Notes under the pieces: generated by a model | What the model was told of the DNA's origin: nothing | The model's input: only the letters and a program-made list of their open reading frames with translations | Database searches by the model: none | Position numbers and translations under genes: made by a program | From: Escherichia coli | Lineage (GTDB): Bacteria > Pseudomonadota > Gammaproteobacteria > Enterobacterales > Enterobacteriaceae | DNA length: 64,000 nucleotides | Reading direction: 5' to 3' (one strand) | Assembly: GCF_003334305.1 (NCBI RefSeq) | Contig: NZ_QOWS01000018.1 | In this document: positions 1 through 64,000 of the stretch, one piece after another | Layout: every line of letters starts with the position of its first letter | Numbering within the stretch: the first letter of the stretch is position 1

Positions 1-280
1 AGAACCCTACCAGCTGCCACATTGCGTCCAGGCCCAGGCATCCCGGCATAACCGGATCGCCAATAAAGTGGCATCCGAAGAACCACAGATCCGGATTGAT
101 ATCCAGTTCTGCTTCAACATACCCTTTGTCGAAGTTACCACCCGTTTCGGTCATTTTGACCACACGGTCCATCATCAGCATGTTCGGTGCTGGCAATTGC
201 GGGCCTTTAGCGCCAAACAGTTCACCGCGACCAGAGGCAAGAAGGTCTTCTTTTGTATAGGATTCGCGTTTATCTACCAT
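1..280 (-). CDS. fabA: 3-hydroxydecanoyl-ACP dehydratase/isomerase FabA, N-terminal part only (3' end outside window)
   Basis: Complement from ATG at 280-278 translates [41 protein letters not shown]..., recognised as E. coli FabA. Truncated by the window edge, so absent from the ORF track. Confidence 0.9.
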
Positions 281-348
281 GTTCTCTGTAAGCCTTATTT
301 TATTGAAGCACGCAGGATAGCTAACACGTGTACGCTGAACAAGTCCGA

Positions 349-2109
349 TCAGTTCGGAATAAACCAGTTCAGCCAACGTAATGGCCATGGAAAACGGTGA
401 CGTCCTTCCTGTTGCGATGCTTGCGCGATACGTTCCTGGATGGTTTGCATCAGCGTCGTTTGGCCTTCGCCATCCCACACCAGATTTAATAATAACGGCA
501 GTGCGTCAGTCACATCGTCTACTGCCCAGATGGTGAATTTGCCTTCTTCTACCGCTTTCACCAGTTCACTGTGAAGACTTAAATGGCGAACGTTAGCTGT
601 GGGGATAATGACACCTTGTTTCCCGGTTAACTCACGTTGCTGGCAAATAGCAAAGAAGCCTTCGATTTTCTCATTTAAACCACCGACCGGCTGGGCGCGA
701 CCGAACTGATCGACTGAACCTGTGATAGCGATACTCTGATTCACCGGCACATCGGCGAGGGCGCTTATCAGGGCGCAGAGTTCAGCCATCGAGGCACTAT
801 CTCCATCAACTTCACTGTATGACTGCTCAAATGTCAGCGATGCTGAGAAGGGGATCTGTTGCTCAAGCTGTAGTTCCGACATCAGGAACGCTTGCATGAT
901 CATCATCCCTTTCGCATGGATATTGCCGCCAAGCTCCGCTTTGCGTTCGATGTCGGTGAATTCACCATCGCCAATATGCACAACGCAGCTAATGCGAGAA
1001 GGTTCGCCAAAAGCGCGTGGATGACCCGGAAATTCAATGACCGAAAGGGCGTTAATTTGCCCGATGCGTTCGCCTTCGGTTTCAATCAGGATTTGCTCCT
1101 GAAGGATCTCATCCTGCATACGTTCAGCGAGGAAACCTTCGCGCCATTCACGCTGCTGCAGCATTAAGTTTAGCTGCTCGCCGGAGAAGGTGTCGCCATC
1201 ACACAGGGAGGCGACCTCTTTACACTGGCGGAGGATCCACTGCGGGCTAAGCGGAAGTGTTTCTTGTTCACCGGTGTAGCGTGCTGCTTCGCGGATAAGT
1301 ACCGGCCAGGCATCCGCTCCCGGTGCAGGTAAGTGATTATGTCTGGCGGTAAATGTCACCCAGCGACACCACTGGGTTACTGACTCTGCATCGACAATCT
1401 GCAGAGTATCTTCAAATTCGCTATAAATAGCCTGCTCTGAAAGCTCTGGCTCCATCTCCTGGAAATCAGCCAATGATTCGCGTTCGCCTACCAGAATGAC
1501 TTTCAGCTTCAATGGCATCGAAGGCACAGAGACGGGGAGAGGGCGCGACTCATCAAACGCAACCCAGTCAAAACGCTCGCGGTTAACGATATTTTTCAGC
1601 CGCATCCACAGCAGAGGTTGCGCCAGCAGTGTACGCAAAGAGATGATGAGAATACCGCCATTTGCCTGATGCACCAGACCAGGCTGCAGGGTAATGTCGC
1701 CATTAAACTGGCGCAGGCAGCCAAAGAGTTGCTCCGCTTCTACCCAGTCGGCAGCGACAACTTGCGTTAAAGTCGCAAAATTATCATCTGCACTCACTGC
1801 GTGACGTAAGCGGATGGAGTGGCCGGAAACCTCATAGTGACCGCCCACCAGTTGGCCTGCATCGCTTTGTAGCGTACGCGCGGCATTGGCAATAAGATTC
1901 AGATACTCAGACTCTTCCGGGGCCTTCGCCAGCATAAAAGAGGAGGATGCTCGCGTATGCAGCAACTGCTCCAGTGCGAATTGCAGTCGCGGTTGAGTAT
2001 CACTGAATAAAGGATCGTTTTCGTCAATCAAATGTGGCTGAGCAAATATTTCCTGATAGCTATCGGTATCCGGAACCAGGTCACGCCATGCAAGTTTCGT
2101 AATGGTCAA
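349..2109 (-). CDS. ycbZ: Lon-like protease family protein YcbZ (LonH)
   Basis: 586-aa ORF. C-terminal Lon S16-type region with a DGDSAS serine motif. Matches recalled K-12 YcbZ and lies between fabA and matP as in K-12. Confidence 0.9.
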
Positions 2110-2294
2110 AGTTGATGTTTTTTAGTCTGTTGTCAAAGCCGCGATTATACCGTAACCGGCACTACAGCACACGTAGAAAGCACCGACAATACTCCTGGCA
2201 TGGGCGTTAAAGCTCACAGGATGGAGATTCTTTTCTTCACTGGCCTAAAAAGCTGATATTCTGTAAAGAGTTACACGGTAACATTGAGATCGCT

Positions 2295-2747
2295 ATGAAA
2301 TATCAACAACTTGAAAATCTTGAAAGCGGTTGGAAATGGAAGTATCTGGTGAAGAAGCATCGCGAAGGGGAGTTAATCACCCGTTACATAGAAGCCAGTG
2401 CCGCCCAGGAAGCCGTCGATGTGTTGCTCTCGCTCGAAAATGAACCCGTGCTGGTAAATGGCTGGATTGACAAGCATATGAATCCGGAACTGGTCAATCG
2501 CATGAAGCAAACCATTCGGGCAAGACGAAAGCGCCATTTTAATGCGGAACACCAGCATACGCGCAAAAAATCGATCGATCTGGAATTTATTGTCTGGCAA
2601 CGTCTGGCTGGTCTTGCGCAGCGTCGCGGTAAAACGCTTTCTGAAACGATTGTTCAGCTGATTGAAGATGCGGAAAACAAAGAGAAATACGCGAATAAAA
2701 TGTCTTCTCTGAAGCAGGATCTGCAGGCATTGCTGGGTAAGGAATAA
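2295..2747 (+). CDS. matP: Ter macrodomain organiser MatP
   Basis: 150-aa [29 protein letters not shown]..., recognised as MatP (YcbG). Confidence 0.95.
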
Positions 2748-2778
2748 CTGACGAAAGTCAGTTCAATTTACTAAAGGC

Positions 2779-2807
2779 AAAAAAAACCCCGCAGCAGCGG
2801 GGTTTTT
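2779..2807. terminator. Bidirectional rho-independent terminator between matP and ompA
   Basis: A8 run, stem CCCCGC (2787-2792), loop AGCA, stem GCGGGG (2797-2802), T5 run. Located between convergent genes. Confidence 0.85.
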
Positions 2808-2822
2808 CTACCAGACGAGAAC

Positions 2823-3863
2823 TTAAGCTTGCGGCTGAGTTACAACGTCTTTGATACCTTTAACTTCGATCTCTACGCGACGATCCGGAGCCAGGCAGTC
2901 GATCAGTGCAGCACGCTGTTTCACGTTGTCACAGGTGTTGCCAGTAACCGGGTTGGATTCGCCCATACCACGTGCGGAGATCTTGTCTGCCGGGATACCT
3001 TTGGAGATCAGGTAATCAACAACAGACTGAGCACGGCGCTCGGACAGACCCTGGTTGTAAGCGTCAGAACCGATGCGGTCGGTGTAACCCAGAACAACTA
3101 CGGAACCGTCTTTCGGATCCAGGTTGCTCAGCTGGCTGTACAGCTGATCCAGAGCAGCCTGACCTTCCGGTTTCAGGGTTGCTTTGTTGAAGTTGAACAG
3201 AACGTCAGACTTCAGAGTGAAGTGCTTGGTCTGTACTTCCGGTGCCGGAGCTGGAGCCGGAGCAACTACTGGAGCTGCTTCGCCCTGACCGAAACGGTAG
3301 GAAACACCCAGGCTCAGCATGCCGTTGTCCGGACGAGTGCCGATGGTGTGTGCGTCACCGATGTTGTTGGTCCACTGGTATTCCAGACGGGTAGCGATTT
3401 CAGGAGTGATCGCGTACTCAACACCGCCAGCGAAGACCGGAGAAACGCCGGTGTCGTGGTTTTTACCATAAACGTTGGATTTAGTGTCTGCACGCCATAC
3501 CATACCACCCAGACGAGTGTAGATGTCCAGGTCGTCAGTGATTGGGTAACCCAGTTTAGCGGTCAGTTGAACGCCCTGAGCTTTGTATGCACCGTTTTCA
3601 ACGCTGCCTTTGTACGGCATACGACCTAACCAGTCGTAACCCATTTCAAAGCCAACATACGGGTTAACCTGGTAACCACCAAAAGCACCAGCGCCCAGTT
3701 GGTTTTCATGGGTCGGGCCATTGTTGTTGATGAAACCAGTGTCATGGTACTGGGACCAGCCCAGTTTAGCACCAGTGTACCAGGTGTTATCTTTCGGAGC
3801 GGCCTGCGCTACGGTAGCGAAACCAGCCAGTGCCACTGCAATCGCGATAGCTGTCTTTTTCAT
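2823..3863 (-). CDS. ompA: Outer membrane protein A
   Basis: ORF-track frame 2823..3935 trimmed to the internal Met. This gives signal peptide [21 protein letters not shown] and a 346-aa OmpA with an APAPAPAP hinge and a C-terminal OmpA-like domain. Confidence 0.97.
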
Positions 3864-4219
3864 TTTTTGCGCCTCGTTATCATCCAAAATACGCCATGAA
3901 TATCTCCAACGAGATAACACGGTTAAATCCTTCACCGGGGGATCTGCTCAATATTAACTCTACCGATATCTTCGGCTTATGCCGAGCACCCCTAGCGATG
4001 TAAAGTCTACAACGTAGTTGAAAACTTACAAGTGTGAACTCCGTCAGGCATATGAAAAAAAAGTCTTGTATAAGGTATGTTTAATCTTTTTTGTCAGCGA
4101 CAATTTACAGAAGAAAATCGCGGAAACCGCTTCAGACAAGCCTCCGCAAGGAAAATTAGTCACGACTGAAAGCATTGGCTGGGCGACAAAAAAAGTTCCA
4201 GGATTAATCCTAAATTTAC

Positions 4220-4729
4220 TTAATGATACAAATTAGAGTGAATTTTTAGCCCGGAAAGTTGTCTCGTGGCGTGAGAGGATGCGCTTACCGGACGCATAAT
4301 AAACCCCATAGCGTTACCTTCATTTGCCGCATCAACAAGTTCAGCATGCTCTTCTTCAGTCAAATCATCTGCCAACCAACCGATCACCACACTGTAATTG
4401 CCCGTGCGTAAAGCGCGAACCATTGACTCCACAGTGTGGCAAGGGGAGAGCTGGCTAATCTGCATTACTTTCGTTAAGGGTAGCCCAGATGCCTGAACCC
4501 ATTCCCGACTCAGTTTTTGTTGCGGTGTTAACCAGAGTTGCCAGCGCGATTGCTGACCGAGTTGCTGTAACAATGGCAACAGTAGAAGTTGCGTCATCAT
4601 GGGCTGATCTTCGCGATAGACAACTTCACTGATAAGCCCGGCTGTAGTGTTTTCCGTAGAGACACGCGCAATTTTACTTGCTGCGGATGAGAACGACGAA
4701 GAACGATGTGCATAGCCTGAAGTGTACAT
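4220..4729 (-). CDS. sulA: SOS cell-division inhibitor SulA
   Basis: 169-aa protein [31 protein letters not shown]..., starting at the ATG two codons inside the track ORF. A LexA box lies just upstream. Confidence 0.95.
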
Positions 4730-4751
4730 AATCAATCCAGCCCCTGTGAGT

Positions 4752-4771
4752 TACTGTATGGATGTACAGTA
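4752..4771. promoter_or_regulatory. LexA (SOS) box of sulA
   Basis: TACTGTATGGATGTACAGTA fits CTG-N10-CAG / TACTG(TA)5CAGTA, 23 bp upstream of the sulA start. Confidence 0.9.
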
Positions 4772-4947
4772 CATCCAGTGACAACAAAGATCAACCCTAT
4801 TTTCGGAAAGAGCCTCGCAAATTTTGTCGTTGGTGACGGGAAAACATAAATTAATCTTGCCCCTTAAGAATAAGTTGCCTATTTTCGTAGTTAACGGATC
4901 CGTTAATGTGAATCATTCTTTTATGTTATTATTTTAAAAGGAATTTT

Positions 4948-5577
4948 ATGAAAAGCCTCTCCTATAAGCGGATCTATAAATCACAAGAATACCTGGCAAC
5001 GTTGGGCACAATTGAATACCGATCATTGTTTGGCAGTTACAGCCTGACCGTTGACGACACGGTGTTTGCGATGGTTTCTGATGGTGAGTTGTATCTTCGG
5101 GCTTGTGAGCAAAGTGCACAGTACTGTGTAAAACATCCGCCTGTCTGGCTGACATATAAAAAGTGTGGCCGATCCGTTACCCTCAATTACTATCGGGTTG
5201 ATGAAAGTCTATGGCGAAATCAACTGAAGCTGGTGCGTCTGTCGAAATATTCTCTCGATGCAGCGCTGAAAGAGAAAAGCACGCGCAATACCCGGGAAAG
5301 ACTGAAAGATTTGCCCAATATGTCTTTTCATCTGGAAGCGATTCTCGGGGAGGTGGGGATTAAGGATGTACGGGCGTTACGTATACTTGGGGCAAAAATG
5401 TGTTGGTTGCGACTGCGGCAGCAAAACAGTCTGGTGACAGAAAAGATTCTGTTTATGCTTGAAGGTGCCATTATCGGCATTCATGAAGCTGCGCTCCCGG
5501 TGGCACGCCGCCAGGAGCTTGCAGAATGGGCTGACTCTCTTACGCCGAAACAGGAGTTTCCTGCGGAACTTGAGTAA
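4948..5577 (+). CDS. sxy: Competence regulator Sxy (TfoX)
   Basis: 209-aa ORF MKSLSYKRIYKSQEYLATLGTIEYRSLFGSY..., recognised as Sxy/TfoX. Confidence 0.93.
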   Translation: MKSLSYKRIYKSQEYLATLGTIEYRSLFGSYSLTVDDTVFAMVSDGELYLRACEQSAQYCVKHPPVWLTYKKCGRSVTLNYYRVDESLWRNQLKLVRLSKYSLDAALKEKSTRNTRERLKDLPNMSFHLEAILGEVGIKDVRALRILGAKMCWLRLRQQNSLVTEKILFMLEGAIIGIHEAALPVARRQELAEWADSLTPKQEFPAELE

Positions 5578-7693
5578 TCTGGCGTTGCAGACGACCAATC
5601 TCAGGCAGTAATGCAATCAATAATCCAACTTGTTGTACGACCAGAGGTTCTTTGCTGTCTGCCCGTGGTTCAAGTTGCTGCATCCGCTGTTTCAGGCTAG
5701 CTAATGCCTCATTGACGCGTTCTTCATCAGCAGGTTGATGATGTAACGCGTCATCAACATAGCAAACTGCGTCATCAAGAAACGCCAGAATTTCAGGATT
5801 AGTTAACTGCTCCCGGTGAGCACCGAGGGCTGAGATATAGCTGGTAAACGTATGGTTAAGGCACAGCAACCGAAACGCGGCTTCGCGAATTTGCGGGGTA
5901 ACGTTCGGTTCGCTGGACATATTTGATACCACCGACGCCAGTTCAGCATCACGGTTGTGTGCATCGCGGCGGGCAATACGATACGCCAGACGGTTATCAC
6001 GCCCCTGATGGTATTGCTCCAGTATGGCATCGAGATACCGGCAGTTGGCCTCTGTGGCGCGTTCGAGCATTCGCGGCAGATTGCGAAACTGCCAGTCAGG
6101 CCAGATGTAGCTCACTGCCGCCCACGCAATGGCACAACCAATCAGCGTATCGATTACGCGAGGTAACGCTACTTCAAAACCTTCACCCAGCAAGTTAAAA
6201 CACAGTAGCACCAAAAGTGTGATGAACATCGTTGCATGGGCATATTGCACGTTACGGAAGGCAAAAAAGAGCACGCCGGTAATAACCAGTAGCACCAGCT
6301 GCCCTTCCAGTGACGGTACAAACCACAGCACAGGAATGCCAATGGCGATACCGACCAGCGTACCAATAATCCTTAACTTCAGGCGGTGGCGCGTGGCGTT
6401 ATAGTTTGGCTGGCAGACAAACAAACTTGTCAGCAAGATCCAATACCCGTGATGCATTCCGGTTATCTGAATGATGGCGTAGCCGAAGCACAACACCAGC
6501 GACATTCTTACCGCATGACGGAAGAGGGCGGATTCCGGCGTGAAGTGACGGCTAAGACGCAGCCAGATATCACTCAATCCGTGCGGGCTATCATCAGCGA
6601 GCTCATTTTCGTCATTATTATGGGGCAGTGCCTGGGCCTGTTCTGATTCAATTGTTGCCAGTTGGGCATCAATGGCGCGTAAATTGTTCAGCAAAAATCC
6701 CAGTGTTTTAAGTAAATCGGCAGGCGCGCCGTTATCGCGCATCCGCTCCAGCGCAGCATCAATATGCGTAAAAGCGCGCTCAAAATGCGGATCATGTTGA
6801 TAAGGCTGACGCAGCAAAATACAGCGTGACAGTTGCTGGCACGCCTGGCCCTGCATCGACATCAGCCGCTGAAAACGGAACAGCACGTCGCTGTGGCGAA
6901 AATGTTCACGCAATGTTTGATACTGAATATGAGAAGAGCTGGCACGCTCGTGAATATCCTGTGCGACAAAGTAATAATGCAGCGTGCGACGCGTTCCCCG
7001 TTGACCACGATCGCCACGTAAGCGGGTCAGCAGCGAGAGTTTCGTCTGATTCAATGTCGCCATCAGCTGACCGTTGGCGAGAGCCAAATCGTACAGCGGT
7101 GCCTGGCTTTCATCTTCAATATCAGGATCAAACATGCGCGACTTGAGCTCAAGATAACGCGCCAGTTGTTCATAGCAACGCGCCAGGTTGTCCTGCAGCG
7201 GGCGGACCGGGAACAGCAGATGACCAATAAGTGTCAGGACGTTGTACCAGACGGCACCGGCCAGCAGATACATCGGCTGCTGATACCAGTGCTCATACAG
7301 TGATGTTCCCAACATAGTGTAAATGGCGATCAGCAATGCACCGAAGGCAATTGTTGCATAGCGTTGACCCAGACCGCCGAGCAAAATGAAGCCGCTGGTA
7401 GAGAGCGTTAAGCCAATCGCAAATAGCCAGGGCCAGGGAAACAGCAATTCTACTGAGGCCGAGGCGATAAAAAAGCAGAACAGCGTAATGATGAGGTTAC
7501 GCAAACGTCCCGCCAGTCGGTCATCGAGATCGGTCAGCGCCGCTGCCACCATCCCCAGCGTTAGCGGAATCGTCAGTTTTACATCACCCAGCCACCACGG
7601 AAACGCTGTGGTTCCACAAAGCGCAATAAAAATACGCGCGTAATACAGCCAGGCGCTGTTCCAGGTATAGCGTTTGAGCAAAGGACTTAGCAT
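5540..7693 (-). CDS. yccS: Inner membrane protein YccS (FUSC-like)
   Basis: Track ORF is 720 aa. The recalled K-12 protein is 717 aa starting MLSPLLKRYTW, so the start is set at the fourth codon. Multiple hydrophobic segments. Confidence 0.88.
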   Translation of the reverse strand: MLSPLLKRYTWNSAWLYYARIFIALCGTTAFPWWLGDVKLTIPLTLGMVAAALTDLDDRLAGRLRNLIITLFCFFIASASVELLFPWPWLFAIGLTLSTSGFILLGGLGQRYATIAFGALLIAIYTMLGTSLYEHWYQQPMYLLAGAVWYNVLTLIGHLLFPVRPLQDNLARCYEQLARYLELKSRMFDPDIEDESQAPLYDLALANGQLMATLNQTKLSLLTRLRGDRGQRGTRRTLHYYFVAQDIHERASSSHIQYQTLREHFRHSDVLFRFQRLMSMQGQACQQLSRCILLRQPYQHDPHFERAFTHIDAALERMRDNGAPADLLKTLGFLLNNLRAIDAQLATIESEQAQALPHNNDENELADDSPHGLSDIWLRLSRHFTPESALFRHAVRMSLVLCFGYAIIQITGMHHGYWILLTSLFVCQPNYNATRHRLKLRIIGTLVGIAIGIPVLWFVPSLEGQLVLLVITGVLFFAFRNVQYAHATMFITLLVLLCFNLLGEGFEVALPRVIDTLIGCAIAWAAVSYIWPDWQFRNLPRMLERATEANCRYLDAILEQYHQGRDNRLAYRIARRDAHNRDAELASVVSNMSSEPNVTPQIREAAFRLLCLNHTFTSYISALGAHREQLTNPEILAFLDDAVCYVDDALHHQPADEERVNEALASLKQRMQQLEPRADSKEPLVVQQVGLLIALLPEIGRLQRQITQVPQETPVSA

Positions 7694-7711
7694 AAAGGCC
7701 ATATTAGTGGA

Positions 7712-8158
7712 TTATTCAAAACGACGACGTGCATTGGCTTCACGCGCAGCTTGCGCCGTTTCTACCGATACCACGCGACGACCAACCGGCCATAGTGCAA
7801 TAGCGGCAATTTTAAAGTTCGCAATGCCGACAGGAATGCCAATGATTGAAATACATTGTGCGATGCCCGTTGCAATGTGCATCAGGCATAACCACCAGCC
7901 AAAGAAAATCAGCCAGAAAATATTCAATACCGTACCGCCAGTATTCAGCAGCACATTTTTGCCAGCCGGGTTCAGTTCATCGACATGAATAGCTTCATTG
8001 CCATAAGGCACCAGAGACAGTTTAGTGATCTCCCAGCAGGATCGTGTCAGCGGTAAGGTAAAAATCAGCATAATACTGACCAGAGTCGCCAACAGCCAGC
8101 CCAGAGTGGTGGCAAATCCGCCAAGCACAAAGTTCAGAATGTTCAAAACGGTACGCAT
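7712..8158 (-). CDS. yccF: Inner membrane protein YccF
   Basis: 148-aa hydrophobic ORF MRTVLNILNFVLGGFATTLGW..., recognised as YccF. Confidence 0.92.
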   Translation of the reverse strand: MRTVLNILNFVLGGFATTLGWLLATLVSIMLIFTLPLTRSCWEITKLSLVPYGNEAIHVDELNPAGKNVLLNTGGTVLNIFWLIFFGWWLCLMHIATGIAQCISIIGIPVGIANFKIAAIALWPVGRRVVSVETAQAAREANARRRFE

Positions 8159-8280
8159 AAAACCTCGCTTTACTGTGGTTTTCAGTAATGGGCGGCAATT
8201 GTAACGTTTTTTTGGGCTGGAGCACGTTTTCTCTGACGGTTACACTGATAAGAAATAATTTCGTGTGGATCTACAGAGTC

Positions 8281-10335
8281 ATGGAACTGAAAGCGACAAC
8301 GCTTGGAAAACGTCTGGCACAGCACCCTTACGATCGGGCGGTGATCCTCAATGCCGGGATTAAAGTCTCCGGCGATCGCCACGAATACCTTATTCCTTTC
8401 AATCAATTACTGGCGATTCACTGTAAGCGCGGTCTGGTATGGGGCGAGCTGGAATTTGTACTGCCGGACGAAAAAGTGGTGCGTCTGCACGGCACCGAAT
8501 GGGGCGAGACGCAGCGTTTTTACCATCATCTTGATGCTCACTGGCGGCGGTGGAGTGGCGAGATGAGCGAAATTGCGTCTGGTGTTTTACGCCAGCAACT
8601 GGATTTGATTGCCACGCGCACTGGAGAAAATAAATGGCTGACGCGTGAGCAAACCTCTGGCGTGCAGCAACAAATCCGCCAGGCTTTGTCGGCGTTGCCG
8701 TTGCCGGTTAACCGACTGGAAGAATTCGATAACTGCCGTGAGGCGTGGCGTAAATGTCAGGCCTGGTTGAAAGATATTGAAAGCGCTCGGTTGCAGCATA
8801 ACCAGGCGTATACCGAAGCCATGCTTACCGAGTATGCGGATTTTTTCCGCCAGGTCGAGTCTTCACCGCTGAATCCGGCGCAGGCCCGGGCAGTCGTTAA
8901 TGGCGAGCATTCTCTGTTAGTGCTGGCAGGTGCAGGAAGCGGAAAAACGTCGGTGCTGGTGGCCCGTGCAGGCTGGTTGCTGGCGCGTGGTGAAGCGTCC
9001 CCTGAGCAAATTTTATTGCTGGCGTTTGGTCGCAAAGCCGCTGAAGAGATGGACGAGCGGATTCGCGAACGGCTACATACCGAAGACATTACCGCACGCA
9101 CGTTTCATGCGCTGGCGCTGCATATTATTCAGCAGGGCAGCAAAAAAGTTCCGATAGTCAGCAAACTGGAAAATGATACCGCTGCCCGTCATGAACTCTT
9201 TATTGCTGAGTGGCGCAAGCAATGCAGCGAAAAGAAAGCGCAGGCGAAGGGCTGGCGGCAATGGCTGACGGAAGAAATGCAGTGGTCAGTGCCAGAAGGT
9301 AACTTCTGGGATGATGAAAAATTACAGCGTCGCCTTGCCTCTCGCCTCGATCGCTGGGTAAGTCTGATGCGGATGCACGGTGGTGCACAGGCAGAAATGA
9401 TTGCCAGTGCACCCGAAGAGATTCGCGATCTGTTCAGTAAACGTATCAAGTTGATGGCCCCGTTATTAAAAGCCTGGAAAGGTGCGCTGAAGGCAGAAAA
9501 CGCTGTCGATTTTTCGGGCCTTATTCATCAGGCGATTGTGATTCTGGAGAAAGGTCGCTTTATCAGCCCGTGGAAGCATATTCTGGTTGATGAATTTCAG
9601 GATATCTCGCCGCAGCGCGCAGCGTTGTTAGCGGCATTACGCAAGCAAAACAGTCAGACGACGTTGTTCGCCGTTGGTGATGACTGGCAGGCGATTTACC
9701 GATTCAGCGGTGCGCAAATGTCGCTCACCACCGCTTTCCATGAAAACTTTGGTGAAGGCGATCGCTGTGATTTAGACACGACTTACCGTTTTAACAGTCG
9801 TATCGGTGAGGTGGCAAACCGGTTTATTCAGCAGAACCCAGGCCAGCTGAAAAAGCCGCTAAACAGCTTAACCAATGGAGACAAAAAAGCCGTCACGTTA
9901 TTGGATGAGAGTCAACTTGACGCTTTGCTGGATAAGCTCTCTGGTTATGCCAAACCGGAAGAGCGCATTCTGATCCTGGCGCGTTACCATCACATGAGGC
10001 CTGCCAGCCTGGAAAAAGCGGCAACACGCTGGCCGAAGTTGCAAATCGACTTTATGACCATTCATGCCAGCAAAGGGCAACAGGCGGATTACGTCATCAT
10101 CGTTGGCTTGCAGGAGGGAAGTGATGGTTTTCCGGCTGCGGCGCGGGAGTCGATTATGGAAGAGGCGCTACTGCCACCGGTTGAGGATTTCCCGGACGCT
10201 GAAGAACGGCGGTTAATGTACGTGGCGCTGACCCGGGCACGCCATCGGGTATGGGCACTGTTTAACAAAGAGAATCCCTCTCCCTTTGTGGAAATACTGA
10301 AAAATCTGGATGTGCCGGTGGCGAGAAAACCGTAA
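8281..10335 (+). CDS. helD: DNA helicase IV
   Basis: Track ORF trimmed to MELKATTLGKRLAQHPYD (684 aa). Walker A GAGSGKTS and UvrD-type motifs (VDEFQD, TIHASKG). Confidence 0.95.
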   Translation: MELKATTLGKRLAQHPYDRAVILNAGIKVSGDRHEYLIPFNQLLAIHCKRGLVWGELEFVLPDEKVVRLHGTEWGETQRFYHHLDAHWRRWSGEMSEIASGVLRQQLDLIATRTGENKWLTREQTSGVQQQIRQALSALPLPVNRLEEFDNCREAWRKCQAWLKDIESARLQHNQAYTEAMLTEYADFFRQVESSPLNPAQARAVVNGEHSLLVLAGAGSGKTSVLVARAGWLLARGEASPEQILLLAFGRKAAEEMDERIRERLHTEDITARTFHALALHIIQQGSKKVPIVSKLENDTAARHELFIAEWRKQCSEKKAQAKGWRQWLTEEMQWSVPEGNFWDDEKLQRRLASRLDRWVSLMRMHGGAQAEMIASAPEEIRDLFSKRIKLMAPLLKAWKGALKAENAVDFSGLIHQAIVILEKGRFISPWKHILVDEFQDISPQRAALLAALRKQNSQTTLFAVGDDWQAIYRFSGAQMSLTTAFHENFGEGDRCDLDTTYRFNSRIGEVANRFIQQNPGQLKKPLNSLTNGDKKAVTLLDESQLDALLDKLSGYAKPEERILILARYHHMRPASLEKAATRWPKLQIDFMTIHASKGQQADYVIIVGLQEGSDGFPAAARESIMEEALLPPVEDFPDAEERRLMYVALTRARHRVWALFNKENPSPFVEILKNLDVPVARKP

Positions 10336-10366
10336 GAAACAGGTGGCGTTTGCCACCTGTGCAATA

Positions 10367-10825
10367 TTACTTCAGACGGTCCGCGAGATAACGCTGATAA
10401 TCGGGGATCAGAATATCGACCGCGTCGTTGAAATGCGGCGACTGGATTATGAAGTCTGCCGTTGCCACGTTGGTGGCGACCGGAATGTTCCATACCGTCG
10501 CCAGACGCAGCAAGGCTTTCACGTCAGGATCGTGCGGCACGGCATTTAGTGGATCCCAGAAGAAAATCAATACATCAATTTTCCCTTCTGAGATCAATGC
10601 GCCAACCTGCTGGTCACCCCCCATTGGGCCACTCAACATCGCGTTGACGTTCATGCCGGTCGCGCGGGAAATTAAGTTACCGGTAGTGCCTGTTGCATAC
10701 AGTACGTGTTGTTCCAGTAACGGTTGATGCCGTTCCACCCAGCTCATCAGCATTTGTTTGCAGTGATCGTGTGCCACCAGCGCAATATGTTTCCGCGCAG
10801 GTAAAGTGCGAGTCGTCAGTTCCAT
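10367..10825 (-). CDS. mgsA: Methylglyoxal synthase
   Basis: 152-aa [24 protein letters not shown]..., starting three codons inside the track ORF. Confidence 0.95.
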
Positions 10826-10920
10826 AATGTACATCCGTAGTTAACTTTCCTACAGATTACTGTAAGCACTTATCGCTGCAAGATAAAGACCGAAAAAGCC
10901 TGCGCACAGGCACAAAAATC

Positions 10921-11583
10921 TCAGGAAGATGGTTGTTTTTCCGCCCACTGCAGGAAAGTATTTCGCGTTTGTGGGTCAGCCAGTTTAAACCAATACTTCA
11001 GCCGTTGTTCTGTGAGCACCTGAGACTGCGGTGGAATAGCATCCAGCTCGGAAACACCCGAAAGCAGCGTACTGTCATCTGCCATCATCGTGGCAAATTG
11101 CGGTAGTGAAGCGCGTTTCGCGGATTTGTTATAGCGTTCAACCTCGACCTCATAATCAATCGTTTTTGCCGTTGAGGTAATGGCGAGAATATCCAGCTTT
11201 ACCGGAATCGGCGTCGCATCGCCATCCAACAATTCAAGGCGCGGCGCGGCATCAAAATGGTTAGCTTCCCGCTCATTCTCCAGGCGAGGCAGGCGAAAAT
11301 TGACCTGGTTGATGAGCTGGGTATTAAAACTGACCACCAGCGGTGGGGAGATATACAGCCGTTCTTCACTATTGGAAAGATGAATCGTCTTCTCAACGCG
11401 AAACACTAACTGATGCGGTCCATTATCCAGTTCAATGCTGTCCGCACCGCGCAGCAGAGAGCTGGAAACCTTCTTGCCGTCGAGTACCAGAAGATCGACA
11501 TCGGTTGAAAGCCGCAGCGTGGTGGCAAAAACGGATACCGGCAAACATAATGCAATCAAGGTGGTCACGATGCCGGTTTTCAT
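10921..11583 (-). CDS. yccT: Periplasmic protein YccT (DUF2057)
   Basis: 220-aa ORF with signal peptide [20 protein letters not shown]. Recognised as YccT. Confidence 0.9.
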
Positions 11584-11755
11584 AGGTAGCTCCTGTCAAA
11601 AGACCGCCCGAATAATAATGTGTCAAAATTTTTCTTTAATCATACTTACTAACATATAGACATATTTCCCGCTTTTGCTCTCATTCATTCGTATTAGCTG
11701 CATGGTTGGCATGTCGGCTTTGTCGTACACTTTGTTAAACAGTCTGGAGGAAATA

Positions 11756-12169
11756 ATGAAAGAAACCGATATTGCAGGCATTTTAACGTCCACTCACACC
11801 ATTGCGCTGGTGGGGGCAAGCGACAAACCCGATCGTCCCAGCTATCGCGTGATGAAATATCTACTCGACCAGGGGTATCACGTCATTCCGGTTTCGCCAA
11901 AAGTTGCCGGCAAAACGCTGCTGGGCCAGCAGGGGTATGGCACGCTGGCAGACGTTCCGGAAAAGGTCGATATGGTCGATGTTTTCCGTAATTCAGAAGC
12001 GGCGTGGGGCGTGGCACAGGAAGCTATTGCCATTGGCGCGAAAACCCTCTGGATGCAACTGGGGGTGATTAATGAGCAAGCGGCAGTACTGGCACGGGAT
12101 GCCGGGTTAAATGTGGTGATGGATCGCTGCCCGGCTATTGAGATCCCTCGCCTGGGCCTGGCCAAATAA
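11756..12169 (+). CDS. yccU: CoA-binding domain protein YccU
   Basis: 137-aa [30 protein letters not shown]... with GGAGG six nt upstream. The track ORF's TTG-initiated N-terminal extension is rejected. Confidence 0.92.
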
Positions 12170-12172
12170 AAA

Positions 12173-12202
12173 ATCCCCGGAAGGCAAAAACCTTCCGGGG
12201 AT
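12173..12202. terminator. Bidirectional terminator between yccU and hspQ
   Basis: 12-bp stem ATCCCCGGAAGG / CCTTCCGGGGAT with loop CAAAAA, flanked by A and T runs. Confidence 0.85.
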
Positions 12203-12213
12203 TCGTTCAGGGA

Positions 12214-12588
<375 letters not shown>

Positions 12589-13779
12589 TTACATGACGCG
12601 ACAGGCAAACCCTTTCAGATATAGCCCTTCCGGGTAGGTAGCGATCACCGGATGATCGGCTGCCTGACGGAACTGCTCTATAAATTGTACATCACGGCCG
12701 GCATCAATTGCGGCATCCGCGATGATTTTCTGAAATAAATCGCTGGTCATCAGACCGGAACAGGAGAAAGTCAGGAGAATACCGCCTTCATTCAGCAACT
12801 GAATCGCCAGCATGTTGATATCTTTATAGCCACGACACGCGCCCATCAACTGGCTTTTATTCTCAACAAACTTCGGCGGGTCCATCACGATAACGTCAAA
12901 TTTTTCACCGCGATCGCGATAAGTACGCAGCAATTTAAAGACATCATCACGGACAAACTCAGCCTTGCTCAGATCCAGTTTGTTCAGCTCAACGTTCTGC
13001 CGTGCAATATCCAGCGCTTCCTGGGAGGTATCAACGCTGACAACCTGGCTGCAACCGCCCATCAGTGCCGATACGGCGAAACCACCGGTATAGGAGAAAC
13101 AGTTCAGCACACGTTTATTTTCAACGTAGCGGCGGGTAGCCAGGCGGCTATCACGCTGGTCCAGGTAGTAGCCCGTTTTGTGTCCGTGCTGAATATCCAC
13201 CAGCAGTTTCATGCCGTGTTCTTCAATCGGCAGCAGGGCAGGTGGCAACTCGCCGGTGACGAGGCCCTGGGTCAGCTCCATCCCTTCTTTTTTACGTACC
13301 GCAACATCGCTGCGATCGTAAATCGCACATTCCGGGTACAGCGTTTGCAGGGCACTAATTAATGCCGCGCGCTGATATTCTGCGCCAGCACTCAGCAGTT
13401 GCAGCACCAGAAAATTACCGAAACGATCGATAGTAATACCCGGCAGGCCATCAGATTCTCCGGCGATTAAACGATAGCTGTCGAGGCCATCTTTTTGCGC
13501 CAGCCAGTCACGCCATTTTTGTGCTTGTTGCAAACGGCGGGAAAAAAAAGCAATGTCGATAGACTCAGACGGGTCAAACGTCCAGACGCGCGCCCGGATT
13601 TGCGAAGCTGGTGAATAAGCGCCGCGTGCTAACCATTTTCCCTGATGATCAACAATATCGATGGTTTCACCGAGGCTGGCTTTACCTTCCATGCGGGCAA
13701 CGGCCCCGGAAAAGACCCACGGATGGCGACGAAGTAATGATTTTTCGCGCCCTTTGGCTAACACTAAACGTACACTCAT
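12589..13779 (-). CDS. rlmI: 23S rRNA m5C1962 methyltransferase RlmI
   Basis: 396-aa [30 protein letters not shown]... with a SAM-MTase core (FSYTGGF, VIVMDPP). Confidence 0.95.
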
Positions 13780-13873
13780 AATTTACTTTTCTGTCGATGC
13801 AAAGAAATGGGCGTCATTGTCCGGAGTTTTCCATGGATTTGCAACGCGTCCATTAAGGATAAGGAGAGCAGCA

Positions 13874-14152
13874 ATGTCGAAAGTCTGCATAATTGCCTGG
13901 GTTTACGGGCGAGTTCAGGGCGTAGGATTTCGCTACACCACACAGTATGAAGCGAAAAGACTGGGTTTAACCGGGTACGCCAAAAATCTTGACGATGGCA
14001 GCGTGGAAGTGGTTGCCTGCGGTGAAGAAGGGCAGGTGGAAAAATTAATGCAGTGGTTAAAGAGTGGCGGCCCGCGTTCTGCGCGTGTGGAACGGGTGCT
14101 TAGCGAGCCGCATCATCCCTCGGGGGAATTAGCCGATTTTCGTATCCGTTAA
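13874..14152 (+). CDS. yccX: Acylphosphatase
   Basis: 92-aa [27 protein letters not shown] (acylphosphatase VxGxVQGVxFR motif) with AAGGAG upstream. The longer track ORF overlapping rlmI is rejected. Confidence 0.93.
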
Positions 14153-14478
14153 ATACATTTTACCGGTTTTGGCAGGCCAGCAATTTTGGTGGCTTGCTTA
14201 GCCGGACCTTTCGGAAACAGTCGATATAAATAGCGGCTGTTACCTTTTTCTTCGCCAAATTTATTCGCCATCGCTTTTACCAGCATACGAATCGCCGGAG
14301 AAGTATTGAATTCCAGATAGAAATCACGCACAAAACGCACCACTTCCCAGTGTTCTGGCGACAGCGAAATCCCTTCGTTCTCTGCAATCACCACAGCCAG
14401 CGGCTCACTCCACTGGCTGCTTTCTTTGAGATAGCCTTCGGTATCCGTTTCTATCTCTTTACCTTCGAAGATCAGCAT
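14149..14478 (-). CDS. tusE: Sulfurtransferase TusE (DsrC family)
   Basis: 109-aa [25 protein letters not shown]...PKPVKCI, with the C-terminal Cys typical of TusE/DsrC. Confidence 0.93.
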
Positions 14479-14568
14479 AATTATTACTACCTTAATCAGA
14501 CTGGCGGCAGTGTAACAAAAAACAAAGCCCCGCATAAAGCGAGGCTATGAAAGTGTTAGCGGGTGAGA

Positions 14569-15228
14569 TTAATCGCGGCTAGCGAAGCCCAGAATGCTCA
14601 GCAGGCTGACGAAGATGTTGTACAGCGAAACATACAGGCTAACCGTGGCACGAATATAGTTCGTCTCACCGCCATGAATGATGTTGCTGGTTTCAAACAA
14701 GATAGCGCCAGAGGAGATCAGAATGAAGACCGCGCTGATCGCCAGATGCAGAGCAGGCAGTTGCAGGAAGATATTAGCAACCATACCAATCAGCACCACC
14801 ACAATACCCGCCATCAGCATACCGCCGAGGAACGACATATCTTTGCGGGTGGTCAGCACATATGCAGAGCAGCAGAAGAACACTAACGCCGTTCCGCCCA
14901 GTGCCATAGCGATTACGTCACCCATTCCGGCAGACAGATAGGTGTTCAGAATAGGTCCGAGGATATAACCCAGAAAACCGGTAAAGGCGAATGCGGAGAT
15001 AATCCCGGTCGGCTTATTCGCCGTTTTATAGGTCAGGAACATCAAACCATACATACCCACCAGCGTCAGAATCAGACCCGGAGATGGCAGCATCAGCACC
15101 GTACTGGCAGTTGCGGTAATCGCCGAAAAGGCCAGCGTCAGGCTCAGCAGAAAATAGGTATTACGCAGCACCTTATGGGTGCTAAGCAGTGATGTACGGT
15201 CATGTGAAGAACTAACAATACGATCCAT
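14569..15228 (-). CDS. yccA: BAX-inhibitor-1 family membrane protein YccA (FtsH modulator)
   Basis: 219-aa polytopic [32 protein letters not shown]..., recognised as YccA. Confidence 0.94.
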
Positions 15229-15434
15229 TGAGTCACTCTCTATGACAGATGTAATTAATTAAGCAGCATAATGATAATGCGTAAGGGCACCCAGAAGTTT
15301 TACCCATCTTTACGCATTTGATCTGGAACAGGTTTAACAGCGGATTATCAGGTCATTAAGCAAATATAACGCCCTGAGAATTTCGACAGGCAAAAGAAAA
15401 AGGGGTTAGCATTTAGCTAACCCCTTATCTTATT

Positions 15435-15522
15435 TGGCGGAAGCGCAGAGATTCGAACTCTGGAACCCTTTCGGGTCGCCGGTTTTCAAGACCGGTGCCT
15501 TCAACCGCTCGGCCACACTTCC
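15435..15522 (-). tRNA. serT: tRNA-Ser (anticodon UGA)
   Basis: The complement reads GGAAGTGTGGCCGAGCGGTTGAAGGCACCGGTCTTGAAAACCGGCGACCCGAAAGGGTTCCAGAGTTCGAATCTCTGCGCTTCCGCCA. It is 88 nt with a long variable arm, a T-arm GTTCGAATC, anticodon loop CU-UGA-AA and an encoded CCA. Confidence 0.95.
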
Positions 15523-15948
15523 GGAATGACGCGCACTATAAACATCCCGATGCGGCGTGTAAACCCCTAATTTGTTTGTTTGCCTGAAAAACAGCCAAAA
15601 GTGCATTGATAGCGTGAAATAACAGCAGATTGATCATTTCATCACCATGAATTCCTTCTCTTTTACTCGTTTAGCAACCGGCTAAACATCCCCACCGCCC
15701 GGCCAAAAGAAAAATAGGTCCATTTTTATCGCTAAAAGATAAATCCACACAGTTTGTATTGTTTTGTGCAAAAGTTTCACTACGCTTTATTAACAATACT
15801 TTCTGGCGACGTGTGCCAGTGCAGAAGGATGAGCTTTCGTTTTCAGCATCTCACGTGAAGCGATGGTTTGCCTTGCTACAGGGACGTCGCTTGCCGACCA
15901 TGTGCGCCCGGTGTCCTGCCGGTGTCGCAAGGAGAAGAGACGTGCGAT

Positions 15949-17067
15949 ATGAATAACGAGGAAACATTTTACCAGGCCATGCGGCGTCAGGGCGTTACCC
16001 GGCGCAGCTTTCTCAAATATTGTAGTCTGGCTGCCACGTCGCTGGGATTAGGCGCGGGAATGGCACCAAAGATTGCCTGGGCGCTGGAGAACAAACCCCG
16101 CATTCCGGTGGTATGGATCCACGGTCTGGAATGCACCTGCTGTACCGAATCTTTTATCCGCTCCGCTCACCCACTGGCGAAGGACGTCATCCTTTCCCTG
16201 ATTTCCCTCGATTACGACGATACTTTGATGGCTGCCGCCGGAACCCAGGCGGAAGAAGTCTTTGAAGACATCATCGCGCAATACAATGGCAAATATATCC
16301 TCGCAGTAGAAGGTAATCCGCCGCTGGGCGAGCAGGGGATGTTCTGTATCAGCAGCGGTCGACCGTTTATTGAGAAACTCAAACGTGCCGCTGCCGGAGC
16401 CAGCGCGATTATCGCCTGGGGAACCTGCGCGTCCTGGGGCTGCGTGCAGGCCGCGCGGCCCAATCCGACGCAGGCAACGCCTATCGACAAAGTCATCACC
16501 GACAAACCCATTATCAAAGTACCTGGCTGCCCGCCGATCCCGGATGTGATGAGCGCCATCATTACTTACATGGTGACCTTTGATCGCTTGCCAGATGTCG
16601 ACAGAATGGGCCGTCCATTGATGTTCTATGGTCAGCGAATCCACGATAAATGCTATCGCCGCGCCCACTTCGACGCCGGAGAGTTCGTCCAGAGTTGGGA
16701 TGATGACGCTGCCCGCAAAGGTTACTGCCTGTACAAAATGGGTTGCAAAGGGCCAACCACCTATAACGCCTGTTCCTCCACCCGCTGGAATGATGGCGTT
16801 TCTTTCCCAATCCAGTCTGGTCACGGCTGCCTGGGCTGTGCGGAAAATGGTTTCTGGGATCGAGGTTCGTTCTACAGCCGCGTGGTCGATATTCCGCAAA
16901 TGGGTACCCATTCCACCGCCGATACCGTCGGTTTAACCGCACTTGGCGTGGTGGCAGCGGCTGTTGGTGTGCACGCAGTCGCCAGCGCCGTTGACCAGCG
17001 CAGACGCCATAACCAGCAACCTACAGAAACCGAACATCAGCCAGGCAATGAGGATAAACAGGCATGA
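15949..17067 (+). CDS. hyaA: Hydrogenase-1 small subunit
   Basis: 372-aa [29 protein letters not shown] with a twin-arginine signal (RRSFLK). Start trimmed from the track ORF. Confidence 0.95.
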
Positions 17068-18857
17068 GCACTCAGTACGAAACTCAGGGATACACCATCA
17101 ATAATGCCGGACGCCGCCTGGTGGTTGACCCGATTACGCGCATCGAAGGCCACATGCGCTGCGAAGTGAATATTAACGATCAGAATGTGATCACCAATGC
17201 CGTTTCCTGCGGCACCATGTTTCGCGGGCTGGAGATCATCCTGCAAGGGCGCGACCCGCGCGATGCGTGGGCGTTCGTTGAACGTATCTGCGGCGTCTGT
17301 ACTGGCGTACATGCCCTGGCTTCAGTTTACGCCATCGAAGATGCCATCGGTATTAAAGTGCCGGACAACGCCAATATCATCCGTAACATTATGCTGGCAA
17401 CGCTCTGGTGCCACGATCACCTGGTGCACTTCTATCAGCTTGCCGGGATGGACTGGATCGATGTGTTAGATGCGCTGAAAGCCGACCCGCGGAAAACCTC
17501 CGAACTGGCGCAAAGTCTCTCCTCATGGCCGAAATCATCCCCTGGCTATTTCTTCGACGTACAAAATCGCCTGAAGAAATTCGTTGAAGGCGGGCAGTTG
17601 GGGATCTTCCGCAATGGCTACTGGGGGCACCCGCAGTACAAACTGCCGCCAGAAGCTAACCTGATGGGCTTTGCCCACTACCTCGAAGCTCTCGATTTCC
17701 AGCGTGAAATTGTGAAAATCCACGCGGTCTTTGGCGGTAAAAACCCGCATCCAAACTGGATTGTCGGCGGGATGCCTTGCGCCATTAACATTGACGAAAG
17801 CGGCGCGGTCGGGGCGGTCAATATGGAACGCCTGAACCTGGTGCAGTCGATTATCACCCGCACGGCAGACTTCATTAACAACGTGATGATCCCCGACGCC
17901 TTAGCCATCGGTCAGTTCAACAAACCGTGGAGCGAAATCGGCACGGGTCTTTCTGATAAATGTGTCCTCAGCTACGGCGCATTCCCGGATATTGCCAACG
18001 ACTTTGGTGAGAAAAGTCTGCTGATGCCTGGCGGCGCGGTGATTAACGGCGACTTCAACAATGTGCTGCCAGTGGATTTGGTTGATCCGCAGCAGGTGCA
18101 GGAGTTTGTCGATCACGCCTGGTATCGTTATCCCAACGATCAGGTCGGGCGTCATCCATTCGATGGCATTACCGACCCGTGGTACAACCCCGGCGATGTC
18201 AAAGGCAGCGATACCAACATTCAGCAACTGAATGAACAGGAACGCTACTCGTGGATCAAAGCGCCACGCTGGCGCGGTAACGCGATGGAAGTGGGGCCGC
18301 TGGCACGCACGTTAATCGCTTATCACAAAGGCGATGCTGCGACCGTTGAGTCGGTCGATCGCATGATGTCGGCGTTGAACCTGCCGCTTTCCGGTATCCA
18401 GTCAACGTTAGGCCGCATTTTGTGCCGCGCGCACGAAGCGCAGTGGGCCGCAGGTAAGTTGCAGTATTTCTTCGACAAGCTGATGACCAACCTGAAAAAC
18501 GGCAATCTCGCCACTGCTTCCACGGAAAAATGGGAACCTGCAACCTGGCCGACAGAGTGCCGTGGTGTCGGTTTTACCGAAGCGCCGCGCGGGGCGTTAG
18601 GCCACTGGGCCGCCATTCGCGATGGCAAGATTGATCTCTATCAGTGCGTGGTGCCGACCACCTGGAACGCCAGCCCGCGCGATCCCAAAGGGCAGATTGG
18701 CGCTTATGAAGCGGCGCTGATGAACACCAAAATGGCGATCCCCGAGCAACCGCTGGAGATCCTGCGTACTCTGCACAGCTTTGACCCGTGCCTCGCCTGT
18801 TCAACACACGTGCTGGGCGACGACGGTAGCGAGCTGATCTCCGTGCAGGTGCGTTAA
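17064..18857 (+). CDS. hyaB: Hydrogenase-1 large subunit ([NiFe])
   Basis: 597-aa ORF with N-terminal RICGVC and C-terminal DPCLACSTH Ni-binding motifs. Overlaps the hyaA stop. Confidence 0.96.
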
Positions 18858-18875
18858 CAGCGAAGGAGAATCATC

Positions 18876-19583
18876 ATGCAACAGAAAAGCGACAACGTTG
18901 TCAGCCACTATGTCTTTGAAGCGCCAGTCCGCATCTGGCACTGGTTGACGGTGTTATGCATGGCGGTGTTGATGGTCACCGGATACTTTATCGGCAAGCC
19001 GCTACCTTCCGTCAGCGGCGAGGCGACGTATCTGTTCTATATGGGCTACATCAGGTTAATTCACTTCAGCGCCGGGATGGTTTTTACCGTGGTTTTGCTG
19101 ATGCGGATCTACTGGGCTTTTGTTGGCAATCGATACTCCCGCGAGCTGTTTATCGTGCCGGTATGGCGTAAAAGCTGGTGGCAGGGCGTGTGGTATGAAA
19201 TCCGCTGGTATCTGTTTCTGGCAAAACGTCCGAGTGCCGATATAGGCCATAATCCCATCGCCCAGGCGGCGATGTTCGGCTATTTCCTGATGTCGGTCTT
19301 TATGATCATCACTGGTTTTGCGCTGTACAGCGAACACAGCCAGTACGCTATTTTTGCGCCGTTCCGTTATGTGGTGGAATTTTTCTACTGGACGGGTGGC
19401 AACTCAATGGACATTCACAGCTGGCATCGGCTGGGGATGTGGCTGATTGGCGCGTTTGTGATCGGTCATGTCTACATGGCACTGCGTGAAGACATCATGT
19501 CCGACGACACGGTGATCTCCACCATGGTCAACGGCTACCGTAGCCACAAATTTGGCAAAATAAGTAACAAGGAGCGTTCATGA
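18876..19583 (+). CDS. hyaC: Hydrogenase-1 b-type cytochrome subunit
   Basis: 235-aa membrane ORF directly after hyaB. Recognised as HyaC. Confidence 0.94.
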
Positions 19584-20167
19584 GCGAGCAACGCGTGGTG
19601 GTCATGGGGCTGGGCAACCTGCTGTGGGCCGATGAAGGCTTCGGCGTGCGGGTGGCGGAACGGCTGTATGCCCATTACCACTGGCCCGAGTATGTGGAGA
19701 TTGTCGATGGCGGTACTCAGGGACTGAACTTGCTGGGGTATGTCGAAAGCGCCAGCCATCTGTTGATTCTCGATGCCATTGACTACGGGCTGGAACCTGG
19801 AACGCTGCGAACCTATGCCGGAGAACGCATTCCGGCTTATCTCAGCGCGAAGAAAATGAGCCTGCATCAGAACAGTTTCTCCGAAGTGTTGGCGCTGGCG
19901 GATATCCGCGGACATCTGCCAGCACATATTGCCCTCGTCGGTCTGCAACCCGCAATGCTCGACGACTACGGCGGTAGCCTGAGCGAACTGGCACGGGAGC
20001 AACTGCCCGCTGCGGAACAGGCGGCGCTGGCGCAGCTGGCTGCGTGGGGAATTGTGCCGCAACCGGCTAATGAATCGCGCTGTCTCAATTATGACTGTCT
20101 GTCGATGGAAAATTACGAAGGCGTTCGCTTGCGCCAGTACCGGATGACACAGGAGGAGCAGGGATGA
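19580..20167 (+). CDS. hyaD: Hydrogenase-1 maturation endopeptidase
   Basis: 195-aa [25 protein letters not shown] (HybD/HyaD family motif), translationally coupled to hyaC. Confidence 0.94.
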
Positions 20168-20562
20168 GCAACGACACGCCATTTGATGCGTTGTGGCAAC
20201 GAATGCTGGCGCGCGGCTGGACGCCAGTCAGTGAATCCCGTCTTGACGACTGGCTTACGCAAGCGCCAGACGGCGTGGTGTTATTAAGCAGTGACCCGAA
20301 ACGCACGCCAGAGGTCAGCGATAATCCGGTAATGATTGGCGAATTACTGCGCGAGTTTCCCGACTATACATGGCAGGTGGCGATTGCTGACCTTGAGCAG
20401 AGCGAAGCCATCGGCGATCGCTTTGGCGTCTTTCGCTTTCCTGCCACTTTAGTGTTTACCGGCGGAAACTATCGCGGCGTGCTGAATGGTATTCACCCGT
20501 GGGCGGAACTGATAAACCTGATGCGCGGGCTTGTCGAATCGCAGCAGGAGCGTGCCTCATGA
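20164..20562 (+). CDS. hyaE: Hydrogenase-1 operon chaperone HyaE
   Basis: 132-aa ORF in operon position. Recognised as HyaE. Confidence 0.92.
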
Positions 20563-21416
20563 GCGAAACTTTTTTCCATCTGCTGGGGCCAGGAACGCAA
20601 CCGAACGATGACAGTTTCAGCATGAATCCACTGCCGATCACCTGTCAGGTGAATGATGAACCGAGTATGGCGGCCCTGGAGCAATGTGCTCACAGCCCGC
20701 AGGTGATTGCGCTGTTAAACGAGTTACAACATCAACTAAGCGAACGCCAACCGCCGTTGGGCGAGGTGCTGGCAGTCGATCTGTTAAATCTCAACGCCGA
20801 CGATCGTCACTTTATCAATACGCTTCTCGGGGAAGGGGAAGTGTCAGTGCGCATTCAGCAGGCTGACGACAGTGAAAGTGAAATACAGGAGGCGATCTTC
20901 TGCGGATTATGGCGGGTGCGCAGACGTCGCGGCGAAAAGTTGCTGGAGGACAAACTGGAGGCTGGCTGCGCGCCGCTGGCGTTGTGGCAGGCGGCAACGC
21001 AAAATCTCTTGCCGACAGATTCGCTGTTACCGCCGCCCATTGATGGCCTGATGAATAGCCTACCGTTGGCGCATGAGTTACTGGCACATGTACGTAACCC
21101 CGACGCGCAGCCGCACAGCATTAATCTGACGCAATTACCCATCAGCGAGGCTGATCGGCTTTTTCTCTCACGTCTCTGTGGGCCGGGAAATATTCAGATT
21201 CGTACCATTGGCTATGGCGAGAGCTATATCAACGCCACGGGGTTACGCCATGTCTGGCATTTACGCTGTACGGACACCTTAAAAGGCCCGTTACTGGAAA
21301 GTTATGAAATCAGCCCAATACCGGAAGTGGTGCTGGCAGCGCCAGAAGATTTGGTCGACTCTGCGCAGCGGCTTAGCGAGGTATGTCAGTGGCTGGCGGA
21401 AGCTGCACCGACGTAA
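20559..21416 (+). CDS. hyaF: Hydrogenase-1 maturation protein HyaF
   Basis: 285-aa [20 protein letters not shown] with an ATGA overlap onto the hyaE stop. The track ORF N-terminal extension is rejected. Confidence 0.92.
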
Positions 21417-21549
21417 AAAGACGGTAAGTATCGCTTTCAGTCTTATGAATATCGCAATCGGCGAATACCTCTGGTCGTAGAGTTTCAGGATAAAGAGGGA
21501 GATCTACCATTATCGGGTTATTTTTCTCTCTTCGCCTACAGGAGTGCGC

Positions 21550-23094
21550 ATGTGGGATGTCATTGATTTATCGCGCTGGCAGTTTGCTCTGACCGCGCTG
21601 TATCACTTTTTATTTGTACCCCTTACCCTGGGGCTGATTTTTTTGCTGGCTATCATGGAAACCATTTACGTGGTCACCGGCAAAACAATCTACCGCGATA
21701 TGACGCGCTTCTGGGGTAAGCTCTTCGGTATCAATTTTGCTCTTGGCGTGGCTACCGGCCTGACCATGGAGTTTCAGTTTGGTACTAACTGGTCATTCTA
21801 TTCCAACTATGTGGGCGATATTTTTGGCGCACCACTGGCGATGGAAGCATTAATGGCCTTCTTCCTCGAATCCACCTTTGTCGGGCTGTTCTTCTTCGGC
21901 TGGCAGCGGCTGAATAAATACCAGCACCTGCTGGTGACGTGGCTGGTGGCGTTCGGTTCAAATCTCTCTGCATTGTGGATATTGAATGCCAACGGTTGGA
22001 TGCAATACCCGACCGGTGCGCATTTTGATATCGACACCCTGCGTATGGAGATGACCAGCTTCAGCGAGCTGGTCTTTAACCCGGTCAGCCAGGTGAAATT
22101 TGTGCACACCGTAATGGCGGGCTACGTGACCGGGGCCATGTTTATTATGGCGATCAGCGCCTGGTATTTACTGCGCGGACGGGAGCGCGATGTCGCATTA
22201 CGTTCGTTTGCCATCGGTTCCGTCTTCGGTACTCTGGCGATTATCGGTACCCTGCAACTCGGAGACAGTTCTGCGTATGAAGTCGCGCAAGTACAACCGG
22301 TAAAACTGGCGGCGATGGAAGGGGAGTGGCAAACGGAACCTGCACCTGCACCGTTCCATGTGGTTGCCTGGCCGGAACAGGATCAAGAGCGTAACGCCTT
22401 TGCCATCAAAATTCCCGCGCTGCTAGGGATCCTCGCCACTCACTCATTAGATAAACCCGTGCCGGGTCTGAAGAATTTGATGGCTGAAACCTACCCACGC
22501 TTGCAACGCGGACGTATGGCCTGGCTGTTAATGCAGGAAATATCGCAAGGCAATCGTGAGCCGCATGTGTTGCAGGCATTCCGGGAACTGGAAGGTGACC
22601 TGGGCTACGGCATGTTGCTCTCCCGCTATGCGCCGGATATGAATCATGTCACAGCCGCACAGTACCAGGCGGCGATGCGTGGCGCGATACCTCAGGTTGC
22701 GCCGGTATTCTGGAGTTTCCGCATCATGGTGGGCTGTGGTTCCCTGCTGCTACTGGTGATGCTGATTGCGCTTGTCCAGACGCTGCGTGGCAAAATCGAC
22801 CAGCATCGCTGGGTGCTGAAAATGGCGCTCTGGAGTTTGCCGTTGCCGTGGATTGCGATTGAAGCCGGGTGGTTTATGACCGAGTTTGGTCGTCAGCCGT
22901 GGGCGATACAGGACATCTTACCGACATACTCCGCGCACTCCGCTTTAACCACAGGACAACTGGCTTTCTCACTGATCATGATCGTAGGGCTTTACACCCT
23001 GTTCTTAATCGCCGAAGTCTACCTGATGCAGAAATATGCCCGTCTGGGGCCGAGCGCGATGCAGAGTGAACAACCGACGCAGCAACAGGGGTAA
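21550..23094 (+). CDS. appC: Cytochrome bd-II oxidase subunit I
   Basis: 514-aa [28 protein letters not shown], recognised as AppC/CbdA. Confidence 0.95.
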
Positions 23095-23105
23095 AGGAGA
23101 AAATC

Positions 23106-24242
23106 ATGTTTGATTATGAAACATTGCGCTTCATCTGGTGGCTGCTGATTGGCGTGATCCTGGTGGTCTTTATGATCTCCGACGGATTTGACATGGGGAT
23201 CGGCTGTCTGCTGCCGCTGGTGGCGCGTAATGATGATGAACGCCGGATAGTGATAAACAGCGTTGGTGCACACTGGGAAGGCAACCAGGTCTGGTTGATC
23301 CTCGCTGGTGGGGCATTATTTGCCGCCTGGCCCAGAGTGTATGCAGCGGCGTTTTCCGGCTTTTATGTGGCGATGATCCTGGTGCTGTGCTCACTGTTCT
23401 TCCGCCCGCTGGCCTTTGATTATCGCGGAAAAATCGCCGATGCACGCTGGCGTAAAATGTGGGACGCCGGTCTGGTCATCGGCAGTCTGGTGCCGCCGGT
23501 AGTCTTCGGTATCGCCTTCGGCAACTTGTTGCTCGGCGTGCCGTTTGCCTTCACACCGCAATTACGCGTGGAGTATCTTGGCAGCTTCTGGCAACTGCTG
23601 ACGCCATTCCCTTTATTGTGCGGATTGCTCAGCCTTGGGATGGTGATTTTGCAAGGTGGCGTCTGGTTACAACTGAAAACTGTTGGTGTGATTCATCTGC
23701 GTTCACAGCTGGCCACCAAACGCGCTGCACTGTTGGTGATGCTGTGCTTTTTGCTGGCGGGTTACTGGCTGTGGGTCGGTATTGATGGCTTTGTACTGCT
23801 CGCCCAGGATGCTAACGGTCCTTCCAATCCGTTAATGAAACTGGTGGCAGTGCTACCTGGTGCCTGGATGAATAATTTCGTCGAATCGCCCGTTTTGTGG
23901 ATCTTCCCGCTGCTGGGGTTCTTCTGCCCATTGCTGACGGTGATGGCGATTTATCGTGGTCGCCCGGGTTGGGGATTTTTAATGGCGTCATTGATGCAAT
24001 TTGGCGTGATTTTCACGGCAGGCATCACGCTGTTCCCCTTTGTCATGCCGTCAAGCGTGAGTCCAATCTCCAGCCTGACGTTGTGGGACAGCACTTCCAG
24101 TCAGCTGACGCTGAGCATTATGTTGGTAATCGTGCTGATATTTTTGCCCATTGTGTTGCTCTACACTCTCTGGAGCTACTACAAAATGTGGGGACGCATG
24201 ACAACAGAAACTCTCCGCCGTAACGAAAACGAGTTGTACTAA
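23106..24242 (+). CDS. appB: Cytochrome bd-II oxidase subunit II
   Basis: 378-aa polytopic [23 protein letters not shown], recognised as AppB/CbdB. Confidence 0.95.
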
Positions 24243-24254
24243 GGAGCAGGAACA

Positions 24255-24347
24255 ATGTGGTATTTACTTTGGTTCGTCGGCATTTTGTTGATGTGTTCGC
24301 TCTCCACCCTTGTGTTGGTATGGCTGGACCCGCGTCTGAAAAGTTAA
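24255..24347 (+). CDS. appX: Cytochrome bd-II small subunit AppX (30 aa)
   Basis: Hand-translated; below the track size cutoff. AAGGAG is followed by ATG and MWYLLWFVGILLMCSLSTLVLVWLDPRLKS, a single TM segment of the CydX/AppX family, directly after appB. Confidence 0.85.
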   Translation: MWYLLWFVGILLMCSLSTLVLVWLDPRLKS

Positions 24348-24352
24348 CGAAC

Positions 24353-24390
24353 GTAGGCCTGATGCGGCGCATTAGCATCGCATCAGGCAA
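24353..24390. repeat. REP (repetitive extragenic palindrome) element
   Basis: GTAGGCCTGATGCGGCGCATTAGCATCGCATCAGGC, the typical E. coli REP palindrome, lies between appX and appA. Confidence 0.8.
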
Positions 24391-24426
24391 TCAATAATGT
24401 CAGATATGAAAAGCGGAAACATATCG

Positions 24427-25725
24427 ATGAAAGCGATCTTAATCCCATTTTTATCTCTTCTGATTCCGTTAACCCCGCAATCTGCATTCGCTCAGAGTGA
24501 GCCGGAGCTGAAGCTGGAAAGTGTGGTGATTGTCAGTCGTCATGGTGTGCGTGCTCCAACCAAGGCCACGCAACTGATGCAGGATGTCACCCCAGACGCA
24601 TGGCCAACCTGGCCGGTAAAACTGGGTTGGCTGACACCGCGCGGTGGTGAGCTAATCGCCTATCTCGGACATTACCAACGCCAGCGTCTGGTAGCCGACG
24701 GATTGCTGGCGAAAAAGGGCTGCCCGCAGTCTGGTCAGGTCGCGATTATTGCTGATGTCGACGAGCGTACCCGTAAAACAGGCGAAGCCTTCGCCGCCGG
24801 GCTGGCACCTGACTGTGCAATAACCGTACATACCCAGGCAGATACGTCCAGTCCCGATCCGTTATTTAATCCTCTAAAAACTGGCGTTTGCCAACTGGAT
24901 AATGCGAACGTGACTGACGCGATCCTCAGCAGGGCAGGAGGGTCAATTGCTGACTTTACCGGGCATCGGCAAACGGCGTTTCGCGAACTGGAACGGGTGC
25001 TTAATTTTCCGCAATCAAACTTGTGCCTTAAACGTGAGAAACAGGACGAAAGCTGTTCATTAACGCAGGCATTACCATCGGAACTCAAGGTGAGCGCCGA
25101 CAATGTCTCATTAACCGGTGCGGTAAGCCTCGCATCAATGCTGACGGAGATATTTCTCCTGCAACAAGCACAGGGAATGCCGGAGCCGGGGTGGGGAAGG
25201 ATCACCGATTCACACCAGTGGAACACCTTGCTAAGTTTGCATAACGCGCAATTTTATTTGCTACAACGCACGCCAGAGGTTGCCCGCAGCCGCGCCACCC
25301 CGTTATTAGATTTGATCAAGACAGCGTTGACGCCCCATCCACCGCAAAAACAGGCGTATGGTGTGACATTACCCACTTCAGTGCTGTTTATCGCCGGACA
25401 CGATACTAATCTGGCAAATCTCGGCGGCGCACTGGAGCTCAACTGGACGCTTCCCGGTCAGCCGGATAACACGCCGCCAGGTGGTGAACTGGTGTTTGAA
25501 CGCTGGCGTCGGCTAAGCGATAACAGCCAGTGGATTCAGGTTTCGCTGGTCTTCCAGACTTTACAGCAGATGCGTGATAAAACGCCGCTGTCATTAAATA
25601 CGCCGCCCGGAGAGGTGAAACTGACCCTGGCAGGATGTGAAGAGCGAAATGCGCAGGGCATGTGTTCGTTGGCAGGTTTTACGCAAATCGTGAATGAAGC
25701 ACGCATACCGGCGTGCAGTTTGTAA
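24427..25725 (+). CDS. appA: Periplasmic acid phosphatase / phytase AppA
   Basis: 432-aa MKAILIPFLSLLIPLTPQSAFA signal peptide and the histidine acid phosphatase motif RHGVRAPT. Start trimmed from the track ORF. Confidence 0.95.
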   Translation: MKAILIPFLSLLIPLTPQSAFAQSEPELKLESVVIVSRHGVRAPTKATQLMQDVTPDAWPTWPVKLGWLTPRGGELIAYLGHYQRQRLVADGLLAKKGCPQSGQVAIIADVDERTRKTGEAFAAGLAPDCAITVHTQADTSSPDPLFNPLKTGVCQLDNANVTDAILSRAGGSIADFTGHRQTAFRELERVLNFPQSNLCLKREKQDESCSLTQALPSELKVSADNVSLTGAVSLASMLTEIFLLQQAQGMPEPGWGRITDSHQWNTLLSLHNAQFYLLQRTPEVARSRATPLLDLIKTALTPHPPQKQAYGVTLPTSVLFIAGHDTNLANLGGALELNWTLPGQPDNTPPGGELVFERWRRLSDNSQWIQVSLVFQTLQQMRDKTPLSLNTPPGEVKLTLAGCEERNAQGMCSLAGFTQIVNEARIPACSL

Positions 25726-25785
25726 TGCATAAAAAAGAGCATTCAGTTACCTGAATGCTCTGAGGCTGATGACAAACGAAGAACT

Positions 25786-25831
25786 GTCTAATGCGTAGAC
25801 CGGAAAAGGCGTTCACGCCGCATCCGGCCAC
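25786..25831. repeat. REP element downstream of appA / etk
   Basis: The complement reads GTGGCCGGATGCGGCGTGAACGCCTTTTCCGGTCTACGCATTAGAC, matching the REP consensus. It is preceded by the appA terminator hairpin GAGCATTCAG/CTGAATGCTC (25737-25760). Confidence 0.8.
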
Positions 25832-25839
25832 TTTCAGTT

Positions 25840-28020
25840 TTACTCTTTCTCGGAGTAACTATAACCGTAATAGTTATAGCCGTAACTGTAAGCGGTGCTG
25901 GCGCGTTTAATCACACCATTGAGGATAGCGCCTTTAATATTGACGCCTGCCTGTTCCAGACGCTGCATTGACAAACTCACCTCTTTGGCGGTGTTCAAGC
26001 CAAAACGCGCAACCAGCAGGCTGGTGCCAACAGAACGCCCCACGACCGCGGCATCACTCACCGCCAGCATCGGCGGCGTATCGACAATCACCAGATCGTA
26101 ATGGTCGTTCGCCCATTCCAGTAATTGACGCATCCGATCGCGCATCAGCAGTTCAGACGGGTTAGGTGGCACCTGACCGCGAGTAATCACATCAAAGCCT
26201 CCTTTGCCAAAATGCTGGATCACTTTGTTGAGCTCATCTTTACCTGCCAGATATTCCGACAAGCCATGTTCATTACTCACGGTAAACAGGTTATGCGAAT
26301 AACCACGGCGTAAGTCGGCATCAATAAATAACACTTTTTGATCGGACTGGGCGATCACCGCTGCCAGAGTTGAACTGACAAACGTTTTACCACTGTCTGG
26401 CGTCGCACTGGTGATCATCAGAATGTTATTCTCCGTCTCCATCATAGCGAAATGCAGACTGGTTCGTAGCGCACGTACGGCTTCCACAGCAGAATCCGCC
26501 GGGTTATCCACCGCCAGGAAGGGGATATTTTTAGTACGATGGCGCTGCTGATTAGAAAATAAATTTTTCTTACGCAGACGGGTGCGTTTATCCAGCCACT
26601 CGGACATTGGGATAGTGGCATAAACGCTGATGCCGTGCTCTTCCAGTTGTTCCGGGGCTTCTACACCACGACGCAACATCGCACGCGCCAGCACGGCACC
26701 CACAGAAATAAACAGGCCAAGAATAAAACCAAGCACCACATTCAACGCTTTTTTCGGTTTCACTGGCTGCGGCTGAGTGACTGCCGGGTCGATAATCCGC
26801 ACGTTACCAATGGCACTGGATTTCGAAATACTCAACTCCTGCTGGCGGTTAAGTAATTGCAGATATACCGCACGGCCCGCTTCTACGTCACGACTTAAAC
26901 GCAACACTTCCTGTTGGGTGGAAGGCATTGCCGATACCCGCTTATTCAGGCGTTTGCGTTCTTGCTCCAGCGTCTGGCGTTTTTCCAGCAGCGCACGATA
27001 AGTTGGGTGATCTTTCTTATACAGCTGGGAGATCTCTGCCTCGCGGAAGGTCAGCTCATTGAGTTGATTATCAACGTTCACAATCTGCTCAAGAACGGCT
27101 TTGGCTTCCAGGTTAAGGTCAACCGAATCGCGCTGCTGGCGATACACGTTGAGTTTTTCTTCCGCCTGGTCCAACTCGCTGCGCACTTCAGGTAACTGGC
27201 GCTGTAAGAATTCAAGGCTTTGTGAATCCTGCGCCGCCTGGCGAGCGATATTCTGTTGCAAATAGTTGTTAGCGATGCTGTTCAGAATACGAGTAATCAA
27301 CTGGGGATCATCACCAGTCATGGTAAGTTCCAGCATCCCGCTTTCTTTACTGCGTTCGCTAACGGTAAAGGTTTCCTGCAATGCGTTAATCGCTTCCAGT
27401 TCGGTACGCTGGCTCAGGACAAACTGTGTTCCTGGTTTGGCCTTAATGTCCGCGATAGTCAGCGCAACGCCATCTTTTTCCAGACGCTGGCCGACCATAC
27501 CATTGACGGTGAACTCTTCACCTTCCAGTGTATAGTGGCCGTTTTCCCCAACCGTGAGTGTCAGTTGCTGATCCTGACCATTCAGTTGTGGAATATGCAT
27601 CCAGCTGATCGCCAGCTCACCTGGTTTTTCTTTGGTTAATCTCGCCCAGCCGCGACCCACAATCGGAAAATACTTCTGCTCAACTATGTCGCGCAGATTC
27701 AGTTCAGCAATGGTTTTACCGAGAATCATGCGCGATTGCAGCAGTTGGATCTCCGGTGCAGACTCGGGCGATGAGTTAGGGATCATATCGCTCAGGCCGC
27801 TGAGAATGGCGTTGCCCTGTTTTTGCTCAACCTGGACCAGAGTATCTGCCTGATAAATTGGTGTACTTAACAGCGAGTAAGCGACAGCGATCAGCGTGAA
27901 TAACGCGGTCACGCTGATAATAAACTTACGGTGATCCCATAACTCGCCGACCAGACGAAGCAGATCGATCTCATTTTCCTGAGTGCTGCCTGGTGGCGTA
28001 TTCATATTTTTAGTTGTCAT
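25840..28020 (-). CDS. etk: BY-kinase (tyrosine autokinase) Etk
   Basis: 726-aa ORF with a Wzz-like N-terminal region, Walker A (ATPDSGKT) and a C-terminal Tyr cluster YSYGYNYYGYSYSEKE. Confidence 0.95.
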   Translation of the reverse strand: MTTKNMNTPPGSTQENEIDLLRLVGELWDHRKFIISVTALFTLIAVAYSLLSTPIYQADTLVQVEQKQGNAILSGLSDMIPNSSPESAPEIQLLQSRMILGKTIAELNLRDIVEQKYFPIVGRGWARLTKEKPGELAISWMHIPQLNGQDQQLTLTVGENGHYTLEGEEFTVNGMVGQRLEKDGVALTIADIKAKPGTQFVLSQRTELEAINALQETFTVSERSKESGMLELTMTGDDPQLITRILNSIANNYLQQNIARQAAQDSQSLEFLQRQLPEVRSELDQAEEKLNVYRQQRDSVDLNLEAKAVLEQIVNVDNQLNELTFREAEISQLYKKDHPTYRALLEKRQTLEQERKRLNKRVSAMPSTQQEVLRLSRDVEAGRAVYLQLLNRQQELSISKSSAIGNVRIIDPAVTQPQPVKPKKALNVVLGFILGLFISVGAVLARAMLRRGVEAPEQLEEHGISVYATIPMSEWLDKRTRLRKKNLFSNQQRHRTKNIPFLAVDNPADSAVEAVRALRTSLHFAMMETENNILMITSATPDSGKTFVSSTLAAVIAQSDQKVLFIDADLRRGYSHNLFTVSNEHGLSEYLAGKDELNKVIQHFGKGGFDVITRGQVPPNPSELLMRDRMRQLLEWANDHYDLVIVDTPPMLAVSDAAVVGRSVGTSLLVARFGLNTAKEVSLSMQRLEQAGVNIKGAILNGVIKRASTAYSYGYNYYGYSYSEKE

Positions 28021-28039
28021 CGTATTTTATAAACTCAAA

Positions 28040-28486
28040 TTACCGGCTGAGGCGCTTCGCCCATTCCTGACTGGCGCGCTCCAACATACCGTAGACATGT
28101 TCAAATGCGTCCTGACTTTTACGATAGGGATCCGGGATCTCTTTCTGTTCCAGCCATTGCCCAAACAGCATTGTCTTCCCGCGGACCTCGGGAGCGATTG
28201 CGGTAACCTGAGCAATATGCTCTGACTCCATTGCCAGAATCAGATCGTAATTTCGTGCCATCTCAGCAGTGAGCTTACGTCCGGCATGTCCTTCAAGAGA
28301 TACGCCATGATTAGCGGCAACATCTGCTGCTGTCGCATCTGCAGGGTGTTTTACCAGACCATGAACACCTGCCGATTTGACTTTTACGCCTGGCAGACGT
28401 TTACGCAGCAAGCGCTCGCCAATGGGCGAACGGCAAATGTTGCCGGTACAAACCACCAGGATTGAGTTAAATTTTAGTTGGGCCAT
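28040..28486 (-). CDS. etp: Low-molecular-weight phosphotyrosine phosphatase Etp
   Basis: 148-aa [21 protein letters not shown] (CX5R(S/T) LMW-PTP motif). Start trimmed four codons from the track ORF. Confidence 0.94.
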
Positions 28487-29613
28487 GTTTGAATCCACCG
28501 TGAAGTCTCTGTCAGGTCATGCACCCCGGAAATCGTCGGTACCAGCAGAGAAATCACACGGTTCCAACGAGCCAGCGGCGCAGTAGTGACATAAACAATG
28601 TCGTAAGGTTCAAGCTGGAATTCCGTTCCGAGTATCATTGCCGATGCGTCCTTCGCATTCAGCTGATAAATATTGGCGATTTTGCCATTCTGCTTGTTTT
28701 GCGTTGCACGAATAACAAAAATCCCCGTCGCATCAGCGACATCCTGATTCATACCCTCAGCGTTACCCAGCGCTTCCGCCAGGGTCATACCGCTGCGGTC
28801 CATTTTCAGCGTGCTCTGTTTACCCACTTCACCCATCACGAAGACTTTCAGATCATCGTTGCGCGGAATAAATAAAATATCGCCCGGGTGCAGCAGTTTG
28901 TTCTGGCGCAAGTCGCCACGCTGCATCAGCGCATAGAGGTTCACTTTGGTCTTTACGCCATTCTGGGTGAGCACCACGTTGCGCCAGTCTGCATCTGCGG
29001 TCAGACCGCCCGCGGCGTTAATCGCATCCATGATGGTCAGAGGAATATTGGTAATCGGCTGCTGACCCGATTTGCTGACTTCGCCGGTGACGTACGCTTT
29101 TTGCGAGCGGAACGCCGCGACGCTGACATCGACTTGCGGGCTTTCAATGACTGAATCCAGACGCGCTGTAATCTCGTTGCGTACCTGGGTAAGTGTTTTC
29201 CCGGCCACTTTCAGGCGACCAATATAGGGGTAGAAAATCGCACCATCGGCGTTAACCCAGTTGCCGGTATCACTGGCGCTACGGTATTGCCCTGCGGGGG
29301 TGGTTAGTTCCGGGTGATCCCAGACCGTAACCATCAACACATCCCCAATGCCGATACGATATTCATAGTTTGCGATTTGCTGCTCCAGCTCCGGGTTAGC
29401 CTGCGACATAATCGGTTTGGCGCGCAACTGATCAATCAATCCTGGCGTGACGGGATAGATATTGACCATTTTGTCCAGGTCATACTGATTGTCAGGTAGT
29501 TCAATGACATCCTTGTTACTGGTCGATAAATTCTGACCAGGAACAAGGGTACATGCTGTCAAAGACAGAACAGCCAATGTCAGTACCGAAAACTTAAAAA
29601 TGTTCTTTTTCAT
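28474..29613 (-). CDS. gfcE: Wza-like outer membrane polysaccharide export lipoprotein GfcE
   Basis: 379-aa [21 protein letters not shown] lipobox. Recognised as GfcE/YccZ. Confidence 0.93.
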
Positions 29614-29658
29614 TGGTTTATATTTATCAGTCAATGTAATGTTATGAATTACGTCAGG

Positions 29659-31755
29659 TTATTGTCCAACCGGTACTTCTCGCTCTGCCGTCATTGGATA
29701 GAGCTGGTATTTGCGTGACAGCATTTGTCCACCATCACGCGTCAATGGTGTCCACGAAACCACCGCGCGGTTGCGGTTAGGTCCAATGGTCATCAAGTCG
29801 AATGGAATCGAGATATAAAAACCTTTACTAAAGCCGCCTTCGCCGTAGTCATCTTTAGATACGTTACTGATTGCCGCCCATACCCCTACCGCCACGCCGC
29901 TGTCAAAGCGTTTGGCGACGTCGATCGTTGCGCCTTTATCTTTTGCCAGATATTGCCCAACGCTAAGTTTCATCAGTACGCCATTGAGCGTCGGCGGGTT
30001 CCAGTAAGCCGTCACGAAACCTGTTGGCGTGGAATAATCGGTGAAACGCATCATGTTGTCCCAGTCACGTTGCTTCACGTAGTTAACGTCCACACCCAGC
30101 GCCCAGCTGGCATCTAGCGGGCGATAAAGCAGCTCGGAACCGACACCGGCGTACATCGTTTCCAGATAACCGCCATACACCTGGCCATAGAAACCATTGC
30201 CTAAGTCGGCAAAGTAGTTCGCCTGCAAGTTGTTGAGATAAACGTCATTGCGAACGTAATCACGGATATGCGTGCGCACGCGGGGCAGGGTAGAGTCCGC
30301 GGGCAACAGCGAAGACTTAAACTTGTCGTAGTTGTTGTAAATATTGGTGAAAATACCGCCATCAAGCAGCAGGTGGTCGGTAAACCAGTAGCGGGCACTG
30401 GACATCAGCCCCAGCTGGAACATATAGAAATCTTCCGGGCCGCCCAGCGACTGTGAAAGTGTTGGGTTGAAAGAGTAGCTAAAGCGATCTTCACGAATAC
30501 GGTAGCCCCGACCAAAGGCAGAAAGATCTTCTGCTTCAACACGTTGTTGTTGAAGTTGCTCTGATTGACCAGGCGCTGTACCAGCCAGCTGTTTGCGCAG
30601 GCTGGCTACGTCGGTTTCGGTAGTCACCATCGCCATATGCTCGCGCTTTTGCGTCACGCTAATCTTCTCAACGCCTTGCGGCAGGTTATTCACCAGAATC
30701 CGGTTGGCACGATCGACCGCTTCGCGAGAATCACGGTATTTGTATTGTTGACCAGACATATACAGCGTCTTATCGCGCAGCTGAATTTCCGGTGCTTCAA
30801 AACCTGCGTTGTACTTCAGCGCGGTAAGTTGGTTCGCTACTGTGGTGTACTGCAATCCTTCAGATTCAGGCGCAGGTTGATATGCCGGTTTTGGCGTATC
30901 GCGCAGGGCAGGGCGCAGATCGTTGAAATTGGTCCGTAACGTGAAGCCAAACATCAACGTGTTACCGCGTTCATAACTCAGGTTGAGATCTGCCCAGCTG
31001 GCAGCGCGATAAACTGCGCCGACGTTGAAATGGCTTGCCTGAGGCAGTTTGCCAGCGAAATCATTCTGGTAATTGTTGCCATCGTATTCGAGTTTCAGAC
31101 GCAGGGGATTCCACGGCGTTTGATACTCAATGCCGCCAAAGATGGAAGCCGGGCCACGAAAGATATCGCTAAAGCTGATATCGCCCGCATCGTGAGACTC
31201 TGCGCGATGACAATATTTATCGCTCACCCGGCAAAACGGGTTGGTAATATTGCCCGCATTACCGGCGTAGCCCCATGCCATCCCGAGGGTGAAATCAAAT
31301 GGCCCCGCTTGCTTGCTGGCCACCAGATACTCACCGTCAAACAGACCCGTACCAGCAATATCACGTTTACCAAACGCCACTTGCGGTAGCCAGTAACCTT
31401 CTTCCCACAGGCGAAGTTTAAAATCGAATGATTTGTCTTTGTATGACTGATCGCCGCTGAAATCTTCCCACTGGCTATATTTGCGTGTGCGCACATCCGT
31501 ATAACGAATGGTGCCTTCCAGCCATGGGAACAGCGCCACGGAGGTGGAGTAGAACCGGTATTGATCGTTATCCCGGTAGTTGACGCTGAATTCACCTTCC
31601 GGTGCGATGCGCGCATTTGGCATCTGCAACAATCCTGTGCCGCCAAAGTCTGATTGCGACGAACCCAGCGGATCCGGGTAGGTTAATACTTCAGCATGAC
31701 AGGCACTGGAGACGGCAATGGCCAGGCAGCTTAAAAGATAAGAATTCTTCTTCAT
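29659..31755 (-). CDS. gfcD: Group 4 capsule outer membrane protein GfcD
   Basis: 698-aa ORF with a signal peptide. Recognised as GfcD/YmcA. Confidence 0.92.
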
Positions 31756-32501
31756 CAGTCAGGAACACGTTGCGTTAAAACAGACACAATCTGGTCATTT
31801 AAATCAGCATATTTTTCGGGCAGTACATGCGCAGAAAAGCCCAACCAAAGCTGGCTGCCAGGCGGTGGTTCCACATGTCTTTTATTCCACAGGGCAACAG
31901 GGGCGACGACAGTCTCACCCTCAGGCGTAATCACCATAACGTTATTCTTGTCCGCGCCTGCAAGGCGGGGGTGATCTTGCAGATAATCGGTAACGCTACG
32001 GCCTGCCTGCCAGGGCAATTGCCCGGCCCCAGAAACCGCACCCAGCAGAGTAATAGTCACCGGACGCTGTACGGTATAGAGCGTATAGTCCCCGACCAAC
32101 GGGGGATTGCTGTTCTCATCCACTCGTACAAAATCAGGGTCCAGTTTGACCGGTAAGCGACCAGTGATATTGAGATTGAGTAACTGCTGGCGCACGGATT
32201 TAATCGTTGCCGCCACATCGTCGTCAGCTTCTGCTTCCCAGGAAGCAAGCTGTGCCATGACATGTTGGTAGTCTTTAAGCGCTTTAGCTTTCGCCGCAGA
32301 GTCGGTCAGCAAGGCACCAGGCCACCAGAGGCGATCGCGCAGTTGCGGTTGTGTCACCAACTGGACAACATTTTCCATGGGGCCAACGGAAAGTGTCTGT
32401 TGTTCGCCAGGCAGATAAATAGTCACCGTTCCTTGCGCAAAGGCATGGGGTGTCATTACGTAAAGTACGCTGGCAATGAAATACGACTGTAATTTATTCA
32501 T
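31755..32501 (-). CDS. gfcC: Group 4 capsule periplasmic protein GfcC
   Basis: 248-aa [25 protein letters not shown] with a signal peptide, in operon position. Confidence 0.92.
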
Positions 32502-33142
32502 GGTGCGGGTTTAAGAAACGTCATTTCTACGGGAATAACCCCTGCGCCTAACATTTGCCGACTTTGACGAACCTGGCCAGTAGCCGAATCGACCCAGAAT
32601 GTGTTTTGCCACTGTTTTTCTGGCCGCGTGGAAGTCACCTCTTCCTGCCAGACATTACACAGCACATTGCGACCCGCAATATTCAGCGTCTCTAATCCAG
32701 CAAAGGAAAAAGTAGAACTCAGGGTCGCAGAGCGAAAATGGTTGTCTTCACTCCAGAGAATATCGCGCGTCCAGCGGCTGCCATCTTTTATTGCCAGCGC
32801 GTTACGCAGAGGGTCCTGCCCGGAATTTGTCACTTCCAGCAGATTATTATTAAGTTTGACGGTTTTTAAAAGACGTCCATTGTGGGTAACCAGCATGGCG
32901 TTATCCTGGGATAACCATTTGCTTTGTTCTTGTTCTATATATCCCAGTACCACAAAGATTCGTTGCCCTTCATTAAGGCGTAAATACATAGTGGAATAAG
33001 GCAACGCCTGGATCTGCTGATCCGCTACGGTGATATCCTGATTATCGAAAAGGCTGGCGCGAAATGTATCGACCATACTTTGCTGGCTGTGCGTACATCC
33101 CGCAAGAAATAGTGCGAAAATCGATAAAATAAGAGGGCGCAC
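32498..33142 (-). CDS. gfcB: Group 4 capsule lipoprotein GfcB
   Basis: 214-aa ORF MRPLILSIFALFLAGC with a lipobox, coupled to gfcC. Confidence 0.92.
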   Translation of the reverse strand: MRPLILSIFALFLAGCTHSQQSMVDTFRASLFDNQDITVADQQIQALPYSTMYLRLNEGQRIFVVLGYIEQEQSKWLSQDNAMLVTHNGRLLKTVKLNNNLLEVTNSGQDPLRNALAIKDGSRWTRDILWSEDNHFRSATLSSTFSFAGLETLNIAGRNVLCNVWQEEVTSTRPEKQWQNTFWVDSATGQVRQSRQMLGAGVIPVEMTFLKPAP

Positions 33143-33248
33143 CTTTAATCCTTGAAAGGTTAATTAAAAAAATGCAAATCTCTAAAGCCCGGTACGAATA
33201 TCGCAACCGGGTATCATTTAACTTTAATTTCGACGCGTTAAAGCAGTA

Positions 33249-33554
33249 TTAGCGTGTAGTGGACGTGGTGGTTGAGGTGTTATGAGAACCGCCATCGCCA
33301 CTGTCATTTGCTGCAACAACTGCCAACGTCGCCACACCAACAGCCGTTGCCACACCGACAACTGTCGCCGTGCCGACAGCGCCAGCAGCCACGCCACCAG
33401 TGGTAGTAGCAGTCGTGGTTGCGCCGGTAGTGGTCGTTGTGGTGCCAGTAGTACCCGTCGTTGCCTCGGTCCCGTTTGTTGCTTCAGGGGCAGCAAACGC
33501 AGCTGGCGTCGTCAACATGAAGGCCATAAGGATTGCAGAAAGCTTGTGTTTCAT
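33249..33554 (-). CDS. gfcA: Thr/Gly/Ala-rich small protein GfcA
   Basis: 101-aa MKHKLSAILMAFMLTTPAAFA followed by a low-complexity T/G/A-rich tail. Start trimmed six codons. Confidence 0.9.
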   Translation of the reverse strand: MKHKLSAILMAFMLTTPAAFAAPEATNGTEATTGTTGTTTTTTGATTTATTTGGVAAGAVGTATVVGVATAVGVATLAVVAANDSGDGGSHNTSTTTSTTR

Positions 33555-33995
33555 AACTTTTCCTTTATTCATCGCATGGACAATACGTACGCTTGAGATC
33601 AGGATTGTCTACTTTGAGTATAACATCCTTGTGAAATCTCCCTTTCCTCATACCGCTTGCACTATATACTGCGGGTAGGAAAGGCGCGCAGAGGGAAATA
33701 TAAGATTGTTAACTATCCCCCTCTGGAAATACGACTTGTGAGCATAAGATAAATCTTAGCAAAATACAAATTAAAGATAAGGAAATTGTTACGAAAGCTA
33801 TTAATTATTGTTGGTAATATAGTTTCAAGTGGTACTATAACTGGCTGTTAAATGGCATTTATAACTATTAGGTGCAGAGATATTCGCTTAAATGGATTAG
33901 TTTCTTTGTGGAAAAGTAACTGATGTTATAATGTATGGTGTTGACTATTGCACTATTCCAATAAAACCAGTCAGCTTTAAACAAGCAGCGTCATA

Positions 33996-34208
33996 TTAAG
34001 AGAGATAAACATTTGCCGCTGTTGGTCCTCGCAGGCCATTTACGCGGCAAAATTCCACACGTAATCCTGGTATAAGCACTTCTGCGTCGCGGGGAGTGAA
34101 TGCGGAAATATGGACCTGAACTTCTTTACGACCGTCGGAGGGGATAATGAATCCTTTGCCGCTTTTGCGATCAAAGGTTTTGACAATTCCTGTCATTTTA
34201 CGGGACAA
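33996..34208 (-). CDS. cspH: Cold-shock-like protein CspH
   Basis: 70-aa [36 protein letters not shown] with a CSD fold signature. Confidence 0.94.
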
Positions 34209-34493
34209 ACAAATTCCTTACTGAAAATACTGCGCTGCACTATACGGGGTTAATAAAATAAAGCCAGCGATATTTAAGACCGCCGGACGGCTAAAATAAA
34301 ATTTGCTTAATCTCAATTATCATGCGTTAATAGCTGCGTCGGTTTGAAAGACAGACAGCATACAAAGTAGTTTACTAAAGCAGTTCTCATTATCAGGCAT
34401 TATCCCCTTCTTTTGAGTCTCTCTCCTGAACACTAAGTAGTTTCTGTATTAAAGCCCTGTTTGCCGAAAGGCCCAAAATGAAGGAAGTAAAAT

Positions 34494-34706
34494 ATGTCTA
34501 ATAAAATGACTGGTTTAGTAAAATGGTTTAACGCAGATAAAGGTTTTGGCTTTATCACTCCTGATGATGGCAGCAAAGACGTTTTCGTCCATTTCACTGC
34601 CATCCAGAGCAATGAATTCCGCACGCTGAACGAAAATCAGAAAGTTGAATTTTCTATTGAGCAGGGGCAACGTGGCCCCGCGGCAGCGAACGTTGTTACG
34701 CTCTAA
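34494..34706 (+). CDS. cspG: Cold-shock protein CspG
   Basis: 70-aa [38 protein letters not shown] with RNP1/RNP2 motifs. Confidence 0.96.
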
Positions 34707-34905
34707 GGTTGCCGTTATTACTCAACATCTCCATTTCCGCTGTCCATGTTGTCATGGTTCACAGTACCGTACATCGGCATTCGATGTGACGGAGCGAAAC
34801 CCTTTGGGCGCTAAGTGTATTTTTTGTAAATCGACGATGATCACCTTTGATAACGTCGCGCTGCAAATATGCACGGACCATGCGCCGCTGGATTTCACAA
34901 AATAA
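34645..34905 (+). CDS. Small Cys-rich (CxxC...CxxC) zinc-ribbon-like ORF, start uncertain
   Basis: The track ORF contains [36 protein letters not shown]. The listed ATG lies inside cspG in another frame, and an in-frame TTG at 34693 is an alternative start. I vaguely recall a small annotated gene (ymcF) here in K-12 but cannot confirm it. Confidence 0.35.
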
Positions 34906-35110
34906 TATCAGGCTCCCTCGTGGAGCCTTTTTTATATCTGCCTTATTTTTCTTCAACGCTGTATGTATAGTAAGCGATAACCTGTTGATTATTGAATCTT
35001 TCGGGGAGATGGCTTATAACATTTCTTACCTGACCAGGGTACCGGGAACCAACACCTTACTGGCGTGTTGCTGTCTTTCAAGACCAGAAGAGGTTAACAG
35101 TGAATATTGA
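34880..35110 (+). CDS. ymcE: Small protein YmcE (Sfa)
   Basis: 76-aa [36 protein letters not shown]..., recognised. Start trimmed from the track ORF. Confidence 0.8.
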   Translation: MRRWISQNNIRLPRGAFFISALFFFNAVCIVSDNLLIIESFGEMAYNISYLTRVPGTNTLLACCCLSRPEEVNSEY

Positions 35111-35273
35111 AGAGTTAAAAAAACAAGCCGAAACGGAAATCGCCGACTTTATCGCGCAAAAAATCGCCGAGCTGAACAAGAATACAGGGAAAGAAGTCTC
35201 TGAAATTCGCTTCACCGCACGAGAAAAAATGACCGGGCTTGAAAGTTATGATGTCAAAATCAAAATAATGTGA
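35100..35273 (+). CDS. gnsA: GnsA (57 aa, secG-null suppressor family)
   Basis: Hand-translated from GTG: (M)NIEELKKQAETEIADFIAQKIAELNKNTGKEVSEIRFTAREKMTGLESYDVKIKIM. Below the track size cutoff. Confidence 0.85.
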   Translation: MNIEELKKQAETEIADFIAQKIAELNKNTGKEVSEIRFTAREKMTGLESYDVKIKIM

Positions 35274-35320
35274 TTTTGTGAACATCACCCGTGCGAGGTG
35301 ATGTTCCGCTTGTTGCTAAT

Positions 35321-36394
35321 TTAGTGACCAATCATTGGCGCTTGTGGAATTAAGCGTCGGTACAATTCATCCGGTACCGGGCTTTGCCATACTCCCGCAT
35401 ACATTGCGTAACCAATCACCGCAAACATAATCCCCAGAACCAGTAGCGTCATTAACCAGCCAGACAACGCAAAGGCTTTTTTATTTGCCGCAGGTTTTTG
35501 CAGTGAAAAGGTCAATGTTGAGGCTACCGGACATGACTCTACGCAAGTCATACAGCCGGTACATTCCACTGTTCGTACCTGAATTAATTTATCTACCGGG
35601 ATCCGTGATGGGCAATTTTTTGCGCATTTGCCACAGCCGATACAACTTTCGGCATTGCGACGAATCTTAAACGGCGATAATAGCGAAACCACGCCCATCA
35701 GCGCGCCATATGGGCAAAGATAACGACACCAGGCATGGCGAATAAACAGGCTGGCAATCAGCAAAACGGTCACGCTGATTAATGTCGCGGTCCCCATATG
35801 ACGAAAGAAATCGAGCATTTTTACGTCCATCACCACGCTGTAGGGCGACAACATAAAATAGTGAATCGCCTGAGCGGGCATCAATAACGCGATATAGAGA
35901 AAAAAACTCAACAGCAAATACTTCACGCCGCGCAGAGGAATATCCAGCCAGCGGGGAAGGACACATTGCCGACCAAACAGTTTGTTACCGAGATCGCCGA
36001 TTAATTCAGAAAGCGTACCAACCGGGCATAACCATGAGCAAAAGGCCTTTTTGAGTAATAGACTGATGACGATAAAAGCGACCAATAACAGCATCGCGGC
36101 GGCGTGGACGGACGGTAACTGACCTGTTGTAAGGCTATATTTCAGATTCATCAGACCGGCAATCGGTAGCCAGCCTTCGATACCTCCCGGTCTGGCGACA
36201 AATGTCGTGCTACTTGCCGTTTCGTAATAGCGCACCCAATACCAGAACGTGATGGCAATATAAATATTCATTGCCAACAGTAATAATTGCGTCGCTTTAC
36301 GCCAGGTCGTGGCATTGCGCCAGTCATTCCACGGTAATTTGCCGCCCGTCGTGCCTGGCCGCCGCTGCCAGCGGGTTCTTTTTTTCTCTGCCAT
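35321..36394 (-). CDS. yccM: Membrane 4Fe-4S ferredoxin-type protein YccM (NapH/MauN-like)
   Basis: 357-aa polytopic ORF with CxxCxxCxxxCP clusters (CIGCGKCAKNCP, CTGCMTCVESCP). Confidence 0.93.
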   Translation of the reverse strand: MAEKKRTRWQRRPGTTGGKLPWNDWRNATTWRKATQLLLLAMNIYIAITFWYWVRYYETASSTTFVARPGGIEGWLPIAGLMNLKYSLTTGQLPSVHAAAMLLLVAFIVISLLLKKAFCSWLCPVGTLSELIGDLGNKLFGRQCVLPRWLDIPLRGVKYLLLSFFLYIALLMPAQAIHYFMLSPYSVVMDVKMLDFFRHMGTATLISVTVLLIASLFIRHAWCRYLCPYGALMGVVSLLSPFKIRRNAESCIGCGKCAKNCPSRIPVDKLIQVRTVECTGCMTCVESCPVASTLTFSLQKPAANKKAFALSGWLMTLLVLGIMFAVIGYAMYAGVWQSPVPDELYRRLIPQAPMIGH

Positions 36395-36465
36395 GATTTT
36401 GCCAGTCCGTTAAGTTGCATACCAAATGCCACTATTCTAGTTGTTCTTAACTGGCTGATATTGAT

Positions 36466-48421: not shown

Positions 48422-48446
48422 TTTGCATCAAACCTTGCCTGTTTTT
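48413..48446 (+). terminator. Rho-independent terminator downstream of yccE
   Basis: Stem CAGGCA (48413-48418) / TGCCTG (48436-48441) followed by a T5 run. Confidence 0.6.
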
Positions 48447-48560
48447 AAAGATGTATATAGAAAACAGGCGTTCAGCAAGCCATTTTGCGAACCTGTTCCC
48501 GGAAAAATGTCATATTTCTGTCACACTCTTTAGTGATTGATAACAAAAGAGGTGCCATGA

Positions 48561-49802
48561 ATGAACAAAACGCTAATCGCCACAACTGTGGCAGGGATAG
48601 TTTTACTCGCTTCAAATGCTCAGGCACAAACCGTACCGGAAGGCTATCAGCTACAGCAAGTGCTCATGATGAGCCGCCATAACTTACGTGCGCCGCTGGC
48701 GAACAATGGCAGTGTGCTGGAGCAGTCGACGCCGAATAAATGGCCCGAATGGGACGTCCCCGGTGGGCAACTCACCACCAAAGGTGGCGTGCTCGAAGTG
48801 TATATGGGTCATTACATGCGTGAATGGCTGGCAGAGCAGGGGATGGTGAAATCGGGGGAATGCCCGCCGCCAGACACCGTTTATGCCTATGCCAATAGTC
48901 TGCAACGTACCGTTGCGACCGCACAGTTCTTTATTACCGGCGCATTCCCGGGGTGTGATATTCCTGTGCATCACCAGGAAAAAATGGGCACTATGGACCC
49001 AACCTTTAACCCGGTGATCACCGATGATTCCGCCGCATTCAGTGAACAGGCGGTGGCGGCAATGGAGAAAGAGCTCAGCAAACTCCAGCTTACCGACAGC
49101 TACCAGCTACTGGAAAAAATCGTTAACTATAAAGATTCCCCTGCCTGTAAAGAGAAACAACAGTGTTCGCTGGTGGATGGCAAAAATACCTTTAGCGCCA
49201 AGTATCAACAAGAACCAGGTGTTTCCGGGCCGCTGAAAGTCGGCAACTCGCTGGTAGATGCGTTTACTTTGCAATATTACGAAGGTTTTCCGATGGATCA
49301 GGTGGCCTGGGGAGAAATCAAATCTGACCAGCAGTGGAAGGTGTTGTCGAAGCTTAAAAACGGCTACCAGGACAGCCTGTTTACCTCACCGGAAGTGGCG
49401 CGCAATGTTGCGAAACCGCTGGTCAGTTATATCGACAAAGCTCTGGTCACCGATCGCACCAGCGCACCGAAAATTACAGTGTTGGTTGGGCACGACTCCA
49501 ACATTGCCTCTCTGTTAACGGCGCTGGATTTCAAACCGTATCAGTTGCATGACCAGAACGAACGCACGCCGATTGGCGGCAAAATCGTTTTCCAGCGTTG
49601 GCATGACAGCAAAGCCAATCGCGATTTGATGAAAATTGAATATGTGTATCAGAGTGCGGAACAGTTACGTAATGCCGATGCGTTAACCCTGCAGGCACCT
49701 GCTCAGCGTGTGACGCTGGAATTAAGCGGTTGCCCGATAGATGCCAACGGTTTCTGCCCGATGGATAAATTTGATAGCGTGTTGAATGAAGCGGTGAAAT
49801 AA
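48561..49802 (+). CDS. agp: Periplasmic glucose-1-phosphatase
   Basis: 413-aa [22 protein letters not shown] signal peptide and the histidine acid phosphatase motif SRHNLRAPL. Confidence 0.95.
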
Positions 49803-49809
49803 CAGAAAA

Positions 49810-49832
49810 CTCCCCCGCGAGAAGCGGGGGAG
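49810..49832. terminator. Bidirectional terminator between agp and yccJ
   Basis: 9-bp stem CTCCCCCGC / GCGGGGGAG with loop GAGAA, between convergent genes. Confidence 0.8.
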
Positions 49833-49839
49833 TCGCTGG

Positions 49840-50067
49840 TTAAACGTTTTTACGTTCGATGGTCTGTTCGCCCCAAAAAAGCGAATCTTTATCGGTCTTA
49901 GCAAAGGCTTTGACTAACACTTCATCGCTACCTTCTTCCCAAATCTTTTCCGCCATTTTTTCGTCGTACCCGGCGACTTCGAAAATGGCCTCGGCTATTT
50001 CCGGCGACGTATTGCGCAGAGATGCCCATTCACCGACGTGATGAGCTTTCGCTTCTTGAGTTGGCAT
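49840..50067 (-). CDS. yccJ: Small protein YccJ
   Basis: 75-aa [49 protein letters not shown], recognised as YccJ. Confidence 0.93.
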
Positions 50068-50087
50068 GCGTATCCTCCTGTTGAAGA

Positions 50088-50693
50088 TTAGCCGTTAAGT
50101 TTAACTGCCAGACCTGCGACATATTCCCCTTGATAACGAGCAATAGACAGTTCTTCCTGGCTTGGCTGGCGTGAGCCGTCACCGCCTGCGATGGTTGTTG
50201 CGCCGTACGGCGTACCGCCGCGAACCTGTGAAACGTCAAATAATTCCTGCGCTGCGTAGCCAATGGGGACAATTACCATGCCGTGATGCGCAAGGGTCGT
50301 CCAGGTTGAAGTAATAGTTTGTTCCTGACCGCCGCCAGTACCGGTGGAACTAAAGACGCTCGCCAGTTTTCCGTATAGTGCGCCGGAAGCCCACAGGCCG
50401 CCCGTCTGGTCGAGGAAGGTACGCATTTGACCGGACATGTTGCCAAAGCGGGTAGGTGTACCAAAAATAATGGCGTCGTAATCGGCCAGTTCTTGCGGGG
50501 TTGCAACCGGTGCAGTTTGCGTTTTACCGCCTGCTTTTTCAAATAATTGCGGCGGCATGGTTTCCGGTACACGCTTAACGACAACTTCTGCGCCATCCAC
50601 TTTGCTTGCACCCTCAGCGACTGCGCGTGCCATCGTTTCAATATGTCCGTACATGGAATAATAAAGCACTAGTATTCTTGCCTTAACACTCAT
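50088..50693 (-). CDS. wrbA: NAD(P)H:quinone oxidoreductase WrbA with an element-encoded substitute N-terminus
   Basis: The 201-aa ORF is identical in pattern to recalled WrbA from [21 protein letters not shown] onward. It begins MSVKARI instead of the K-12 MAKV. Those first codons and the GGAG RBS lie inside the inserted element (50670-50705). Confidence 0.9.
50663..50669. repeat. attL junction core (AAAGCAC)
   Basis: This is the last bases matching the wrbA sequence as recalled (GTGCTTT on the gene strand). The sequence diverges from 50670. Confidence 0.75.
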
Positions 50694-50744
50694 ATCATTG
50701 TTCTCCTGTTCAATGAACCACTTAGATAAGCATAGTCCGAAGAT

Positions 50745-52388
50745 ATGAAGCTGCTAGTGACATACATCAGGTGGAGTACTAAAGAGCAAGACTCAGGAGA
50801 CTCCTTAAGACGACAAACAAACCTCATTGATGCTTTCTACTCTAAGCACAAAAACGATTATTACCTTCTTCCTGCTCACAGATACGTTGATAAGGGTAAA
50901 TCTGGTTTTCACCAGCAACATAAGAATCAAGGTTCTGACTTCAGACGTATGTTTGAAAATGTTATGTCTGGGGCTATTCCAGAAGGTTCCCTGATTGTTG
51001 TAGAGAACTTTGACCGCTTCAGTAGGGCTGATATCGACACAGCTATAGATGATGTCAGGCAGATACTGAGGAAGGGAGTCTCTATACTGACTCTGGGAGA
51101 TGGTGAACTCTACGACAAGTCAGCATTAACAGACCCTGTGAAGCTGATTAAGCACATCATCATAGCTGAGCGAGCACATCAGGAATCTCTTGTTAAACAA
51201 AAGCGTATAGCTCAGGTCTGGAACCATAAAACACAGCTTGCAAGAGAACTTAAGAAGCCTATGGGTAAGCAAGCCCCCGGATGGTTAGAGCTATCAGAAG
51301 ACGGTTCACACTACATCGTTGATGAAGATAAAGCGTCACTGGTGAATATCATCTATGACAAGCGTCTTTCTGGTATGTCGATGTTTGCTATCTGCAAATG
51401 GCTAAACGAACAAGGTTACCCGACCATTAATCAGCGTAAGGTCAGAATATCCAAGACTAAGAAACCGGATGGTAACTGGTCAGCTTTAAGCGTTAAACAC
51501 ATCCTGACTTCACGAAGTGTATTAGGTTACCTTCCCGCTAAGATTTCTACAGAAGACCGTAAAACAGTGTTACGTGAAGAAATTGAAGGGTTCTATCCTC
51601 AGATTGTCACAGATTCTAAGTTTTACGCTGTACAGCAACTGTTAGAGGAAACAGGGAAGGGGAAAACATCCAGCGGTGACCACTGGTTATACGTGAACAT
51701 ACTGAAGGGGCTTATCCGTTGTAAGTGTGGGCTTGTAATGACTCCTACAGGGATACGTAAACCCGTTTATCAAGGTACTTACCGTTGCAATGGTAATAAG
51801 GAGTCCCGTTGTAGCTACGGTACAGTGTCCAGAAAGTTACTTGATACACAGCTTTGTAGTCGTCTGTTTAGCAAACTGTCACAGCTACACGATGAAGCTA
51901 CCGATACAGCTAAATTAGATGAACTACAAAGAAGATTAAACACCGTTGATGGTGAACTGGAAAAACTCACTGAGACGCTGATACAGCTTCCTAACATCAC
52001 TCAGATTCAAGAAGCACTACGGGTTAAACAGGAAGAAAAAGATGAACTGATAGTTCAGTTATCACGAGAAAAGGCGAGGGTAAAATCTGTATCAAGCTTG
52101 GATTTAAGCGGTCTTGATATGGAGTCTGTAGAGGGGAGAACTGAAGCCCAGATTATCATTAAGCGTCTGGTGAAAGAGATTGTTGTTTCTGGTAATGAAA
52201 AGCTGGTGGATATATATCTTCACAATGGAAATATGATTCGTGGTTTCCCTCTTGATGGTAAAGATGACCACACCTTAACGCTTGAAGAAGCAACCGATGA
52301 GATGCAGTCACTAGATGATATGCTTATTTTTGGTGAACCAGTAACAAGGATTTATCCTGCTGGTGATATGGAAGAGGTGGACGCTTAG
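50745..52388 (+). CDS. Large serine recombinase (integrase)
   Basis: 547 aa. N-terminal catalytic domain with YIRWSTKEQ (Ser nucleophile) and [11 protein letters not shown] recombinase domain, Cys-rich zinc-ribbon-like segment (CKCG...[14 protein letters not shown]) and a coiled-coil-like C-terminal region ([22 protein letters not shown]) follow. Confidence 0.88.
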
Positions 52389-53173
52389 TATTTTTTATTA
52401 GGGTTCACTGAGTACTTTTTAAGCTTTGAAGCTACTCGACCAGCGTTACTATTAGCATTGGTGACGTTGGTTTTTTCAGCTTCTGTTAAGTCTGAATAGT
52501 CCAGCTTCCAAGCCTTATTACACTTAATCTGAGCATCGAGAATATCATTTCTGATAGCTGGAGCGTAACCGGATACATCGCTAATACTCATTAGCTCTTT
52601 GCACGATAGCATAGGCGCGTTATTGCGTTCAGTGGTCACGTTACCTGCATTCTTCTTACTGGTCACACCACCATCATTCGTAGTCGCGGCTTTTCCAGTT
52701 GCAGCCGAGATATCAGTCTGCCCCACAACAGCTTTGAAGTTAATTTCCTGAAAAGTTAGTTGGATTCTTAATCCGTTTGAAATTCCAACATCTTTAGAGG
52801 CTTTAAAACTTGTGATAATGGAATCATCAATTTTAATTCCGTCTTTACAGATGACAGAAATAATCTGCTTCTGGTCACGCCAGTTTTCCAGAGTGTCAAT
52901 GAAGTTCTCTACTAATTGACCCTGACGAGTTAATAGTAAGCTTCCTTCATAACCAACTACAACGACACCACTGATAGTGATTGTTCTGGGTGCTCTTTGA
53001 ACATTATCTGTGACGGTTTGCCCTGATTGCATGTTCTGTGTAGTCACCTGCATAGGGCTATCAAATTCCATATTTTCAGTTGCTGATAAGGTTAAGAAGG
53101 CATCTACATTATCTCTTAAGTGGAAGTAAACGCCATCTTTGCCACTGTAGCGGATTTGATTGCTAAAAATCAT
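52385..53173 (-). CDS. Putative distal-tail/baseplate (Dit-like) protein
   Basis: Start set at ATG 53173, with AAGGAG six nt upstream, rather than the track's TTG at 53194. It lies immediately downstream of the tape-measure gene. The segment [34 protein letters not shown] resembles, from memory, the N-terminal pattern of Dit-like tail proteins. Not verified. Confidence 0.45.
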
Positions 53174-53190
53174 TAAATTCTCCTTTGATT

Positions 53191-53234
53191 TCAAAGGCTT
53201 AGTGTATTTTAATCATTTTTAACCAAGCCTTTGA
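53191..53234 (-). promoter_or_regulatory. 5'-leader hairpin preceding the Dit-like gene RBS
   Basis: Perfect 10-bp inverted repeat TCAAAGGCTT (53191-53200) / AAGCCTTTGA (53225-53234) with a 24-nt loop, between repeat cassette R1 and the RBS. Confidence 0.5.
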
Positions 53235-53253
53235 TATATAAGTATTTTCTCTG

Positions 53254-53323
53254 TTAAGCGTGAGCTACGTAAATTCTATTTTTCAGTGCGGGTATTAACT
53301 TTGCTTTATTCACGTAGAACACC
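53254..53323 (-). promoter_or_regulatory. Repeat cassette R1 (promoter-like) upstream of the Dit-like gene
   Basis: 70 bp, about 88% identical by eye to 55517-55586. On the gene strand it carries TAGAAT (complement of 53273-53278) with no good -35, plus CTACGTGAA and TACGTA boxes. Confidence 0.55.
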
Positions 53324-53329
53324 GTTAAA

Positions 53330-55498
53330 TCAATCATCTTCTGGGAATGATGAACTTAATAACGTAGCTTCTGCATATTGGTCGTAGATATTACTGCTAA
53401 AGGTCATAAAGCTGGTTTCATCTGGTTTAATGGCAACTTCACCACCAAGTGAAACTTTCACAGGCTCCTGAATACGCTTACTTAAAGCAGAGATTTCATC
53501 CCTCAGACCCTGAATATCTGCACTCGTTAATGCTGAATCTTGCTTAATGTTGTTTAATTCTGGATGATTGAATCTTGCAATATTCATTGTGGCATTGTTA
53601 AACAATTCACCCATTGAACTAAAAATTCTACTCCATCCTTCGTTAATCACATTCGGTTTATTAGGGTCACCAGAATACACAGGATTAAAGTCACTACCCA
53701 CACCTACCCCAGATGGATGCATATTAGCGTTTTTGACTACTTCCTGATTCATAAAATCCAGTGCTTTCTTCAATGCATATAAACCAAGAGTGACACCTCT
53801 GATTTGTGGAATCATTGAAGCTAATGCTAACGCTGTTTCATAACCGTCATCAGCATAACCAATTGCAAGAGCACTACCTACACCACCAGCTACACCTTTC
53901 AGTTTTCCACCACCTTTACCAGTAGCTACCTGACCAGCCACCTGATTAGCTCTTGTACCTAACGTTGTGATTGCTCTTGTCAGGTTCATAACCCCTGTAG
54001 TAGCACTGAATAGTGTCTTTGCAGATAACGCTATAGCAAGACCTTTGACGAAGTTGATAAATCCATCACCGACTTCATCAAGTAGCTTTCGCTTAGTGTC
54101 ATCAAGGCTGTAATAGGTCTTCTTAATCTGTAGAATCCAGCCTTCAAGGTGATTGTTAAAGATACGGATGTCATCTACACCAGCTTTAAGCATGTCGATA
54201 AGTCCACCGATAGCATCACCAGCGATAGAAGAACTCATACCCATTTCACTAAGCAGGTTACTCAGGCTGGATAAGAAGCCATTTAGCTCATCCTGTGAAC
54301 CTGAGAAGATTTTCACCATCGTATCATCCCAGTTGTTAGCCAGTTTCCCTAAAGCTGTCTGAGTGCTCTTAGCGACTTCAGCCCAGCCACCCGCTTTATC
54401 AATCATCAAGCCCATCTGTTTAGCGACTTTAGGGAGAGTATCACTACTTAAAATCTTCCCGTCTTTCATCGCTTTATCAAGCTCTGTAGCAGTCATACCC
54501 AGTGCTTCAGCGAATAGCTTAAATGCACCAGCCATACGGTCACCTAACTGACCACGAAGCTCTTCAGCCTGAATCTTGCCCTTGCTCGCCATCTGCTCAA
54601 ATGCTTTCAAAATGCCGTTTAGCTCATCGTTAGAAAGCCCCATTAAGCGACTCATAGCCGTTGCATTACCAAATAGCTCCTGTGTCTGTTCCTGTGACAT
54701 AGAACCCTGAGCACCTGCTGCAAACTTAGCGTAGCTTGATAGCCCTTCAGAGATATTAAGACCTGTCTTGTCTGCTAAATTTCGAATAAATACCTCAGCT
54801 TCAGATGCTTTATCACCAAGTACAAACTTAGCGGCTCTCTGTGCGGAATCTCGTTTAAGACCTGCATTCATGATGGCCTTGTAAGCGTTAAGAGCACCCA
54901 TCACAGAGTAAAATGCACCAGATAACTTGATTGCATTGCTTGCAAGATTATTAAATGCGTCGCTTGTATTGTTAATGCTGGTGGATGTATGACCTTTAGC
55001 TTTAGCAATTGCTTCTCTGACTGAAGCATTTAACTGAGTCAGCTTCTCATTGAATTTTGAAGAATCCATTGACCCAGCTTTAGCAGATAGCCCGTAAAAC
55101 TGAGATTTGATGTATTTCTGCAAAATAGGGTCAAAGCCTTTTAGCTTAGACATATTAGCTGAGTAAGCCGCTGTGATTGCTCTGTTGCCGCTAATTCGTG
55201 GCTGTCTTGGTTGTCTAAGTGGCTTTAAAGTGTCATCAATTTCCGTTTTAATCTTAAACGCTCTAGTGTTTTTAAGACGCTGCTCAATCTTGGAAACAGT
55301 TTTATCGACATTCTTTTCCATTAGTTTGAGAGAATCATTTAAAGGCGTAGGGTTAACTCTGAATGCCTTATTTAGTCGTTTCTCAATTCTTGATGCGATT
55401 TGCATCGTTTGTTTCTCGGCTTTTTCCAAGCCTTTTAAAACTTTCTGAGAGCTAAAACTTAGCTCAATCAAAAAATCATCAACTTTAAATTGTGCCAT
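53330..55498 (-). CDS. Phage tail tape-measure protein
   Basis: 722 aa, Ala/Gly/Leu-rich and predicted largely helical. The segment LNGILKAFEQMASKGKIQAEELRGQLGDRMAGAFKLFAEALGMTATELDKAMKDGKILSSDTL matches the conserved tape-measure core domain as I recall it (TIGR02675-type). A Gly-rich tract GKGGGKLKGVAGGVG follows. RBS is AAGAGGTG. Confidence 0.85.
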   Translation of the reverse strand: MAQFKVDDFLIELSFSSQKVLKGLEKAEKQTMQIASRIEKRLNKAFRVNPTPLNDSLKLMEKNVDKTVSKIEQRLKNTRAFKIKTEIDDTLKPLRQPRQPRISGNRAITAAYSANMSKLKGFDPILQKYIKSQFYGLSAKAGSMDSSKFNEKLTQLNASVREAIAKAKGHTSTSINNTSDAFNNLASNAIKLSGAFYSVMGALNAYKAIMNAGLKRDSAQRAAKFVLGDKASEAEVFIRNLADKTGLNISEGLSSYAKFAAGAQGSMSQEQTQELFGNATAMSRLMGLSNDELNGILKAFEQMASKGKIQAEELRGQLGDRMAGAFKLFAEALGMTATELDKAMKDGKILSSDTLPKVAKQMGLMIDKAGGWAEVAKSTQTALGKLANNWDDTMVKIFSGSQDELNGFLSSLSNLLSEMGMSSSIAGDAIGGLIDMLKAGVDDIRIFNNHLEGWILQIKKTYYSLDDTKRKLLDEVGDGFINFVKGLAIALSAKTLFSATTGVMNLTRAITTLGTRANQVAGQVATGKGGGKLKGVAGGVGSALAIGYADDGYETALALASMIPQIRGVTLGLYALKKALDFMNQEVVKNANMHPSGVGVGSDFNPVYSGDPNKPNVINEGWSRIFSSMGELFNNATMNIARFNHPELNNIKQDSALTSADIQGLRDEISALSKRIQEPVKVSLGGEVAIKPDETSFMTFSSNIYDQYAEATLLSSSFPEDD

Positions 55499-55516
55499 TG
55501 TTCATATTTCACCTCT

Positions 55517-55586
55517 TTAAGCGTGAGCTACGTAAATTCTATTTTTCAGTGTGGGTATTAGCTTTACAGATTTCACGTAGCACACA
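55517..55586 (-). promoter_or_regulatory. Repeat cassette R2 (promoter-like) upstream of the tape-measure gene
   Basis: Second copy of the 70-bp cassette. TAGAAT (complement of 55536-55541) lies about 38 nt upstream of the TMP ATG, directly downstream of a terminator. Confidence 0.55.
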
Positions 55587-55616
55587 TAGGATTCGATAGA
55601 AGACTATCTCATATAC

Positions 55617-55656
55617 AAAAAAGGAGAGTTACCGATGTCACTCGATAATCTCTCCC
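55617..55656 (-). terminator. Rho-independent terminator ending the 236-aa/71-aa transcription unit
   Basis: On the minus strand, GGGAGAGATTA...TAACTCTCC forms a hairpin (stems at 55650-55655 and 55623-55628) followed by a T6 run (55622-55617). Confidence 0.7.
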
Positions 55657-55699
55657 GTAGATTTTTACCCAACCAATTCTATTAGAAGCTAATCTCAAA

Positions 55700-55915
55700 T
55701 TAATGGTAAACGTAAGAATACATCCCATCATCACCTAAAATCTGTGCGTCACATGGTAATTTATCTAAGCACCATGAAGGAATCTTACGTACCTTTGGTT
55801 TATGTGAGGTGATAACTTGATGCTGATTTTTAATTCGTAGCTTTGGTTTAGTCTGAAGCTTTAAGTTCTCACAAACAGACTTAATAAGTTCATAGCGTTC
55901 TGTTAAATCAATCAT
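55700..55915 (-). CDS. Hypothetical protein (71 aa)
   Basis: ORF MIDLTERYELIKSVCENLKLQTKPKLRIKNQHQ... with RBS AAGAGGTGG. No family recognised. Confidence 0.6.
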   Translation of the reverse strand: MIDLTERYELIKSVCENLKLQTKPKLRIKNQHQVITSHKPKVRKIPSWCLDKLPCDAQILGDDGMYSYVYH

Positions 55916-55938
55916 TCACCACCTCTTTTAATTCATAG

Positions 55939-56649
55939 TTAAAGTGCCTTGCTATATTTCTGAGAAATCTTCACTAACTGCTCAATATCAGCCTGCATAG
56001 CAATCTTCTTCTGCGTTTCATATGCAGAAATAAGCTCTTTCATAGCCTGAAGCTCTCTTGAGAGATACAACTTAACATTTTCAAGTTGCTTGTTACGTGA
56101 TGCCAAGATGTTCTGTCTGGCAAGTTCAGCGAGTTCTTCATCGCTCTTATTAGTCGTGTAAATAAACTGACCAGCACCCCTTGAAGCTTTAACCATCTTC
56201 ACAATTCGATATCCAGCAGGAAGACTACTAATCACGGCTGCGACGTTTTCTTGAAAAGTACCAAAACCATCATTGTCTTCGTATGTGAAGTAAACATACG
56301 GCTTCTGTGACAATTCATCCTGAATCTCAAATTCTGACGGCTCAATAGCTGATTGCATCAGGGTAACTTTACTGTAAGCATCATCTAGTTTAATACGCTG
56401 TGCTTTTAGCAGTGGGTAATATTCACGCTCAAGCTCAAGTAATGCTTCAGTTTTGCATACATCAGGCATCTCTTGAGGCTCAGGAGACACAAAGATGATT
56501 TCCTTTGGTGACATTCGGATTTCTTGCTCAAGCTTAATTCTTTCATCGTGTTCTTTACGCTGAATAGCGATAGCTGGATGTTCAGTCTGTGGCGACCAGT
56601 CACCGAAGCTATCAATCACTTTGCCATTAATGTAAATATCATTTGTCAT
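55939..56649 (-). CDS. Hypothetical protein (236 aa) with a coiled-coil-like C-terminus
   Basis: ORF MTNDIYINGKVIDSFGDWSPQTEHPAIAIQ... with RBS GAGGAA. The C-terminal 70 aa are heptad-rich (LENVKLYLSRELQAMKELISAYETQKKIAMQADIEQL). No family recognised. Confidence 0.7.
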   Translation of the reverse strand: MTNDIYINGKVIDSFGDWSPQTEHPAIAIQRKEHDERIKLEQEIRMSPKEIIFVSPEPQEMPDVCKTEALLELEREYYPLLKAQRIKLDDAYSKVTLMQSAIEPSEFEIQDELSQKPYVYFTYEDNDGFGTFQENVAAVISSLPAGYRIVKMVKASRGAGQFIYTTNKSDEELAELARQNILASRNKQLENVKLYLSRELQAMKELISAYETQKKIAMQADIEQLVKISQKYSKAL

Positions 56650-56679
56650 TGTTTTTTCCTCTTCTAAGCTAAAGTATTT

Positions 56680-56765
56680 CAGTTTTTAAAAAGCACACCT
56701 GACAGCCTATCTAAACTTAGAAGAGACTTAAAAGGCGGTTTGCCAAGTATGCTTTTTAAAAGCTG
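56680..56765 (-). promoter_or_regulatory. Long inverted repeat in the leader of the 236-aa gene
   Basis: Arms CAGTTTTTAAAAAGCACAC (56680-56698) and GTATGCTTTTTAAAAGCTG (56747-56765) are complementary at about 17 of 19 positions, separated by about 48 nt. Confidence 0.5.
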
Positions 56766-56801
56766 AAAAAGCCCTAGATAACTAAAACGCTATAAAGGGC
56801 T
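56765..56801 (-). terminator. Attenuator-like hairpin plus T-run inside the leader
   Basis: On the minus strand, AGCCCT (56801-56796), a 20-nt loop, AGGGCT (56775-56770), then TTTTT (56769-56765). Located about 115 nt upstream of the 236-aa gene start. Confidence 0.4.
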
Positions 56802-57008
56802 AAGGTGAAGAAATTAAAACATCTAAAGGATTCAATAACGAATGAACAAAGACTTTTCGAGATAGCCTCTCAGGTTGTATAAGAGGCCATGTAGCGAAAA
56901 GCATTGCACCTTTCAGAATGTTCGGTATAGAACATACCTCACCAACTCAGAATATCCATCCATCGGATTATTGAAATAAATAAGAGAGAAATTCTCTCTA
57001 TAATTAAA

Positions 57009-57037
57009 ATTATGTCATGCTTAAGGTTATTTGTCAA
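57009..57037 (-). promoter_or_regulatory. Sigma70-type promoter (minus strand)
   Basis: TTGACA (complement of 57032-57037), a 17-bp spacer, then CATAAT (complement of 57009-57014). Followed at about +3 by the palindrome AGAGAGAA-A-TTCTCTCT (56983-56999). Confidence 0.55.
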
Positions 57038-57062
57038 CAGCTTTTTAACAGATTGGTAACAT

Positions 57063-57128
57063 TTATACTTTAATAGATGCACCTGCAATCATACCAATCA
57101 ACACAAAACAGAGAATCACCAATTCCAT
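57063..57128 (-). CDS. Candidate 21-aa hydrophobic peptide
   Basis: Hand-translated: MELVILCFVLIGMIAGASIKV. Its ATG overlaps the TAA of the upstream gene (TAATG), suggesting translational coupling. Confidence 0.4.
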   Translation of the reverse strand: MELVILCFVLIGMIAGASIKV

Positions 57129-57451
57129 TAATGCACCACCTTCGAATCCGTAACCAGAATATTATCGCTGTACAAAATTGCTATAGCCGCCTTGAGATAT
57201 TTTTCAGGGCTAACGCTGTATTTGTTCGTTTGCTCGACAACCAATCTTTTCATGTTGCTGTCTTTAATTGGTAGCATCATTCGAGGCTCGTTAAACTCCA
57301 CCGACTGAATAAAGTCAGAGATGCTTTCCGCATTATCAGTCATTAACTCTAACAACTTATCAAAGTCAATGCTAACACCTACATCAGTGAAAGCCTGAAT
57401 CATCATGGCGGTGTCGGTATCAATAAAAATCTGTAATTCGTAATTGTTCAT
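57128..57451 (-). CDS. Hypothetical acidic protein (107 aa)
   Basis: Start set at ATG 57451 (MNNYELQIFIDTD) with AAGGAG upstream. The track's TTG start at 57484 is rejected. No family recognised. Confidence 0.65.
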   Translation of the reverse strand: MNNYELQIFIDTDTAMMIQAFTDVGVSIDFDKLLELMTDNAESISDFIQSVEFNEPRMMLPIKDSNMKRLVVEQTNKYSVSPEKYLKAAIAILYSDNILVTDSKVVH

Positions 57452-57606
57452 TTTTAAAATCTCCTTTTTACCAGACCTCCTCAATCGCTCTGTAACGAGC
57501 TAAACAGTCTTTTTCAGGGGTAGCCTGTACAGTGGTATTACCCACCCTAAAATAAGATAGTTTTTTGCGTCAGAATGCGATTGAGAGCGTCTGAGAAGCT
57601 GTTTTT

Positions 57607-57894
57607 CTAATTTCTCTTAAAGTCTCGGACTTGCATAAGATTTTTTGGTCTGGTATCGGCTCTGTTACCATTTCGATGGATAATTTGCTTGTTGGATTGA
57701 TAGCCATGATAAAGAAACCAGACAACATATTTCACGTAGAAAGTATATCGGCCTATATTAAATGTTTTGTTGCCGTAGTCGTCGGTGTTTATCGTGACTG
57801 ACTCTCCATCAGACCAGCACAGGGAATCACTGGATTCATCATAGATAAGGTGTTCTGCAAAATATCTTCTAACATCTTCATTCCAAGGTTTCAT
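57607..57894 (-). CDS. HNH-like small protein (degenerate motif)
   Basis: 95 aa. YVVWFLYHGYQSNKQIIHRNGNRADTRPKNL resembles the HNH_3-type pattern (aHRlvw...G..idHiNGn..DNR..NL), but the usual Asp preceding the His and the DNR Asn are substituted. Confidence 0.5.
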   Translation of the reverse strand: MKPWNEDVRRYFAEHLIYDESSDSLCWSDGESVTINTDDYGNKTFNIGRYTFYVKYVVWFLYHGYQSNKQIIHRNGNRADTRPKNLMQVRDFKRN

Positions 57895-58106
57895 AAAACC
57901 TCCTCACCCCAATAACCTAATTCAATCTTGTGACGCTCAAACCATTCCGGTTTAACTGCTGTTTTCAGTACTTCATTTGGGCCAATGGCTTTAATGAAAA
58001 TATCTTTTGAGTTATGGATGTCACCGAATCCGTTTCCTTCAATCAGGAGGTCGGAGATGTAGCGAATCATTTTATCCGTGTGGTATTCAAAGGTAACGCA
58101 TAGCAT
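57891..58106 (-). CDS. Hypothetical protein (71 aa)
   Basis: ORF coupled at both ends: TAATG with the upstream gene and ATGA with the downstream gene. No family recognised. Confidence 0.6.
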   Translation of the reverse strand: MLCVTFEYHTDKMIRYISDLLIEGNGFGDIHNSKDIFIKAIGPNEVLKTAVKPEWFERHKIELGYWGEEVL

Positions 58107-58387
58107 TAAACCTCCAGAGACAGCTTGTGAATCTTAAGACTCAATAGACGGGCAATATCAATTTTAAAGCCGTTAAGTCCCTTCAAAGTATCTAAAGCGT
58201 CCTGAGTAATTCGGATGTGTTTACGACCTTTAGAGACTGGATATTTAAGTAAATCCGACTCAGTAACCTCTTTAGCAATTGCAAGCTGCATAACAGTCTG
58301 ATGAGGTAAGTTAGTAGCTCGTTTAATTCTGGCAAGCTCGTTAAAAGCTTCCTCTGAAATGCGGGTTAAAGTGTGTTTGTTTTTCAT
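58106..58387 (-). CDS. Putative tandem ribbon-helix-helix DNA-binding protein (93 aa)
   Basis: Two internal segments look like an RHH beta-strand plus helix: KHTLTRISEEAFNELARIKR and RKHIRITQDALDTLKGLNG. Inference from the pattern only. Confidence 0.4.
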   Translation of the reverse strand: MKNKHTLTRISEEAFNELARIKRATNLPHQTVMQLAIAKEVTESDLLKYPVSKGRKHIRITQDALDTLKGLNGFKIDIARLLSLKIHKLSLEV

Positions 58388-58388
58388 T

Positions 58389-58943
58389 TTAAAATTCCTC
58401 TGTAACTAAATACGGGTCAAATTCAAAGTCTGGTTCACTGGTTGTAAGGCTGATATTTCCAACTTCCGCATGATGATTAATTGTCTCAATAACTTTCATG
58501 CAAATAGTGGCTAAGTTAGCGCAATATTTATCACTTGGTAATTCGTAGCTAAGTCTGGTTGCTTGTCTTTGAAGATGGCTCGTCACTGTGCTTGAACTAA
58601 TCTCATCAAGACTTCGCAGTAAATAAAAAACCTTCCGGTGATAATTATCTCTTCCAAGACTGCGACAAGTACCGATAATTACATCTTCAATTCGTGGCGG
58701 TAATTGCTCGTAAGAATCAAAGCCCATCAAGAAAGTTTTTAAAGTATTCTCTTTTTCTTTGCGTGCTGGCATAAATCTGTCTCGTGGCGTAATGCTACGA
58801 ATGACCGCTTCAATGTTCTTACGTTCGGATTTGCTAAAGGTTGGGACTTCGTAGCTGGTGGGGGTGTCTGTGTGGCTGTAACCGTTGTGTCTGTTGCGTT
58901 CTCTTGATGCCTGAAGCATCGCTCTAAATTCTCTGTCGTTCAT
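58389..58943 (-). CDS. Hypothetical protein (184 aa), first gene of the leftward operon
   Basis: ORF MNDREFRAMLQASRERNRHNGYSHTD... directly downstream of the promoter at 58994-59022. No family recognised. Confidence 0.65.
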   Translation of the reverse strand: MNDREFRAMLQASRERNRHNGYSHTDTPTSYEVPTFSKSERKNIEAVIRSITPRDRFMPARKEKENTLKTFLMGFDSYEQLPPRIEDVIIGTCRSLGRDNYHRKVFYLLRSLDEISSSTVTSHLQRQATRLSYELPSDKYCANLATICMKVIETINHHAEVGNISLTTSEPDFEFDPYLVTEEF

Positions 58944-58993
58944 TCATAAGCTAGTCCTTATAATTGTTAATTCTCTGTTAACTTATATATACA

Positions 58994-59022
58994 ATACTAG
59001 CATTTTCAAAGACTAATGTCAA
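58994..59022 (-). promoter_or_regulatory. Sigma70-type promoter of the leftward operon
   Basis: TTGACA (complement of 59017-59022), a 17-bp spacer, then TAGTAT (complement of 58994-58999). Confidence 0.6.
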
Positions 59023-59029
59023 GCATTTT

Positions 59030-59059
59030 TTAACATTTCATTAACATCTGTGGTATAAT
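59030..59059 (+). promoter_or_regulatory. Divergent extended -10 promoter (rightward)
   Basis: TTAACA (59030-59035), then TGG-TATAAT (TG at 59051-59052, TATAAT at 59054-59059). Back-to-back with the leftward promoter. Confidence 0.55.
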
Positions 59060-59186
59060 GGTTCTATGGGGAGAGTAAAATATAAAGGCGTGGCTATGAG
59101 GTTTATTCGATAGGGGTTGGTACAAGCCCAACCAACCGAATCAACTATGTATGTCACATGGTATTGCATTGCACACAGGAAATTTA

Positions 59187-59363
59187 ATGGTAAATCTCCC
59201 TCCTGAACTGGGGTCACCTGATGTATGGGCTGGTGGAGGTATCGGGCTGATTGCAGGTCTGTTACTCCGCTACGTCCTTGTCAGAGTGCTTGTTGTGTTC
59301 CGATTGTTCGGTCGTACATGGACGCTTGACCTTAAGGATAATGAGCACACAGAACCCCGTTAA
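59187..59363 (+). CDS. Candidate small membrane protein (58 aa; 70 aa if started at 59151)
   Basis: MVNLPPELGSPDVWAGGGIGLIAGLLLRYVLVRVLVVFRLFGRTW... contains one hydrophobic helix. AGGAA lies 5 nt upstream of ATG 59187, while the ATG at 59151 has no RBS. The local composition is more GC-rich than its neighbours. Confidence 0.45.
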   Translation: MVNLPPELGSPDVWAGGGIGLIAGLLLRYVLVRVLVVFRLFGRTWTLDLKDNEHTEPR

Positions 59364-59406
59364 GCTCCCTTCAAATCCCCCTGTACGAGATGGCATAGGG
59401 GTGTCT

Positions 59407-59422
59407 TTAGCATTTTGTGCTA
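59407..59422. promoter_or_regulatory. Operator-like inverted repeat TTAGCA-N5-TGCTA
   Basis: TTAGCATTTTGTGCTA. The 18-nt box TCTTTAGCATTTTGTGCT (59404-59421) recurs at 60678-60695, and each copy is followed by (A)CTTGACA(G/A)AA. Confidence 0.45.
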
Positions 59423-59483
59423 TCTATTAAAAAATAACTTGACAGAACCGGAAAGCTGTATCTATCAGGTATTCACCTCTCTG

Positions 59484-59559
59484 ACAGTAACTTCTAAAAG
59501 TTCTTATTTTTCAATGAGTTGTAATCACCCATATATAGAGAACTGACAAGTCTCTTCAC
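59484..59559 (+). repeat. 76-bp direct repeat, copy 1
   Basis: ACAGTAACTTCTAAAAGTTCTTATTTTTCAATGAGTTGTAATCACCCATATATAGAGAACTGACAAGTCTCTTCAC. About 89% identical to copy 2, and the last 31 nt are identical. Confidence 0.9.
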
Positions 59560-59578
59560 AATTAACTCTGTAACCTTA

Positions 59579-59654
59579 ACAGTGATTTCTAAAAATGCTT
59601 ATTTTTCAATAAGTTGTAATTAGCCATATATAGAGAACTGACAAGTCTCTTCAC
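59579..59654 (+). repeat. 76-bp direct repeat, copy 2
   Basis: ACAGTGATTTCTAAAAATGCTTATTTTTCAATAAGTTGTAATTAGCCATATATAGAGAACTGACAAGTCTCTTCAC. The period is 95 bp. Confidence 0.9.
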
Positions 59655-59971
59655 GGAGAACTTCCTGGACTCACTAAGATACAAGGCGATAACCCCAGAA
59701 AGGGAGAGCCACCTTCTAATTGGTATTGTTATGAGGATGCTTCATCCGAATCATCTACCAATCCCTAAACCGACTTCTTAAACAATCTTTACAGACCCCG
59801 TTCACCAGTCTCAATATTTTTATTTCTCGCTCTTCGTTTGTTGCTCGTTTCTATTATTGAGGGGGTTTGAAAAACCTCTGTAAAATAACCCTTCCAGTAA
59901 AAAGCGAATAACCCCAGAGAGGGGGAATCGCCTCTTTAACATTCTCATAATCAGTGCTCTATATGAGAATT

Positions 59972-60640
59972 TCAGCCCAACCTTTGAACAATCTTGTAAG
60001 TGGTGCTTAGAGGCATTCTTAGCGATTCTGCGATGCTCTTGACGGATTGCCCTTGGCCATGCAGTTTAATCAGCCTGTCAAGCGTCTGTGCATCGTGTAT
60101 ATGAGGTCTTCCACGTAAACCACCCCTGTTAACCACGGCAAGTAAAAGCATTGTGTCGCCACAATAGATTGTTTGTGTAACTTCAACCTTCGGTTTACGG
60201 GGTGTGTTCCTGTATATCAAAACGCAACTTGCAAACGGTGAACGCACTACAACACCTTTCTTCCCTGCTGGTGGAAGGTATTTGACTGCTCGGTGTAACG
60301 TTCGAATCTCATGCAGAAAGGGGTTTGTATATACACACCGAAGCCAGTAAGTTGTCTTTGACCTGTGCGGAACCAGACATACACACACATCAGCTTCATG
60401 GGATTTTAGGAGGAACCTTTCAGCCATGCTAAACGGCGGGTTAACGAAGACCCGTTCACCAACCCATGATTGATTGTGAATATCATCGGTGAACCGTGGC
60501 AACAATGCGTCATGCTCAGTTGCAGCACCATCCATCGAAAAACCAAATTCACGGTGTAGGTTACGAAATAAACGATACGGTGTACGCCAGTCATCAGAAC
60601 CACCATGATAACGACCGACATTGATTATTGGATGTGACAC
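59972..60640 (-). CDS. Phage Dam-type N6-adenine DNA methyltransferase fused to a C-terminal HTH
   Basis: 222 aa with a GTG start. SDDWRTPYRLFRNLHREFGFSMDGAAT and VFVNPPFS (NPPF catalytic motif) fit the phage Dam family (pfam05869-like, from memory). The C-terminal GQSVKSIAESLRMPLSTTYKIVQRL looks like a resolvase-type HTH. Confidence 0.75.
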   Translation of the reverse strand: MSHPIINVGRYHGGSDDWRTPYRLFRNLHREFGFSMDGAATEHDALLPRFTDDIHNQSWVGERVFVNPPFSMAERFLLKSHEADVCVCLVPHRSKTTYWLRCVYTNPFLHEIRTLHRAVKYLPPAGKKGVVVRSPFASCVLIYRNTPRKPKVEVTQTIYCGDTMLLLAVVNRGGLRGRPHIHDAQTLDRLIKLHGQGQSVKSIAESLRMPLSTTYKIVQRLG

Positions 60641-60677
60641 AAGCGAAGCGCCCCTCTTAGTATATTTCTTAATCGTC

Positions 60678-60724
60678 TCTTTAGCATTTAGTGCTTTTTG
60701 TTAAGTTTAGCACTTTTTGCTAAA
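60678..60724. promoter_or_regulatory. Two operator-like inverted repeats upstream of the methyltransferase gene
   Basis: TTAGCATTTAGTGCT (60681-60695) and the perfect TTTAGCA-CTTTT-TGCTAAA (60706-60724), followed by TTGACA at 60735-60740. Confidence 0.45.
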
Positions 60725-61142
60725 GACAAAACACTTGACAAAATGGTAAGATTGTTCACATGACCTTACTTAACAGATTCTTAAGAGCTTTGAAACGAAC
60801 TGTTTAACAAGGTCACTACCTCTGGTCTTATCGTTCCCTCTCTTCTTGGTAGTTCTGTTAAGTATCTTTTCAGGTATCTCTTACAGTCACTGTTAAGATA
60901 GAACCTACCTTCGGTTTCATGGTTCTCTTCCTCCCGTTAAATATCCCTTCACAGTCAGACTAAATAACACCTCTGTAGTTTCTTGGTAGAATCTTTCAAG
61001 GTAACTTAACTCTGAGTTTATGAAGTTGACCTTAGTCAATGTTTGTGAAGGTGTTACAGAGCATGTTCTCTAGGTCTGTGTAGCTCACTAAGCGAGAGAG
61101 GGGATATGTGACCATAGGGGAACCCCTCCTGTTAAAAGTTTC

Positions 61143-61170
61143 TTGATGTTATCATCACAATATGTATAAT
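61143..61170 (+). promoter_or_regulatory. Sigma70-type promoter (plus strand) in an ORF-free region
   Basis: TTGATG (61143-61148), a 16-bp spacer, then TATAAT (61165-61170). Confidence 0.55.
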
Positions 61171-61176
61171 CACCAA

Positions 61177-61337
61177 CTGTACAGACACCTTAACGGTTTC
61201 TCTACACCTCACTATGGCTAGGTAGGGTATGGTTTAGCTTGGTACGGCTAGGTTAGGTCTGGTTTGGTTAGGTATGGGTGGATTGTCGTAGCCACGTTAA
61301 AAATCGACTTATAGGGACTCTTTCGGGAGTCCTTTTT
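61177..61337 (+). ncRNA. Candidate ~160-nt small RNA with tandem 15-nt G/T-rich units
   Basis: Bounded by the promoter at 61143-61170 and the terminator at 61315-61337. It contains no ORF longer than 5 codons. Five consecutive 15-nt units begin at 61216, 61231, 61246, 61261 and 61276 (GGCTAGGTAGGGTAT / GGTTTAGCTTGGTAC / GGCTAGGTTAGGTCT / GGTTTGGTTAGGTAT / GGGTGGATTGTCGTA). Confidence 0.35.
61315..61337 (+). terminator. Rho-independent terminator (plus strand)
   Basis: GGACTC (61315-61320), loop TTTCGG, GAGTCC (61327-61332), then TTTTT (61333-61337). Confidence 0.65.
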
Positions 61338-61541
61338 AGTTTGTATAAAATCTGTACAGGAGTTATCAGGCTTCTAAAATTTTTATAAAAAATAATCAGA
61401 CCTCTTCTAAGCCTCTTCAACCAAATCTTTCGAAAATATCTGACAGATGTCTGTAGCTGCTAAGTACCCGTCACACCAGCTATGTGACCCCCTTGGCAAA
61501 AAAGCCAAATATCAGCTACATCCATGTAACTATTCAGTAAC

Positions 61542-62093
61542 TTATTTAGCAAGTCTGTAATAAGTTGCTCTAGAGATTCCTAACTCTTCCTGAATCTGCA
61601 ACCTCGTCTTACCTTGTGAAATAAGCGTCTGTACAGCCTCTGAAGAAGCCTTTACAGGCCTCCCCATATGTACCCCTTCAGCTTTAGCACGTTCAATACC
61701 AGCCTTTCTACGCTCTGCTATCAAGCTTCTTTCAAGCTGTGCCAACGTTGACATAATGCCTAACATTGCTTCACCCATAGCGCTTGATAAGTCAAACCCT
61801 TCTCTAAGGCTGATAACTGTCACACCTTTAGCCTGTAGCGCTTTAACCGTTGATAACACATCAATTGTGTCACGTCCAAGACGGTCTACAGCTACCACAA
61901 CTACGGTGTCACCTTCTCGTGCATAAGCTAACAAACTACTGAAACCGTTTCTTAAAGAAGCTTTGACAGAACCACTGACAGCTTCATCAGTGAACCATTT
62001 AGCAATGTTGTACCCTGCCTCTTCAATTTGCATTTGCTGGTTAGTGATGGATTGGTCATCTGTACTCACCCTGCAATATCCAAGTATCGCCAT
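61542..62093 (-). CDS. Small serine recombinase (resolvase/invertase family)
   Basis: 183 aa. MAILGYCRVSTDDQ (Ser nucleophile), VVAVDRLGRD, an E-helix LAQLERSLIAERRKAGIERAKAEG, GRP, and a C-terminal HTH ISRATYYRLAK. Confidence 0.9.
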   Translation of the reverse strand: MAILGYCRVSTDDQSITNQQMQIEEAGYNIAKWFTDEAVSGSVKASLRNGFSSLLAYAREGDTVVVVAVDRLGRDTIDVLSTVKALQAKGVTVISLREGFDLSSAMGEAMLGIMSTLAQLERSLIAERRKAGIERAKAEGVHMGRPVKASSEAVQTLISQGKTRLQIQEELGISRATYYRLAK

Positions 62094-62107
62094 ACATCCC
62101 CCTTAGA

Positions 62108-62231
62108 AGTCTCAAAAGTTAGTCTCATAAGTTTAGCTGTCTCATAATCCAAAAACAACCTTTTGAGACTACTTGAGGGTGCATTCTACCGTTACGTTGA
62201 AAGTGTCTCAAAAGGAAGTCCTTTTAAGACT
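62108..62231. promoter_or_regulatory. res-like cluster of recombinase binding sites
   Basis: There are six GTCTCA / T(G/A)AGAC half-sites. They include a 28-bp inverted pair TGTCTCAAAAGGAAGTCCTTTTAAGACT (62204-62231), a 33-bp inverted pair TGTCTCATAATCCAAAAACAACCTTTTGAGACT (62138-62170), and AGTCTCAAAAGTTAGTCTCATAA (62108-62130) next to the recombinase start. Confidence 0.6.
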
Positions 62232-62427
62232 GGTTATGAAGGAGCTATGAAGATTTTAGGAGGGTAACTATAACCATCACTTTCTAACTTTCACGTAGGA
62301 AATCGTTAAGTTTCTTGATAGTTACACCATGTGACCAACTATCTATATATCGTTATATAGCCCTGTATATAACACTTTTCTAGGAGTCGAGAGAGGGACG
62401 ACTAACACGATACAGTTTACCCTGAAA

Positions 62428-62447
62428 AGAGACTTCACAGATTCTCT
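62428..62447. repeat. Inverted partial third copy of the 76-bp repeat core
   Basis: AGAGACTTCACAGATTCTCT compares with the reverse complement of AGAGAACTGACAAGTCTCT (59537-59555 and 59632-59650). It is flanked by TCTCTATATAT and TTCAATAAGTT, which are also shared with the repeats. Confidence 0.7.
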
Positions 62448-62610
62448 ATATATTTCAATAAGTTAGGCTAAAAAGAGACTATACCGATACTGTATAGAAT
62501 CTGTGTAGAATTGCTTAGATACTTGGAAAAATGCCTTTAAATTGAATAGGTACTAACCTGTTTATGTCCTGTTATTAACAGGTAGTTGAATGTACGTGTT
62601 TAGCTATGTA

Positions 62611-62617
62611 AAAGCAC
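62611..62617. repeat. attR junction core (AAAGCAC)
   Basis: Identity with the native wrbA 5' end as recalled resumes here (AAAGCACCAGAACTTTAGCCAT is the complement of ATGGCTAAAGTTCTGGTGCTTT). Confidence 0.75.

Positions 62618-64000: not shown

Follow-up and report, generated by a model that had tools for sequence, protein, structure and literature searches.

A serine-recombinase element in the first codons of Escherichia coli wrbA with Felix O1-like tail genes and features of a phage satellite

Satellites of the P4-like and PICI families carry mainly tyrosine integrases, exploit temperate helpers (P2-like or lambdoid phages) and act on the capsid, through Sid/Psu, Cpm or capsid genes of their own, or on terminase specificity. 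PLEs are about 18 kb long, compared with 12 kb for the element described here, while PICMIs, minimalist satellites of about 6 kb that depend on virulent vibriophages, have a different gene set and are set apart by description. The Stx phages found at wrbA are 60-kb lambdoid phages with tyrosine integrases, and Felix O1-type phages are virulent phages used in phage biocontrol. PLE excision relies on a directionality factor, PexA, which is supplied by the phage (10.1101/218164), and prophages are known to occupy wrbA (PMC8309913).

In the window, a stretch of 64,000 nucleotides of E. coli DNA, wrbA harbors an insert that is a real, mobile, integrative and excisable serine-recombinase element. 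It extends over positions 50670-62617 (11,948 bp, 40.2% G+C) and is flanked by two AAAGCAC cores (50663-50669 and 62611-62617), the site corresponding to codons 6-8 of wrbA. At the left junction, between 50669 and 50670, GGAATAATAAAGCAC is followed by TAGTATTCTTGCCTTAACAC, and at the right junction, between 62617 and 62618, GTGTTTAGCTATGTAAAAGCAC is followed by CAGAACTTTAGCCAT; both junctions lie where the first-pass annotation had placed them, with AAAGCAC at each. attL covers 50641-50689, with its element arm starting at 50670, and attR covers 62596-62632, including the orphaned native start of wrbA, which now encodes MAKVLVLLHS followed by a stop codon (62632-62600, minus strand). The 70-mers spanning attL and attR occur in 74 and 75 of 5426 genomes, respectively. 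As had been proposed, wrbA-ymdF becomes intact again once 50669 is joined to 62618, the host flanks (400 + 400 bp) being 100% identical to the uninterrupted locus in many genomes. This site is contiguous in 5127 of the 5426 complete E. coli genomes, which shows that the interval is not ancestral.

The insertion provides wrbA with a new beginning. The element supplies eight N-terminal codons including the start codon (50670-50693), together with an upstream Shine-Dalgarno sequence, AGGAGA, and the ATG at 50693 replaces the native N-terminus MAKVLVLYY..., resulting in a hybrid coding sequence of 201 aa (50088-50693, minus strand; RefSeq WP_000111568.1). We thus rejected the idea that wrbA was left truncated. 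Strains S40 and M19 are annotated with the same hybrid WrbA protein.

The integrase, a 547-aa large serine recombinase (50745-52388, plus strand), begins 76 bp inside the left junction, and its assigned class was confirmed by Pfam Resolvase (3.6e-11) and Recombinase (5.6e-20) domains, a Zn_ribbon_recom match (2e-4) remaining below the cut-off, as well as by PHROG 95, integrase (5e-78). As to how widespread and conserved it is, the gene was found in 74 of the 5426 genomes at 95-99% nucleotide identity, with dN/dS values of 0.03-0.08. Mining for the predicted attP (62596-62617 joined to 50670-50689) returned its spanning 30-mer in three metagenome contigs, one of which (11,233 bp) has a 55-bp terminal overlap indicating a circular assembly. 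Another circular assembly, of 11,141 bp with a 126-bp overlap and from a separate metagenome, represents a family member with a different integrase. What these contigs establish is the existence of circular or tandem junctions rather than of virions. IMG/VR does not contain the attP 30-mer; matches to the element family in that resource have record identifiers that look derived from isolate genomes, that is, from integrated copies. No recombination directionality factor is recognizable in the element.

Empty sites, matching recombinase and junction counts, and the circular attP junction together uphold the earlier claim of a site-specific large-serine-recombinase element in the first wrbA codons. 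The symmetry of the att sites, which had been offered in its support, carries no such weight, since the attP dyad score of 11 out of 20 was equalled by 33% of shuffles and attB did no better than shuffles. Annotation and a Pfam domain search found no stx gene in the element, in agreement with the view that it is unrelated to Stx phages.

What the first-pass annotation had described correctly as a mobile insertion turned out to have an identity absent from its account, that of a family bearing phage tail genes. The element is one member of a large E. coli family and not a generic island: its ~12-kb backbone is present in 479 of 5426 complete E. coli genomes and is coupled to at least four serine integrases, 27-38% identical to one another, which target wrbA, yecE, yciI-tonB and lafU-dinB. 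Size (11-12 kb) and gene order are constant at these four chromosomal sites across hundreds of genomes. All genes of the window element are intact, without pseudogenes, and dN/dS ranges from 0.03 to 0.44, even at saturated dS. At 40.2%, its G+C content compares with 38.9% in phage wV8 and 51% in the host. The backbone has no genes for capsid, portal, terminase, sheath, tube or lysis, and conjugation genes are likewise absent from the element. In the open-access literature, we found neither a published description of this family nor a paper on a satellite paired with Felix O1-like phages.

Two tail genes, invariant in all members and under purifying selection, connect the family to phages. A Dit-like tail tube initiator homologue (52385-53194, minus strand; RefSeq start 53173, 262 aa) and a 722-aa tape measure protein (TMP; 53330-55498, minus strand; Pfam TMP_3, 5e-22; PHROG 4036, 8e-90) are arranged in synteny with wV8 gp73-gp74. 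The initiator matches the Bas63 gp18 tube initiator (PDB 9ndy_A) over its full length (E 2.3e-114), and 519 nt of its gene (52640-53158) show 93-95% nucleotide identity to Felixounavirus gp74 in 212 phage records, the tube domain being almost identical to that of the phage and the C-terminal extension diverged. Across family members, nucleotide identity of this gene to phages ranges from 70 to 94%, with matches only in Ounavirinae. Among phage proteins, the TMP is closest to the TMPs of Felixounavirus (29-33% amino-acid identity), and its first ~50 aa and its C-terminal LLSSSFPEDD, the hub-docking tail, are phage-like. Based on the structural roles described for the TMP ends and the initiator tube domain (PMC12609058), the conserved parts of both proteins are those predicted to dock into the phage tail. 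Moreover, the pair appears to have been repeatedly refreshed through recombination with contemporary phages, because identity is 93-95% in some members and 70% in others. Two copies of a 69-nt internally palindromic repeat (family D2, 88% identical, both on the minus strand) are located just upstream of the tube-initiator gene (53254-53322) and of the TMP gene (55517-55585).

Phage-like sequence extends to non-coding regions. A TTAACA/TGTTAAG-rich block (60747-60897) resembles the inside of the Felixounavirus terminal repeat, matching wV8 14558-14703 at 66% over 154 nt (E 2e-8). An RNA-like unit (61143-61342, plus strand), present in four copies in wV8 and matching no Rfam family, combines a promoter-like site, 12-13 GGUNN repeats (61216-61280), a hairpin with the conserved loop UAGCCACGUUAAAAAU and an intrinsic terminator (61313-61342). 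Within a larger homologous block (61340-61584) lies a copy of the motif found at the inner boundary of the Felixounavirus direct terminal repeat, GATATTT..TGCcAAGGGGGT (61487-61513, minus strand), which is an exact 27-mer common to wV8 (14903-14929) and members L006, L007, L011 and L032, the window copy having diverged to 20 of 27 matching positions. The motif GATATTTTAAAATTCTGCAAAGGGGGT is identical or near-identical in every complete family member examined. In phages H12 and Ro111lw it is located 530-589 bp in from the physical left end, at which two records from different laboratories begin at the same base. Packaging in felixounaviruses involves a direct terminal repeat (PMC8303462, PMC11737134), which measures 581 bp in a relative (PMC8303462). 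Judging from its position, the motif is a putative terminase site.

The remaining genes are mostly read leftward. Directly upstream of the TMP gene, a conserved 71-aa ORF without a family match (55700-55915) is present in all members, followed by the 236-aa family signature ORF (55939-56649), a predicted coiled coil whose 3091 clusters at 90% identity collapse to only some six full-length clusters at 50%. The signature ORF has no Pfam, PHROG, NCBIfam or PDB match and no phage tblastn match, and its AF2 model (pLDDT 69) shows long helices with no informative fold match. Its RefSeq name, transposase, was discarded, as nothing in the analysis supports it. Further along are a conserved ORF of about 107-118 aa (57128-57484), a small HNH endonuclease of 95 aa (57607-57894; Pfam HNH_3, 1.7e-8; PHROG 99), two small conserved ORFs (59-71 and 93 aa; 57891-58387) without a significant family match, and a 184-aa all-helical protein (58389-58943), the first gene of the leftward operon, for which no informative sequence or fold match was found; all of these are on the minus strand. 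In members L011 and L032, the slot of the 184-aa protein is occupied by a 313-326-aa O/DnaD-like protein matching PHROG replication-initiator families (1e-8 to 1e-10); the two proteins share no homology, and no replication protein is recognizable in the window member. A consensus scan alone placed back-to-back sigma-70-like promoters at 58994-59059 (TTGACA-17-TAGTAT leftward, TTAACA-18-TATAAT rightward), and a 58-62-aa single-pass membrane protein (59187-59363, plus strand), conserved in six members, is divergent from the operon. Two 76-nt direct repeats (D1; 59484-59654), 95 bp apart, 91% identical and conserved in S40 and M19, are candidate iterons or a candidate origin. A Dam-type N6-adenine methyltransferase fused to an HTH (59972-60640, minus strand; Pfam Dam, 3e-13, and HTH_7) is variable cargo absent from S40 and M19, and a 183-aa small serine recombinase of the resolvase/invertase type (61542-62093, minus strand; Pfam Resolvase, 6e-42, and HTH_7) forms an optional cassette, missing or replaced in L006, L007, L010 and L016.

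Taken as a whole, the element is probably, at roughly 60%, a PLE-like satellite whose helpers are virulent myoviruses of the Felix O1-like group (Felixounavirus, subfamily Ounavirinae). Infection by such a phage would induce the element and lead to its excision, with a directionality factor possibly supplied by the phage, as in the Vibrio PLE, which would fit the element because it has no recognizable factor of its own. An initiator/iteron module of its own, next to 58.4-59.7 kb, would drive replication, the terminal-repeat mimic would be recognized by the terminase of the helper, and the element would exit in helper-built particles whose tail core holds its own tape measure and tube initiator. 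The cost would be borne by the phage, such that the element would double as a strain-level defence. If this is true, widespread E. coli elements parasitize phages used in biocontrol. Speaking against a satellite, the element, at 11-12 kb, has only some 13% of the length of the 88-kb helper genome, and no capsid-size redirection gene is recognizable in it, leaving head filling without explanation.

The same features could belong to an unpackaged mobile island for defence against phages, which we regard as rather unlikely. Upon infection, decoy tape measure and tube initiator would dock in the Felix O1-like baseplate hub and yield defective tails, or sequester tube and sheath protein, while the terminal-repeat copy would titrate or misdirect the terminase; the island would spread by other means and be kept by protecting its clone. 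Conserved phage-facing interfaces (TMP ends and initiator tube domain) in otherwise diverged proteins do form the pattern of a dominant-negative competitor, the baseplate-spanning extension of the initiator is not conserved, and the window member, at 13% of the helper genome size, has no recognizable capsid-remodelling or replication gene; tail-assembly interference by mobile elements also has a precedent in Tai systems (PMC11364771). Yet no PADLOC defence model was matched except an orphan methyltransferase, and the full integration module, the replication-initiator module of sister members and the unit-length circles in two independent metagenomes all argue against an unpackaged island, as do modular exchange and four integrases, which imply frequent horizontal transfer in an element without conjugation genes. 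Defence and satellite readings are compatible, as known satellites also interfere with their helper.

It is less probable still that the phage-like genes are passengers of past recombination in a serine-recombinase integrative element with no current Felix O1-like tie, the tail genes perhaps serving another role, such as an unrecognized secretion or bacteriocin function. Most ORFs have no assigned function, and the Dam methylase, the small recombinase and the RNA-like unit behave as variable cargo, but the TMP/tube-initiator pair is invariant, under purifying selection and refreshed from contemporary phages (93-95% versus 70% identity), three separate non-coding phage-derived sequences are carried along, and a tailocin cannot be built from two tail proteins alone. 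As for an origin by decay from a larger temperate prophage once resident in wrbA, the presence of phage structural genes and an integrase at a known prophage site (PMC8309913) would suit it, but we consider it very improbable given the same 11-12 kb size and gene order at four sites in hundreds of genomes, the lack of pseudogenes in this copy, dN/dS well below 1, and unit-length circles with no longer version seen; furthermore, its only phage relatives are Ounavirinae, described in records and papers as lytic and without temperate markers.

Compared with known systems, the satellite proposed here would resemble PICMIs in its dependence on a virulent phage, and Tai systems, in which proteins on mobile elements block the tail assembly of a helper or invader (PMC11364771), in a possible effect on tails; Tai proteins are single small inhibitors, not tail structural homologues, and are set apart by description. 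It shares the integrase class and short att sites with serine-integrase temperate phages, and the chromosomal gene wrbA with Stx phages such as 933W, but lacks a capsid, a terminase, a lysis module and stx. Like P4-like satellites, PICIs and capsid-forming PICIs, it is chromosomal, integrase-bearing, about 10-15 kb in size, found in E. coli and without a full virion gene set, and it would share with them a copied helper packaging signal (cos or pac in their case) and a replication module of initiator plus origin, in addition to hot spots where cargo varies. However, Pfam, PHROG and NCBIfam searches found no homologue of their hallmark genes in the element, and we know of no such satellite that encodes a tape measure plus a tube initiator. 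Relative to PLEs, the element shows no detectable cargo homology, Pfam and PHROG searches having found no RepA_N or other PLE-type gene, and its E. coli targets are intergenic or lie in protein-coding genes; PLEs are not known to carry tail-core genes such as those for the TMP and the tube initiator, or a mimic of a direct terminal repeat. Even so, it is like them a small chromosomal island with a large serine recombinase and its own replication module, it exists as excised circles, and it is proposed to be paired with a myovirus that is strictly virulent, not temperate.

The element (50670-62617) comprises 11,948 bp at 40.2% G+C, compared with 51% in the flanking chromosome, and the rest of the window, from fabA to agp, is ordinary core chromosome. 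The window matches E. coli strain A7 (NZ_CP028767.1), from orangutan faeces, at 100% identity. Its left junction (...ATGGAATAATAAAGCAC|TAGTATTCTTGCCTTAACAC, 50669|50670) and right junction (...GTGTTTAGCTATGTAAAAGCAC|CAGAACTTTAGCCAT, 62617|62618) lie exactly where the first-pass annotation had placed them, and the seven bases AAAGCAC flank the element on both sides, as that annotation had also observed. Using a query that joined the 400 bp of host sequence up to 50669 with the 400 bp from 62618 onward, we found that the joined flanks restore an uninterrupted wrbA-ymdF locus at 100% identity, as predicted, and that this site is contiguous in 5127 of 5426 complete E. coli genomes. The recombinase gene is carried by 74 of these genomes at 95-99% identity, while junction 70-mers detect attL in 74 and attR in 75, so that the match between recombinase and site is close to one-to-one. 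Separately, about 300 of the 5426 genomes do not have the wrbA-ymdF site in contiguous form, the element accounting for only 74-75 of them; in some genomes, such as strains STEC276 and A30, the locus is interrupted by IS1 instead.

The attP junction reconstructed in the first pass occurs naturally: a 30-mer spanning it (TAGCTATGTAAAAGCAC|TAGTATTCTTGCC) is present in three metagenome contigs, and is absent from IMG/VR. The dyad symmetry ascribed to the att sites did not hold up, being at shuffle level for attP (11/20 around the AC at the core's end) and likewise no better than shuffled sequence for attB; the att sites therefore rest on the empirical junctions instead, and the crossover can be placed only somewhere within AAAGCAC. 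Short, unlike attP and attB sites with only a few bases in common (here seven), together with a single specific target, are what characterizes large serine recombinases, and the 547-aa product of 50745-52388 (plus strand) is indeed such an enzyme, with PF00239 (3.6e-11, aa 5-155) and PF07508 (5.6e-20, aa 194-302) both above cut-off and a match to the PHROG 95 integrase at 5e-78. A zinc ribbon, PF13408, scores below its 25.3-bit cut-off (E 2e-4, 22.1 bits). Large serine recombinases use a separate recombination directionality factor for excision; these factors share no common signature, and no ORF of the element is recognizable as one. The earlier interpretation is correct as far as it goes.

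One part of it requires revision. The insertion does interrupt wrbA in its first codons, but the gene is not left broken, since 50693-50088 (minus strand) encodes a 201-aa WrbA. The element end supplies an AGGAGA-N9-ATG, and MSVKARIL stands in for MAKVL (50670-50693), so that with a Shine-Dalgarno sequence and eight new N-terminal codons provided by the element, WrbA keeps its length. RefSeq calls the 50693-50088 ORF wrbA, and other carriers share its protein accession. The native promoter and start now yield an 11-codon stub running into the element (62632-62600), downstream of which the promoter points toward the small recombinase gene. In contrast, relatives inserted in yecE (L006 and L007) leave that gene as two pseudogene halves. 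The wrbA case is therefore one of an element repairing, through a new 5' end, the gene that it splits.

The element belongs to a large family. Two other wrbA members, S40 and M19, share its architecture, with module-wise identities from below 70% to 99%, and the central backbone (55939-59000) is present in 479 of the 5426 genomes, which places the family in about 9% of complete E. coli genomes, or roughly one in eleven. The same backbone lies behind a 507-aa integrase inside yecE (L006/L007), behind a 506-aa integrase, of a type found in 225 genomes, between yciI and tonB (L031), and behind a 514-aa integrase at lafU-dinB in 29 genomes (L032). The four integrases are only 27-38% identical to one another. 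Homologues of the signature proteins extend across E. coli, Shigella, E. albertii, E. fergusonii and Salmonella; the family of the 236-aa signature orphan forms only about six full-length clusters at 50% identity among 1.84 billion representative proteins, and a pattern scan of GTDB species representatives returned only two loci (Escherichia sp. and E. albertii).

Free forms of the element are present in public assemblies. The contig ERZ506742 NODE-633 has 11,233 bp, and its two ends overlap by 55 bp; it covers the whole element collinearly, permuted across attP, and represents a free form, either circular or tandem. Another circular assembly, ERZ27241592 k141_307676 (11,141 bp, 126-bp overlap), comes from a member with a different integrase. 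Together with further attP-spanning contigs, these two unit-length circles indicate excision and integration as a unit, as expected of a satellite. In addition, a Logan contig holding an integrated copy ends k-1 bases beyond each core, as expected where occupied and empty or excised sites are mixed in an assembly graph. Another attP-spanning metagenome contig, L010 (OOBX01000469.1), is 23,009 bp long, about twice the unit length, with a rearranged right-hand cargo region (seen in 6,057 bp of the contig), and may represent a dimer, a concatemer or a composite element. Family matches in IMG/VR carry record ids resembling those of isolate genomes, and we read them as integrated copies rather than viromes.

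Gene calls were drawn from the RefSeq annotation and from Pfam, PHROGs, NCBIfam, PDB and PADLOC comparisons. The integrase gene lies on the plus strand, and the tail and operon genes, through the small recombinase, lie on the minus strand. By coordinate, the integrase is followed by a homologue, over its full length, of the Felixounavirus tail tube initiator (PDB 9ndy_A, Bas63 gp18, E 2e-114), a 722-aa tape measure protein (TMP), a 71-aa ORF, the signature ORF, an ORF of about 110 aa, a 95-aa HNH endonuclease, two small ORFs and a 184-aa helical protein; past about 1 kb of non-coding DNA come a Dam-HTH methyltransferase and, last, a 183-aa small serine recombinase. That non-coding stretch holds, on the plus strand and divergent from the operon, a single-pass membrane protein of 58 aa (MVNLPPELGSPDVWAGGGIGLIAGLLLRY..., 59187-59363), which is kept at 58-62 aa in the six members checked, has no family match, and could function as a toxin, in exclusion or in the manner of a holin. 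The RefSeq label of “transposase” for the 236-aa signature ORF is unsupported by Pfam, NCBIfam, PHROG or PDB. The only structural ORFs of the element are TMP and the tube initiator. Pfam, PHROG and NCBIfam searches detected no genes for capsid, portal, terminase, sheath or tube, for baseplate wedge or fibres, or for lysis, in keeping with a satellite that makes no particles of its own. At E <= 0.1, the element matched no Rfam family. The tube-initiator and TMP genes each have, immediately upstream, a copy of a 69-nt repeat that is palindromic internally (GCTACGTGAAAT...ATTTACGTAGC; 53254-53322 and 55517-55585, respectively), which suggests a shared regulator or RNA structure. The 21-nt inverted repeats at 60854 and 62421, along with an opposite gene orientation in the yecE member L007, had raised the idea of an invertible switch around the small serine recombinase; across members, this cassette is present, absent or replaced, not inverted.

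The two tail genes point to a likely partner phage. When the element was compared by megablast with 50,697 phage records, the only match was 52640-53158, the tube-like domain of the initiator, at 93-95% identity to 212 records, which by organism name are mostly Escherichia and Salmonella phages; every top match was a Felixounavirus of ~86-90 kb. Felixounaviruses are lytic, with no temperate marker genes reported (PMC11737134). In the Felix O1-like phage wV8, the initiator gene gp74 directly follows the TMP gene gp73, an order preserved in the element, and Felixounavirus TMPs are the best match of the element's TMP among all phages, at 29-33% identity. Across family members, the tube initiator is 70-94% identical to that of wV8, and at the low end of this range no sequenced phage exceeds 76%, all matches being Ounavirinae, a pattern that points to an old association repeatedly refreshed by recombination with co-infecting phages.

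The structure of phage Bas63 shows how these proteins sit in a tail. A hexamer of the initiator serves as adaptor between hub and tube, with a C-terminal extension of ~100 aa running through the baseplate, while the last 25 residues of TMP dock on the puncturing device and hub (PMC12609058). In the element's initiator, the tube domain is almost identical to the phage version and, of the extension, only the last dozen residues have not diverged; in its TMP, the first ~50 residues are phage-like (59% identity) and the C-terminal ...LLSSS(Y/F)PE(E/D) is kept, the middle being unrelated. Both proteins thus retain the surfaces needed to enter a helper tail.

A second connection to these phages lies in non-coding DNA. 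Felixounaviruses package with direct terminal repeats (DTRs), of 581 bp in Pr103Blw (PMC8303462, PMC11737134). The records of H12 and Ro111lw (L026 and L028), from different laboratories, begin at the same first base, GCCCCCTTAACA, equivalent to wV8 14351, which falls between two convergent transcription units, in 1.6 kb of non-coding DNA rich in TTAACA/TGTTAAG repeats. At 530-589 bp from the physical end of H12 and Ro111lw, there is a motif, GATATTTTAAAATT(C/T)TGCAAAG, whose wV8 version finishes with AAGGGGGT, and this is inverse to the terminal GCCCCCTT located 579 bp away (wV8 14,351-14,929, L004). The Felixounavirus DTR appears to be bounded by the inverted pair GCCCCCTT ... AAGGGGGT. The 27-mer at wV8 14903-14929 is identical in four family members (L006, L007, L011 and L032), and all other complete members examined have it at the corresponding position, with 7-9 substitutions. 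In the window, comparison with the wV8 27-mer places this copy at 61487-61513 (minus strand), within a longer homologous block at 61340-61584 (E 3.5e-7), and a further block, 60747-60897, shows similarity to the interior of the Felixounavirus repeat. On position only, the motif copy is read as a putative helper packaging or cleavage signal.

Replication genes vary between members. In L011 and the lafU-dinB member L032 (GB089), the first operon gene encodes a 313-326-aa winged-helix protein matching phage replication-initiator, DnaD-like and O-like PHROGs at 1e-8 to 1e-10; in the window, the same slot holds the unrelated 184-aa protein of no recognized fold, preceded by back-to-back sigma-70-like promoters and, further upstream, two 76-nt direct repeats. 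A replication module is likely for the family, and putative for the window member.

The interval 61143-61342 (plus strand) carries an RNA-like unit consisting, in order, of a promoter-like site, GGU repeats, a hairpin and a canonical terminator. There are 12-13 GGUNN repeats in the window and 10-13 between members, with the GG and U kept and the spacers free, and the hairpin bears a conserved loop, UAGCCACGUUAAAAAU. Four such units occur in wV8 between genes 93 and 96 (59,305-59,545 and 60,704-60,919; L005 19,305-20,919, minus strand). The hairpin stem appears as GUCG/CGAC, GGUAG/CUACC, GUCUCA/UGAGAC and GGCAG/CUGCC; across only seven sequences, 88.6% of alignment cells are paired, compared with 68% in shuffles, and compensatory changes occur in four of five pairs, showing that the stem covaries. 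RNAalifold proposed a different, weakly supported fold of the unit, the hand-proposed hairpin having been tested separately. Rfam contains nothing for the unit, nor did it return any family in wV8 40,001-88,487 at gathering thresholds. Because the unit accompanies the small-recombinase cassette of the window type and is lacking in other members, we regard it as cargo rather than core; a universal packaging or origin cis site is incompatible with its absence from yecE-type and several other members. It could act as a protein sponge or form an array of G-quadruplexes.

What is observed, then, is a site-specific, excisable serine-integrase element in wrbA, part of a large modular family that carries Felix O1-like tail-core genes and cis sequences. 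From this we infer that infection by a Felix O1-like phage leads to induction, replication and packaging of the element, and that the element interferes with the phage. The family probably represents new satellites, or at least anti-phage islands, directed against virulent Felix O1-like phages. To the more specific reading, with this element as the first example of a new satellite family that is common in Escherichia and parasitizes strictly virulent Felix O1-like myoviruses, employing an undescribed strategy of tail-core replacement, DTR-boundary copying and phage-triggered excision, we assign a probability of about one half. Under such a strategy, an infecting phage would trigger excision by the serine integrase, the element's TMP and tube initiator would replace the tail core of the helper, and the copied DTR boundary would get the element, of 11-12 kb against an 88-kb helper capsid, packaged. 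The main alternative is a defence island that deploys decoy tail proteins and is not transmitted by phages, which is compatible with the satellite reading; PADLOC recognized no defence system, its sole match being an orphan methyltransferase model (7e-9) to the Dam-HTH protein. A decaying prophage remnant is excluded for practical purposes by the multi-integrase family, by the intactness of all compared genes and by dN/dS values of 0.03-0.44, with TMP and the tube initiator included at saturated dS. An Stx or other lambdoid prophage, already set aside in the first pass, does not fit the gene content, in which there is no tyrosine integrase, no lambdoid regulatory or morphogenesis module and no stx operon.

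Felix O1-like phages are classic typing and biocontrol phages of Salmonella and E. coli and candidates for phage therapy. If the satellite reading is true, the family would act as a hidden factor in phage host range and treatment failure, and virulent phages would drive gene transfer by a new route; the family would also extend the satellite concept from capsid hijacking to tail-core hijacking, and to a helper that packages by DTRs. The family further provides no fewer than four new serine integrases, each with a natural attB/attP pair defined in E. coli (wrbA, yecE, yciI-tonB and lafU-dinB), of which the 507-, 506- and 514-aa enzymes are potentially useful as orthogonal integrase/att pairs.

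Among known systems, in PubMed Central open-access full text and bioRxiv we found no satellite paired with Felixounavirus, Felix O1 or Ounavirinae, and no description of this element at wrbA or yecE. P4-like satellites, PICIs and cf-PICIs are characterized by a tyrosine integrase, whereas the element uses a serine recombinase, and their other hallmarks (AlpA, Pri-Rep/alpha primase, Sid/Psu/Delta, Cpm, TerS, Rpp and HK97-type capsid) are absent in Pfam, PHROGs and NCBIfam searches. The closest analogue in lifestyle is the Vibrio satellite PLE with its phage ICP1, in which a serine integrase is likewise paired with a helper that is a virulent myovirus. Domain searches set the two apart, as no RepA_N or PLE-type domain was detected with Pfam or PHROGs at E <= 0.01, and, sharing no recognizable genes with PLE in these searches, the element would work like a PLE without being one. 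The PLE excision factor is supplied by ICP1 (10.1101/218164), and by analogy that of the element may be encoded by its helper. If the satellite reading is true, the family would offer a tractable E. coli counterpart of the Vibrio PLE-ICP1 system.

Follow-up and report, generated by a model that had tools for sequence, protein, structure and literature searches.

The window, a 64,000-nucleotide stretch of Escherichia coli DNA, holds an integrated element at positions 50670-62617 (11,948 bp; GC content, 0.402), with borders set against the empty K-12 site. The initial annotation gave its extent as 52385-58943, which is the minus-strand block alone; it placed the genes for the large serine recombinase (LSR), tape measure protein (TMP), Dit_like protein, HNH protein, Dam-HTH methyltransferase, and resolvase where we find them. 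Insertion at the 5' end of wrbA rebuilt the open reading frame (ORF) with a new N terminus (MSVKARI...). The putative integrase, an LSR with Resolvase, Recombinase, and Zn_ribbon domains and an intact catalytic motif (YIRWSTKEQ), is what put the element into the start of wrbA. Both att junctions had been called intact, which agrees, at the level of sequence, with AAAGCAC at both ends (Table 1).

Searches of the remaining ORFs (Pfam, PHROGs, NCBIfam, and PADLOC) found no terminase, portal, capsid, tube, sheath, lysis, replication, or known defense gene, bearing out the earlier view that capsid, terminase, portal, lysis, and replication genes are missing. The seven unassigned ORFs, concatenated, had no match in 50,697 phage genomes. 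The 236-aa protein is predicted to form two long helices and a small alpha/beta domain (AF2; pLDDT, 73); Foldseek found no match to this model at E<0.01 in PDB or BFVD. Its PGAP name, "transposase," is unsupported. The 184-aa ORF falls in 1,083 clusters in Escherichia, Shigella, and Salmonella, and the 93-aa ORF, which has a weak DndE-like match (E 0.006), is possibly a ribbon-helix-helix regulator. Two relatives have the HNH_3 protein at 98-99% conservation; in a third, a version with 41% identity takes its place. Two accessory-gene slots occur in the family: the methyltransferase of the first is present in some relatives and not in all, and in relatives the second is filled by other genes, among them one for an HNH-AP2 nuclease.

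Table 1. Features of the element and its borders, in window coordinates
Feature	Coordinates	Strand	Details
attL crossover-region identity	50663..50669		AAAGCAC; inside 5' codons of wrbA; versus empty K-12 site
LSR (integrase), 547 aa	50745..52388	+	PF00239, PF07508, PF13408; phrog_95 E 5e-78
Tail tube initiator (TI; Pfam Dit_like)	52385..53173	-	PF21821 E 2e-20; 262 aa from ATG at 53173
TI-gene leader	53183..53322	-	69-nt cassette copy (53254-53322), then second hairpin (53183-53242)
TMP, 722 aa	53330..55498	-	PF20155 E 5e-22; TIGR02675 E 4.5e-16; phrog_4036 E 8e-90
Second 69-nt cassette copy	55517..55585	-	Directly 5' of TMP start
Terminator-like hairpin and T-run	55617..55657	-	Between 71-aa ORF and TMP cassette; read from sequence; kept in relatives
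71-aa ORF	55700..55915	-	Just 5' of TMP; variable like TMP, 48-63% identity
236-aa family marker protein	55939..56649	-	No family match
107-aa ORF	57128..57451	-	
Small HNH_3 endonuclease (by domain), 95 aa	57607..57894	-	PF13392 E 1.7e-8
71-aa ORF	57891..58106	-	
93-aa ORF	58106..58387	-	86-96% conserved
184-aa ORF	58389..58943	-	First gene of leftward operon; no family or PDB match
Back-to-back sigma-70-like promoters	58994..59059		Leftward TTGACA-17-TAGTAT; rightward TTAACA-18-TATAAT with TG
58-aa ORF, conserved, unannotated	59187..59363	+	Single transmembrane; MVNLPPELGSPDVWAGGGIGLIAGLLL...
Two tandem 76-nt repeats	59484..59654		91% identical; in 1-kb ORF-free region
Phage-derived palindromic patch	59717..59784		51 nt 100% identical to Felixounavirus NBEco005/NBEco004 terminal-repeat segment
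Dam-type N6-adenine methyltransferase	59972..60640	-	C-terminal HTH; accessory slot 1; PF05869 E 3e-13
Conserved non-coding backbone block	60722..60941		Two phage-like patches: 60804-60842, 60845-60873
Small serine resolvase/invertase, 183 aa	61542..62093	-	Accessory slot 2; PF00239 E 6e-42
Conserved non-coding right-end block	62266..62584		Phage-like patch at 62338-62369
attR copy of identity	62611..62617		AAAGCAC; 7 bp, same as attL

The promoter pair is strongly conserved across the family, and identity in the right-end block is 84-87% between elements whose integrases differ. The direct-repeat cassettes reported as 70 bp are real (69 nt; copies 88% identical), and we read them as regulatory leaders, not as scars of deletion. 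The cassette 5' of TI is present in 4/4 elements compared, and that 5' of TMP is missing in 2/4 relatives. For the tandem 76-nt repeats, a function as origin or operator is conjecture.

Tail genes and their Felixounavirus relatives

By sequence similarity, the two tail genes are homologous to two neighboring genes of virulent Felixounavirus myophages (Felix O1-like, Ounavirinae), those for TMP (Bas63 gp17/wV8 gp73) and TI (Bas63 gp18/wV8 gp74). The siphophage origin first proposed gives way to a myophage one, with a Felix O1-like myovirus as the helper type. The nearest phage relatives are exclusively virulent 85- to 90-kb Felixounaviruses without integrases. Element and phage share the Pfam families, the order TMP then TI, and near-equal lengths; unlike the phage genes, which abut, those of the element are separated by a 135-nt structured leader, the TMP middle region contains an element-specific block, and the TI C-terminal extension is replaced.

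The label "Dit-like, distal tail protein" stands as to family and is refined as to identity, to baseplate tube initiator, by the Bas63 gp18 structure, in which a TI hexamer is the adaptor between hub and tube (PMC12609058); the 262-aa protein listed in the initial annotation is this same gene. For TI (269 aa if started at the alternative TTG at 53194), a full-length comparison with the Felixounavirus gene that directly follows the TMP gene gives 73% amino acid identity. Residues 1-195 are near-invariant against wV8 gp74 (~95% identical), and the C-terminal ~70 aa are variable, diverging fast between elements (65-76% identity). Over 519 nt (52640-53158), nucleotide identity to ~190 Felixounavirus genomes is 93-95%, which argues for continuing interaction and recombination with circulating phage alleles. 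TMP has 29-32% identity to Felixounavirus TMPs over its full length and is somewhat shorter (682-726 aa in elements versus 742 aa in phage). Its N-terminal ~45 aa and C-terminal motif LLSSSFPEDD (LLSSS(Y/F)PEE) are common to the phage TMP, and its middle region diverges fast between elements (39-47% identity). The structure of Bas63 shows the final 25 residues of TMP touching the hub and the puncturing apparatus (PA, baseplate spike) (PMC12609058). In these alignments, the segments retained in the element TMP and TI are exactly those in contact with other phage tail components. The 71-aa ORF just 5' of TMP has no similarity to wV8 tail chaperones, and a chaperone-like or Rta-like role for it is speculation.

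The palindromic patch derives from within the direct terminal repeat (651 bp) of NBEco005/NBEco004, and further patches in the element match the phage terminal non-coding region, where shuffled controls gave near-zero matches. The palindromic patch is a discrete insertion, missing in one relative and located elsewhere in another, and therefore not a universal cis-essential signal; it may be a small mobile palindrome.

Distribution of the family

Among 5,426 complete E. coli genomes, 488 hold core relatives, at most 4 in each; with those in Salmonella, the relatives occupy no fewer than three integration sites (wrbA, yecE, and a third in Salmonella); wrbA-type ends occur in 75 genomes. Gene order is identical at yecE and at the third site in Salmonella, and sizes are ~11.1-12.3 kb, IS elements discounted. 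The same-size copies that the initial annotation had named as a sign of a satellite are thus present, with synteny, in 488 genomes, and no longer prophage relative was found among those examined. GC content is 0.386-0.402 in the elements, 0.389 in phage wV8, and 0.516 in the host, so that the elements resemble the phage and not the host. The LSR is only 34-35% identical to those of relatives at yecE, and conjugation genes are absent from the family. Several sites, different serine integrases, and several genera, without conjugation genes, argue that the element is itself transferred horizontally, and efficiently. A search of IMG/VR and complete genomes for an excised (attP) junction found none; the IMG/VR matches are prophage calls from isolate genomes. 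We found no description of this island family in the literature.

Known satellites and competing explanations

The closest parallel is with the PLE satellites of vibriophage ICP1. These have genes for TMP, a tail assembly chaperone (TAC), and a baseplate hub protein and assemble chimeric tails, their virions carrying the PLE TMP and baseplate hub protein in place of those of ICP1 (PMC12987554; Nature 2026). The earlier statement that such a tail combination was not known from PLE is therefore outdated. Like PLE, the element is a small island with a large serine recombinase and a virulent myophage as inferred helper, encoding its own shorter TMP and a baseplate-core protein as diverged homologues of the helper's; both also have a large ORF-free region with repeats, nearly all remaining genes as orphans, and a small HNH-class nuclease and small transmembrane ORF (the classes of NixI and LidI). 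Unlike PLE (17-18 kb), to which it has no detectable sequence relationship, the element (~11.5-12 kb) lacks a RepA_N initiator and any recognizable tail chaperone or capsid-remodeling gene, has a tube initiator instead of a hub protein as its baseplate gene, and resides in Escherichia/Salmonella, with Felixounavirus as inferred helper and a predicted life cycle.

Putative E. coli satellites that pair TMP with a baseplate gene have been known since 2023 (PMC10448857). These are likewise ~10-kb chromosomal islands with TMP, then a "baseplate" gene, then a terminal integrase, lack most tail genes, and are thought to parasitize virulent coliphages; unlike the present element, they have genes for a major capsid protein, a decoration protein, and a RepA_N initiator, and their integrases are mostly of the tyrosine type, with tRNA or lysR as target sites. 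BLASTP found no similarity of their TMP and baseplate proteins to TMP or TI here. A copy of this type lies in the same strain (CP028767, 1,011,648-1,037,040), and the element proteins have no match at that locus. P4-like satellites, PICIs, and capsid-forming PICIs (cf-PICIs) are also small integrated elements with accessory-gene hotspots and helper-dependent particles, and some cf-PICIs carry tmp genes (PMC12987554, Extended Data Fig. 10). Their hallmarks, however, are undetectable in the element: Sid, Psu, Delta, and primase of P4-like satellites; AlpA, Pri-Rep, and TerS of PICIs; and capsid, portal, and protease of capsid-forming PICIs.

We favor, with moderate confidence, a satellite-like element that parasitizes virulent Felix O1-like myophages and builds chimeric tails. 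The helper-homologous TMP and TI, the preserved contact parts, and the large, size-constrained, multi-site family fit this reading, which retains in outline the earlier idea of a small satellite supplying its own TMP and distal tail protein to a helper tail, now with a Felix O1-like myovirus as the helper type. The phage-like GC content, the patches from the phage terminal region, and the PLE precedent support it as well. Upon helper infection, the element would be excised and amplified by helper functions, its TMP and TI would replace the phage's own in the tail core, giving chimeric, slightly shorter tails, and its DNA would be packaged into helper capsids at cost to the helper; the pair may serve transmission, helper interference, or both. 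Several observations count against the satellite reading: neither sequence searches nor structure prediction, the latter for two ORFs, recognized a replication initiator, a packaging protein, or a capsid-size factor; the terminal-repeat patch is not universal; nothing in the phage genome corresponds to the 69-nt cassettes, so that helper-driven expression is hypothetical; the search for an attP junction found none; and 11.5 kb is about one-seventh of the helper genome, a size for which stable packaging by a terminal-repeat-type terminase would need explaining.

The failure to detect packaging, replication, and capsid functions and the non-universal terminal-repeat patch would suit a defense-only island, not packaged and spread by means such as generalized transduction or recombination, in which TMP and TI, as dominant-negative or decoy subunits, would poison Felix O1-like tail assembly. 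Tail assembly is a known defense target (Tai, Tab, and Rta; PMC11364771, PMC10884400, PMC12987554), and the fast divergence of the TMP middle and TI C terminus resembles an arms race. We nonetheless consider this unlikely, given that no PADLOC model matched, that the family occupies several sites and genera with different serine integrases and without conjugation genes, and that the narrow size range, phage-like GC content, and phage terminal patches would be superfluous for a pure defense gene pair. The conserved contact surfaces of TMP and TI fit incorporation into working tails but are compatible with poisoning too, and defense is itself compatible with the satellite reading, since PLE does both.

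An integrative element that captured tail genes for a helper-independent role (e.g., a membrane-active TMP in competition or DNA uptake) seems improbable: most genes are of unknown function, and the conserved small membrane ORF and constitutive-looking sigma-70 promoter pair would suit it, but TMP and a tube initiator form no structure without hub, tube, and sheath, and the near-identity of the TI core to circulating phage alleles argues otherwise. It is very unlikely that the element arose by deletion from a complete temperate phage with both att sites retained. Phage tail genes beside an integrase, and direct repeats that could mediate deletions, speak for such an origin, which the initial annotation had proposed as a siphophage deletion derivative; this is rejected because all relatives examined among the 488 genomes have the same ~11- to 12-kb content and none is longer. 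In addition, the element's ORFs are conserved and intact, its donor lineage is made up of strictly virulent phages, and the seven other ORFs lack homologues in the 50,697 phage genomes. Should the element be such a satellite, the hybrid-tail strategy recently shown for the cholera PLE satellites would extend to this widespread E. coli family, for which it has not yet been described.

Boundaries and gene content of the element

The window comes from the E. coli chromosome and matches strain A7 (NZ_CP028767) at 100% identity; the element lies in a low-GC block between wrbA and ymdF/rutG. Comparison with the empty K-12 locus, which delimits attL and attR, gave an insert of 11,948 bp with a 7-bp identity at both junctions and the large serine recombinase (LSR) gene at one end; the initial annotation had placed the element at 52385-58943, which is its long minus-strand gene block but not the whole insert. 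The insertion point lies within the first codons of wrbA, where the original start (MAKVLVLYYS) is replaced by an element-encoded N-terminus (MSVKARI...), so that the wrbA open reading frame (ORF) remains open. wrbA is the classical integration gene of Stx2 phages, and its occupancy could interfere with Stx phage integration. The predicted attP junction (...GCTATGTAAAAGCAC joined to TAGTATTCTTGCC...) was not found in the public contigs of IMG/VR or in complete genomes. IMG/VR matches were rejected as viral-particle evidence because they are prophage calls from isolate genomes, and an 11,514-bp Logan contig was rejected as a circle because it is an integrated element with 30 and 23 nt of wrbA flank, its ends reflecting an assembly-graph break. 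Elsewhere in the window, yccE and its surroundings (GC content, 0.35-0.38, well under the chromosome average) are probably another acquired segment, unrelated to the element.

Features of the wrbA element and its surroundings (window coordinates unless a relative is named)
Feature	Position (strand)	Remarks
yccE segment	46500-48500	low GC
wrbA insertion region, with element-encoded start	50088-50745
Element	50670-62617	insert vs empty K-12 locus
7-bp identity AAAGCAC	50663-50669, 62611-62617	both junctions, vs empty K-12 locus
Large serine recombinase		LSR domains, profile match
Tube initiator (TI; Dit_like)	52385-53173 (-)	PF21821, E 2e-20, 73.4 bits (cut-off 24.2)
TI upstream region	53183-53322	cassette, then second hairpin
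Tape measure protein (TMP), 722 aa	53330-55498 (-)	PF20155, E 5e-22, 78.9 bits (cut-off 41); TIGR02675; phrog_4036, E 8e-90
69-nt cassette	53254-53322, 55517-55585	upstream of TI and TMP
236-aa ORF	55939-56649	'transposase' in RefSeq/PGAP
HNH_3 protein, 95 aa		profile match
Dam-HTH methyltransferase		profile match
Small resolvase		profile match
Backbone blocks	52641-59784, 60722-60941, 62266-62584	frame two accessory slots
ORF-free repeat region	58944-59971
Back-to-back sigma-70-like promoter pair	58994-59059	strongly conserved in family
58-aa single-transmembrane ORF	59187-59363 (+)	unannotated by PGAP; 92-96% identical in four elements
Imperfect palindrome, 51 nt	59717-59767	single copy in window, in ORF-free region; 100% identical to Felixounavirus NBEco004/NBEco005 DNA
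Palindrome, MS10495 relative (L006)	15286-15343, 17559-17614	two copies
Palindrome, JB2 relative (L013)	near attR
Palindrome, O157:H7 relative		absent
Further phage-like patches	59673-59704 and 59900-59924, 60804-60842, 60845-60873, 62338-62369
Sequence similar to wV8 intergenic DNA	61227-61308	accessory slot 2, non-coding
21-nt inverted sites	60854-60874, 62421-62441	90% complementary
Related sites	59543-59561, 59638-59656

Profile searches bore out the initial gene assignments (LSR, Dit-like, TMP, HNH, Dam-HTH and resolvase) and, run on all ORFs, the proposed minimal gene content; the TMP_3 core and Dit_like domains exceeded their Pfam thresholds, and the phage proteins aligned at full length. 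A 262-aa ORF singled out earlier is the Dit_like gene itself, read from the ATG at 53173. ORFs of 71, 236, 107, 71, 93 and 184 aa and a small unannotated ORF had no match in Pfam, PHROGs, NCBIfam or PADLOC, none as a concatenate in 50,697 phage genomes, and none among PDB sequences. The 71-aa and 107-aa ORFs were rejected as tail chaperones (no similarity to wV8 gp71/gp72). Pfam, PHROGs and NCBIfam gave no RepA_N or other replication domain in any ORF, and no signature genes of P4-like satellites, PICIs or cf-PICIs (Sid/Psu/Delta/alpha-primase; AlpA, Pri-Rep, TerS; capsid, portal, protease, connectors); an ORF-free repeat region is present. No defence-system model was matched in PADLOC, where the sole match was the orphan methyltransferase (Dam), with otherwise nothing below E 0.007.

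Structure-based annotation, as far as it was taken, did not overturn the minimal content. For the 184-aa protein, AF2 without an alignment gave an unusable model (pLDDT 40). A model of moderate quality (pLDDT 73) was obtained for the 236-aa protein from a 46-sequence alignment; in it, two long helices accompany a small alpha/beta domain, and a helix of 66 residues forms the C-terminus. Because Foldseek found no significant match to it in PDB or BFVD (only non-significant coiled-coil matches), the modelled protein is not an HK97 capsid, a terminase or a known initiator fold. RefSeq/PGAP names this family 'transposase' in thousands of records, a name for which we found no profile, sequence or fold support.

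Tail genes, phage-related non-coding DNA and regulatory anatomy

Felixounavirus comprises Felix O1-like, strictly virulent myophages of 85-90 kb. A tblastn search of the phage collection aligned the whole Dit_like protein, at ~73% identity, with a gene present in about 250 Felixounavirus genomes; this homologue directly follows the TMP gene in all of them, in the same order as in the element (wV8 gp73 and gp74), and the element TMP aligns end to end with Felixounavirus TMPs (29-32% identity, tblastn). The tail genes, previously read as siphophage-type, therefore have as their homologues the TMP and TI genes of myophages. In the cryo-EM structure of phage Bas63 (PMC12609058), the gene after TMP encodes the tube initiator, a protein with a tube-like core and a C-terminal arm of ~100 residues that runs through the baseplate; its hexamer adapts the threefold hub to the sixfold tube. 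In that structure, the final 25 TMP residues touch the hub and also the puncturing apparatus (PA, the baseplate spike).

At the DNA level, a 519-nt part of the element TI gene matches about 190 Felixounavirus genomes at 93-95% identity. TI residues 1-195 are almost invariant between element and phage; only the C-terminal ~70 residues differ, ending in a conserved SVNPNK(K/R)Y. Element and phage TMPs have in common the first ~45 residues, the TMP_3 core and a C-terminal ...LLSSS(Y/F)PEE motif, and the diverged middle holds a block that is common to the elements and absent from phage. The surfaces needed for docking onto other tail parts have therefore been kept and the rest left free to vary. 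With their contact motifs conserved, TMP and TI are read as functional structural genes from the tail core of a myophage rather than decaying remnants.

GC content is 0.386-0.402 in the elements, 0.389 in wV8 and 0.516 in the host, so that the elements are indistinguishable from wV8 and far from the host. The 51-nt palindrome matched phage DNA with an E value of 2e-16 against 2.3 Gb, and in NBEco005 the sequence lies inside a 651-bp repeat found at both record ends, which reads as a direct terminal repeat. Such repeats have been reported for these phages by PhageTerm (PMC11737134). Four or five more patches of 25-40 nt match the 1.7-kb terminal non-coding region of the phage, and shuffled controls gave almost no matches; the same search gave no information for the O157 relative, where IS629 dominated the matches. 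The palindrome is a discrete insertion, varying in copy number and position between elements, and it may mimic a packaging or regulatory signal of certain helpers in particular, or be simply a small mobile palindrome common to phage and element. The terminal-repeat patch was downgraded as an essential pac site because it is missing or relocated in relatives.

Three side observations concern the same non-coding DNA. The stretch at 61227-61308 is 77% identical to intergenic wV8 sequence (60704-60780 and 59305-59349) near the phage DR_4 repeats, is followed in the window by terminator-like hairpins, and is probably a phage-derived terminator or promoter brought in with cargo. The 21-nt inverted sites bracket the small resolvase gene, and this 1.5-kb segment might be invertible. 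The motif CTGAMAAGNNNCTTMACMG occurs four times in the window, always in element non-coding DNA, its significance being inflated because the pattern was derived from the same sequences.

Of the back-to-back promoters, the leftward one is predicted to drive an operon starting with the 184-aa gene and the rightward one the 58-aa single-transmembrane ORF, whose product may resemble a type I toxin or modulate lysis. The 70-bp direct repeats described earlier in front of late genes are real, in the form of a 69-nt cassette upstream of both tail genes. A terminator-like hairpin and a cassette stand before TMP; TMP and TI abut in Felixounavirus, whereas in the element a structured leader with a cassette and a second hairpin separates them. 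Present upstream of TI in all four elements compared and upstream of TMP in two of them, the cassette has a 9-bp stem (CTACGTGAA...TTTACGTAG), in which a G·U pair has become G-C in one copy from a relative. The cassette may control the tail genes at the RNA level. Rfam gave no match. The cassette was rejected as a helper late promoter (no similarity to wV8 intergenic/promoter regions).

Distribution of the family and comparison with known satellites

Core relatives were present in 488 of 5,426 complete E. coli genomes (about 9%), always chromosomal, up to four per genome and with 80-95% nucleotide identity; wrbA-type ends were found in 75 genomes. Five further members were examined: three at yecE (MS10495, JB2 and O157:H7 E32511), a wrbA copy from a sequencing-run assembly (Logan contig) and one Salmonella enterica member at a third integration site. 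The O157 yecE copy was rejected as SpLE2 of strain Sakai, which is an unrelated CP4-44-like island. With IS elements discounted, the five measure 11.3-12.1 kb (listed wrbA copies, 11.1-12.3 kb), and gene order is the same in all: LSR, TI, TMP, small ORF, 236-aa ORF, ~107-aa ORF, HNH gene, small ORFs, ~184-aa ORF, 1-kb ORF-free region and accessory genes. The accessory slots hold Dam and resolvase here and an HNH-AP2 nuclease or other genes in other members. Conservation is mosaic, with identities between elements of 34-35% for LSR, so low because integration sites differ, 39-47% for TMP, 65-76% for TI, 48-63% for the small ORF before TMP, 63-80% for the 184-aa protein and up to 99% for the regulatory/HNH block. 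Proteins of the 236-aa marker family are also encoded in Citrobacter, Pluralibacter, E. albertii and Salmonella, and the 184-aa family in Shigella, E. fergusonii and Salmonella; single-protein scans of genome contigs and metagenomes gave only close or fragmentary loci.

The initial annotation held that a TMP combined with a distal tail protein was not known from satellites, a view now outdated (PMC10448857; PMC12987554). Barth et al. (2023) described 224 putative E. coli satellites that carry capsid, decoration, TMP and baseplate genes and a RepA_N initiator matching phage Odn-like nucleases (PMC10448857). Unlike these, the wrbA element has no capsid or RepA_N match, and the TMP and baseplate proteins of a Barth-type copy at a different locus of strain A7 have no BLASTP similarity to its own. 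That locus (L007, NZ_CP028767 1,011,000-1,038,000) holds a P4-like satellite (Psu, Delta, Icd-like, primase) and, adjoining it in a lysR gene, the Barth-type element (capsid, TMP-like, baseplate, tyrosine integrase); together with the wrbA element, three different satellite-type elements therefore reside in one genome.

PLEs are satellites of the virulent myophage ICP1 that integrate via a large serine recombinase, and experiments showed that they have genes for a TMP, a tail chaperone and a baseplate hub protein; their virions contain the PLE TMP and hub protein in place of those of ICP1 and have tails about 10 nm shorter, and in PLE11 assembly of the helper tail is blocked by the small protein Rta, acting via the helper TMP (Mathur, Boyd et al., Nature 2026, PMC12987554). 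Compared through this published description, with no homology detected, the element resembles a PLE in being a serine-integrase island whose helper would likewise be a virulent myophage, and in having its own shorter TMP (682-726 aa vs 742 aa in phage) alongside a baseplate protein located near the hub. Further similarities are an ORF-free region with repeats and two small ORFs, one for an HNH nuclease and one for a membrane protein. PLEs have an integrase, an LSR in most of them, at one end with att sites on both flanks, as the element does, and a RepA_N (or Pol I-type) initiator beside an ORF-free origin region; their excision, replication and transduction are set off by the virulent helper, which they restrict. 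The element differs in its lack of RepA_N, in having a tube initiator instead of the PLE hub protein, and in being a third smaller. Literature searches yielded no account of satellites that exploit Felix O1-like phages, or of the wrbA-element family, and the family is apparently undescribed, very common, and a variant of a recently established kind.

Origin and role of the element

Of the two readings offered initially, a satellite-like element and a deletion derivative of a siphophage prophage, the first holds and the second does not. The best explanation, which we regard as reasonably probable, is that the element parasitises Felixounaviruses in the manner of a satellite and builds chimeric tails; its basis at the sequence level is homology, the preservation of interfaces, the structure of the family, base composition and the cis patches derived from phage. 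Infection would induce the element, helper functions would replicate it, packaging would follow, and its own TMP and TI would confer an advantage. By analogy with Rta, one might speculate that the helper tail is blocked while the element uses a resistant TMP, a scheme that the fast divergence of TMP and of the small ORF before it would fit.

A decayed prophage is essentially excluded. The ORFs are intact, the 488 genomes have the same short content, and no longer, phage-like relative was seen among them or the five relatives examined; to our knowledge, the donor phages have no temperate forms, and the deletion-derivative reading is therefore rejected.

The largest problems of the satellite reading are that no replication or packaging determinant is recognisable and that an 11.5-kb genome has to be reconciled with an 88-kb head filled between terminal repeats. 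In its main rival the island serves defence only and poisons the assembly of helper tails, a view that is compatible with the satellite reading and that we consider rather unlikely.

In the broader form of the satellite reading, for which we put the chances at about even, minimal satellites of virulent Felix O1-like phages, forming a family not yet described, would be present in some 9% of complete E. coli genomes and also in some Salmonella, Shigella and Citrobacter. These ~11.5-kb elements, which have no capsid, packaging or recognisable replication genes, would reprogram only the tail core (TMP and TI), borrow helper terminal-repeat cis sequences, have arrived at the chimeric-tail strategy independently of PLE and be a hidden determinant of the outcome of Felix O1-type infection. 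Felix O1-like phages are used for typing, biocontrol and therapy of Salmonella and E. coli. If the reading is true, a chromosomal parasite able to hijack or sabotage their tails is common, with consequences for host range, efficacy and gene transfer, and it would offer a tractable E. coli counterpart of PLE-ICP1 for studying satellites of virulent phages. Tail-core replacement would then be a recurrent satellite strategy, found in three unrelated lineages (PLE, Inny/Muut-linked elements and the wrbA-element family), and the element, sitting in wrbA, may also influence the integration of Stx phages at that gene.

What the first reader, a model, noticed from the sequence alone, without database searches (positions are those of the whole stretch)
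53254..55586. 70-bp near-identical cassette placed in front of both the tape-measure and the Dit-like gene
53254-53323 and 55517-55586 are about 88% identical by eye: TTAAGCGTGAGCTACGTAAATTCTATTTTTCAGTG(C/T)GGGTATTA(A/G)CTTT...TTCACGTAG(A/C)ACA. On the gene strand each copy gives a TAGAAT -10 element without a convincing -35. Upstream of that sit CTACGTGAA and, closer in, a TACGTA palindrome. The copy before the TMP gene follows a clear rho-independent terminator (55617-55656). Each late gene therefore seems to have its own copy of an activator-dependent, late-type promoter. The Dit copy is followed by an extra perfect 10-bp-stem leader hairpin (53191-53234). Direct repeats of this size are also potential deletion or recombination substrates.
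Basis: seen in the sequence. Interest (0 to 1): 0.55.

Follow-up and report, generated by a model that had tools for sequence, protein, structure and literature searches.

The report
Portable 70-bp promoter-operator cassette, duplicated
The two 70-bp repeats are real copies of a discrete regulatory cassette, most likely a promoter lacking a -35 element framed by a fixed 53-bp inverted repeat, and the same unannotated inverted-repeat module also sits next to cre in phage P1 and in other unrelated phages.

Summary
53254-53322 and 55517-55585 are 61/69 identical, with the first 35 nt identical, and there are no other copies in the window. They lie on the gene (minus) strand just upstream of the Dit-like and tape-measure genes of a ~12 kb island inserted in wrbA of E. 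coli A7.

Each cassette is a 53-bp inverted-repeat module (CTACGTGAA...TTYACGTAG) plus a 3' box (CTCACGCTTAA). A TAnnnT hexamer sits exactly 2 nt before the right arm in all 29 unique island copies. There is no -35.

The copy upstream of the tape-measure gene is an exact 70-bp insertion/deletion, absent from about half of related islands. The Dit copy is almost always present.

The arms and the 53-bp spacing recur in phage P1 (between promoter pR1 and cra-cre), in other phage-plasmids and in a GC-rich phage. One arm is invariant upstream of gene 18.5 in four T7-like phages compared.

No covariation supports an RNA hairpin. There is no Rfam hit, no match to P1 Lpa-type late promoters, and no copy in the likely helper (a Felix O1-like phage).

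Best reading, at about 50% confidence: a portable, factor-dependent promoter/operator. The factor that binds the arms is unknown.

The parts
55516..55585 (-). TMP-upstream ('T') cassette: the exact 70-bp insertion/deletion unit GTGTGCTACG...CACGCTTAAA
   Evidence: Direct repeat. Close relatives such as L044 (TMP 93% identical) lack exactly these 70 bp, with junction CCTAT(G)|AGGTG. Distant islands show the same empty junction.
55528..55580 (-). T copy: 53-bp inverted-repeat module CTACGTGAAATCTG-N25-TAGAATTTACGTAG
   Evidence: Pattern CTACGTRAA-N-TYACGTAG matches only at the two cassettes; 0 expected by chance.
55567..55580 (-). T copy left arm CTACGTGAAATCTG (about -51 to -38)
   Evidence: Identical to the canonical arm found in P1-like phage-plasmids and to the invariant 15-mer of T7-like phages.
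55536..55541 (-). T copy candidate -10 hexamer TAGAAT
   Evidence: The hexamer at this fixed position is TAnnnT in 29/29 unique island T/B copies (TATTTT, TAGAAT, TAGATT, TAATTT, TAGTTT). Third-site and non-island modules have G, C or A at its first position.
55517..55536 (-). T copy right-arm core TTTACGTAG plus 3' box CTCACGCTTAA (spanning the predicted start site and the first transcribed bases)
   Evidence: Most conserved block of the cassette across islands. A related GCACGCTT box follows the module in L095 and L099.
55510..55515 (-). Ribosome-binding site GAGGTG of the tape-measure gene, directly abutting the cassette
   Evidence: Sequence; retained in islands with and without the cassette.
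55616..55656 (-). Intrinsic terminator ending the upstream 236-aa/71-aa operon
   Evidence: Fold -18.6 kcal/mol, z -2.6, followed by a T-run. Other islands have different upper stems with the same fold; conserved in alignment A1.
53330..55498 (-). Tape-measure protein gene (722 aa), bracketed by the two cassettes
   Evidence: PF20155 TMP_3, E 5e-22; about 30% identical over full length to Felixounavirus TMPs.
53254..53323 (-). Dit-upstream ('B') cassette
   Evidence: Direct repeat; a module is present upstream of the Dit-like gene in 75/76 island loci.
53265..53317 (-). B copy: 53-bp inverted-repeat module (left arm CTACGTGAATAAAG 53304-53317; TAGAAT 53273-53278; right arm 53265-53273)
53191..53234 (-). 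13-bp-stem hairpin in the leader of the Dit-like gene. Its 3' arm could alternatively pair with the ribosome-binding region (CCUUUG-AAAU-CAAAGG); that alternative was read by eye and not tested.
   Evidence: z -4.2; one-sided substitutions mostly keep pairing in 7 islands; absent in the L004-type islands.
52385..53173 (-). Dit-like / baseplate protein gene (262 aa)
   Evidence: PF21821 Dit_like, E 2e-20; about 76% identical to the gene next to the TMP gene in Felix O1-like phages.
62285..62304 (-). Remnant of a third module: GATTTC-CTACGTGAAAGTTA (left arm only in A7)
   Evidence: In L047/L057 the same context carries a full 53-bp module with an unrelated interior and the 3' box ACACGCTTAGAGAG; in L039 it carries a 97-bp version.

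Best explanation
Each 70-bp cassette is a portable transcription-control unit. It holds a weak, -35-less sigma-70-type promoter whose -10 (TAGAAT here, TAnnnT throughout the family) has been carved out of the right arm of a 53-bp inverted-repeat module. Transcription would start in or next to the ACGTAG of the right arm. The conserved CTCACGCTTAA would then be the first transcribed bases, followed by the TMP ribosome-binding site or by the Dit leader hairpin. The two arms (consensus GTG(A/C)(C/G)G-CTACGTRAAATCTG, at about -51 and about +1) are read as operator/activator sites for a sequence-specific DNA-binding factor that needs the fixed spacing. That factor would make the promoter conditional, for example on helper infection. 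The Dit copy is the resident one. The TMP copy arose by copying the unit into the gap between the terminator and the TMP ribosome-binding site, giving TMP an input that does not depend on terminator read-through. Shown: the repeat, its anatomy, the fixed geometry, the conservation of TAnnnT, the indel polymorphism and the wider distribution of the module. Inferred: promoter activity, the start site, DNA-level rather than RNA-level recognition, and the existence and identity of the factor.
For: (1) TAnnnT is invariant in 29/29 unique island T/B copies while the three inner bases vary. Third-site and non-island modules have G/C/A at the first position, so the island right arm looks remodelled towards a -10. 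(2) Arm-to-arm length is 53 bp in all 31 unique copies counted (one further island copy is 54 bp), despite four unrelated interior variants plus a fifth at the third site. In an unbiased gap scan of IMG/VR the only true class is 53 bp: 19 unique, against about 2 per other length. (3) All copies point the same way as the genes. The T copy sits 21 nt from the RBS-ATG and immediately after a verified terminator. (4) The homologous module in phage P1 overlaps the annotated cre promoter P3cre/pR1, whose -10 (TAAAAT) lies inside the left arm, so such arms do serve as promoter parts. (5) In other phages the module ends 10-45 nt before a start codon, the usual distance for a promoter or operator. (6) There is no covariation in the arms (score 0.101 vs 0.114 in shuffles). 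The left arm keeps its consensus sequence even where the right arm has diverged and arm positions 10-14 no longer pair, which fits sequence-specific recognition better than a hairpin.
Against: There is no -35, and the consensus scan does not call a promoter. No transcript data exist. The T copy is absent in 31 of 65 islands, which keep only the terminator in front of TMP, so it is not essential. Most non-island modules lack TAnnnT at the equivalent position, so the module itself is not a promoter. No candidate regulator is shared between the island and the other module-bearing phages, and no known transcription-factor motif could be assigned. The G.U pair at arm position 7 on the gene strand (19 of 31 copies) is also compatible with an RNA stem.
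Confidence: 0.5

Rival explanations
1. RNA element: the cassette acts after transcription as a hairpin (9-14 bp stem, ~33-nt loop) in the TMP leader and in the TMP-Dit intercistronic RNA. It could be a processing site, a stabiliser, or a binding site for an RNA-binding factor that controls translation.
For: Arm positions 1-9 can pair in every copy. Position 7 is G.U or G-C on the gene strand in 30 of 31 copies, and the third-site copies keep pairing through U.G and G.U. The T copy folds better than shuffles (z -3.1). In T7-like phages the single conserved arm lies in the mRNA leader of gene 18.5, just after an RNase III site, and can pair with the start of the coding region.
Against: No covariation: 410 of 500 shuffles reach the observed score. 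The B copy folds no better than shuffles (z -1.0). Positions 10-14 are mostly unpaired in the islands while the left arm keeps its sequence. If the internal -10 is used, the left arm is not transcribed. The T copy lies after a terminator. The strict 53-nt length is not expected for a loop whose sequence is free. In P1-like modules the wobble falls on the strand opposite to cra. There is no Rfam hit.
Confidence: 0.17
2. A DNA site for a process other than transcription, such as recombination, packaging or replication, or a conserved 'linker' that lets the TMP module be swapped between islands by homologous recombination.
For: The cassettes bracket the most divergent gene of the island (TMP 38-97% identical, with flanking genes also varying) and are themselves mosaics of exchangeable sub-blocks. 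P1 has a single copy beside lox-cre. Several phage-plasmids have it directly upstream of Cre-like recombinase genes. In T7 and L100 it follows the small-terminase gene. A 27-bp mini-insertion has hit the same point of the arm twice.
Against: The module always has the polarity and distance of a 5' control region. The interior and TAnnnT conservation are not explained. No TMP deletion or inversion product was seen in 59 islands. The known P1 lox and pac sites are elsewhere. No recombinase or terminase is common to all contexts.
Confidence: 0.15
3. A selfish miniature element (MITE-like) or a neutral duplication with no function of its own.
For: It is a discrete 70-bp unit with imperfect terminal inverted repeats (GTGTG-CTACGTGAA / TTACGTAG-CTCACGC) and a clean filled/empty polymorphism at the T site.
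Against: No consistent target-site duplication. Copies occur only at two or three fixed positions of one island family, always in gene orientation. They never occur elsewhere in 5,426 E. coli genomes or on plasmids, and all true pattern hits lie in islands. The interior diverges freely while the arms, spacing and TAnnnT are kept, which indicates selection on function.
Confidence: 0.08

Closest known systems
Phage P1 cre regulatory region (promoter pR1 = P3cre, upstream of cra-cre)
   Same: Homologous module: GCGCTACGTAAAATCTG-N19-CAGATTTCGCGTAGCGC, 53 bp arm to arm, about 36 nt before the cra start codon. The interior is partly alignable with the island cassette in the reverse orientation. It overlaps a mapped sigma-70 promoter.
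   Different: Single copy in the whole P1 genome. The -10 (TAAAAT) lies in the left arm, not the right arm. The inverted repeat itself is not annotated in the P1 record, and no function for it was found in the literature searched.
Invariant CTACGTGAAATCTGA upstream of gene 18.5 (spanin) in T7-like phages
   Same: The 15-nt arm is identical in the four genomes compared (T7, a T3-like phage and two Klebsiella Przondovirus) while neighbouring non-coding bases vary. T7 also has TAGAAT...TTACGTA at the 53-bp position.
   Different: Only one arm is conserved. The partner lies in coding sequence and is lost in the Klebsiella phages. The region is transcribed by T7 RNA polymerase. Function unknown.
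Activator-dependent late promoters of P2/P4-type phage-satellite pairs (Ogr/Delta; good -10, no -35, upstream dyad). From general knowledge.
   Same: Works-like analogy: satellite genes driven by -35-less promoters that need a factor bound to an upstream dyad.
   Different: The defining TGT-N12-ACA dyad at about -55 is not present (read directly). Here the dyad arms bracket the promoter, 53 bp apart.
P1 Lpa-dependent late promoters
   Same: A -10 hexamer without a -35, in a phage that also carries the module.
   Different: The defining 9-bp -22 box (AAGTGACTT) placed 4 bp upstream of the -10 is absent from the cassette.
PeSL mobile regulatory cassettes of T4-type phages (promoter-early plus stem-loop units that flank genes and mediate shuffling). 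From memory, not tested.
   Same: Short (~70 bp) repeated promoter-containing units placed in front of individual genes. Copies flank a variable gene and are mosaic.
   Different: PeSLs have a complete sigma-70 early promoter followed by a stem-loop. Here there is no -35, and the inverted repeat brackets the promoter. The sequences are unrelated.

Membership tests
Canonical sigma-70 promoter | -10 hexamer with A at position 2 and T at position 6 | tested here: met
   TAGAAT in both copies; TAnnnT in 29/29 unique island T/B copies.
Canonical sigma-70 promoter | -35 hexamer 16-18 bp upstream, or a TGn extended -10 | tested here: not met
   The consensus scan finds none at either cassette. The -35 position falls in the variable interior. 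The nearest TG is 5 nt upstream of the hexamer.
53-bp inverted-repeat module (defined in this work) | Arms CTACGTRAA / TTYRCGTAG in inverted orientation | tested here: met
   Both copies; same arms in P1, L095-L107.
53-bp inverted-repeat module (defined in this work) | Outer arm-to-arm length of 53 bp (+/-1) | tested here: met
   53 bp in both copies and in all 31 unique copies counted; 53 is the only enriched true class in scans allowing gaps of 10-71 nt.
P1 Lpa-type late promoter | 9-bp -22 box (AAGTGACTT-like) 4 bp upstream of the -10 | tested here: not met
   Six annotated P1 late promoters compared; the cassette has AAAAA/CTGAA at that place.
P2 Ogr / P4 Delta-type late promoter | TGT-N12-ACA dyad centred near -55 | tested here: not met
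   Read directly from the sequence: TGT + 12 nt is followed by ATC, not ACA.
Helper (Felix O1-like) phage promoter copied into the island | The same motif recurs upstream of helper genes | tested here: not met
   No cassette or module in phage DE7 (best nhmmer E 0.2; no arm with <=1 mismatch); no blastn hit in 50,697 phage records. Only one Felix O1-like genome was read in full.
Structured RNA family (Rfam) or conserved RNA hairpin | Match to a curated model, or covariation in the stem | tested here: not met
   No Rfam hit at E<=10 or E<=1; covariation no better than shuffles.
Intrinsic terminator | G+C-rich hairpin followed by a T-run | tested here: not met
   The cassette hairpin has a 33-nt loop and no T-run. 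The true terminator is the separate element at 55616-55656.
MITE-like mobile element | Terminal inverted repeats | tested here: met
   GTGTG-CTACGTGAA... / ...TTACGTAG-CTCACGC.
MITE-like mobile element | Target-site duplication and many dispersed copies | tested here: not met
   No consistent duplication at the filled/empty junction. Copies occur only at fixed positions of one island family.
PeSL-type mobile regulatory cassette | Complete early promoter (-35 and -10) followed by a stem-loop | tested here: not met
   No -35. The only stem-loop downstream is the Dit leader hairpin, which is absent from the T copy.
Functional promoter (any class) | Transcription start downstream of the -10 | not testable with these tools
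   Needs 5'-end mapping or reporter fusions.

The most novel reading that the evidence does not exclude
The ~20-bp arm (GTG(A/C)(C/G)G-CTACGTRAAATCTG), usually paired in inverted orientation exactly 53 bp apart, is the recognition site of one conserved, probably host-encoded, factor. Unrelated enterobacterial mobile elements would all plug into it: P1-type and other phage-plasmids at cre, T7-like phages at gene 18.5, a SU10/phiEco32-like phage, a GC-rich phage, and this Felix O1-linked island at its tail genes. That would be an unrecognised cis-regulatory signal shared across phages, carried here on a 70-bp unit that can be copied in front of new genes.
Probability: 0.3. Interest if true: 0.75.

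Novelty: new variant of a known kind. Interest (0 to 1): 0.58.

Why it matters
If the cassette is a conditional promoter, it shows how a minimal element that borrows only two tail genes from a virulent Felix O1-type phage times their expression. Natural 'filled' and 'empty' alleles provide ready-made controls for testing this. More broadly, a motif with fixed geometry that is shared by P1 (right beside the widely used cre gene), other phage-plasmids and this island, with one arm also invariant in T7-like phages, yet is unannotated and absent from Rfam, points to a common trans-acting factor that has not been linked to these phages. Identifying that factor would be directly testable by pull-down or EMSA with a 53-bp probe.

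Tried and rejected
- **Rfam:** scans of the island and of the P1/T7/other modules found nothing.
- **Helper-phage promoter:** no cassette or arm module in the Felix O1-like phage DE7, which has its own unrelated repeated early cassettes. blastn against 50,697 phage records also found nothing.
- **P1 Lpa-type late promoter:** the -22 box is unrelated.
- **RNA hairpin with covariation:** none.
- **MITE:** no target duplication and no dispersed copies.
- **Deletion substrate:** none of 59 islands has lost the TMP gene.
- **Shared regulator protein:** none between the island and the other module-bearing phages. The only hit is the expected Cin-type invertase match.
- **Other arm spacings:** the enriched 58-bp and 74-bp classes are homologous coding sequences, not modules.
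- **Arm-like 14-mer inside the HNH gene (57726-57739):** coding sequence with no partner arm.
- **Literature:** searches for a Felix O1 satellite, for satellites with tail genes, and for the arm sequence returned only a T7 construct sequence. The P1 genome paper is not held.
- **Known motifs compared by eye:** alternative sigma factors (sigma-32, sigma-E, sigma-28, sigma-54) and several E. coli transcription-factor motifs (CRP, LacI/GalR family, FruR, NagC, matS, SlmA, XerC arm, boxA, ops). None fits consistently. These are recollections, not tests.
Full report
**Where the finding sits**

The window is the chromosome of E. coli strain A7 (100% match). The two repeats lie in a ~12 kb island that interrupts the 5' end of wrbA (annotation; the displaced wrbA start is seen).

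The island encodes a large serine recombinase on the plus strand (50745-52388). On the minus strand it encodes:
- a Dit-like/baseplate protein (52385-53173; PF21821);
- a tape-measure protein (53330-55498; PF20155);
- a 71-aa and a 236-aa protein;
- an HNH endonuclease and several small unknown proteins;
- a DNA methyltransferase and a small serine recombinase.

The same island occurs at other chromosomal sites in other strains (yegR/yegS, dinB, yecE).

The Dit-like protein is about 76% identical to the gene that follows the tape-measure gene in Felix O1-like myoviruses. The tape-measure protein is about 30% identical over its full length to theirs. The island is therefore probably a satellite-like or interference element tied to Felixounavirus. 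I found no description of it.

**The observation**

The repeat is real. 53254-53322 and 55517-55585 match at 61 of 69 positions, and the first 35 nt are identical. These are the only two copies in the window, and none is expected by chance.

On the gene strand each copy reads: GTGT(G/T)-CTACGTGAA..(25 variable nt)..AAAAA-TAGAAT-TT-ACGTAG-CTCACGCTTAA.

In front of TMP the ribosome-binding site follows directly. In front of the Dit-like gene there is a 13-bp hairpin (53191-53234, z -4.2) and then the ribosome-binding site.

TACGTA is 2 nt downstream of TAGAAT, not upstream. It is the partner of CTACGTGAA in an inverted repeat that spans exactly 53 bp.

**Comparative anatomy within the island family**

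The cassette occurs in 403 of 5,426 complete E. coli genomes. It is always chromosomal and intergenic, and never appears in deposited phages.

Using a pattern anchored only on the 3' box, I collected island loci from IMG/VR, GTDB genomes and metagenomes. All true copies lie at the same two positions. Some islands have a third copy near the far end.

Among the 31 unique modules counted (29 T or B copies from the islands, one third-site copy and the related P1-like module of L095):
- The arm-to-arm length is always 53 bp, although the interior comes in four unrelated versions, with a fifth at the third site. One further island copy is 54 bp.
- Arm positions 1-9 are essentially invariant, and positions 10-14 are mostly non-complementary.
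- The hexamer placed 2 nt before ACGTAG is TAnnnT in all 29 T/B copies, and its three inner bases vary (TATTTT, TAGAAT, TAGATT, TAATTT, TAGTTT).

The T copy is an exact 70-bp insertion/deletion. Islands whose TMP is 93-97% identical to A7's have ...CCTAT(G)|AGGTG..., and very distant islands have the same empty junction.

In the sample, a module is present upstream of the Dit-like gene in 75 of 76 loci, but upstream of TMP in only 34 of 65. This sample is biased towards loci with at least one copy.

Some T copies end in CTTAACAGAG-GTG, the same sequence that follows B copies. That suggests the T copy was made by copying the B unit. No island has lost the TMP gene between the repeats.

**The module is not private to the island**

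An arms-only scan of IMG/VR found the same architecture in contigs that share no protein with the island. These include P1-like phage-plasmids, other phage-plasmids where the module lies 20-26 nt upstream of Cre-like recombinase genes, a SU10/phiEco32-like region, a site just after an Sf6-type small-terminase gene, and a GC-rich phage.

Their consensus arm is about 20 bp: GTG(A/C)(C/G)G-CTACGTRAAATCTG.

When the allowed gap was widened to 10-71 nt, 53 bp was the only genuine enriched length. It gave 19 unique sequences against about 2 per other length. The 58-bp and 74-bp peaks are conserved coding segments.

Phage P1 itself carries exactly one module, at nt 119-171, between promoter P3cre (pR1) and cra. 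The annotated -10 of that promoter (TAAAAT) lies inside the left arm, and the inverted repeat is not annotated.

A search of the literature by sequence led to T7. The 15-mer CTACGTGAAATCTGA is invariant upstream of gene 18.5 in all four genomes compared (T7, a T3-like phage and two Klebsiella T7-like phages). T7 also has TAGAAT...TTACGTA at the 53-bp position, inside the coding region.

L095 and L099 also share interior and 3'-box sequence with the island cassette.

**What it most likely is**

I read the features together as a -35-less promoter built into an operator-like module whose arms bind a sequence-specific factor. The features are:
- the fixed TAnnnT, and the change from G/C/A to T at its first position relative to third-site and non-island modules;
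- the gene-oriented placement just upstream of ribosome-binding sites, and just after a terminator for the T copy;
- the strict spacing despite free interior sequence;
- the P1 precedent of an arm acting as a -10.

- The two boxes are one bracket around the promoter.
- The motif is shared with unrelated phages and is absent from a Felix O1-like genome, so the factor is more likely host-encoded than helper-specific.
- It is not a P1 Lpa-type promoter.
- The T copy is an optional add-on.

**Rivals**

- **RNA hairpin.** This is the main alternative. G.U at arm position 7 on the gene strand and the leader position in T7-like phages favour it. Several points count against it. There is no covariation. 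The B copy folds no better than shuffles. The outer arm positions are unpaired. The length is strictly constrained. The left arm would not be transcribed from the internal -10.
- **Non-transcriptional DNA site or recombination linker.** This is suggested by the single P1 copy beside lox-cre, the neighbourhood of recombinase and terminase genes, and the mosaic cassettes around the most variable gene. It does not explain the polarity, the distance to start codons or the -10 signature.
- **Selfish or neutral element.** This fits the clean indel but not the restricted, oriented distribution or the pattern of constraint.

**Limits**

Nothing here shows transcription, DNA binding or RNA processing. 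The factor is unidentified. The motif comparisons with known regulators were made from memory and are not tests. Only one Felix O1-like genome was read in full. The island sample was gathered through the cassette's own 3' box.

Noticed in passing
window 50700-62630: A ~12 kb island splits wrbA. Its only phage structural genes are a Felix O1-like tape-measure gene and the adjacent Dit-like gene (no capsid genes). It also carries a large serine integrase, an HNH endonuclease, a methyltransferase and a small serine recombinase. The family integrates at four or more chromosomal sites and is present in about 9% of complete E. coli genomes. No description was found, so it is a candidate undescribed satellite or tail-interference element of Felixounavirus.
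   Followed up: partly
window 57009-57037 and 56677-56768 (minus strand): A near-consensus sigma-70 promoter (TTGACA-17-CATAAT with TG) is followed by an inverted repeat with 28-nt arms in the leader of the 236-aa gene. This is a possible control point for the operon that ends at the terminator before the TMP cassette.
   Followed up: no
window 61542-62300; L002 20619-21161: The small serine recombinase gene is in opposite orientation in A7 and in strain DCE7, and repeated TGAGAC motifs lie upstream of it in A7. This may be an invertible or rearranging segment at the far end of the island.
   Followed up: no
L008, L058, L071 (TMP-upstream copies) and L069 (third site): The same ~27-bp palindromic mini-insertion (TGATTCGGATAAGAATTATCCTCA with TGA duplicated) splits the left arm in three islands. 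In mirror image it splits the right arm of another module, at the same internal point of the arm.
   Followed up: partly
L112 (phage P1 AF234172) nt 119-171: P1 has a single, unannotated 53-bp inverted repeat between promoter P3cre and cra. The -10 of P3cre lies inside its left arm. It is conserved in P7 and other P1-like phage-plasmids.
   Followed up: partly
L113-L116 (T7, SH1, Klebsiella phages), upstream of gene 18.5: CTACGTGAAATCTGA is invariant in non-coding sequence between the RNase III site R18.5 and the gene 18.5 ribosome-binding site in the four T7-like genomes aligned. I found no described function.
   Followed up: partly
L022/L023 (phage vB_EcoM_DE7) about nt 80100-85400: The Felix O1-like phage has its own repeated early-gene cassettes (hairpin GGGGAGGGAATGACCTTCCCC followed by CTTAAACTAGGAGATTCAAAAATG). 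They are unrelated to the island cassette.
   Followed up: no
L012 and L025 (Shigella flexneri): The Dit-upstream cassette is truncated just upstream of TAGAAT and replaced there by unrelated sequence. By eye this looks like the end of an IS3-family insertion sequence.
   Followed up: no
window 53174-53203: The 3' arm of the Dit leader hairpin could alternatively pair with the ribosome-binding region (CCUUUG-AAAU-CAAAGG), which might act as a translational switch. This was read by eye only.
   Followed up: no

Follow-up and report, generated by a model that had tools for sequence, protein, structure and literature searches.

A duplicated hairpin cassette beside two tail genes and the recurrence of a 9-mer in an Escherichia coli genomic island

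Does a 9-mer that recurs four times in one orientation within some 12 kb mark the sites of a shared DNA-binding protein, or does its recurrence have a different origin? The question is raised by the window analysed here, a 64,000-nucleotide stretch of Escherichia coli DNA (contig NZ_QOWS01000018.1), in which an island of ~12 kb, found between wrbA and ymdF in E. coli A7, was integrated by a large serine recombinase. A first-pass annotation had listed four exact copies of TTCACGTAG in this island and proposed that they form a shared protein-binding site.

Copies of the 9-mer and their number

Exact copies of TTCACGTAG are present on the + strand at 53309, 55572, 57731 and 62290, and both the coordinates and the shared orientation were confirmed. 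Three of these four island copies are intergenic and the remaining one lies within the HNH ORF, as had been described, and a AAGTTTCTTGATAGTTA box does directly follow the copy at 62290. The − strand of the window contains zero copies, and the + strand holds a fifth one that was absent from the original list. Two copies belong to the cassette that is described below; the other three are as follows.

30074..30082, + strand: fifth copy of the 9-mer, in host DNA ~20 kb outside the island; judged unrelated
57731..57739, + strand: solo 9-mer in the HNH ORF, where the coding strand reads ..C TAC GTG AA.; judged coincidental
62290..62298, + strand: solo 9-mer in intergenic DNA at the right end, some 200 nt upstream of the small recombinase gene; judged coincidental

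The genome background check upheld the rarity of the motif: a single copy was counted when both strands of 252 kb of host DNA from strain A7 were searched, a host frequency of about 0.05 per 12 kb. The step from four copies against ~0.05 expected to a shared site is nevertheless statistically insecure, because the copies are not independent and the motif was picked post hoc. The copies at 53309 and 55572 lie within one 69-nt direct repeat (D2, 88% identical), so that the independent occurrences number three rather than four, and the co-orientation of these two is a consequence of the direct duplication. Repeated 9-mers are common in the 12.1-kb island: 53 different ones have at least three same-strand copies and 4 have at least four, while at least one 9-mer reaches four or more copies in 51% of second-order Markov simulations. 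Once the duplicated repeats are masked, TTCACGTAG becomes one of 46 three-copy 9-mers in the island.

A fairer test takes the cassette as given and counts extra same-strand copies of its 28 shared 9-mers. At least one member of this set gains two or more extra copies with a probability of 0.07–0.12. For TTCACGTAG alone, with the cassette given, 0.035–0.088 extra copies are expected, no run reached two or more when each of three Markov orders was simulated 1000 times, and our Poisson estimate for two extra copies at the upper expected value is about 0.004. Given these nominally unlikely extra arm copies, the solo copies may have a weak role in the present lineage. Copy-number statistics alone are thus borderline, and it is conservation that decides.

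The hairpin cassette and its conservation

The copies at 53309 and 55572 are one arm each of a duplicated cassette of ~68 nt, in which the inverted partner TTTACGTAG lies 44 nt off; the arms pair to yield a stem of 9–10 bp in the cassettes of the window. The cassette is built, in order, of the arm CTACGTGAA, a replaceable loop of 25–35 nt, the inverted arm TT(T/C)ACGTAG, GCTCACGCTTAA and the ribosome-binding region. Both arms are centred on ACGT, and the loop carries a TAnnnT hexamer right before the 3′ arm in every case (TAGAAT, TATTTT, TAGATT or TAGTTT). The cassettes and their neighbours are arranged as follows.

52385..53173, − strand: Dit-like baseplate gene, 262 aa (Pfam Dit_like 2e-20; phrog_3721 7e-130), downstream of cassette copy 1
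53183..53242, − strand: a further hairpin (inverted repeat I11 with arms of 21 nt, 81% complementary), following cassette copy 1 and ahead of the Dit RBS
53256..53323, − strand: cassette copy 1 (universal), in the spacer that separates the stop codon of the tape-measure gene from the Dit-like gene; covariance model R1 76.4 bits, E 4e-18; member of repeat D2
53265..53273, − strand: 3′ arm of copy 1, TTTACGTAG on the gene strand; one G·U pair in sense RNA
53309..53317, − strand: 5′ arm of copy 1, CTACGTGAA on the gene strand and hence TTCACGTAG on +; pairs with 53265–53273
53330..55498, − strand: tape-measure protein gene, 722 aa (Pfam TMP_3 5e-22; PHROG 4036), with a cassette on either side
55519..55586, − strand: cassette copy 2 (facultative), between the terminator-like hairpin and the tape-measure RBS; R1 92.7 bits, E 1.5e-22
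55528..55536, − strand: 3′ arm of copy 2, TTTACGTAG on the gene strand
55572..55580, − strand: 5′ arm of copy 2, CTACGTGAA on the gene strand
55617..55656, − strand: terminator-like hairpin (GGGAGAG...CTCTCC then T6, read from sequence), 3′ of a 71-aa gene and shortly before cassette copy 2

The terminator-like hairpin is kept in relatives; the terminator scan gave no call at 55617..55656, where the loop exceeds the scan's 8 nt. The tape-measure protein is about 30% identical to Felixounavirus tape-measure proteins, and the middle of its gene is hypervariable between islands. The baseplate protein is chimeric, its N-terminal 170 residues being nearly identical to those of the Felix-O1-like phages. 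Other products of the island are a 183-aa resolvase/invertase, a Dam fusion with an HTH and several small proteins that are uncharacterised. As a separate observation, the Dit-like gene (positions 52632–53158 of the window) is 92–95% identical at the nucleotide level to virulent Felix-O1-like phages (Felixounavirus genomes).

Conservation was assessed in 16 related islands whose retrieval had not drawn on the arm sequence. All 16 have an intact cassette upstream of the Dit-like gene (82/86 overall); upstream of the tape-measure gene, 7 have an intact cassette, 1 has a variant and 8 have none. All 24 cassettes of these islands preserve the CTACGTGA core, against about 4.5 expected. Across 15 distinct cassette units, whose mean column identity is only 83%, this 8-nt core of the 5′ arm does not vary, and 13 of the units also share the ninth base. 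The loops, by contrast to the invariant arms, are unrelated alleles that are replaced as wholes, as in L078, where a wholly different loop stands between unchanged arms. The arm pair flanks the tape-measure gene at 44–45-nt spacing in viral-contig relatives, whose tape-measure proteins are 43–97% identical, and is also found around this gene in 74 family loci (80 metagenome loci read); the arms stay invariant even where island tape-measure proteins fall to 43% identity. Gene conversion or recombination between the copies could contribute in part to this invariance. Of 5,426 complete E. coli genomes, 245 contain the cassette, and what remains is a real, strongly constrained and undescribed cis-element.

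The solo copies behave differently from the cassette arms. A partner arm was looked for at 57731 and 62290 and none was found, neither an nhmmer profile nor an unfiltered covariance model matched at either position, and both resemble the cassette in the 9-mer only. The 9-mer at 57731 is kept in 5 of 10 relatives although the flanks are 96–98% identical; set against the flank-based expectation, retention is neutral (5/8 observed, 6.1 expected), and the most frequent change, TAC to TAT, is synonymous. At 62290, 2 of 8 relatives keep it where 1.6 are expected from the flanks, again neutral. From the missing partner, the model non-match and the neutral decay, these two copies are judged to be probable chance occurrences of the 9-mer with no function as such. 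The proposal of a shared protein-binding site is thereby narrowed: a constrained and probably recognised sequence stands at the two cassette copies only, and lapses at the two solo positions for want of partner arm, model match or excess conservation. The four copies very probably amount to two hairpin-cassette arms and two chance 9-mers.

RNA hairpin or DNA site

Both cassettes fold on the sense strand with a 10-bp stem, at −14.2 and −22.2 kcal/mol, the latter in copy 2 (z = −3.4), and the stem extends up to 19 bp with two mismatches in the window's upstream cassette and spans 9–10 bp only in others. Six of the nine core pairs are invariant, one toggles between G·U and G–C, and two are unpaired in two units each; the GATTTC allele of L008/L016 disrupts pairs with no compensation. 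No double (compensatory) change was found in the 9-bp core across units, and the invariance of the arms with no covariation suits a DNA site just as well as it does a putative RNA structure. The covariation score of the whole structure is 0.091 versus 0.071 in shuffles, 40 of 500 of which reach it. Wobble pairs do fall on the sense strand, with 18 G·U cells versus 1 A·C cell, from two alignment columns only, and the sense fold is more stable than the antisense fold in just 9 of 15 units. An intrinsic terminator is not indicated at the cassettes, as GCTCACGCTTAA and no T-run follows the stem and the terminator scan lists neither copy. A search of Rfam 15 at the cassettes and solo sites gave nothing down to E = 1.

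We favour, with moderate confidence, the reading that two tail genes carry a cis-acting hairpin in their leaders, which most likely works in the mRNA, and that the other two copies are coincidences. The cassette, which all islands examined carry in the leader of the Dit-like gene and about half of them also, as a duplicate, in the tape-measure leader, would act in cis on the expression of both tail genes. Its likeliest form would be a hairpin of the sense mRNA with a 9–14-bp stem just 5′ of the RBS, which could direct processing of the message or set its stability, or could be bound by a sequence-specific protein. The split of the copies into two classes, the layout of the cassette, its pattern of conservation and the neutral loss of the solo copies are shown by the data; both the regulatory role and the action at the RNA level are inferred and, if the decomposition is accepted, the choice of an RNA hairpin over a DNA site is close to an even one, leaning slightly to RNA at most.

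The nearest known systems for such a hairpin are the RNase III processing sites of phage T7 and the REP-type stabilisers of malE-malF, which are likewise stable intercistronic or RBS-proximal stem-loops and through which the genes of one operon come to be expressed at different levels. Similar to these, the cassette recurs in related sequence at more than one junction of a late/structural operon, and it carries no U-tract and is hence not a terminator. It differs in a core stem of only 9–14 bp with a large loop of 25–35 nt, in arms that are strictly conserved rather than covarying, and in having just two copies confined to one island family. An RNase III processing site comprises about two helical turns of dsRNA between cistrons, and the location of the cassette fits a putative site of this kind.

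The DNA-level alternative, a possibility that we hold only tentatively, is an operator whose arms bind a sequence-specific regulator of the island or host and bracket a weak or non-canonical promoter in the loop. The invariance of the arms beside a freely varying intervening sequence would suit it, as would the hexamer constantly placed just ahead of the 3′ arm, and a new promoter would make sense behind the terminator-like hairpin that precedes the tape-measure cassette; candidate regulators could come from the small uncharacterised proteins and the Dam fusion of the island. However, a scan for sigma-70-like promoters, whose −35 and −10 hexamers lie 16–18 nt apart, gave no call on the − strand inside 53256–53323 and 55519–55586, the −35 positions read from the sequence are poor in the window's alleles, and a centre-to-centre spacing of 45 bp is unusual for one dimer. 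Half of the islands lack the tape-measure-upstream cassette and still keep the terminator-like hairpin, and the wobble position appears to be tolerated as G·U on the sense strand only. Phage and island operator palindromes are comparable in being short, sequence-invariant inverted repeats ahead of co-regulated genes; the cassette differs from them in half-sites 45 bp apart that would fold as a transcript hairpin and in the lack of conservation of the island's additional 'sites'.

A more elaborate reading, which we regard as improbable, would make the cassette the cis-regulatory switch of an undescribed island family that targets Felix-O1-like virulent phages. An island-encoded regulator would read the arms and the tail genes would switch on upon infection, either in a tail-hijacking satellite or as a decoy that poisons tail assembly, with the solo 9-mers maybe serving as weak auxiliary sites. 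Felix-O1-like phages are used in Salmonella and E. coli typing and in biocontrol. The island and virulent Felixounavirus phages have exchanged DNA very recently, and the cassette marks both tail genes of the island; if the island is a satellite of, or a defence against, Felix-O1-like phages, the cassette would be the obvious handle on tail-gene control.

Mobile palindromes, regulon and recombination sites

The cassette might also be a selfish or neutral palindrome that does nothing for the island, either the scar of a duplication or a miniature inverted-repeat insertion. Presence and absence are indeed clean upstream of the tape-measure gene (tgtatatg|acgcttaa versus the filled site), inverted repeats of 10–14 bp are terminal, and this copy decays via a 27-nt insertion, truncation or deletion. 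Yet the unit keeps to two fixed positions and one orientation, with no dispersal in the window, the loci or a Felixounavirus genome, no target-site duplication is seen at the filled or empty junction, and the intact Dit-upstream copies and the arms that outlast replaced loops are poorly accounted for, which leaves this reading quite unlikely. The PeSLs of T4-type phages, which are mobile promoter/stem-loop cassettes, and the ERIC/MITE-like palindromic units of enterobacteria share with the cassette a small intergenic palindrome with presence/absence polymorphism beside structural genes in a mosaic genome, but the cassette is not dispersed from its two positions, has no target duplication and no recognisable promoter, and the mosaic breakpoints fall elsewhere.

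The original proposal that all four TTCACGTAG copies are sites of one element-encoded DNA-binding protein is now very doubtful. Besides the copy number relative to host frequency, the nominal improbability of two extra copies of an arm fixed a priori and the intergenic position of three of the four, it could appeal to the GTGAAA within the gene-strand arm and to weak promoter-like calls (9/12) at both solo sites; promoter-like calls across the region are, however, at chance level (25 versus 26.4 in shuffles). Against it also stand the single duplication behind two of the copies, the ease with which four-copy 9-mers arise in simulations, and solo copies that share neither partner arm nor flank with the cassette and are lost at a neutral rate, with a synonymous codon change the commonest one at 57731. 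A 9-mer found four times in 12 kb looked like a regulon, and its resolution into a duplicated cassette and two neutral coincidences is a caution.

Finally, that the cassettes are res-like sites at which the small serine recombinase excises or exchanges the tape-measure gene is highly implausible: one gene with a hypervariable middle is flanked by direct repeats and the island encodes a resolvase/invertase, but L028–L032 keep the cassette with the recombinase module replaced or absent, half of the islands have a single cassette only, the 45 bp between the arms are at odds with the 26–34-bp subsites known for recombinases of this family, and the homology breakpoints fall inside the tape-measure coding region, away from the cassettes.

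The 9-mer and its copy number

The window has five copies of the 9-mer TTCACGTAG, all on the + strand (30074, 53309, 55572, 57731 and 62290). The copy at 30074 lies in host DNA, and the other four lie in a small island with the following layout.

Layout of the island
~50.7-62.6 kb: island of ~12 kb and 40% G+C, inserted between wrbA and ymdF in E. coli strain A7
Island end before the Dit-like gene, + strand: large serine recombinase, convergent with all other island genes
On the - strand, rightward from the large recombinase: genes for the Dit-like baseplate protein, tape-measure protein, 71-aa, 236-aa and 107-aa proteins, HNH protein, 59-aa, 93-aa and 184-aa proteins, Dam-HTH fusion and small resolvase/invertase

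The first-pass annotation had placed the four island copies correctly and was also right about their contexts: three are intergenic, one lies in the HNH open reading frame (ORF), and after the last copy comes the box AAGTTTCTTGATAGTTA. The background count in the strain's own DNA that it called for gave one occurrence in 252 kb of A7 host DNA (both strands), so host DNA is genuinely poorer in the 9-mer than the island. However, its argument that four copies, set against chance, imply a shared site does not hold. The copies at 53309 and 55572 represent a single duplication, because they belong to the two 88%-identical units of one 69-nt direct repeat (53254-53322 / 55517-55585), and repeated 9-mers are common in this island. 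As many as 53 have at least three same-strand copies and four (TATTTTTCA, AAAATCTGT, GCTGGTGGA and TTCACGTAG) have at least four, while 51% of second-order Markov simulations of the island give at least one 9-mer with at least four copies. With the two long repeats each reduced to one copy by masking, TTCACGTAG is one among 46 three-copy 9-mers.

Two further estimates were obtained. In a test that favours the shared-site claim, the hairpin cassette described in the next section was taken as given, and any of the 28 9-mers common to its two copies was allowed to have at least two extra same-strand copies in the island; the chance of this is 0.07-0.12. With TTCACGTAG taken a priori, 0.035-0.088 extra copies are expected, two extra copies were reached in 0/1000 simulations under each of three Markov orders, and the Poisson estimate at the upper expectation is ~0.004. 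The statistics on the 9-mer copies by themselves are borderline, and the comparative data must therefore decide. The observation is real and its significance was overstated; the interest of the 9-mer is low to moderate, and that of the island hosting it is greater.

A hairpin cassette upstream of two tail genes

In each 69-nt repeat, an inverted partner of the 9-mer, TTTACGTAG, is found on the other strand at a distance of 44 nt. The two arms belong to a cassette that reads, on the gene (-) strand, [G]CTACGTGAA(A/T), a 25-35-nt loop, TT(T/C)ACGTAG and CTCACGCTTAA(A/C)AGAG.

Cassette copies and the adjacent hairpin
53256-53323, - strand: cassette copy 1, in the 155-nt spacer from the tape-measure stop codon to the Dit-like gene
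55519-55586, - strand: cassette copy 2, between a terminator-like hairpin and the tape-measure RBS
55617-55656: the terminator-like hairpin with a T6 run, upstream of cassette copy 2

Downstream of copy 1 come a second hairpin and the RBS, in that order. The sense RNA of the cassette folds to give a stem of 10 bp plus short extensions (-14.2 kcal/mol for the Dit-upstream copy; -22.2 kcal/mol, z = -3.4, for the tape-measure-upstream copy), and the antisense strand folds less well. Relatives were collected by tape-measure protein search (nine informative viral-contig loci, 97% down to 43% identical) and by BLAST with the island (six further E. coli islands). Both groups share this arm pair, its spacing and its two positions, and nhmmer and a covariance model of the cassette (R1) located the full cassette only at these two positions in the window and in every locus. 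A metagenome pattern scan returned 106 stretches and 80 loci were read, of which 6 are random matches, about as expected, and the others belong to the same island family. Among complete E. coli genomes, 245/5,426 carry the cassette.

The two copies differ in their persistence. All 16 islands that were retrieved independently of the arm sequence keep an intact Dit-upstream cassette; of the same islands, 7 have an intact tape-measure-upstream cassette, 1 has one with a variant 3' arm and 8 have none. In a larger set, biased by the pattern search, a 27-nt insertion splits the 5' arm of the upstream copy at four loci (L016, L089, L102 and L108), and the 3' half of the tape-measure-upstream copy is deleted at another (L086). 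Half of the islands do without the copy upstream of the tape-measure gene, and others show its decay, which places the conserved function in the tape-measure/Dit spacer. Across 15 distinct cassette units the mean column identity is 83%, and the 8-nt core of the 5' arm, CTACGTGA, is invariant, with a ninth base that differs in 2/15. Variation in the 3' arm is confined to one position, where T or C stands opposite G, and to a rare ACGTAC allele. The loops are unrelated alleles, as at locus L078, where an entirely different loop lies between identical arms.

The shared-site interpretation holds only as far as the 9-mer is constrained in two of the four places, the cassette arms, and fails for the solo copies at 57731 and 62290. 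The 57731 copy reads ..C TAC GTG AA. in the HNH ORF, within a module 96-98% identical among relatives. It is intact in the related islands L008, L011, L027, L029 and L031, changed to TTCACATAG in L004, L028, L030 and L032 (a synonymous TAC to TAT in the HNH frame) and changed to TTCACGCAG in L005; its retention is 5/8, against 6.1/8 expected from flank identity. The 62290 copy, whose surroundings are 79-91% identical among relatives, survives unchanged only in L004 and L032, with changes in the six others (2/8 retained, against 1.6/8 expected). No partner arm was found for either solo copy with one mismatch allowed, and neither nhmmer nor R1 gave a match at 57731, 62290 or 30074. On the gene strand both are called as weak promoter-like sites (GTGAAA-16/18-TATAGT/TATCAT, 9/12), and such calls are not commoner in the region than in shuffled sequence (25 vs 26.4). 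We conclude that the two solo copies are coincidences, and it is very unlikely that they act as weak auxiliary sites. A regulon of four sites, as the four co-oriented copies might imply, is given equally little credence.

Candidate functions of the cassette

The cassette is an undescribed cis-element of a conventional kind and the genuine feature behind the 9-mer; no Rfam family matched it. Our leading reading, held tentatively and with rather less than even confidence, is that of a cis-acting hairpin in leader mRNA, which would determine processing or stability or be the target of a protein. A role at the RNA level may be argued from the fixed position just 5' of the RBS, the location within a probable tape-measure/Dit co-transcript and the stems that reach 14 perfect base pairs in some alleles. 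The wobble cells (18 G.U vs 1 A.C, from just two alignment columns) would likewise be harmless in the sense transcript alone. That the arm sequence is so strictly invariant points to protein recognition, and a protein that recognises the arms could act on RNA or on DNA. A DNA operator pair around a weak promoter would draw on the same invariance; no sigma-70 promoter was recognised in the cassette on the gene strand, and we regard this reading as unlikely, if worth keeping in view. Covariation is uninformative for the core stem: of its nine pairs, six are invariant, one toggles between G.U and G-C, two lose their pairing in two units each, and in no pair have both bases changed. Palindromic DNA without function is improbable. 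Recombinase sites of the res/hix type are extremely unlikely, given that the cassette persists without the small recombinase and that its arms lie 45 bp apart.

Several other readings were rejected. An intrinsic terminator lacks its T-run after the stem, and a dispersed MITE- or REP-like repeat does not agree with two fixed positions and the absence of target duplication. For a T7-type promoter, the likeness of ACGTAGCTCAC to TACGACTCAC is superficial, with different spacing, and the island has no phage RNA polymerase; such a polymerase is also absent from Felix O1 (PMC3185647). A sigma-32-like promoter, CGTGAA-N15-ACCCACAC, matches at ~4/8 in the -10 element, and its spacing differs between alleles. 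Recombination linkers or mosaic breakpoints of the tape-measure gene were dismissed because the homology breaks fall inside the coding region. In that gene, the first ~500 nt are 85-95% identical between islands and the neighbouring HNH module 96-98%, whereas the middle (window ~53600-54970) cannot be aligned between islands at the DNA level, which makes the tape-measure gene a hypervariable mosaic module.

The island and its relation to Felixounavirus

The N-terminal two-thirds of the Dit-like gene (52385-53173, - strand; window 52632-53158) are 92-95% nt-identical to >200 genomes of Felixounavirus, the Felix-O1-like virulent myophages. In its protein, residues 8-178 share 87-100% identity with the product of the phage gene that directly follows the phage tape-measure gene, and identity falls to 24-38% in the last 85 residues; the Dit-like protein is therefore a chimera. 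The tape-measure protein is ~30% aa identical to its phage counterpart, and no homologue of the other island proteins was found in the phage. These similarities suggest a very recent exchange between the island and Felix-O1-like phages, to which the island is probably related in function, as a satellite or a tail-assembly decoy. The temporal regulation of Felix O1 is stated as unknown in its genome paper (PMC3185647). In phage vB_EcoM_DE7 the tape-measure and Dit genes abut with neither spacer nor cassette, which marks the cassette as an innovation of the island. A helper-phage motif was accordingly rejected: the best covariance-model match in vB_EcoM_DE7 has E = 0.8, and the 9-mer never occurs there as a hairpin. 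Sensitive blastn of the cassette against a phage collection gave no match. The exact 9-mer is present three times in the 86-kb phage genome, somewhat above a rough chance expectation of <1 copy, and CTACGTGAA and CTACGTAAA are co-oriented within a phage ORF at a separation of 71 nt (83293 and 83364).

The only tail genes in the island family (L003-L011, L027-L032) are those for the tape-measure and Dit-like proteins, always at the end adjoining the large serine recombinase, and the family is not a truncated prophage. Most members are integrated at wrbA-ymdF, others beside yegS (L031) or a DUF72 gene (L030). PADLOC found no defence system among the island proteins, its sole match being an orphan methyltransferase for the Dam-HTH protein, and NCBIfam gave nothing useful for the unnamed ones. 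A literature search on wrbA/ymdF islands, satellites with tape-measure genes and Felixounavirus satellites turned up neither an account of this island nor one of a Felixounavirus satellite. A second small island in strain A7 (L034, NZ_CP028767.1 about 1,020,000-1,032,300) adjoins a P4-like satellite and encodes a major capsid protein, a 612-aa hypothetical protein, a 'phage baseplate protein' and a tyrosine integrase; kinship with the wrbA island was ruled out, as tblastn gave no similarity and the cassette is absent.

The small serine recombinase module (window ~61500-62270; gene 61542-62093, - strand) is variable among islands. The gene is on the - strand, in window orientation, in the window and in L027, a different gene in the opposite (+) orientation is present in L028, L031 and L032, and the module is absent from L029 and L030. 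The 62290 copy as an inversion boundary was rejected, because no inverted alignments were found and the module is replaced or absent. An inverted repeat, I17 (61525-61544 / 62307-62326), brackets the module, and AGTTTCTTG, the core of the 'promoter-like box' of the first-pass annotation, occurs three times around it (60977, 61137 and 62309); I17 and a second inverted repeat, I16 (58725-58744 / 61129-61148), are related to these sites. In this 40% G+C island, GCTGGTGGA has four co-oriented + strand copies (52202, 54977, 59229 and 60267) and contains the Chi octamer GCTGGTGG. The longest inverted repeat of the island (56677-56768; 28-nt arms, 86% complementary, 36 nt apart) is directly upstream of the 236-aa gene and is partly 90-95% conserved in relatives. 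The large intergenic stretch that separates the 184-aa gene cluster from the Dam-HTH gene holds two copies of a 76-nt unit conserved in relatives (59484-59559 and 59579-59654; 95-nt spacing, 91% identical); TATTTTTCA occurs in both units and in the hairpin cassette, and the pair looks iteron-like or origin-like.

Follow-up and report, generated by a model that had tools for sequence, protein, structure and literature searches.

Non-coding DNA of a mobile Escherichia coli island resembles genome-end and repeat sequences of virulent Felix O1-like phages

A mobile island and its closest described relatives

Phage satellite P4, whose helper P2 is temperate, replicates from an origin of its own with its own primase-helicase, encodes Sid to set capsid size, integrates through a tyrosine integrase, and relies on CI RNA for immunity. 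PLE of Vibrio cholerae, a satellite of phage ICP1, is around 18 kb long and has genes for a RepA of its own and numerous further proteins but none for tails; PLE is not known to duplicate non-coding sequence of its helper. Transcription-primed origins such as T4 oriF/oriG and ColE1 RNA II combine a promoter with a G-rich non-template strand that favors a persistent RNA–DNA hybrid, while the TRAP-binding leader RNAs of Bacillus carry 11 G/UAG triplets with a period of 5 to 6 nt and wind around the subunits of a protein ring.

The E. coli DNA analyzed here (64,000 nt, called the window) contains an integrative island that can be compared with these systems. Like P4, it integrates into the chromosome, measures about 12 kb, has no capsid genes, and seems to carry a genome-end or packaging signal of its helper in cis for the helper's terminase. 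Unlike P4, it has no recognizable replication gene, uses a serine recombinase as integrase, has tail genes on board, and would have as its helper a virulent myovirus whose genome carries direct terminal repeats. With PLE it would share the parasitism of a virulent myovirus as well as a large serine recombinase and a large, repeat-bearing non-coding region, which in PLE holds cis-acting replication sequences (PMC7145576). The island is bounded as follows:

50662–50668: attL core, AAAGCAC
50669–62617, no strand assigned: the entire island, 11,949 bp long, which interrupts the 5' end of wrbA
62611–62617: attR core, AAAGCAC

Comparison with E. coli A7, to which the window is 100% identical, places the island between wrbA and ymdF. 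The chromosomal flank begins at 62611, and the right end that an earlier note on this DNA had put at 62610 was essentially right. A domain search identified the integrase as a large serine integrase, the AAAGCAC core stands at both island ends, and in a circular metagenome contig (L050) window position 62617 is joined directly to 50669 as an attP junction, so that an integrase with defined att sites is accompanied by an excised circle, as in a satellite. The same architecture is found at at least 3 att sites with a different integrase at each, and a survey of 5,426 complete E. coli genomes turned up NCB-like DNA in 523 of them (around 10%). These comparisons show the island to be mobile and conserved, a serine-integrase element with a circular form besides the integrated one.

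Two island proteins are related to those of phages: Dit has 73% protein identity to Felixounavirus Dit (with DNA 92% identical over 519 bp), and the tape-measure protein (TMP) is likewise homologous to that of Felixounavirus, from which both genes evidently derive. The other island proteins gave no phage (Felixounavirus) match, and searches of these remaining proteins with Pfam, PHROGs, NCBIfam, and PADLOC yielded no capsid, terminase, or replication gene. No significant fold match was obtained for modeled structures of the 184-aa and the 236-aa protein, and no capsid-resizing gene was recognized in the island. With TMP and Dit as its only phage-like genes, the island is without the full virion, replication, and packaging gene set, again as a satellite would be. 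The earlier note had also seen no classical repressor gene; the absence of a repressor is not established because the Dam protein bears a C-terminal HTH (domain search) and a 93-aa protein has a weak DndE-like match.

Conservation and modules of the ORF-free stretches

Four stretches of the island had been singled out as free of any ORF of 60 aa or more (56650–57062, 59364–59971, 60641–61541, and 62094–62610), and we could confirm all of them, with the nearest ORF (59251–59430) being 59 aa long. The estimate that they form about 20% of the element was too low, since 3,192 of 11,866 bp (27%) are non-coding when all intergenic DNA of the element is taken in. Several non-coding blocks are conserved like genes (column identity 0.93–0.97 in the alignment of islands). 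The only conserved small ORF of the region among 13 related islands bounds the stretch 59364–59971 from outside and has 77–95% amino-acid identity:

59151–59363, plus strand: conserved small gene, 70 aa, predicted to be membrane-spanning (ORF family in 13 of 13 loci)

Pseudogenized coding DNA would be another source of such stretches, and some relatives do have scattered ORFs of 48 to 90 aa in 60641–61541, but no more than 6 of 13 loci contain them, with strand and frame varying. Looking for homologs with intact ORFs across the stretches, we found no ORF conserved inside them in the 13 islands, and RefSeq has no annotated feature at these places in the 523 genomes carrying the region. Because no ORF is conserved across relatives, the stretches are not decayed genes, in agreement with the earlier note, and we find that origin barely credible. 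The alignments instead support functional non-coding DNA, which by all appearances is real, conserved control DNA of a mobile island. It is heterogeneous, comprising apparent operators, terminators, a res-like site, a terminator-rich leader, and phage-derived cis elements, rather than the one family of related units that had been proposed.

All six sequence modules described previously are present at the coordinates given; in a count over both strands of the 64-kb window each has exactly two copies, both within the element. Repeated 12-mers numbered 26, whereas dinucleotide shuffles predict 0.35; one 95-bp tandem duplication (59484–59559 / 59579–59654, 91% identical) accounts for most of them, and with its second copy removed 3 are left compared to 0.35 expected. 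Beyond chance are TCTTTAGCATTTWGTGCT with CTTGACARAA and also AAGTTTCTTGAT and TAACCCCAGARAGGG. The 9-mer CTCACTAAG alone is not above chance, with about 21 repeated 9-mers expected, and the 11-mer TTCAATAAGTT alone is marginal (1.8 repeated 11-mers expected) and belongs to a larger similarity between 59520–59560 and the reverse complement of 62415–62455. A conserved order of modules holds for the first two or three of 59364–59971 and 60641–61541, not beyond these. The features of the stretches outside the phage-like DNA, and of the two copies of the first module pair, are:

56650–57127, minus strand: leader of the tail-gene operon (236-aa, 71-aa, TMP, and Dit genes), from promoter and terminator scans and an inverted repeat
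57037–57009, minus strand: leader promoter, TTGACA-17-CATAAT, conserved in 13 islands
56999–56983, minus strand: terminator-like hairpin of the leader (terminator scan)
56677–56768: long hairpin of the leader (inverted repeat)
59404–59447, plus strand: operator-like palindrome AGCATTTTGTGCT (59409–59421), then CTTGACA (59438–59444); first module pair, copy 1
59484–59654, plus strand: tandem 95-bp repeat, 2 copies (repeat search)
59904–59930, minus strand: terminator hairpin of the Dam gene, GCGATTCCCCCTCTCTGGGGTTATTCGC then a T run (repeat family and direct sequence reading)
60678–60741, plus strand: two inverted operator palindromes (60683–60695 and 60709–60721; inverted repeats), then CTTGACA (60734–60740); module pair, copy 2
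61542–62093, minus strand: 183-aa serine recombinase gene (Resolvase and HTH_7 domains)
62105–62235, no strand assigned: cluster of GTCTCAWAAG-type sites (inverted repeat, tandem repeat, and motif count)
62394–62510, no strand assigned: highly conserved block (column identity 0.93–0.96 in 12 islands)

The minus strand of the leader has a minimum free energy (MFE) of -116 compared to -73 ± 5.5 for shuffles (z = -7.9), and 56650–57127 thus reads as a promoter with a terminator-rich, structured leader; the tail-gene operon would be read only once termination in it is overcome. Common operator palindromes may co-regulate two rightward transcripts. Their first block (59404–59447) has a column identity of 0.96 across 13 islands, a second, unrelated allele replaces 60678–60741 in 8 of 13 islands of the alignment, and the CTTGACA at 60734 comes without a convincing -10 element. 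AGCANNNNNTGCT has only 3 copies in 64 kb, all within non-coding DNA of the island. A hairpin at 59686–59712 is related to the Dam gene terminator, the two making up the module GCGA(A)TAACCCCAGA, and the Dam gene terminator weakly matches a terminator in the ORF-free region of the phage.

The 95-bp repeat has 1 or 2 copies among relatives, and its 3' portion recurs inverted at 62419–62450. Block 62394–62510 contains direct repeats (62417–62450 and 62463–62496) and an inverted repeat (62433–62448 / 62493–62508), and around 31 bp of it form an inverted repeat with 59525–59556; copies of AAGAGACT lie at 62427 and 62473 on the plus strand and at 59556 and 59651 on the minus strand. Neither 59470–59660, including the tandem repeat, nor 62394–62510 had any similarity to phage in nhmmer searches. 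We infer that these two most conserved non-coding blocks are putative binding-site arrays.

The GTCTCAWAAG-type motif has 5–6 copies within 62109–62230 and occurs nowhere else in 64 kb. Its cluster lies directly upstream of the 183-aa recombinase gene and overlaps the promoter of this gene (62211–62183; promoter scan). A small serine recombinase with C-terminal HTH and clustered, repeated, likely binding sites upstream that overlap its promoter recalls res and tnpR of Tn3 and gamma-delta; unlike there, the element is an island rather than a transposon and the motif is unrelated in sequence. We interpret 62105–62235 as a putative res-like recombinase-binding site that may resolve multimers and autoregulate the recombinase gene. 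For a Hin/Gin-type invertible segment, no inversion of more than 170 bp was seen among 68 related loci, nor among the first 12 loci.

Phage-like sequences of the central stretch

The key fact about these stretches, missed in the earlier note, is homology to non-coding DNA of Felixounavirus. It is limited to 60641–61541 (nhmmer E 1e-7 to 1e-14), the other ORF-free stretches giving nothing significant against phage with nhmmer. These 901 bp are a mosaic of phage-derived non-coding DNA that copies genome-end sequence as well as a GGT-repeat unit of virulent Felix O1-like phages, with the following parts:

60745–60863, plus strand: block homologous to an internal part of the direct terminal repeat of Felixounavirus (DTR; blastn and nhmmer)
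61143–61170, plus strand: sigma-70 promoter, TTGATG-16-TATAAT, containing AAGTTTCTTGAT (10 of 12 consensus positions match)
61206–61316, plus strand: GGT-pentad unit with (GGTNN)13 at about 61216–61280 (phage matches, alignment, and covariance model)
61285–61288 / 61305–61308, plus strand: hairpin within the GGT-pentad unit, conserved loop TAGCCACGTTAAAAAT (covariation)
61313–61340, plus strand: intrinsic terminator closing the GGT-pentad unit, GGGACTCTTTCGGGAGTCC then TTTTT (terminator scan)
61347–61515, plus strand: block homologous to the DTR right boundary (nhmmer)

The DTR boundary is where the phage genome ends are made. We mapped a DTR of about 580 bp from six phage records that start within a few bases of one position and from the last 591 bp of phage ZX4221, which repeat positions 1–580 of phage H12; a 581-bp terminal repeat has been published for a related phage (PMC8303462). 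The first island block is 85% identical over 59 nt to KEP1 7016–7074 (blastn; nhmmer E = 2e-7 to 2e-9) and contains GGTCACTACCTCTGGTCTTATCGTTCCCT together with a local cluster of CTTAACA-type motifs, which were counted in island and phage. The second matches wV8 15052–14914 (E = 2.5e-10) and KEP1 6621–6777 (E = 3e-9) in nhmmer searches, with around 115 nt corresponding to unique flank and around 50 nt to the repeat, which puts the equivalent of the boundary near 61462/61463. Only the right boundary has a homolog in the island, none having been found for the left one, and the two DTR-like blocks stand in the order opposite to that in the phage.

A covariance model recovers the GGT-pentad unit at 103 bits (E = 2e-33), once per island, four times in wV8, and not at all in the flanking chromosome; in the phages, where the unit stands among DNA-metabolism genes, the copy number reaches four (wV8), with two in KEP1. 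The pentad period of the unit is significant (G-G lag-5 count of 24 vs 11.6 ± 2.0), a promoter is kept in all three divergent alleles, and the terminator likewise persists in divergent alleles. The covariation analysis that the earlier note had proposed revealed changes on both sides of the hairpin in 6 of 8 pairs, with 0 of 500 shuffles reaching the observed score, and the terminator stem also covaries among island variants. Promoter, covariation-supported structure, and intrinsic terminator on one strand make at least this one unit look like a real RNA gene, in support of the RNA-coding units suggested previously. The cassette is absent from 4 of 12 islands that span the site (2 have a deletion, 1 has another cassette in its place, and 1 has an HNH gene there) and is therefore not essential to every member. 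A partial E. albertii contig has the other cassette at this site as well, and the site swaps sequences related to different virulent phages, either Ounavirinae or T5-like.

The unit may prime or attract the replication machinery of a helper or yield an RNA of around 160 nt that binds a phage factor. In the case of replication, the promoter would drive a G-rich transcript into an R-loop as at T4 oriF/oriG or ColE1; the likeness of promoter and (GGTNN)13 to these origins is one of analogy only, and the unit differs from them in ending with a terminator and in its conserved hairpin loop. Like the TRAP leaders, it repeats a conserved triplet (around 13 times, spaced by 2 variable bases) with the geometry of an RNA wound around a protein ring, but this triplet is GGU instead of GAG/UAG and occurs in a phage-derived element of an enterobacterial host; no TRAP-like protein turned up.

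Possible roles of the phage-like DNA

The mimicry of phage sequences suggests that the island hitch-hikes on Felix O1-like phages, and its best reading is that of a satellite carrying packaging and possibly replication signals of the helper in cis. After excision, the helper's terminase would recognize and cut the boundary-like block, as with cos in P4. We consider it on balance probable that the ORF-free stretches supply the cis-acting sites and regulatory sequences of a phage-satellite-like island living as a parasite on virulent Felix O1-like (Ounavirinae) phages. The mismatch between 12 kb of DNA and an 88-kb capsid to be filled counts against the satellite reading, as do the missing left-boundary homolog, the reversed order of the DTR-like blocks, and the lack of phage similarity in the two most conserved non-coding blocks; nor was any linear contig with an end at the predicted cut site observed. 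More tentatively, and with failure the likelier outcome, the family may be a previously undescribed Felix O1-like satellite that mobilizes almost purely by cis-mimicry, with (GGUNN)13-plus-hairpin as a new class of structured element. If so, a genome-end signal and a non-coding unit of the helper would stand in for packaging and replication genes, and (GGUNN)13-plus-hairpin would be a transcription-primed origin or a ring-protein-binding RNA common to Ounavirinae and their parasite.

Passive exchange between island and phage could have left functionless scars, acquired along with the tail genes, and the 92% identity of Dit DNA does speak for recent exchange in a strongly mosaic region of discrete alleles and small mobile modules. 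However, the source regions lie 30–45 kb from the phage tail genes, the similarity is concentrated in specific motifs around the repeat boundary, and the pieces are retained across att-site lineages at gene-like conservation; the GGT-pentad unit has moreover kept promoter, hairpin, and terminator through compensatory change, which makes mere scars very unlikely. A shade less probable still is RNA immunity as in P4 CI or P1/P7 c4, the precedent cited by the earlier note, in which small RNAs from leaders would pair with repeated targets and silence the element. The island shares with these systems long untranslated leaders (that at 56650–57127 being strongly structured and terminator-rich) and the lack of a CI-like, classical repressor, and it has one likely small-RNA gene. 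Yet this candidate RNA is shared by the island and a virulent phage, which has no lysogenic immunity, and is missing from a third of the islands. Nor is the precedent supported by the proposed Rfam scan, in which the element had no match either at the gathering score or at permissive cutoffs (E up to 5). No small RNA with complementary, repeated targets came to light; the inverted matches that link stretches are short and imperfect (18–21 nt, 85–90% complementary), of a size expected by chance, and belong to 58 such pairs in 12.5 kb.

Alternatively, the phage-derived sequences may be decoys that titrate or misdirect a terminase, replication protein, or RNA-binding protein of the phage and protect the host, with variant TMP and Dit as poison tail subunits and the island itself not being mobilized. 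The mimicry as such would fit, as would an arms race behind TMP divergence (41–49% identity between islands), the swaps between Ounavirinae- and T5-like-related sequences at the cassette site, and the failure to recognize a capsid-size gene. We nonetheless regard pure defense as unlikely given an island that is clearly mobile, with several att sites, different integrases, and a circular form. It is in any case compatible with the satellite reading, as known satellites both exploit their helpers and interfere with them.

Content, limits and spread of the island

The window comes from the E. coli chromosome and matches strain A7 at 100% identity; the serine-integrase island (11,949 bp, inserted in wrbA) lies between wrbA and ymdF. 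It encodes the following:

Large serine integrase, 547 aa
Dit-like baseplate protein and tape measure protein (TMP)
HNH endonuclease
Dam methylase with a C-terminal HTH
Serine recombinase, 183 aa
Several small or unknown proteins

Relatives with the same gene order occupy at least three att sites (wrbA/ymdF, tonB/yciI and within yecE), and their integrases differ from site to site (28-35% identity). The metagenome contig L050 (11,233 bp, its ends overlapping by 55 bp) carries the island in circularly permuted form and joins window position 62617 directly to 50669 over the core AAAGCAC; this junction fixes the limits of the island at 50669-62617, and the contig demonstrates an excised or tandem form. 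The last sequence common to islands with different integrases is the perfect palindrome CCTGTTATTAACAGG (62566-62582), just inside the att-specific end. DNA resembling the central non-coding stretch (60641-61541) was found in 523 of 5,426 complete E. coli genomes (about 10%), always chromosomal and never annotated. Up to three copies occur per genome, and many assemblies contain the island as a separate contig of 11-12.5 kb. In the GTDB collection with one genome per species, relatives were found in E. albertii only, while the IMG/VR matches were all contigs of 25-55 kb, of which several include host flanks; none was a 12-kb virion-like contig.

The link to phages at the protein level runs through the tail genes. 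The Dit-like protein shares 73% identity with the baseplate protein adjoining the TMP in Felixounavirus phages, and its DNA reaches 92% identity to phage KEP1 over 519 bp (window 52640-53158), whereas the neighboring TMP, though homologous to the phage TMP, shares only about 32% protein identity; this contrast suggests that island and phage have exchanged genes recently and in patches. None of the other island proteins matches the phage, and the remaining proteins gave no replication, packaging or defence match in Pfam, PHROGs, NCBIfam or PADLOC. Two of them (184 aa and 236 aa) have no family matches, and their homologues, mostly from Escherichia and Shigella with a few from Salmonella, are unnamed or tagged "transposase" without support; their AlphaFold models, of medium confidence (pLDDT 67 and 70), had no Foldseek match below E = 0.1. 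Directly upstream of the TMP gene and of the Dit gene, relative to gene orientation, stands a 69-nt direct repeat (53254-53322 and 55517-55585, 88% identical), possibly a duplicated promoter or regulatory site; neither copy has significant phage similarity.

Coding status and conservation of the non-coding stretches

With all intergenic DNA counted, 27% of the island is non-coding. The ORF list agrees that four stretches (56650-57062, 59364-59971, 60641-61541 and 62094-62610) lack any ORF of 60 aa or more. The earlier note had described them as built from shared modules, and the six motifs that it named are all where it placed them, with two copies each in the 64-kb window (both strands) and in the element only. 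The modularity itself stood in part: repeated 12-mers in the four stretches exceed chance (26 observed versus 0.35 expected from dinucleotide shuffles), but the 9-mer CTCACTAAG does not exceed chance, and the 11-mer TTCAATAAGTT taken alone is marginal. A 95-bp tandem duplication (59484-59654) accounts for most of the repeated 12-mers, and three remain (versus 0.35 expected) when its second copy is left out.

The proposal that these stretches act in RNA-based immunity of the P4 or P1 type found no support, with the Rfam scan of the element empty both at gathering score and at E-values up to 5. Elsewhere in the window, the only Rfam matches are two ordinary chromosomal features, a cspA thermoregulator and a tRNA (34338-34760 and 15438-15522). 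Decayed genes, which the earlier note had already thought improbable, are ruled out by comparative data, because no small ORF is conserved inside the stretches across 13 islands and none of the 523 genomes carries an annotation there. The only conserved small ORF nearby is a + strand 70-aa gene at 59151-59363 (13 islands), the product of which is predicted to span the membrane; an overlapping + strand frame at 59251-59430 is, like this gene, open in 13 of 13 islands.

In a MAFFT alignment, some non-coding blocks match genes in conservation (column identity 0.96-0.97 at 59394-59544 and 0.93-0.96 at 62394-62494), and conserved blocks alternate with cassettes for which the islands carry distinct, unrelated alleles. 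Significant phage similarity is absent from 56650-57127, 58944-59150, 59364-59971 and 62094-62610; the only non-coding homologies to phage stand side by side in the central stretch.

The central stretch, phage genome ends and the GGT-pentad unit

A blastn search of 58900-62605 against the phage collection hit Ounavirinae only, in un-annotated DNA. Profile searches matched 60745-60863 to KEP1 6970-7213, 61347-61515 to wV8 15052-14914 (E = 2.5e-10) and 61206-61316 to four units of phage wV8. The first two blocks have their targets within an ORF-free region of 1.65 kb that separates convergent gene clusters:

wV8 13884-15561: ORF-free region with a 580-bp terminal repeat
KEP1 6147-7797: the same region

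This region is dense in strand-biased CTTAACA(G/A), with 14 of the 33 + strand genome copies in 1.9% of the genome. It holds the phage genome ends: six GenBank phage records begin within a few bases of one position, positions 1-580 of phage H12 recur as the last 591 bp of phage ZX4221, and a direct terminal repeat of 581 bp has been published for the related phage Pr103Blw (PMC8303462). According to the Felix O1 genome paper (PMC3185647), the temporal regulation of transcription is not known, and the sections read contain no discussion of the 1.65-kb region. With the phage repeat mapped there, 60745-60863 is therefore the counterpart of the repeat interior, and 61347-61515 spans the right boundary of the repeat, which aligns at about 61462/61463; no counterpart of the left boundary was found. 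The order of the two blocks is the reverse of that in the phage.

Between them lies a unit composed of the following elements:

61143-61170, + strand: sigma-70 promoter TTGATG-16-TATAAT
Thirteen GGTNN pentads (G-G lag-5 count 24 versus 11.6 +/- 2.0 in shuffles)
Hairpin with the conserved loop TAGCCACGTTAAAAAT
61313-61334: intrinsic terminator

Phages wV8 and SUSP2 have four such GGT-pentad units each and KEP1 has two; those of wV8 lie in two intergenic regions downstream of the DNA ligase gene. Across 13 distinct copies, the hairpin stem varies in sequence but keeps its pairing (GTCG/CGAC, GGTAG/CTACC, GGCAG/CTGCC, AGTCTCA/TGAGACT and TAATCG/CGATTA), with both sides changed in six of eight pairs, and none of 500 shuffles attained the observed covariation. 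MFE z-scores are not significant for this unit or for 59470-59720, so that stability alone lends no support to structure in either; structure in the GGT-pentad unit is supported by covariation rather than by thermodynamics. Of 12 islands, 8 contain a single copy each according to a covariance model, which found no copy in the other DNA searched (about 300 kb). Island alleles retain a promoter (TTGACG..TATAAT, or TTGATA-17-TAAGAT) and the covarying terminator, which supports transcription of the unit on the + strand. Our literature searches found no GGT-repeat RNA.

Among the 12 islands that span this cassette site, two are without the unit, one has a candidate HNH gene and one a different cassette, which a partial E. 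albertii contig shares. Within this alternative cassette, 43 nt (11943-11985 of the related locus L006) match non-coding DNA of T5-like Epseptimavirus phages at 91% identity, and the site (window 61137-61345) may collect short non-coding sequences from different virulent phages. The example in phage rokbiter (305-346) lies near the start of its record. At the same site, the related locus L019 has instead a 174-aa ORF for a candidate HNH/AP2-type homing endonuclease.

On the simplest reading, we infer that the island is satellite-like and dependent on Felix O1-like phages. Its non-coding DNA would then be a set of cis-acting sites, with the central stretch gathering copies of helper signals: a genome-end or packaging boundary together with a GGT-pentad unit, perhaps a transcription-primed origin, perhaps a small RNA binding a phage factor. 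An island without a recognisable replicase or terminase would need such elements. The sequence data are equally compatible with the same sequences serving as decoy or interference elements. Taken as a whole, the island seems to represent a family of Ounavirinae satellites that has not been described; literature searches found no account of it or of any satellite of a Felix O1-like phage. If the satellite reading is true, the island would exemplify a satellite that borrows cis signals of its helper instead of encoding its own machinery, and the homology would mark a sequence that may be the functional packaging boundary of Ounavirinae, together with a candidate origin or regulatory RNA of these phages; to our knowledge, neither has been experimentally defined. 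Felix O1-like phages are widely used in typing, biocontrol and therapy, and a satellite of theirs would therefore influence how effective they are and could disseminate DNA by transduction.

Putative regulatory and recombination sites in the other stretches

On the minus strand of 56650-57127, a promoter conserved in 13 of 13 islands is followed by a terminator-like hairpin and then by further hairpins, including one of 28 bp, and the folding energy is far below that of shuffles (z = -7.9); we read this segment as a putative termination-controlled leader of the tail-gene operon. The segment 62105-62235 contains five to six GTCTCAWAAG sites, absent elsewhere in the window, that extend from the recombinase start codon to beyond its promoter. 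The 183-aa recombinase gene and this cluster are arranged as a resolvase gene and a res site would be. Both the recombinase gene (61525-61544 and 62307-62326) and the Dam-to-recombinase segment have inverted repeats on their flanks; an invertible segment for the small recombinase was rejected, with no inversion seen in 68 loci.

Besides a CTTGACA motif and two terminator hairpins, 59364-59971 holds the operator-like palindrome AGCANNNNNTGCT, which recurs in the window only at 60683 and 60709. The 95-bp repeat in this stretch varies between one and two copies among relatives, and about 31 bp of it recur in inverted orientation at 62419-62450. An intergenic segment of about 150 bp (57469-57632) has a roughly 69%-identical inverted copy inside the non-coding region of 11 related islands. 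The palindromic module GGGGTTGGTACAAGCCCAACC... at 59093-59149 varies in position among relatives, lying after the recombinase gene in L002, L004 and L021, within the block resembling the repeat boundary in L006, and close to the right end in L020; its behavior resembles that of a miniature mobile element or portable terminator.
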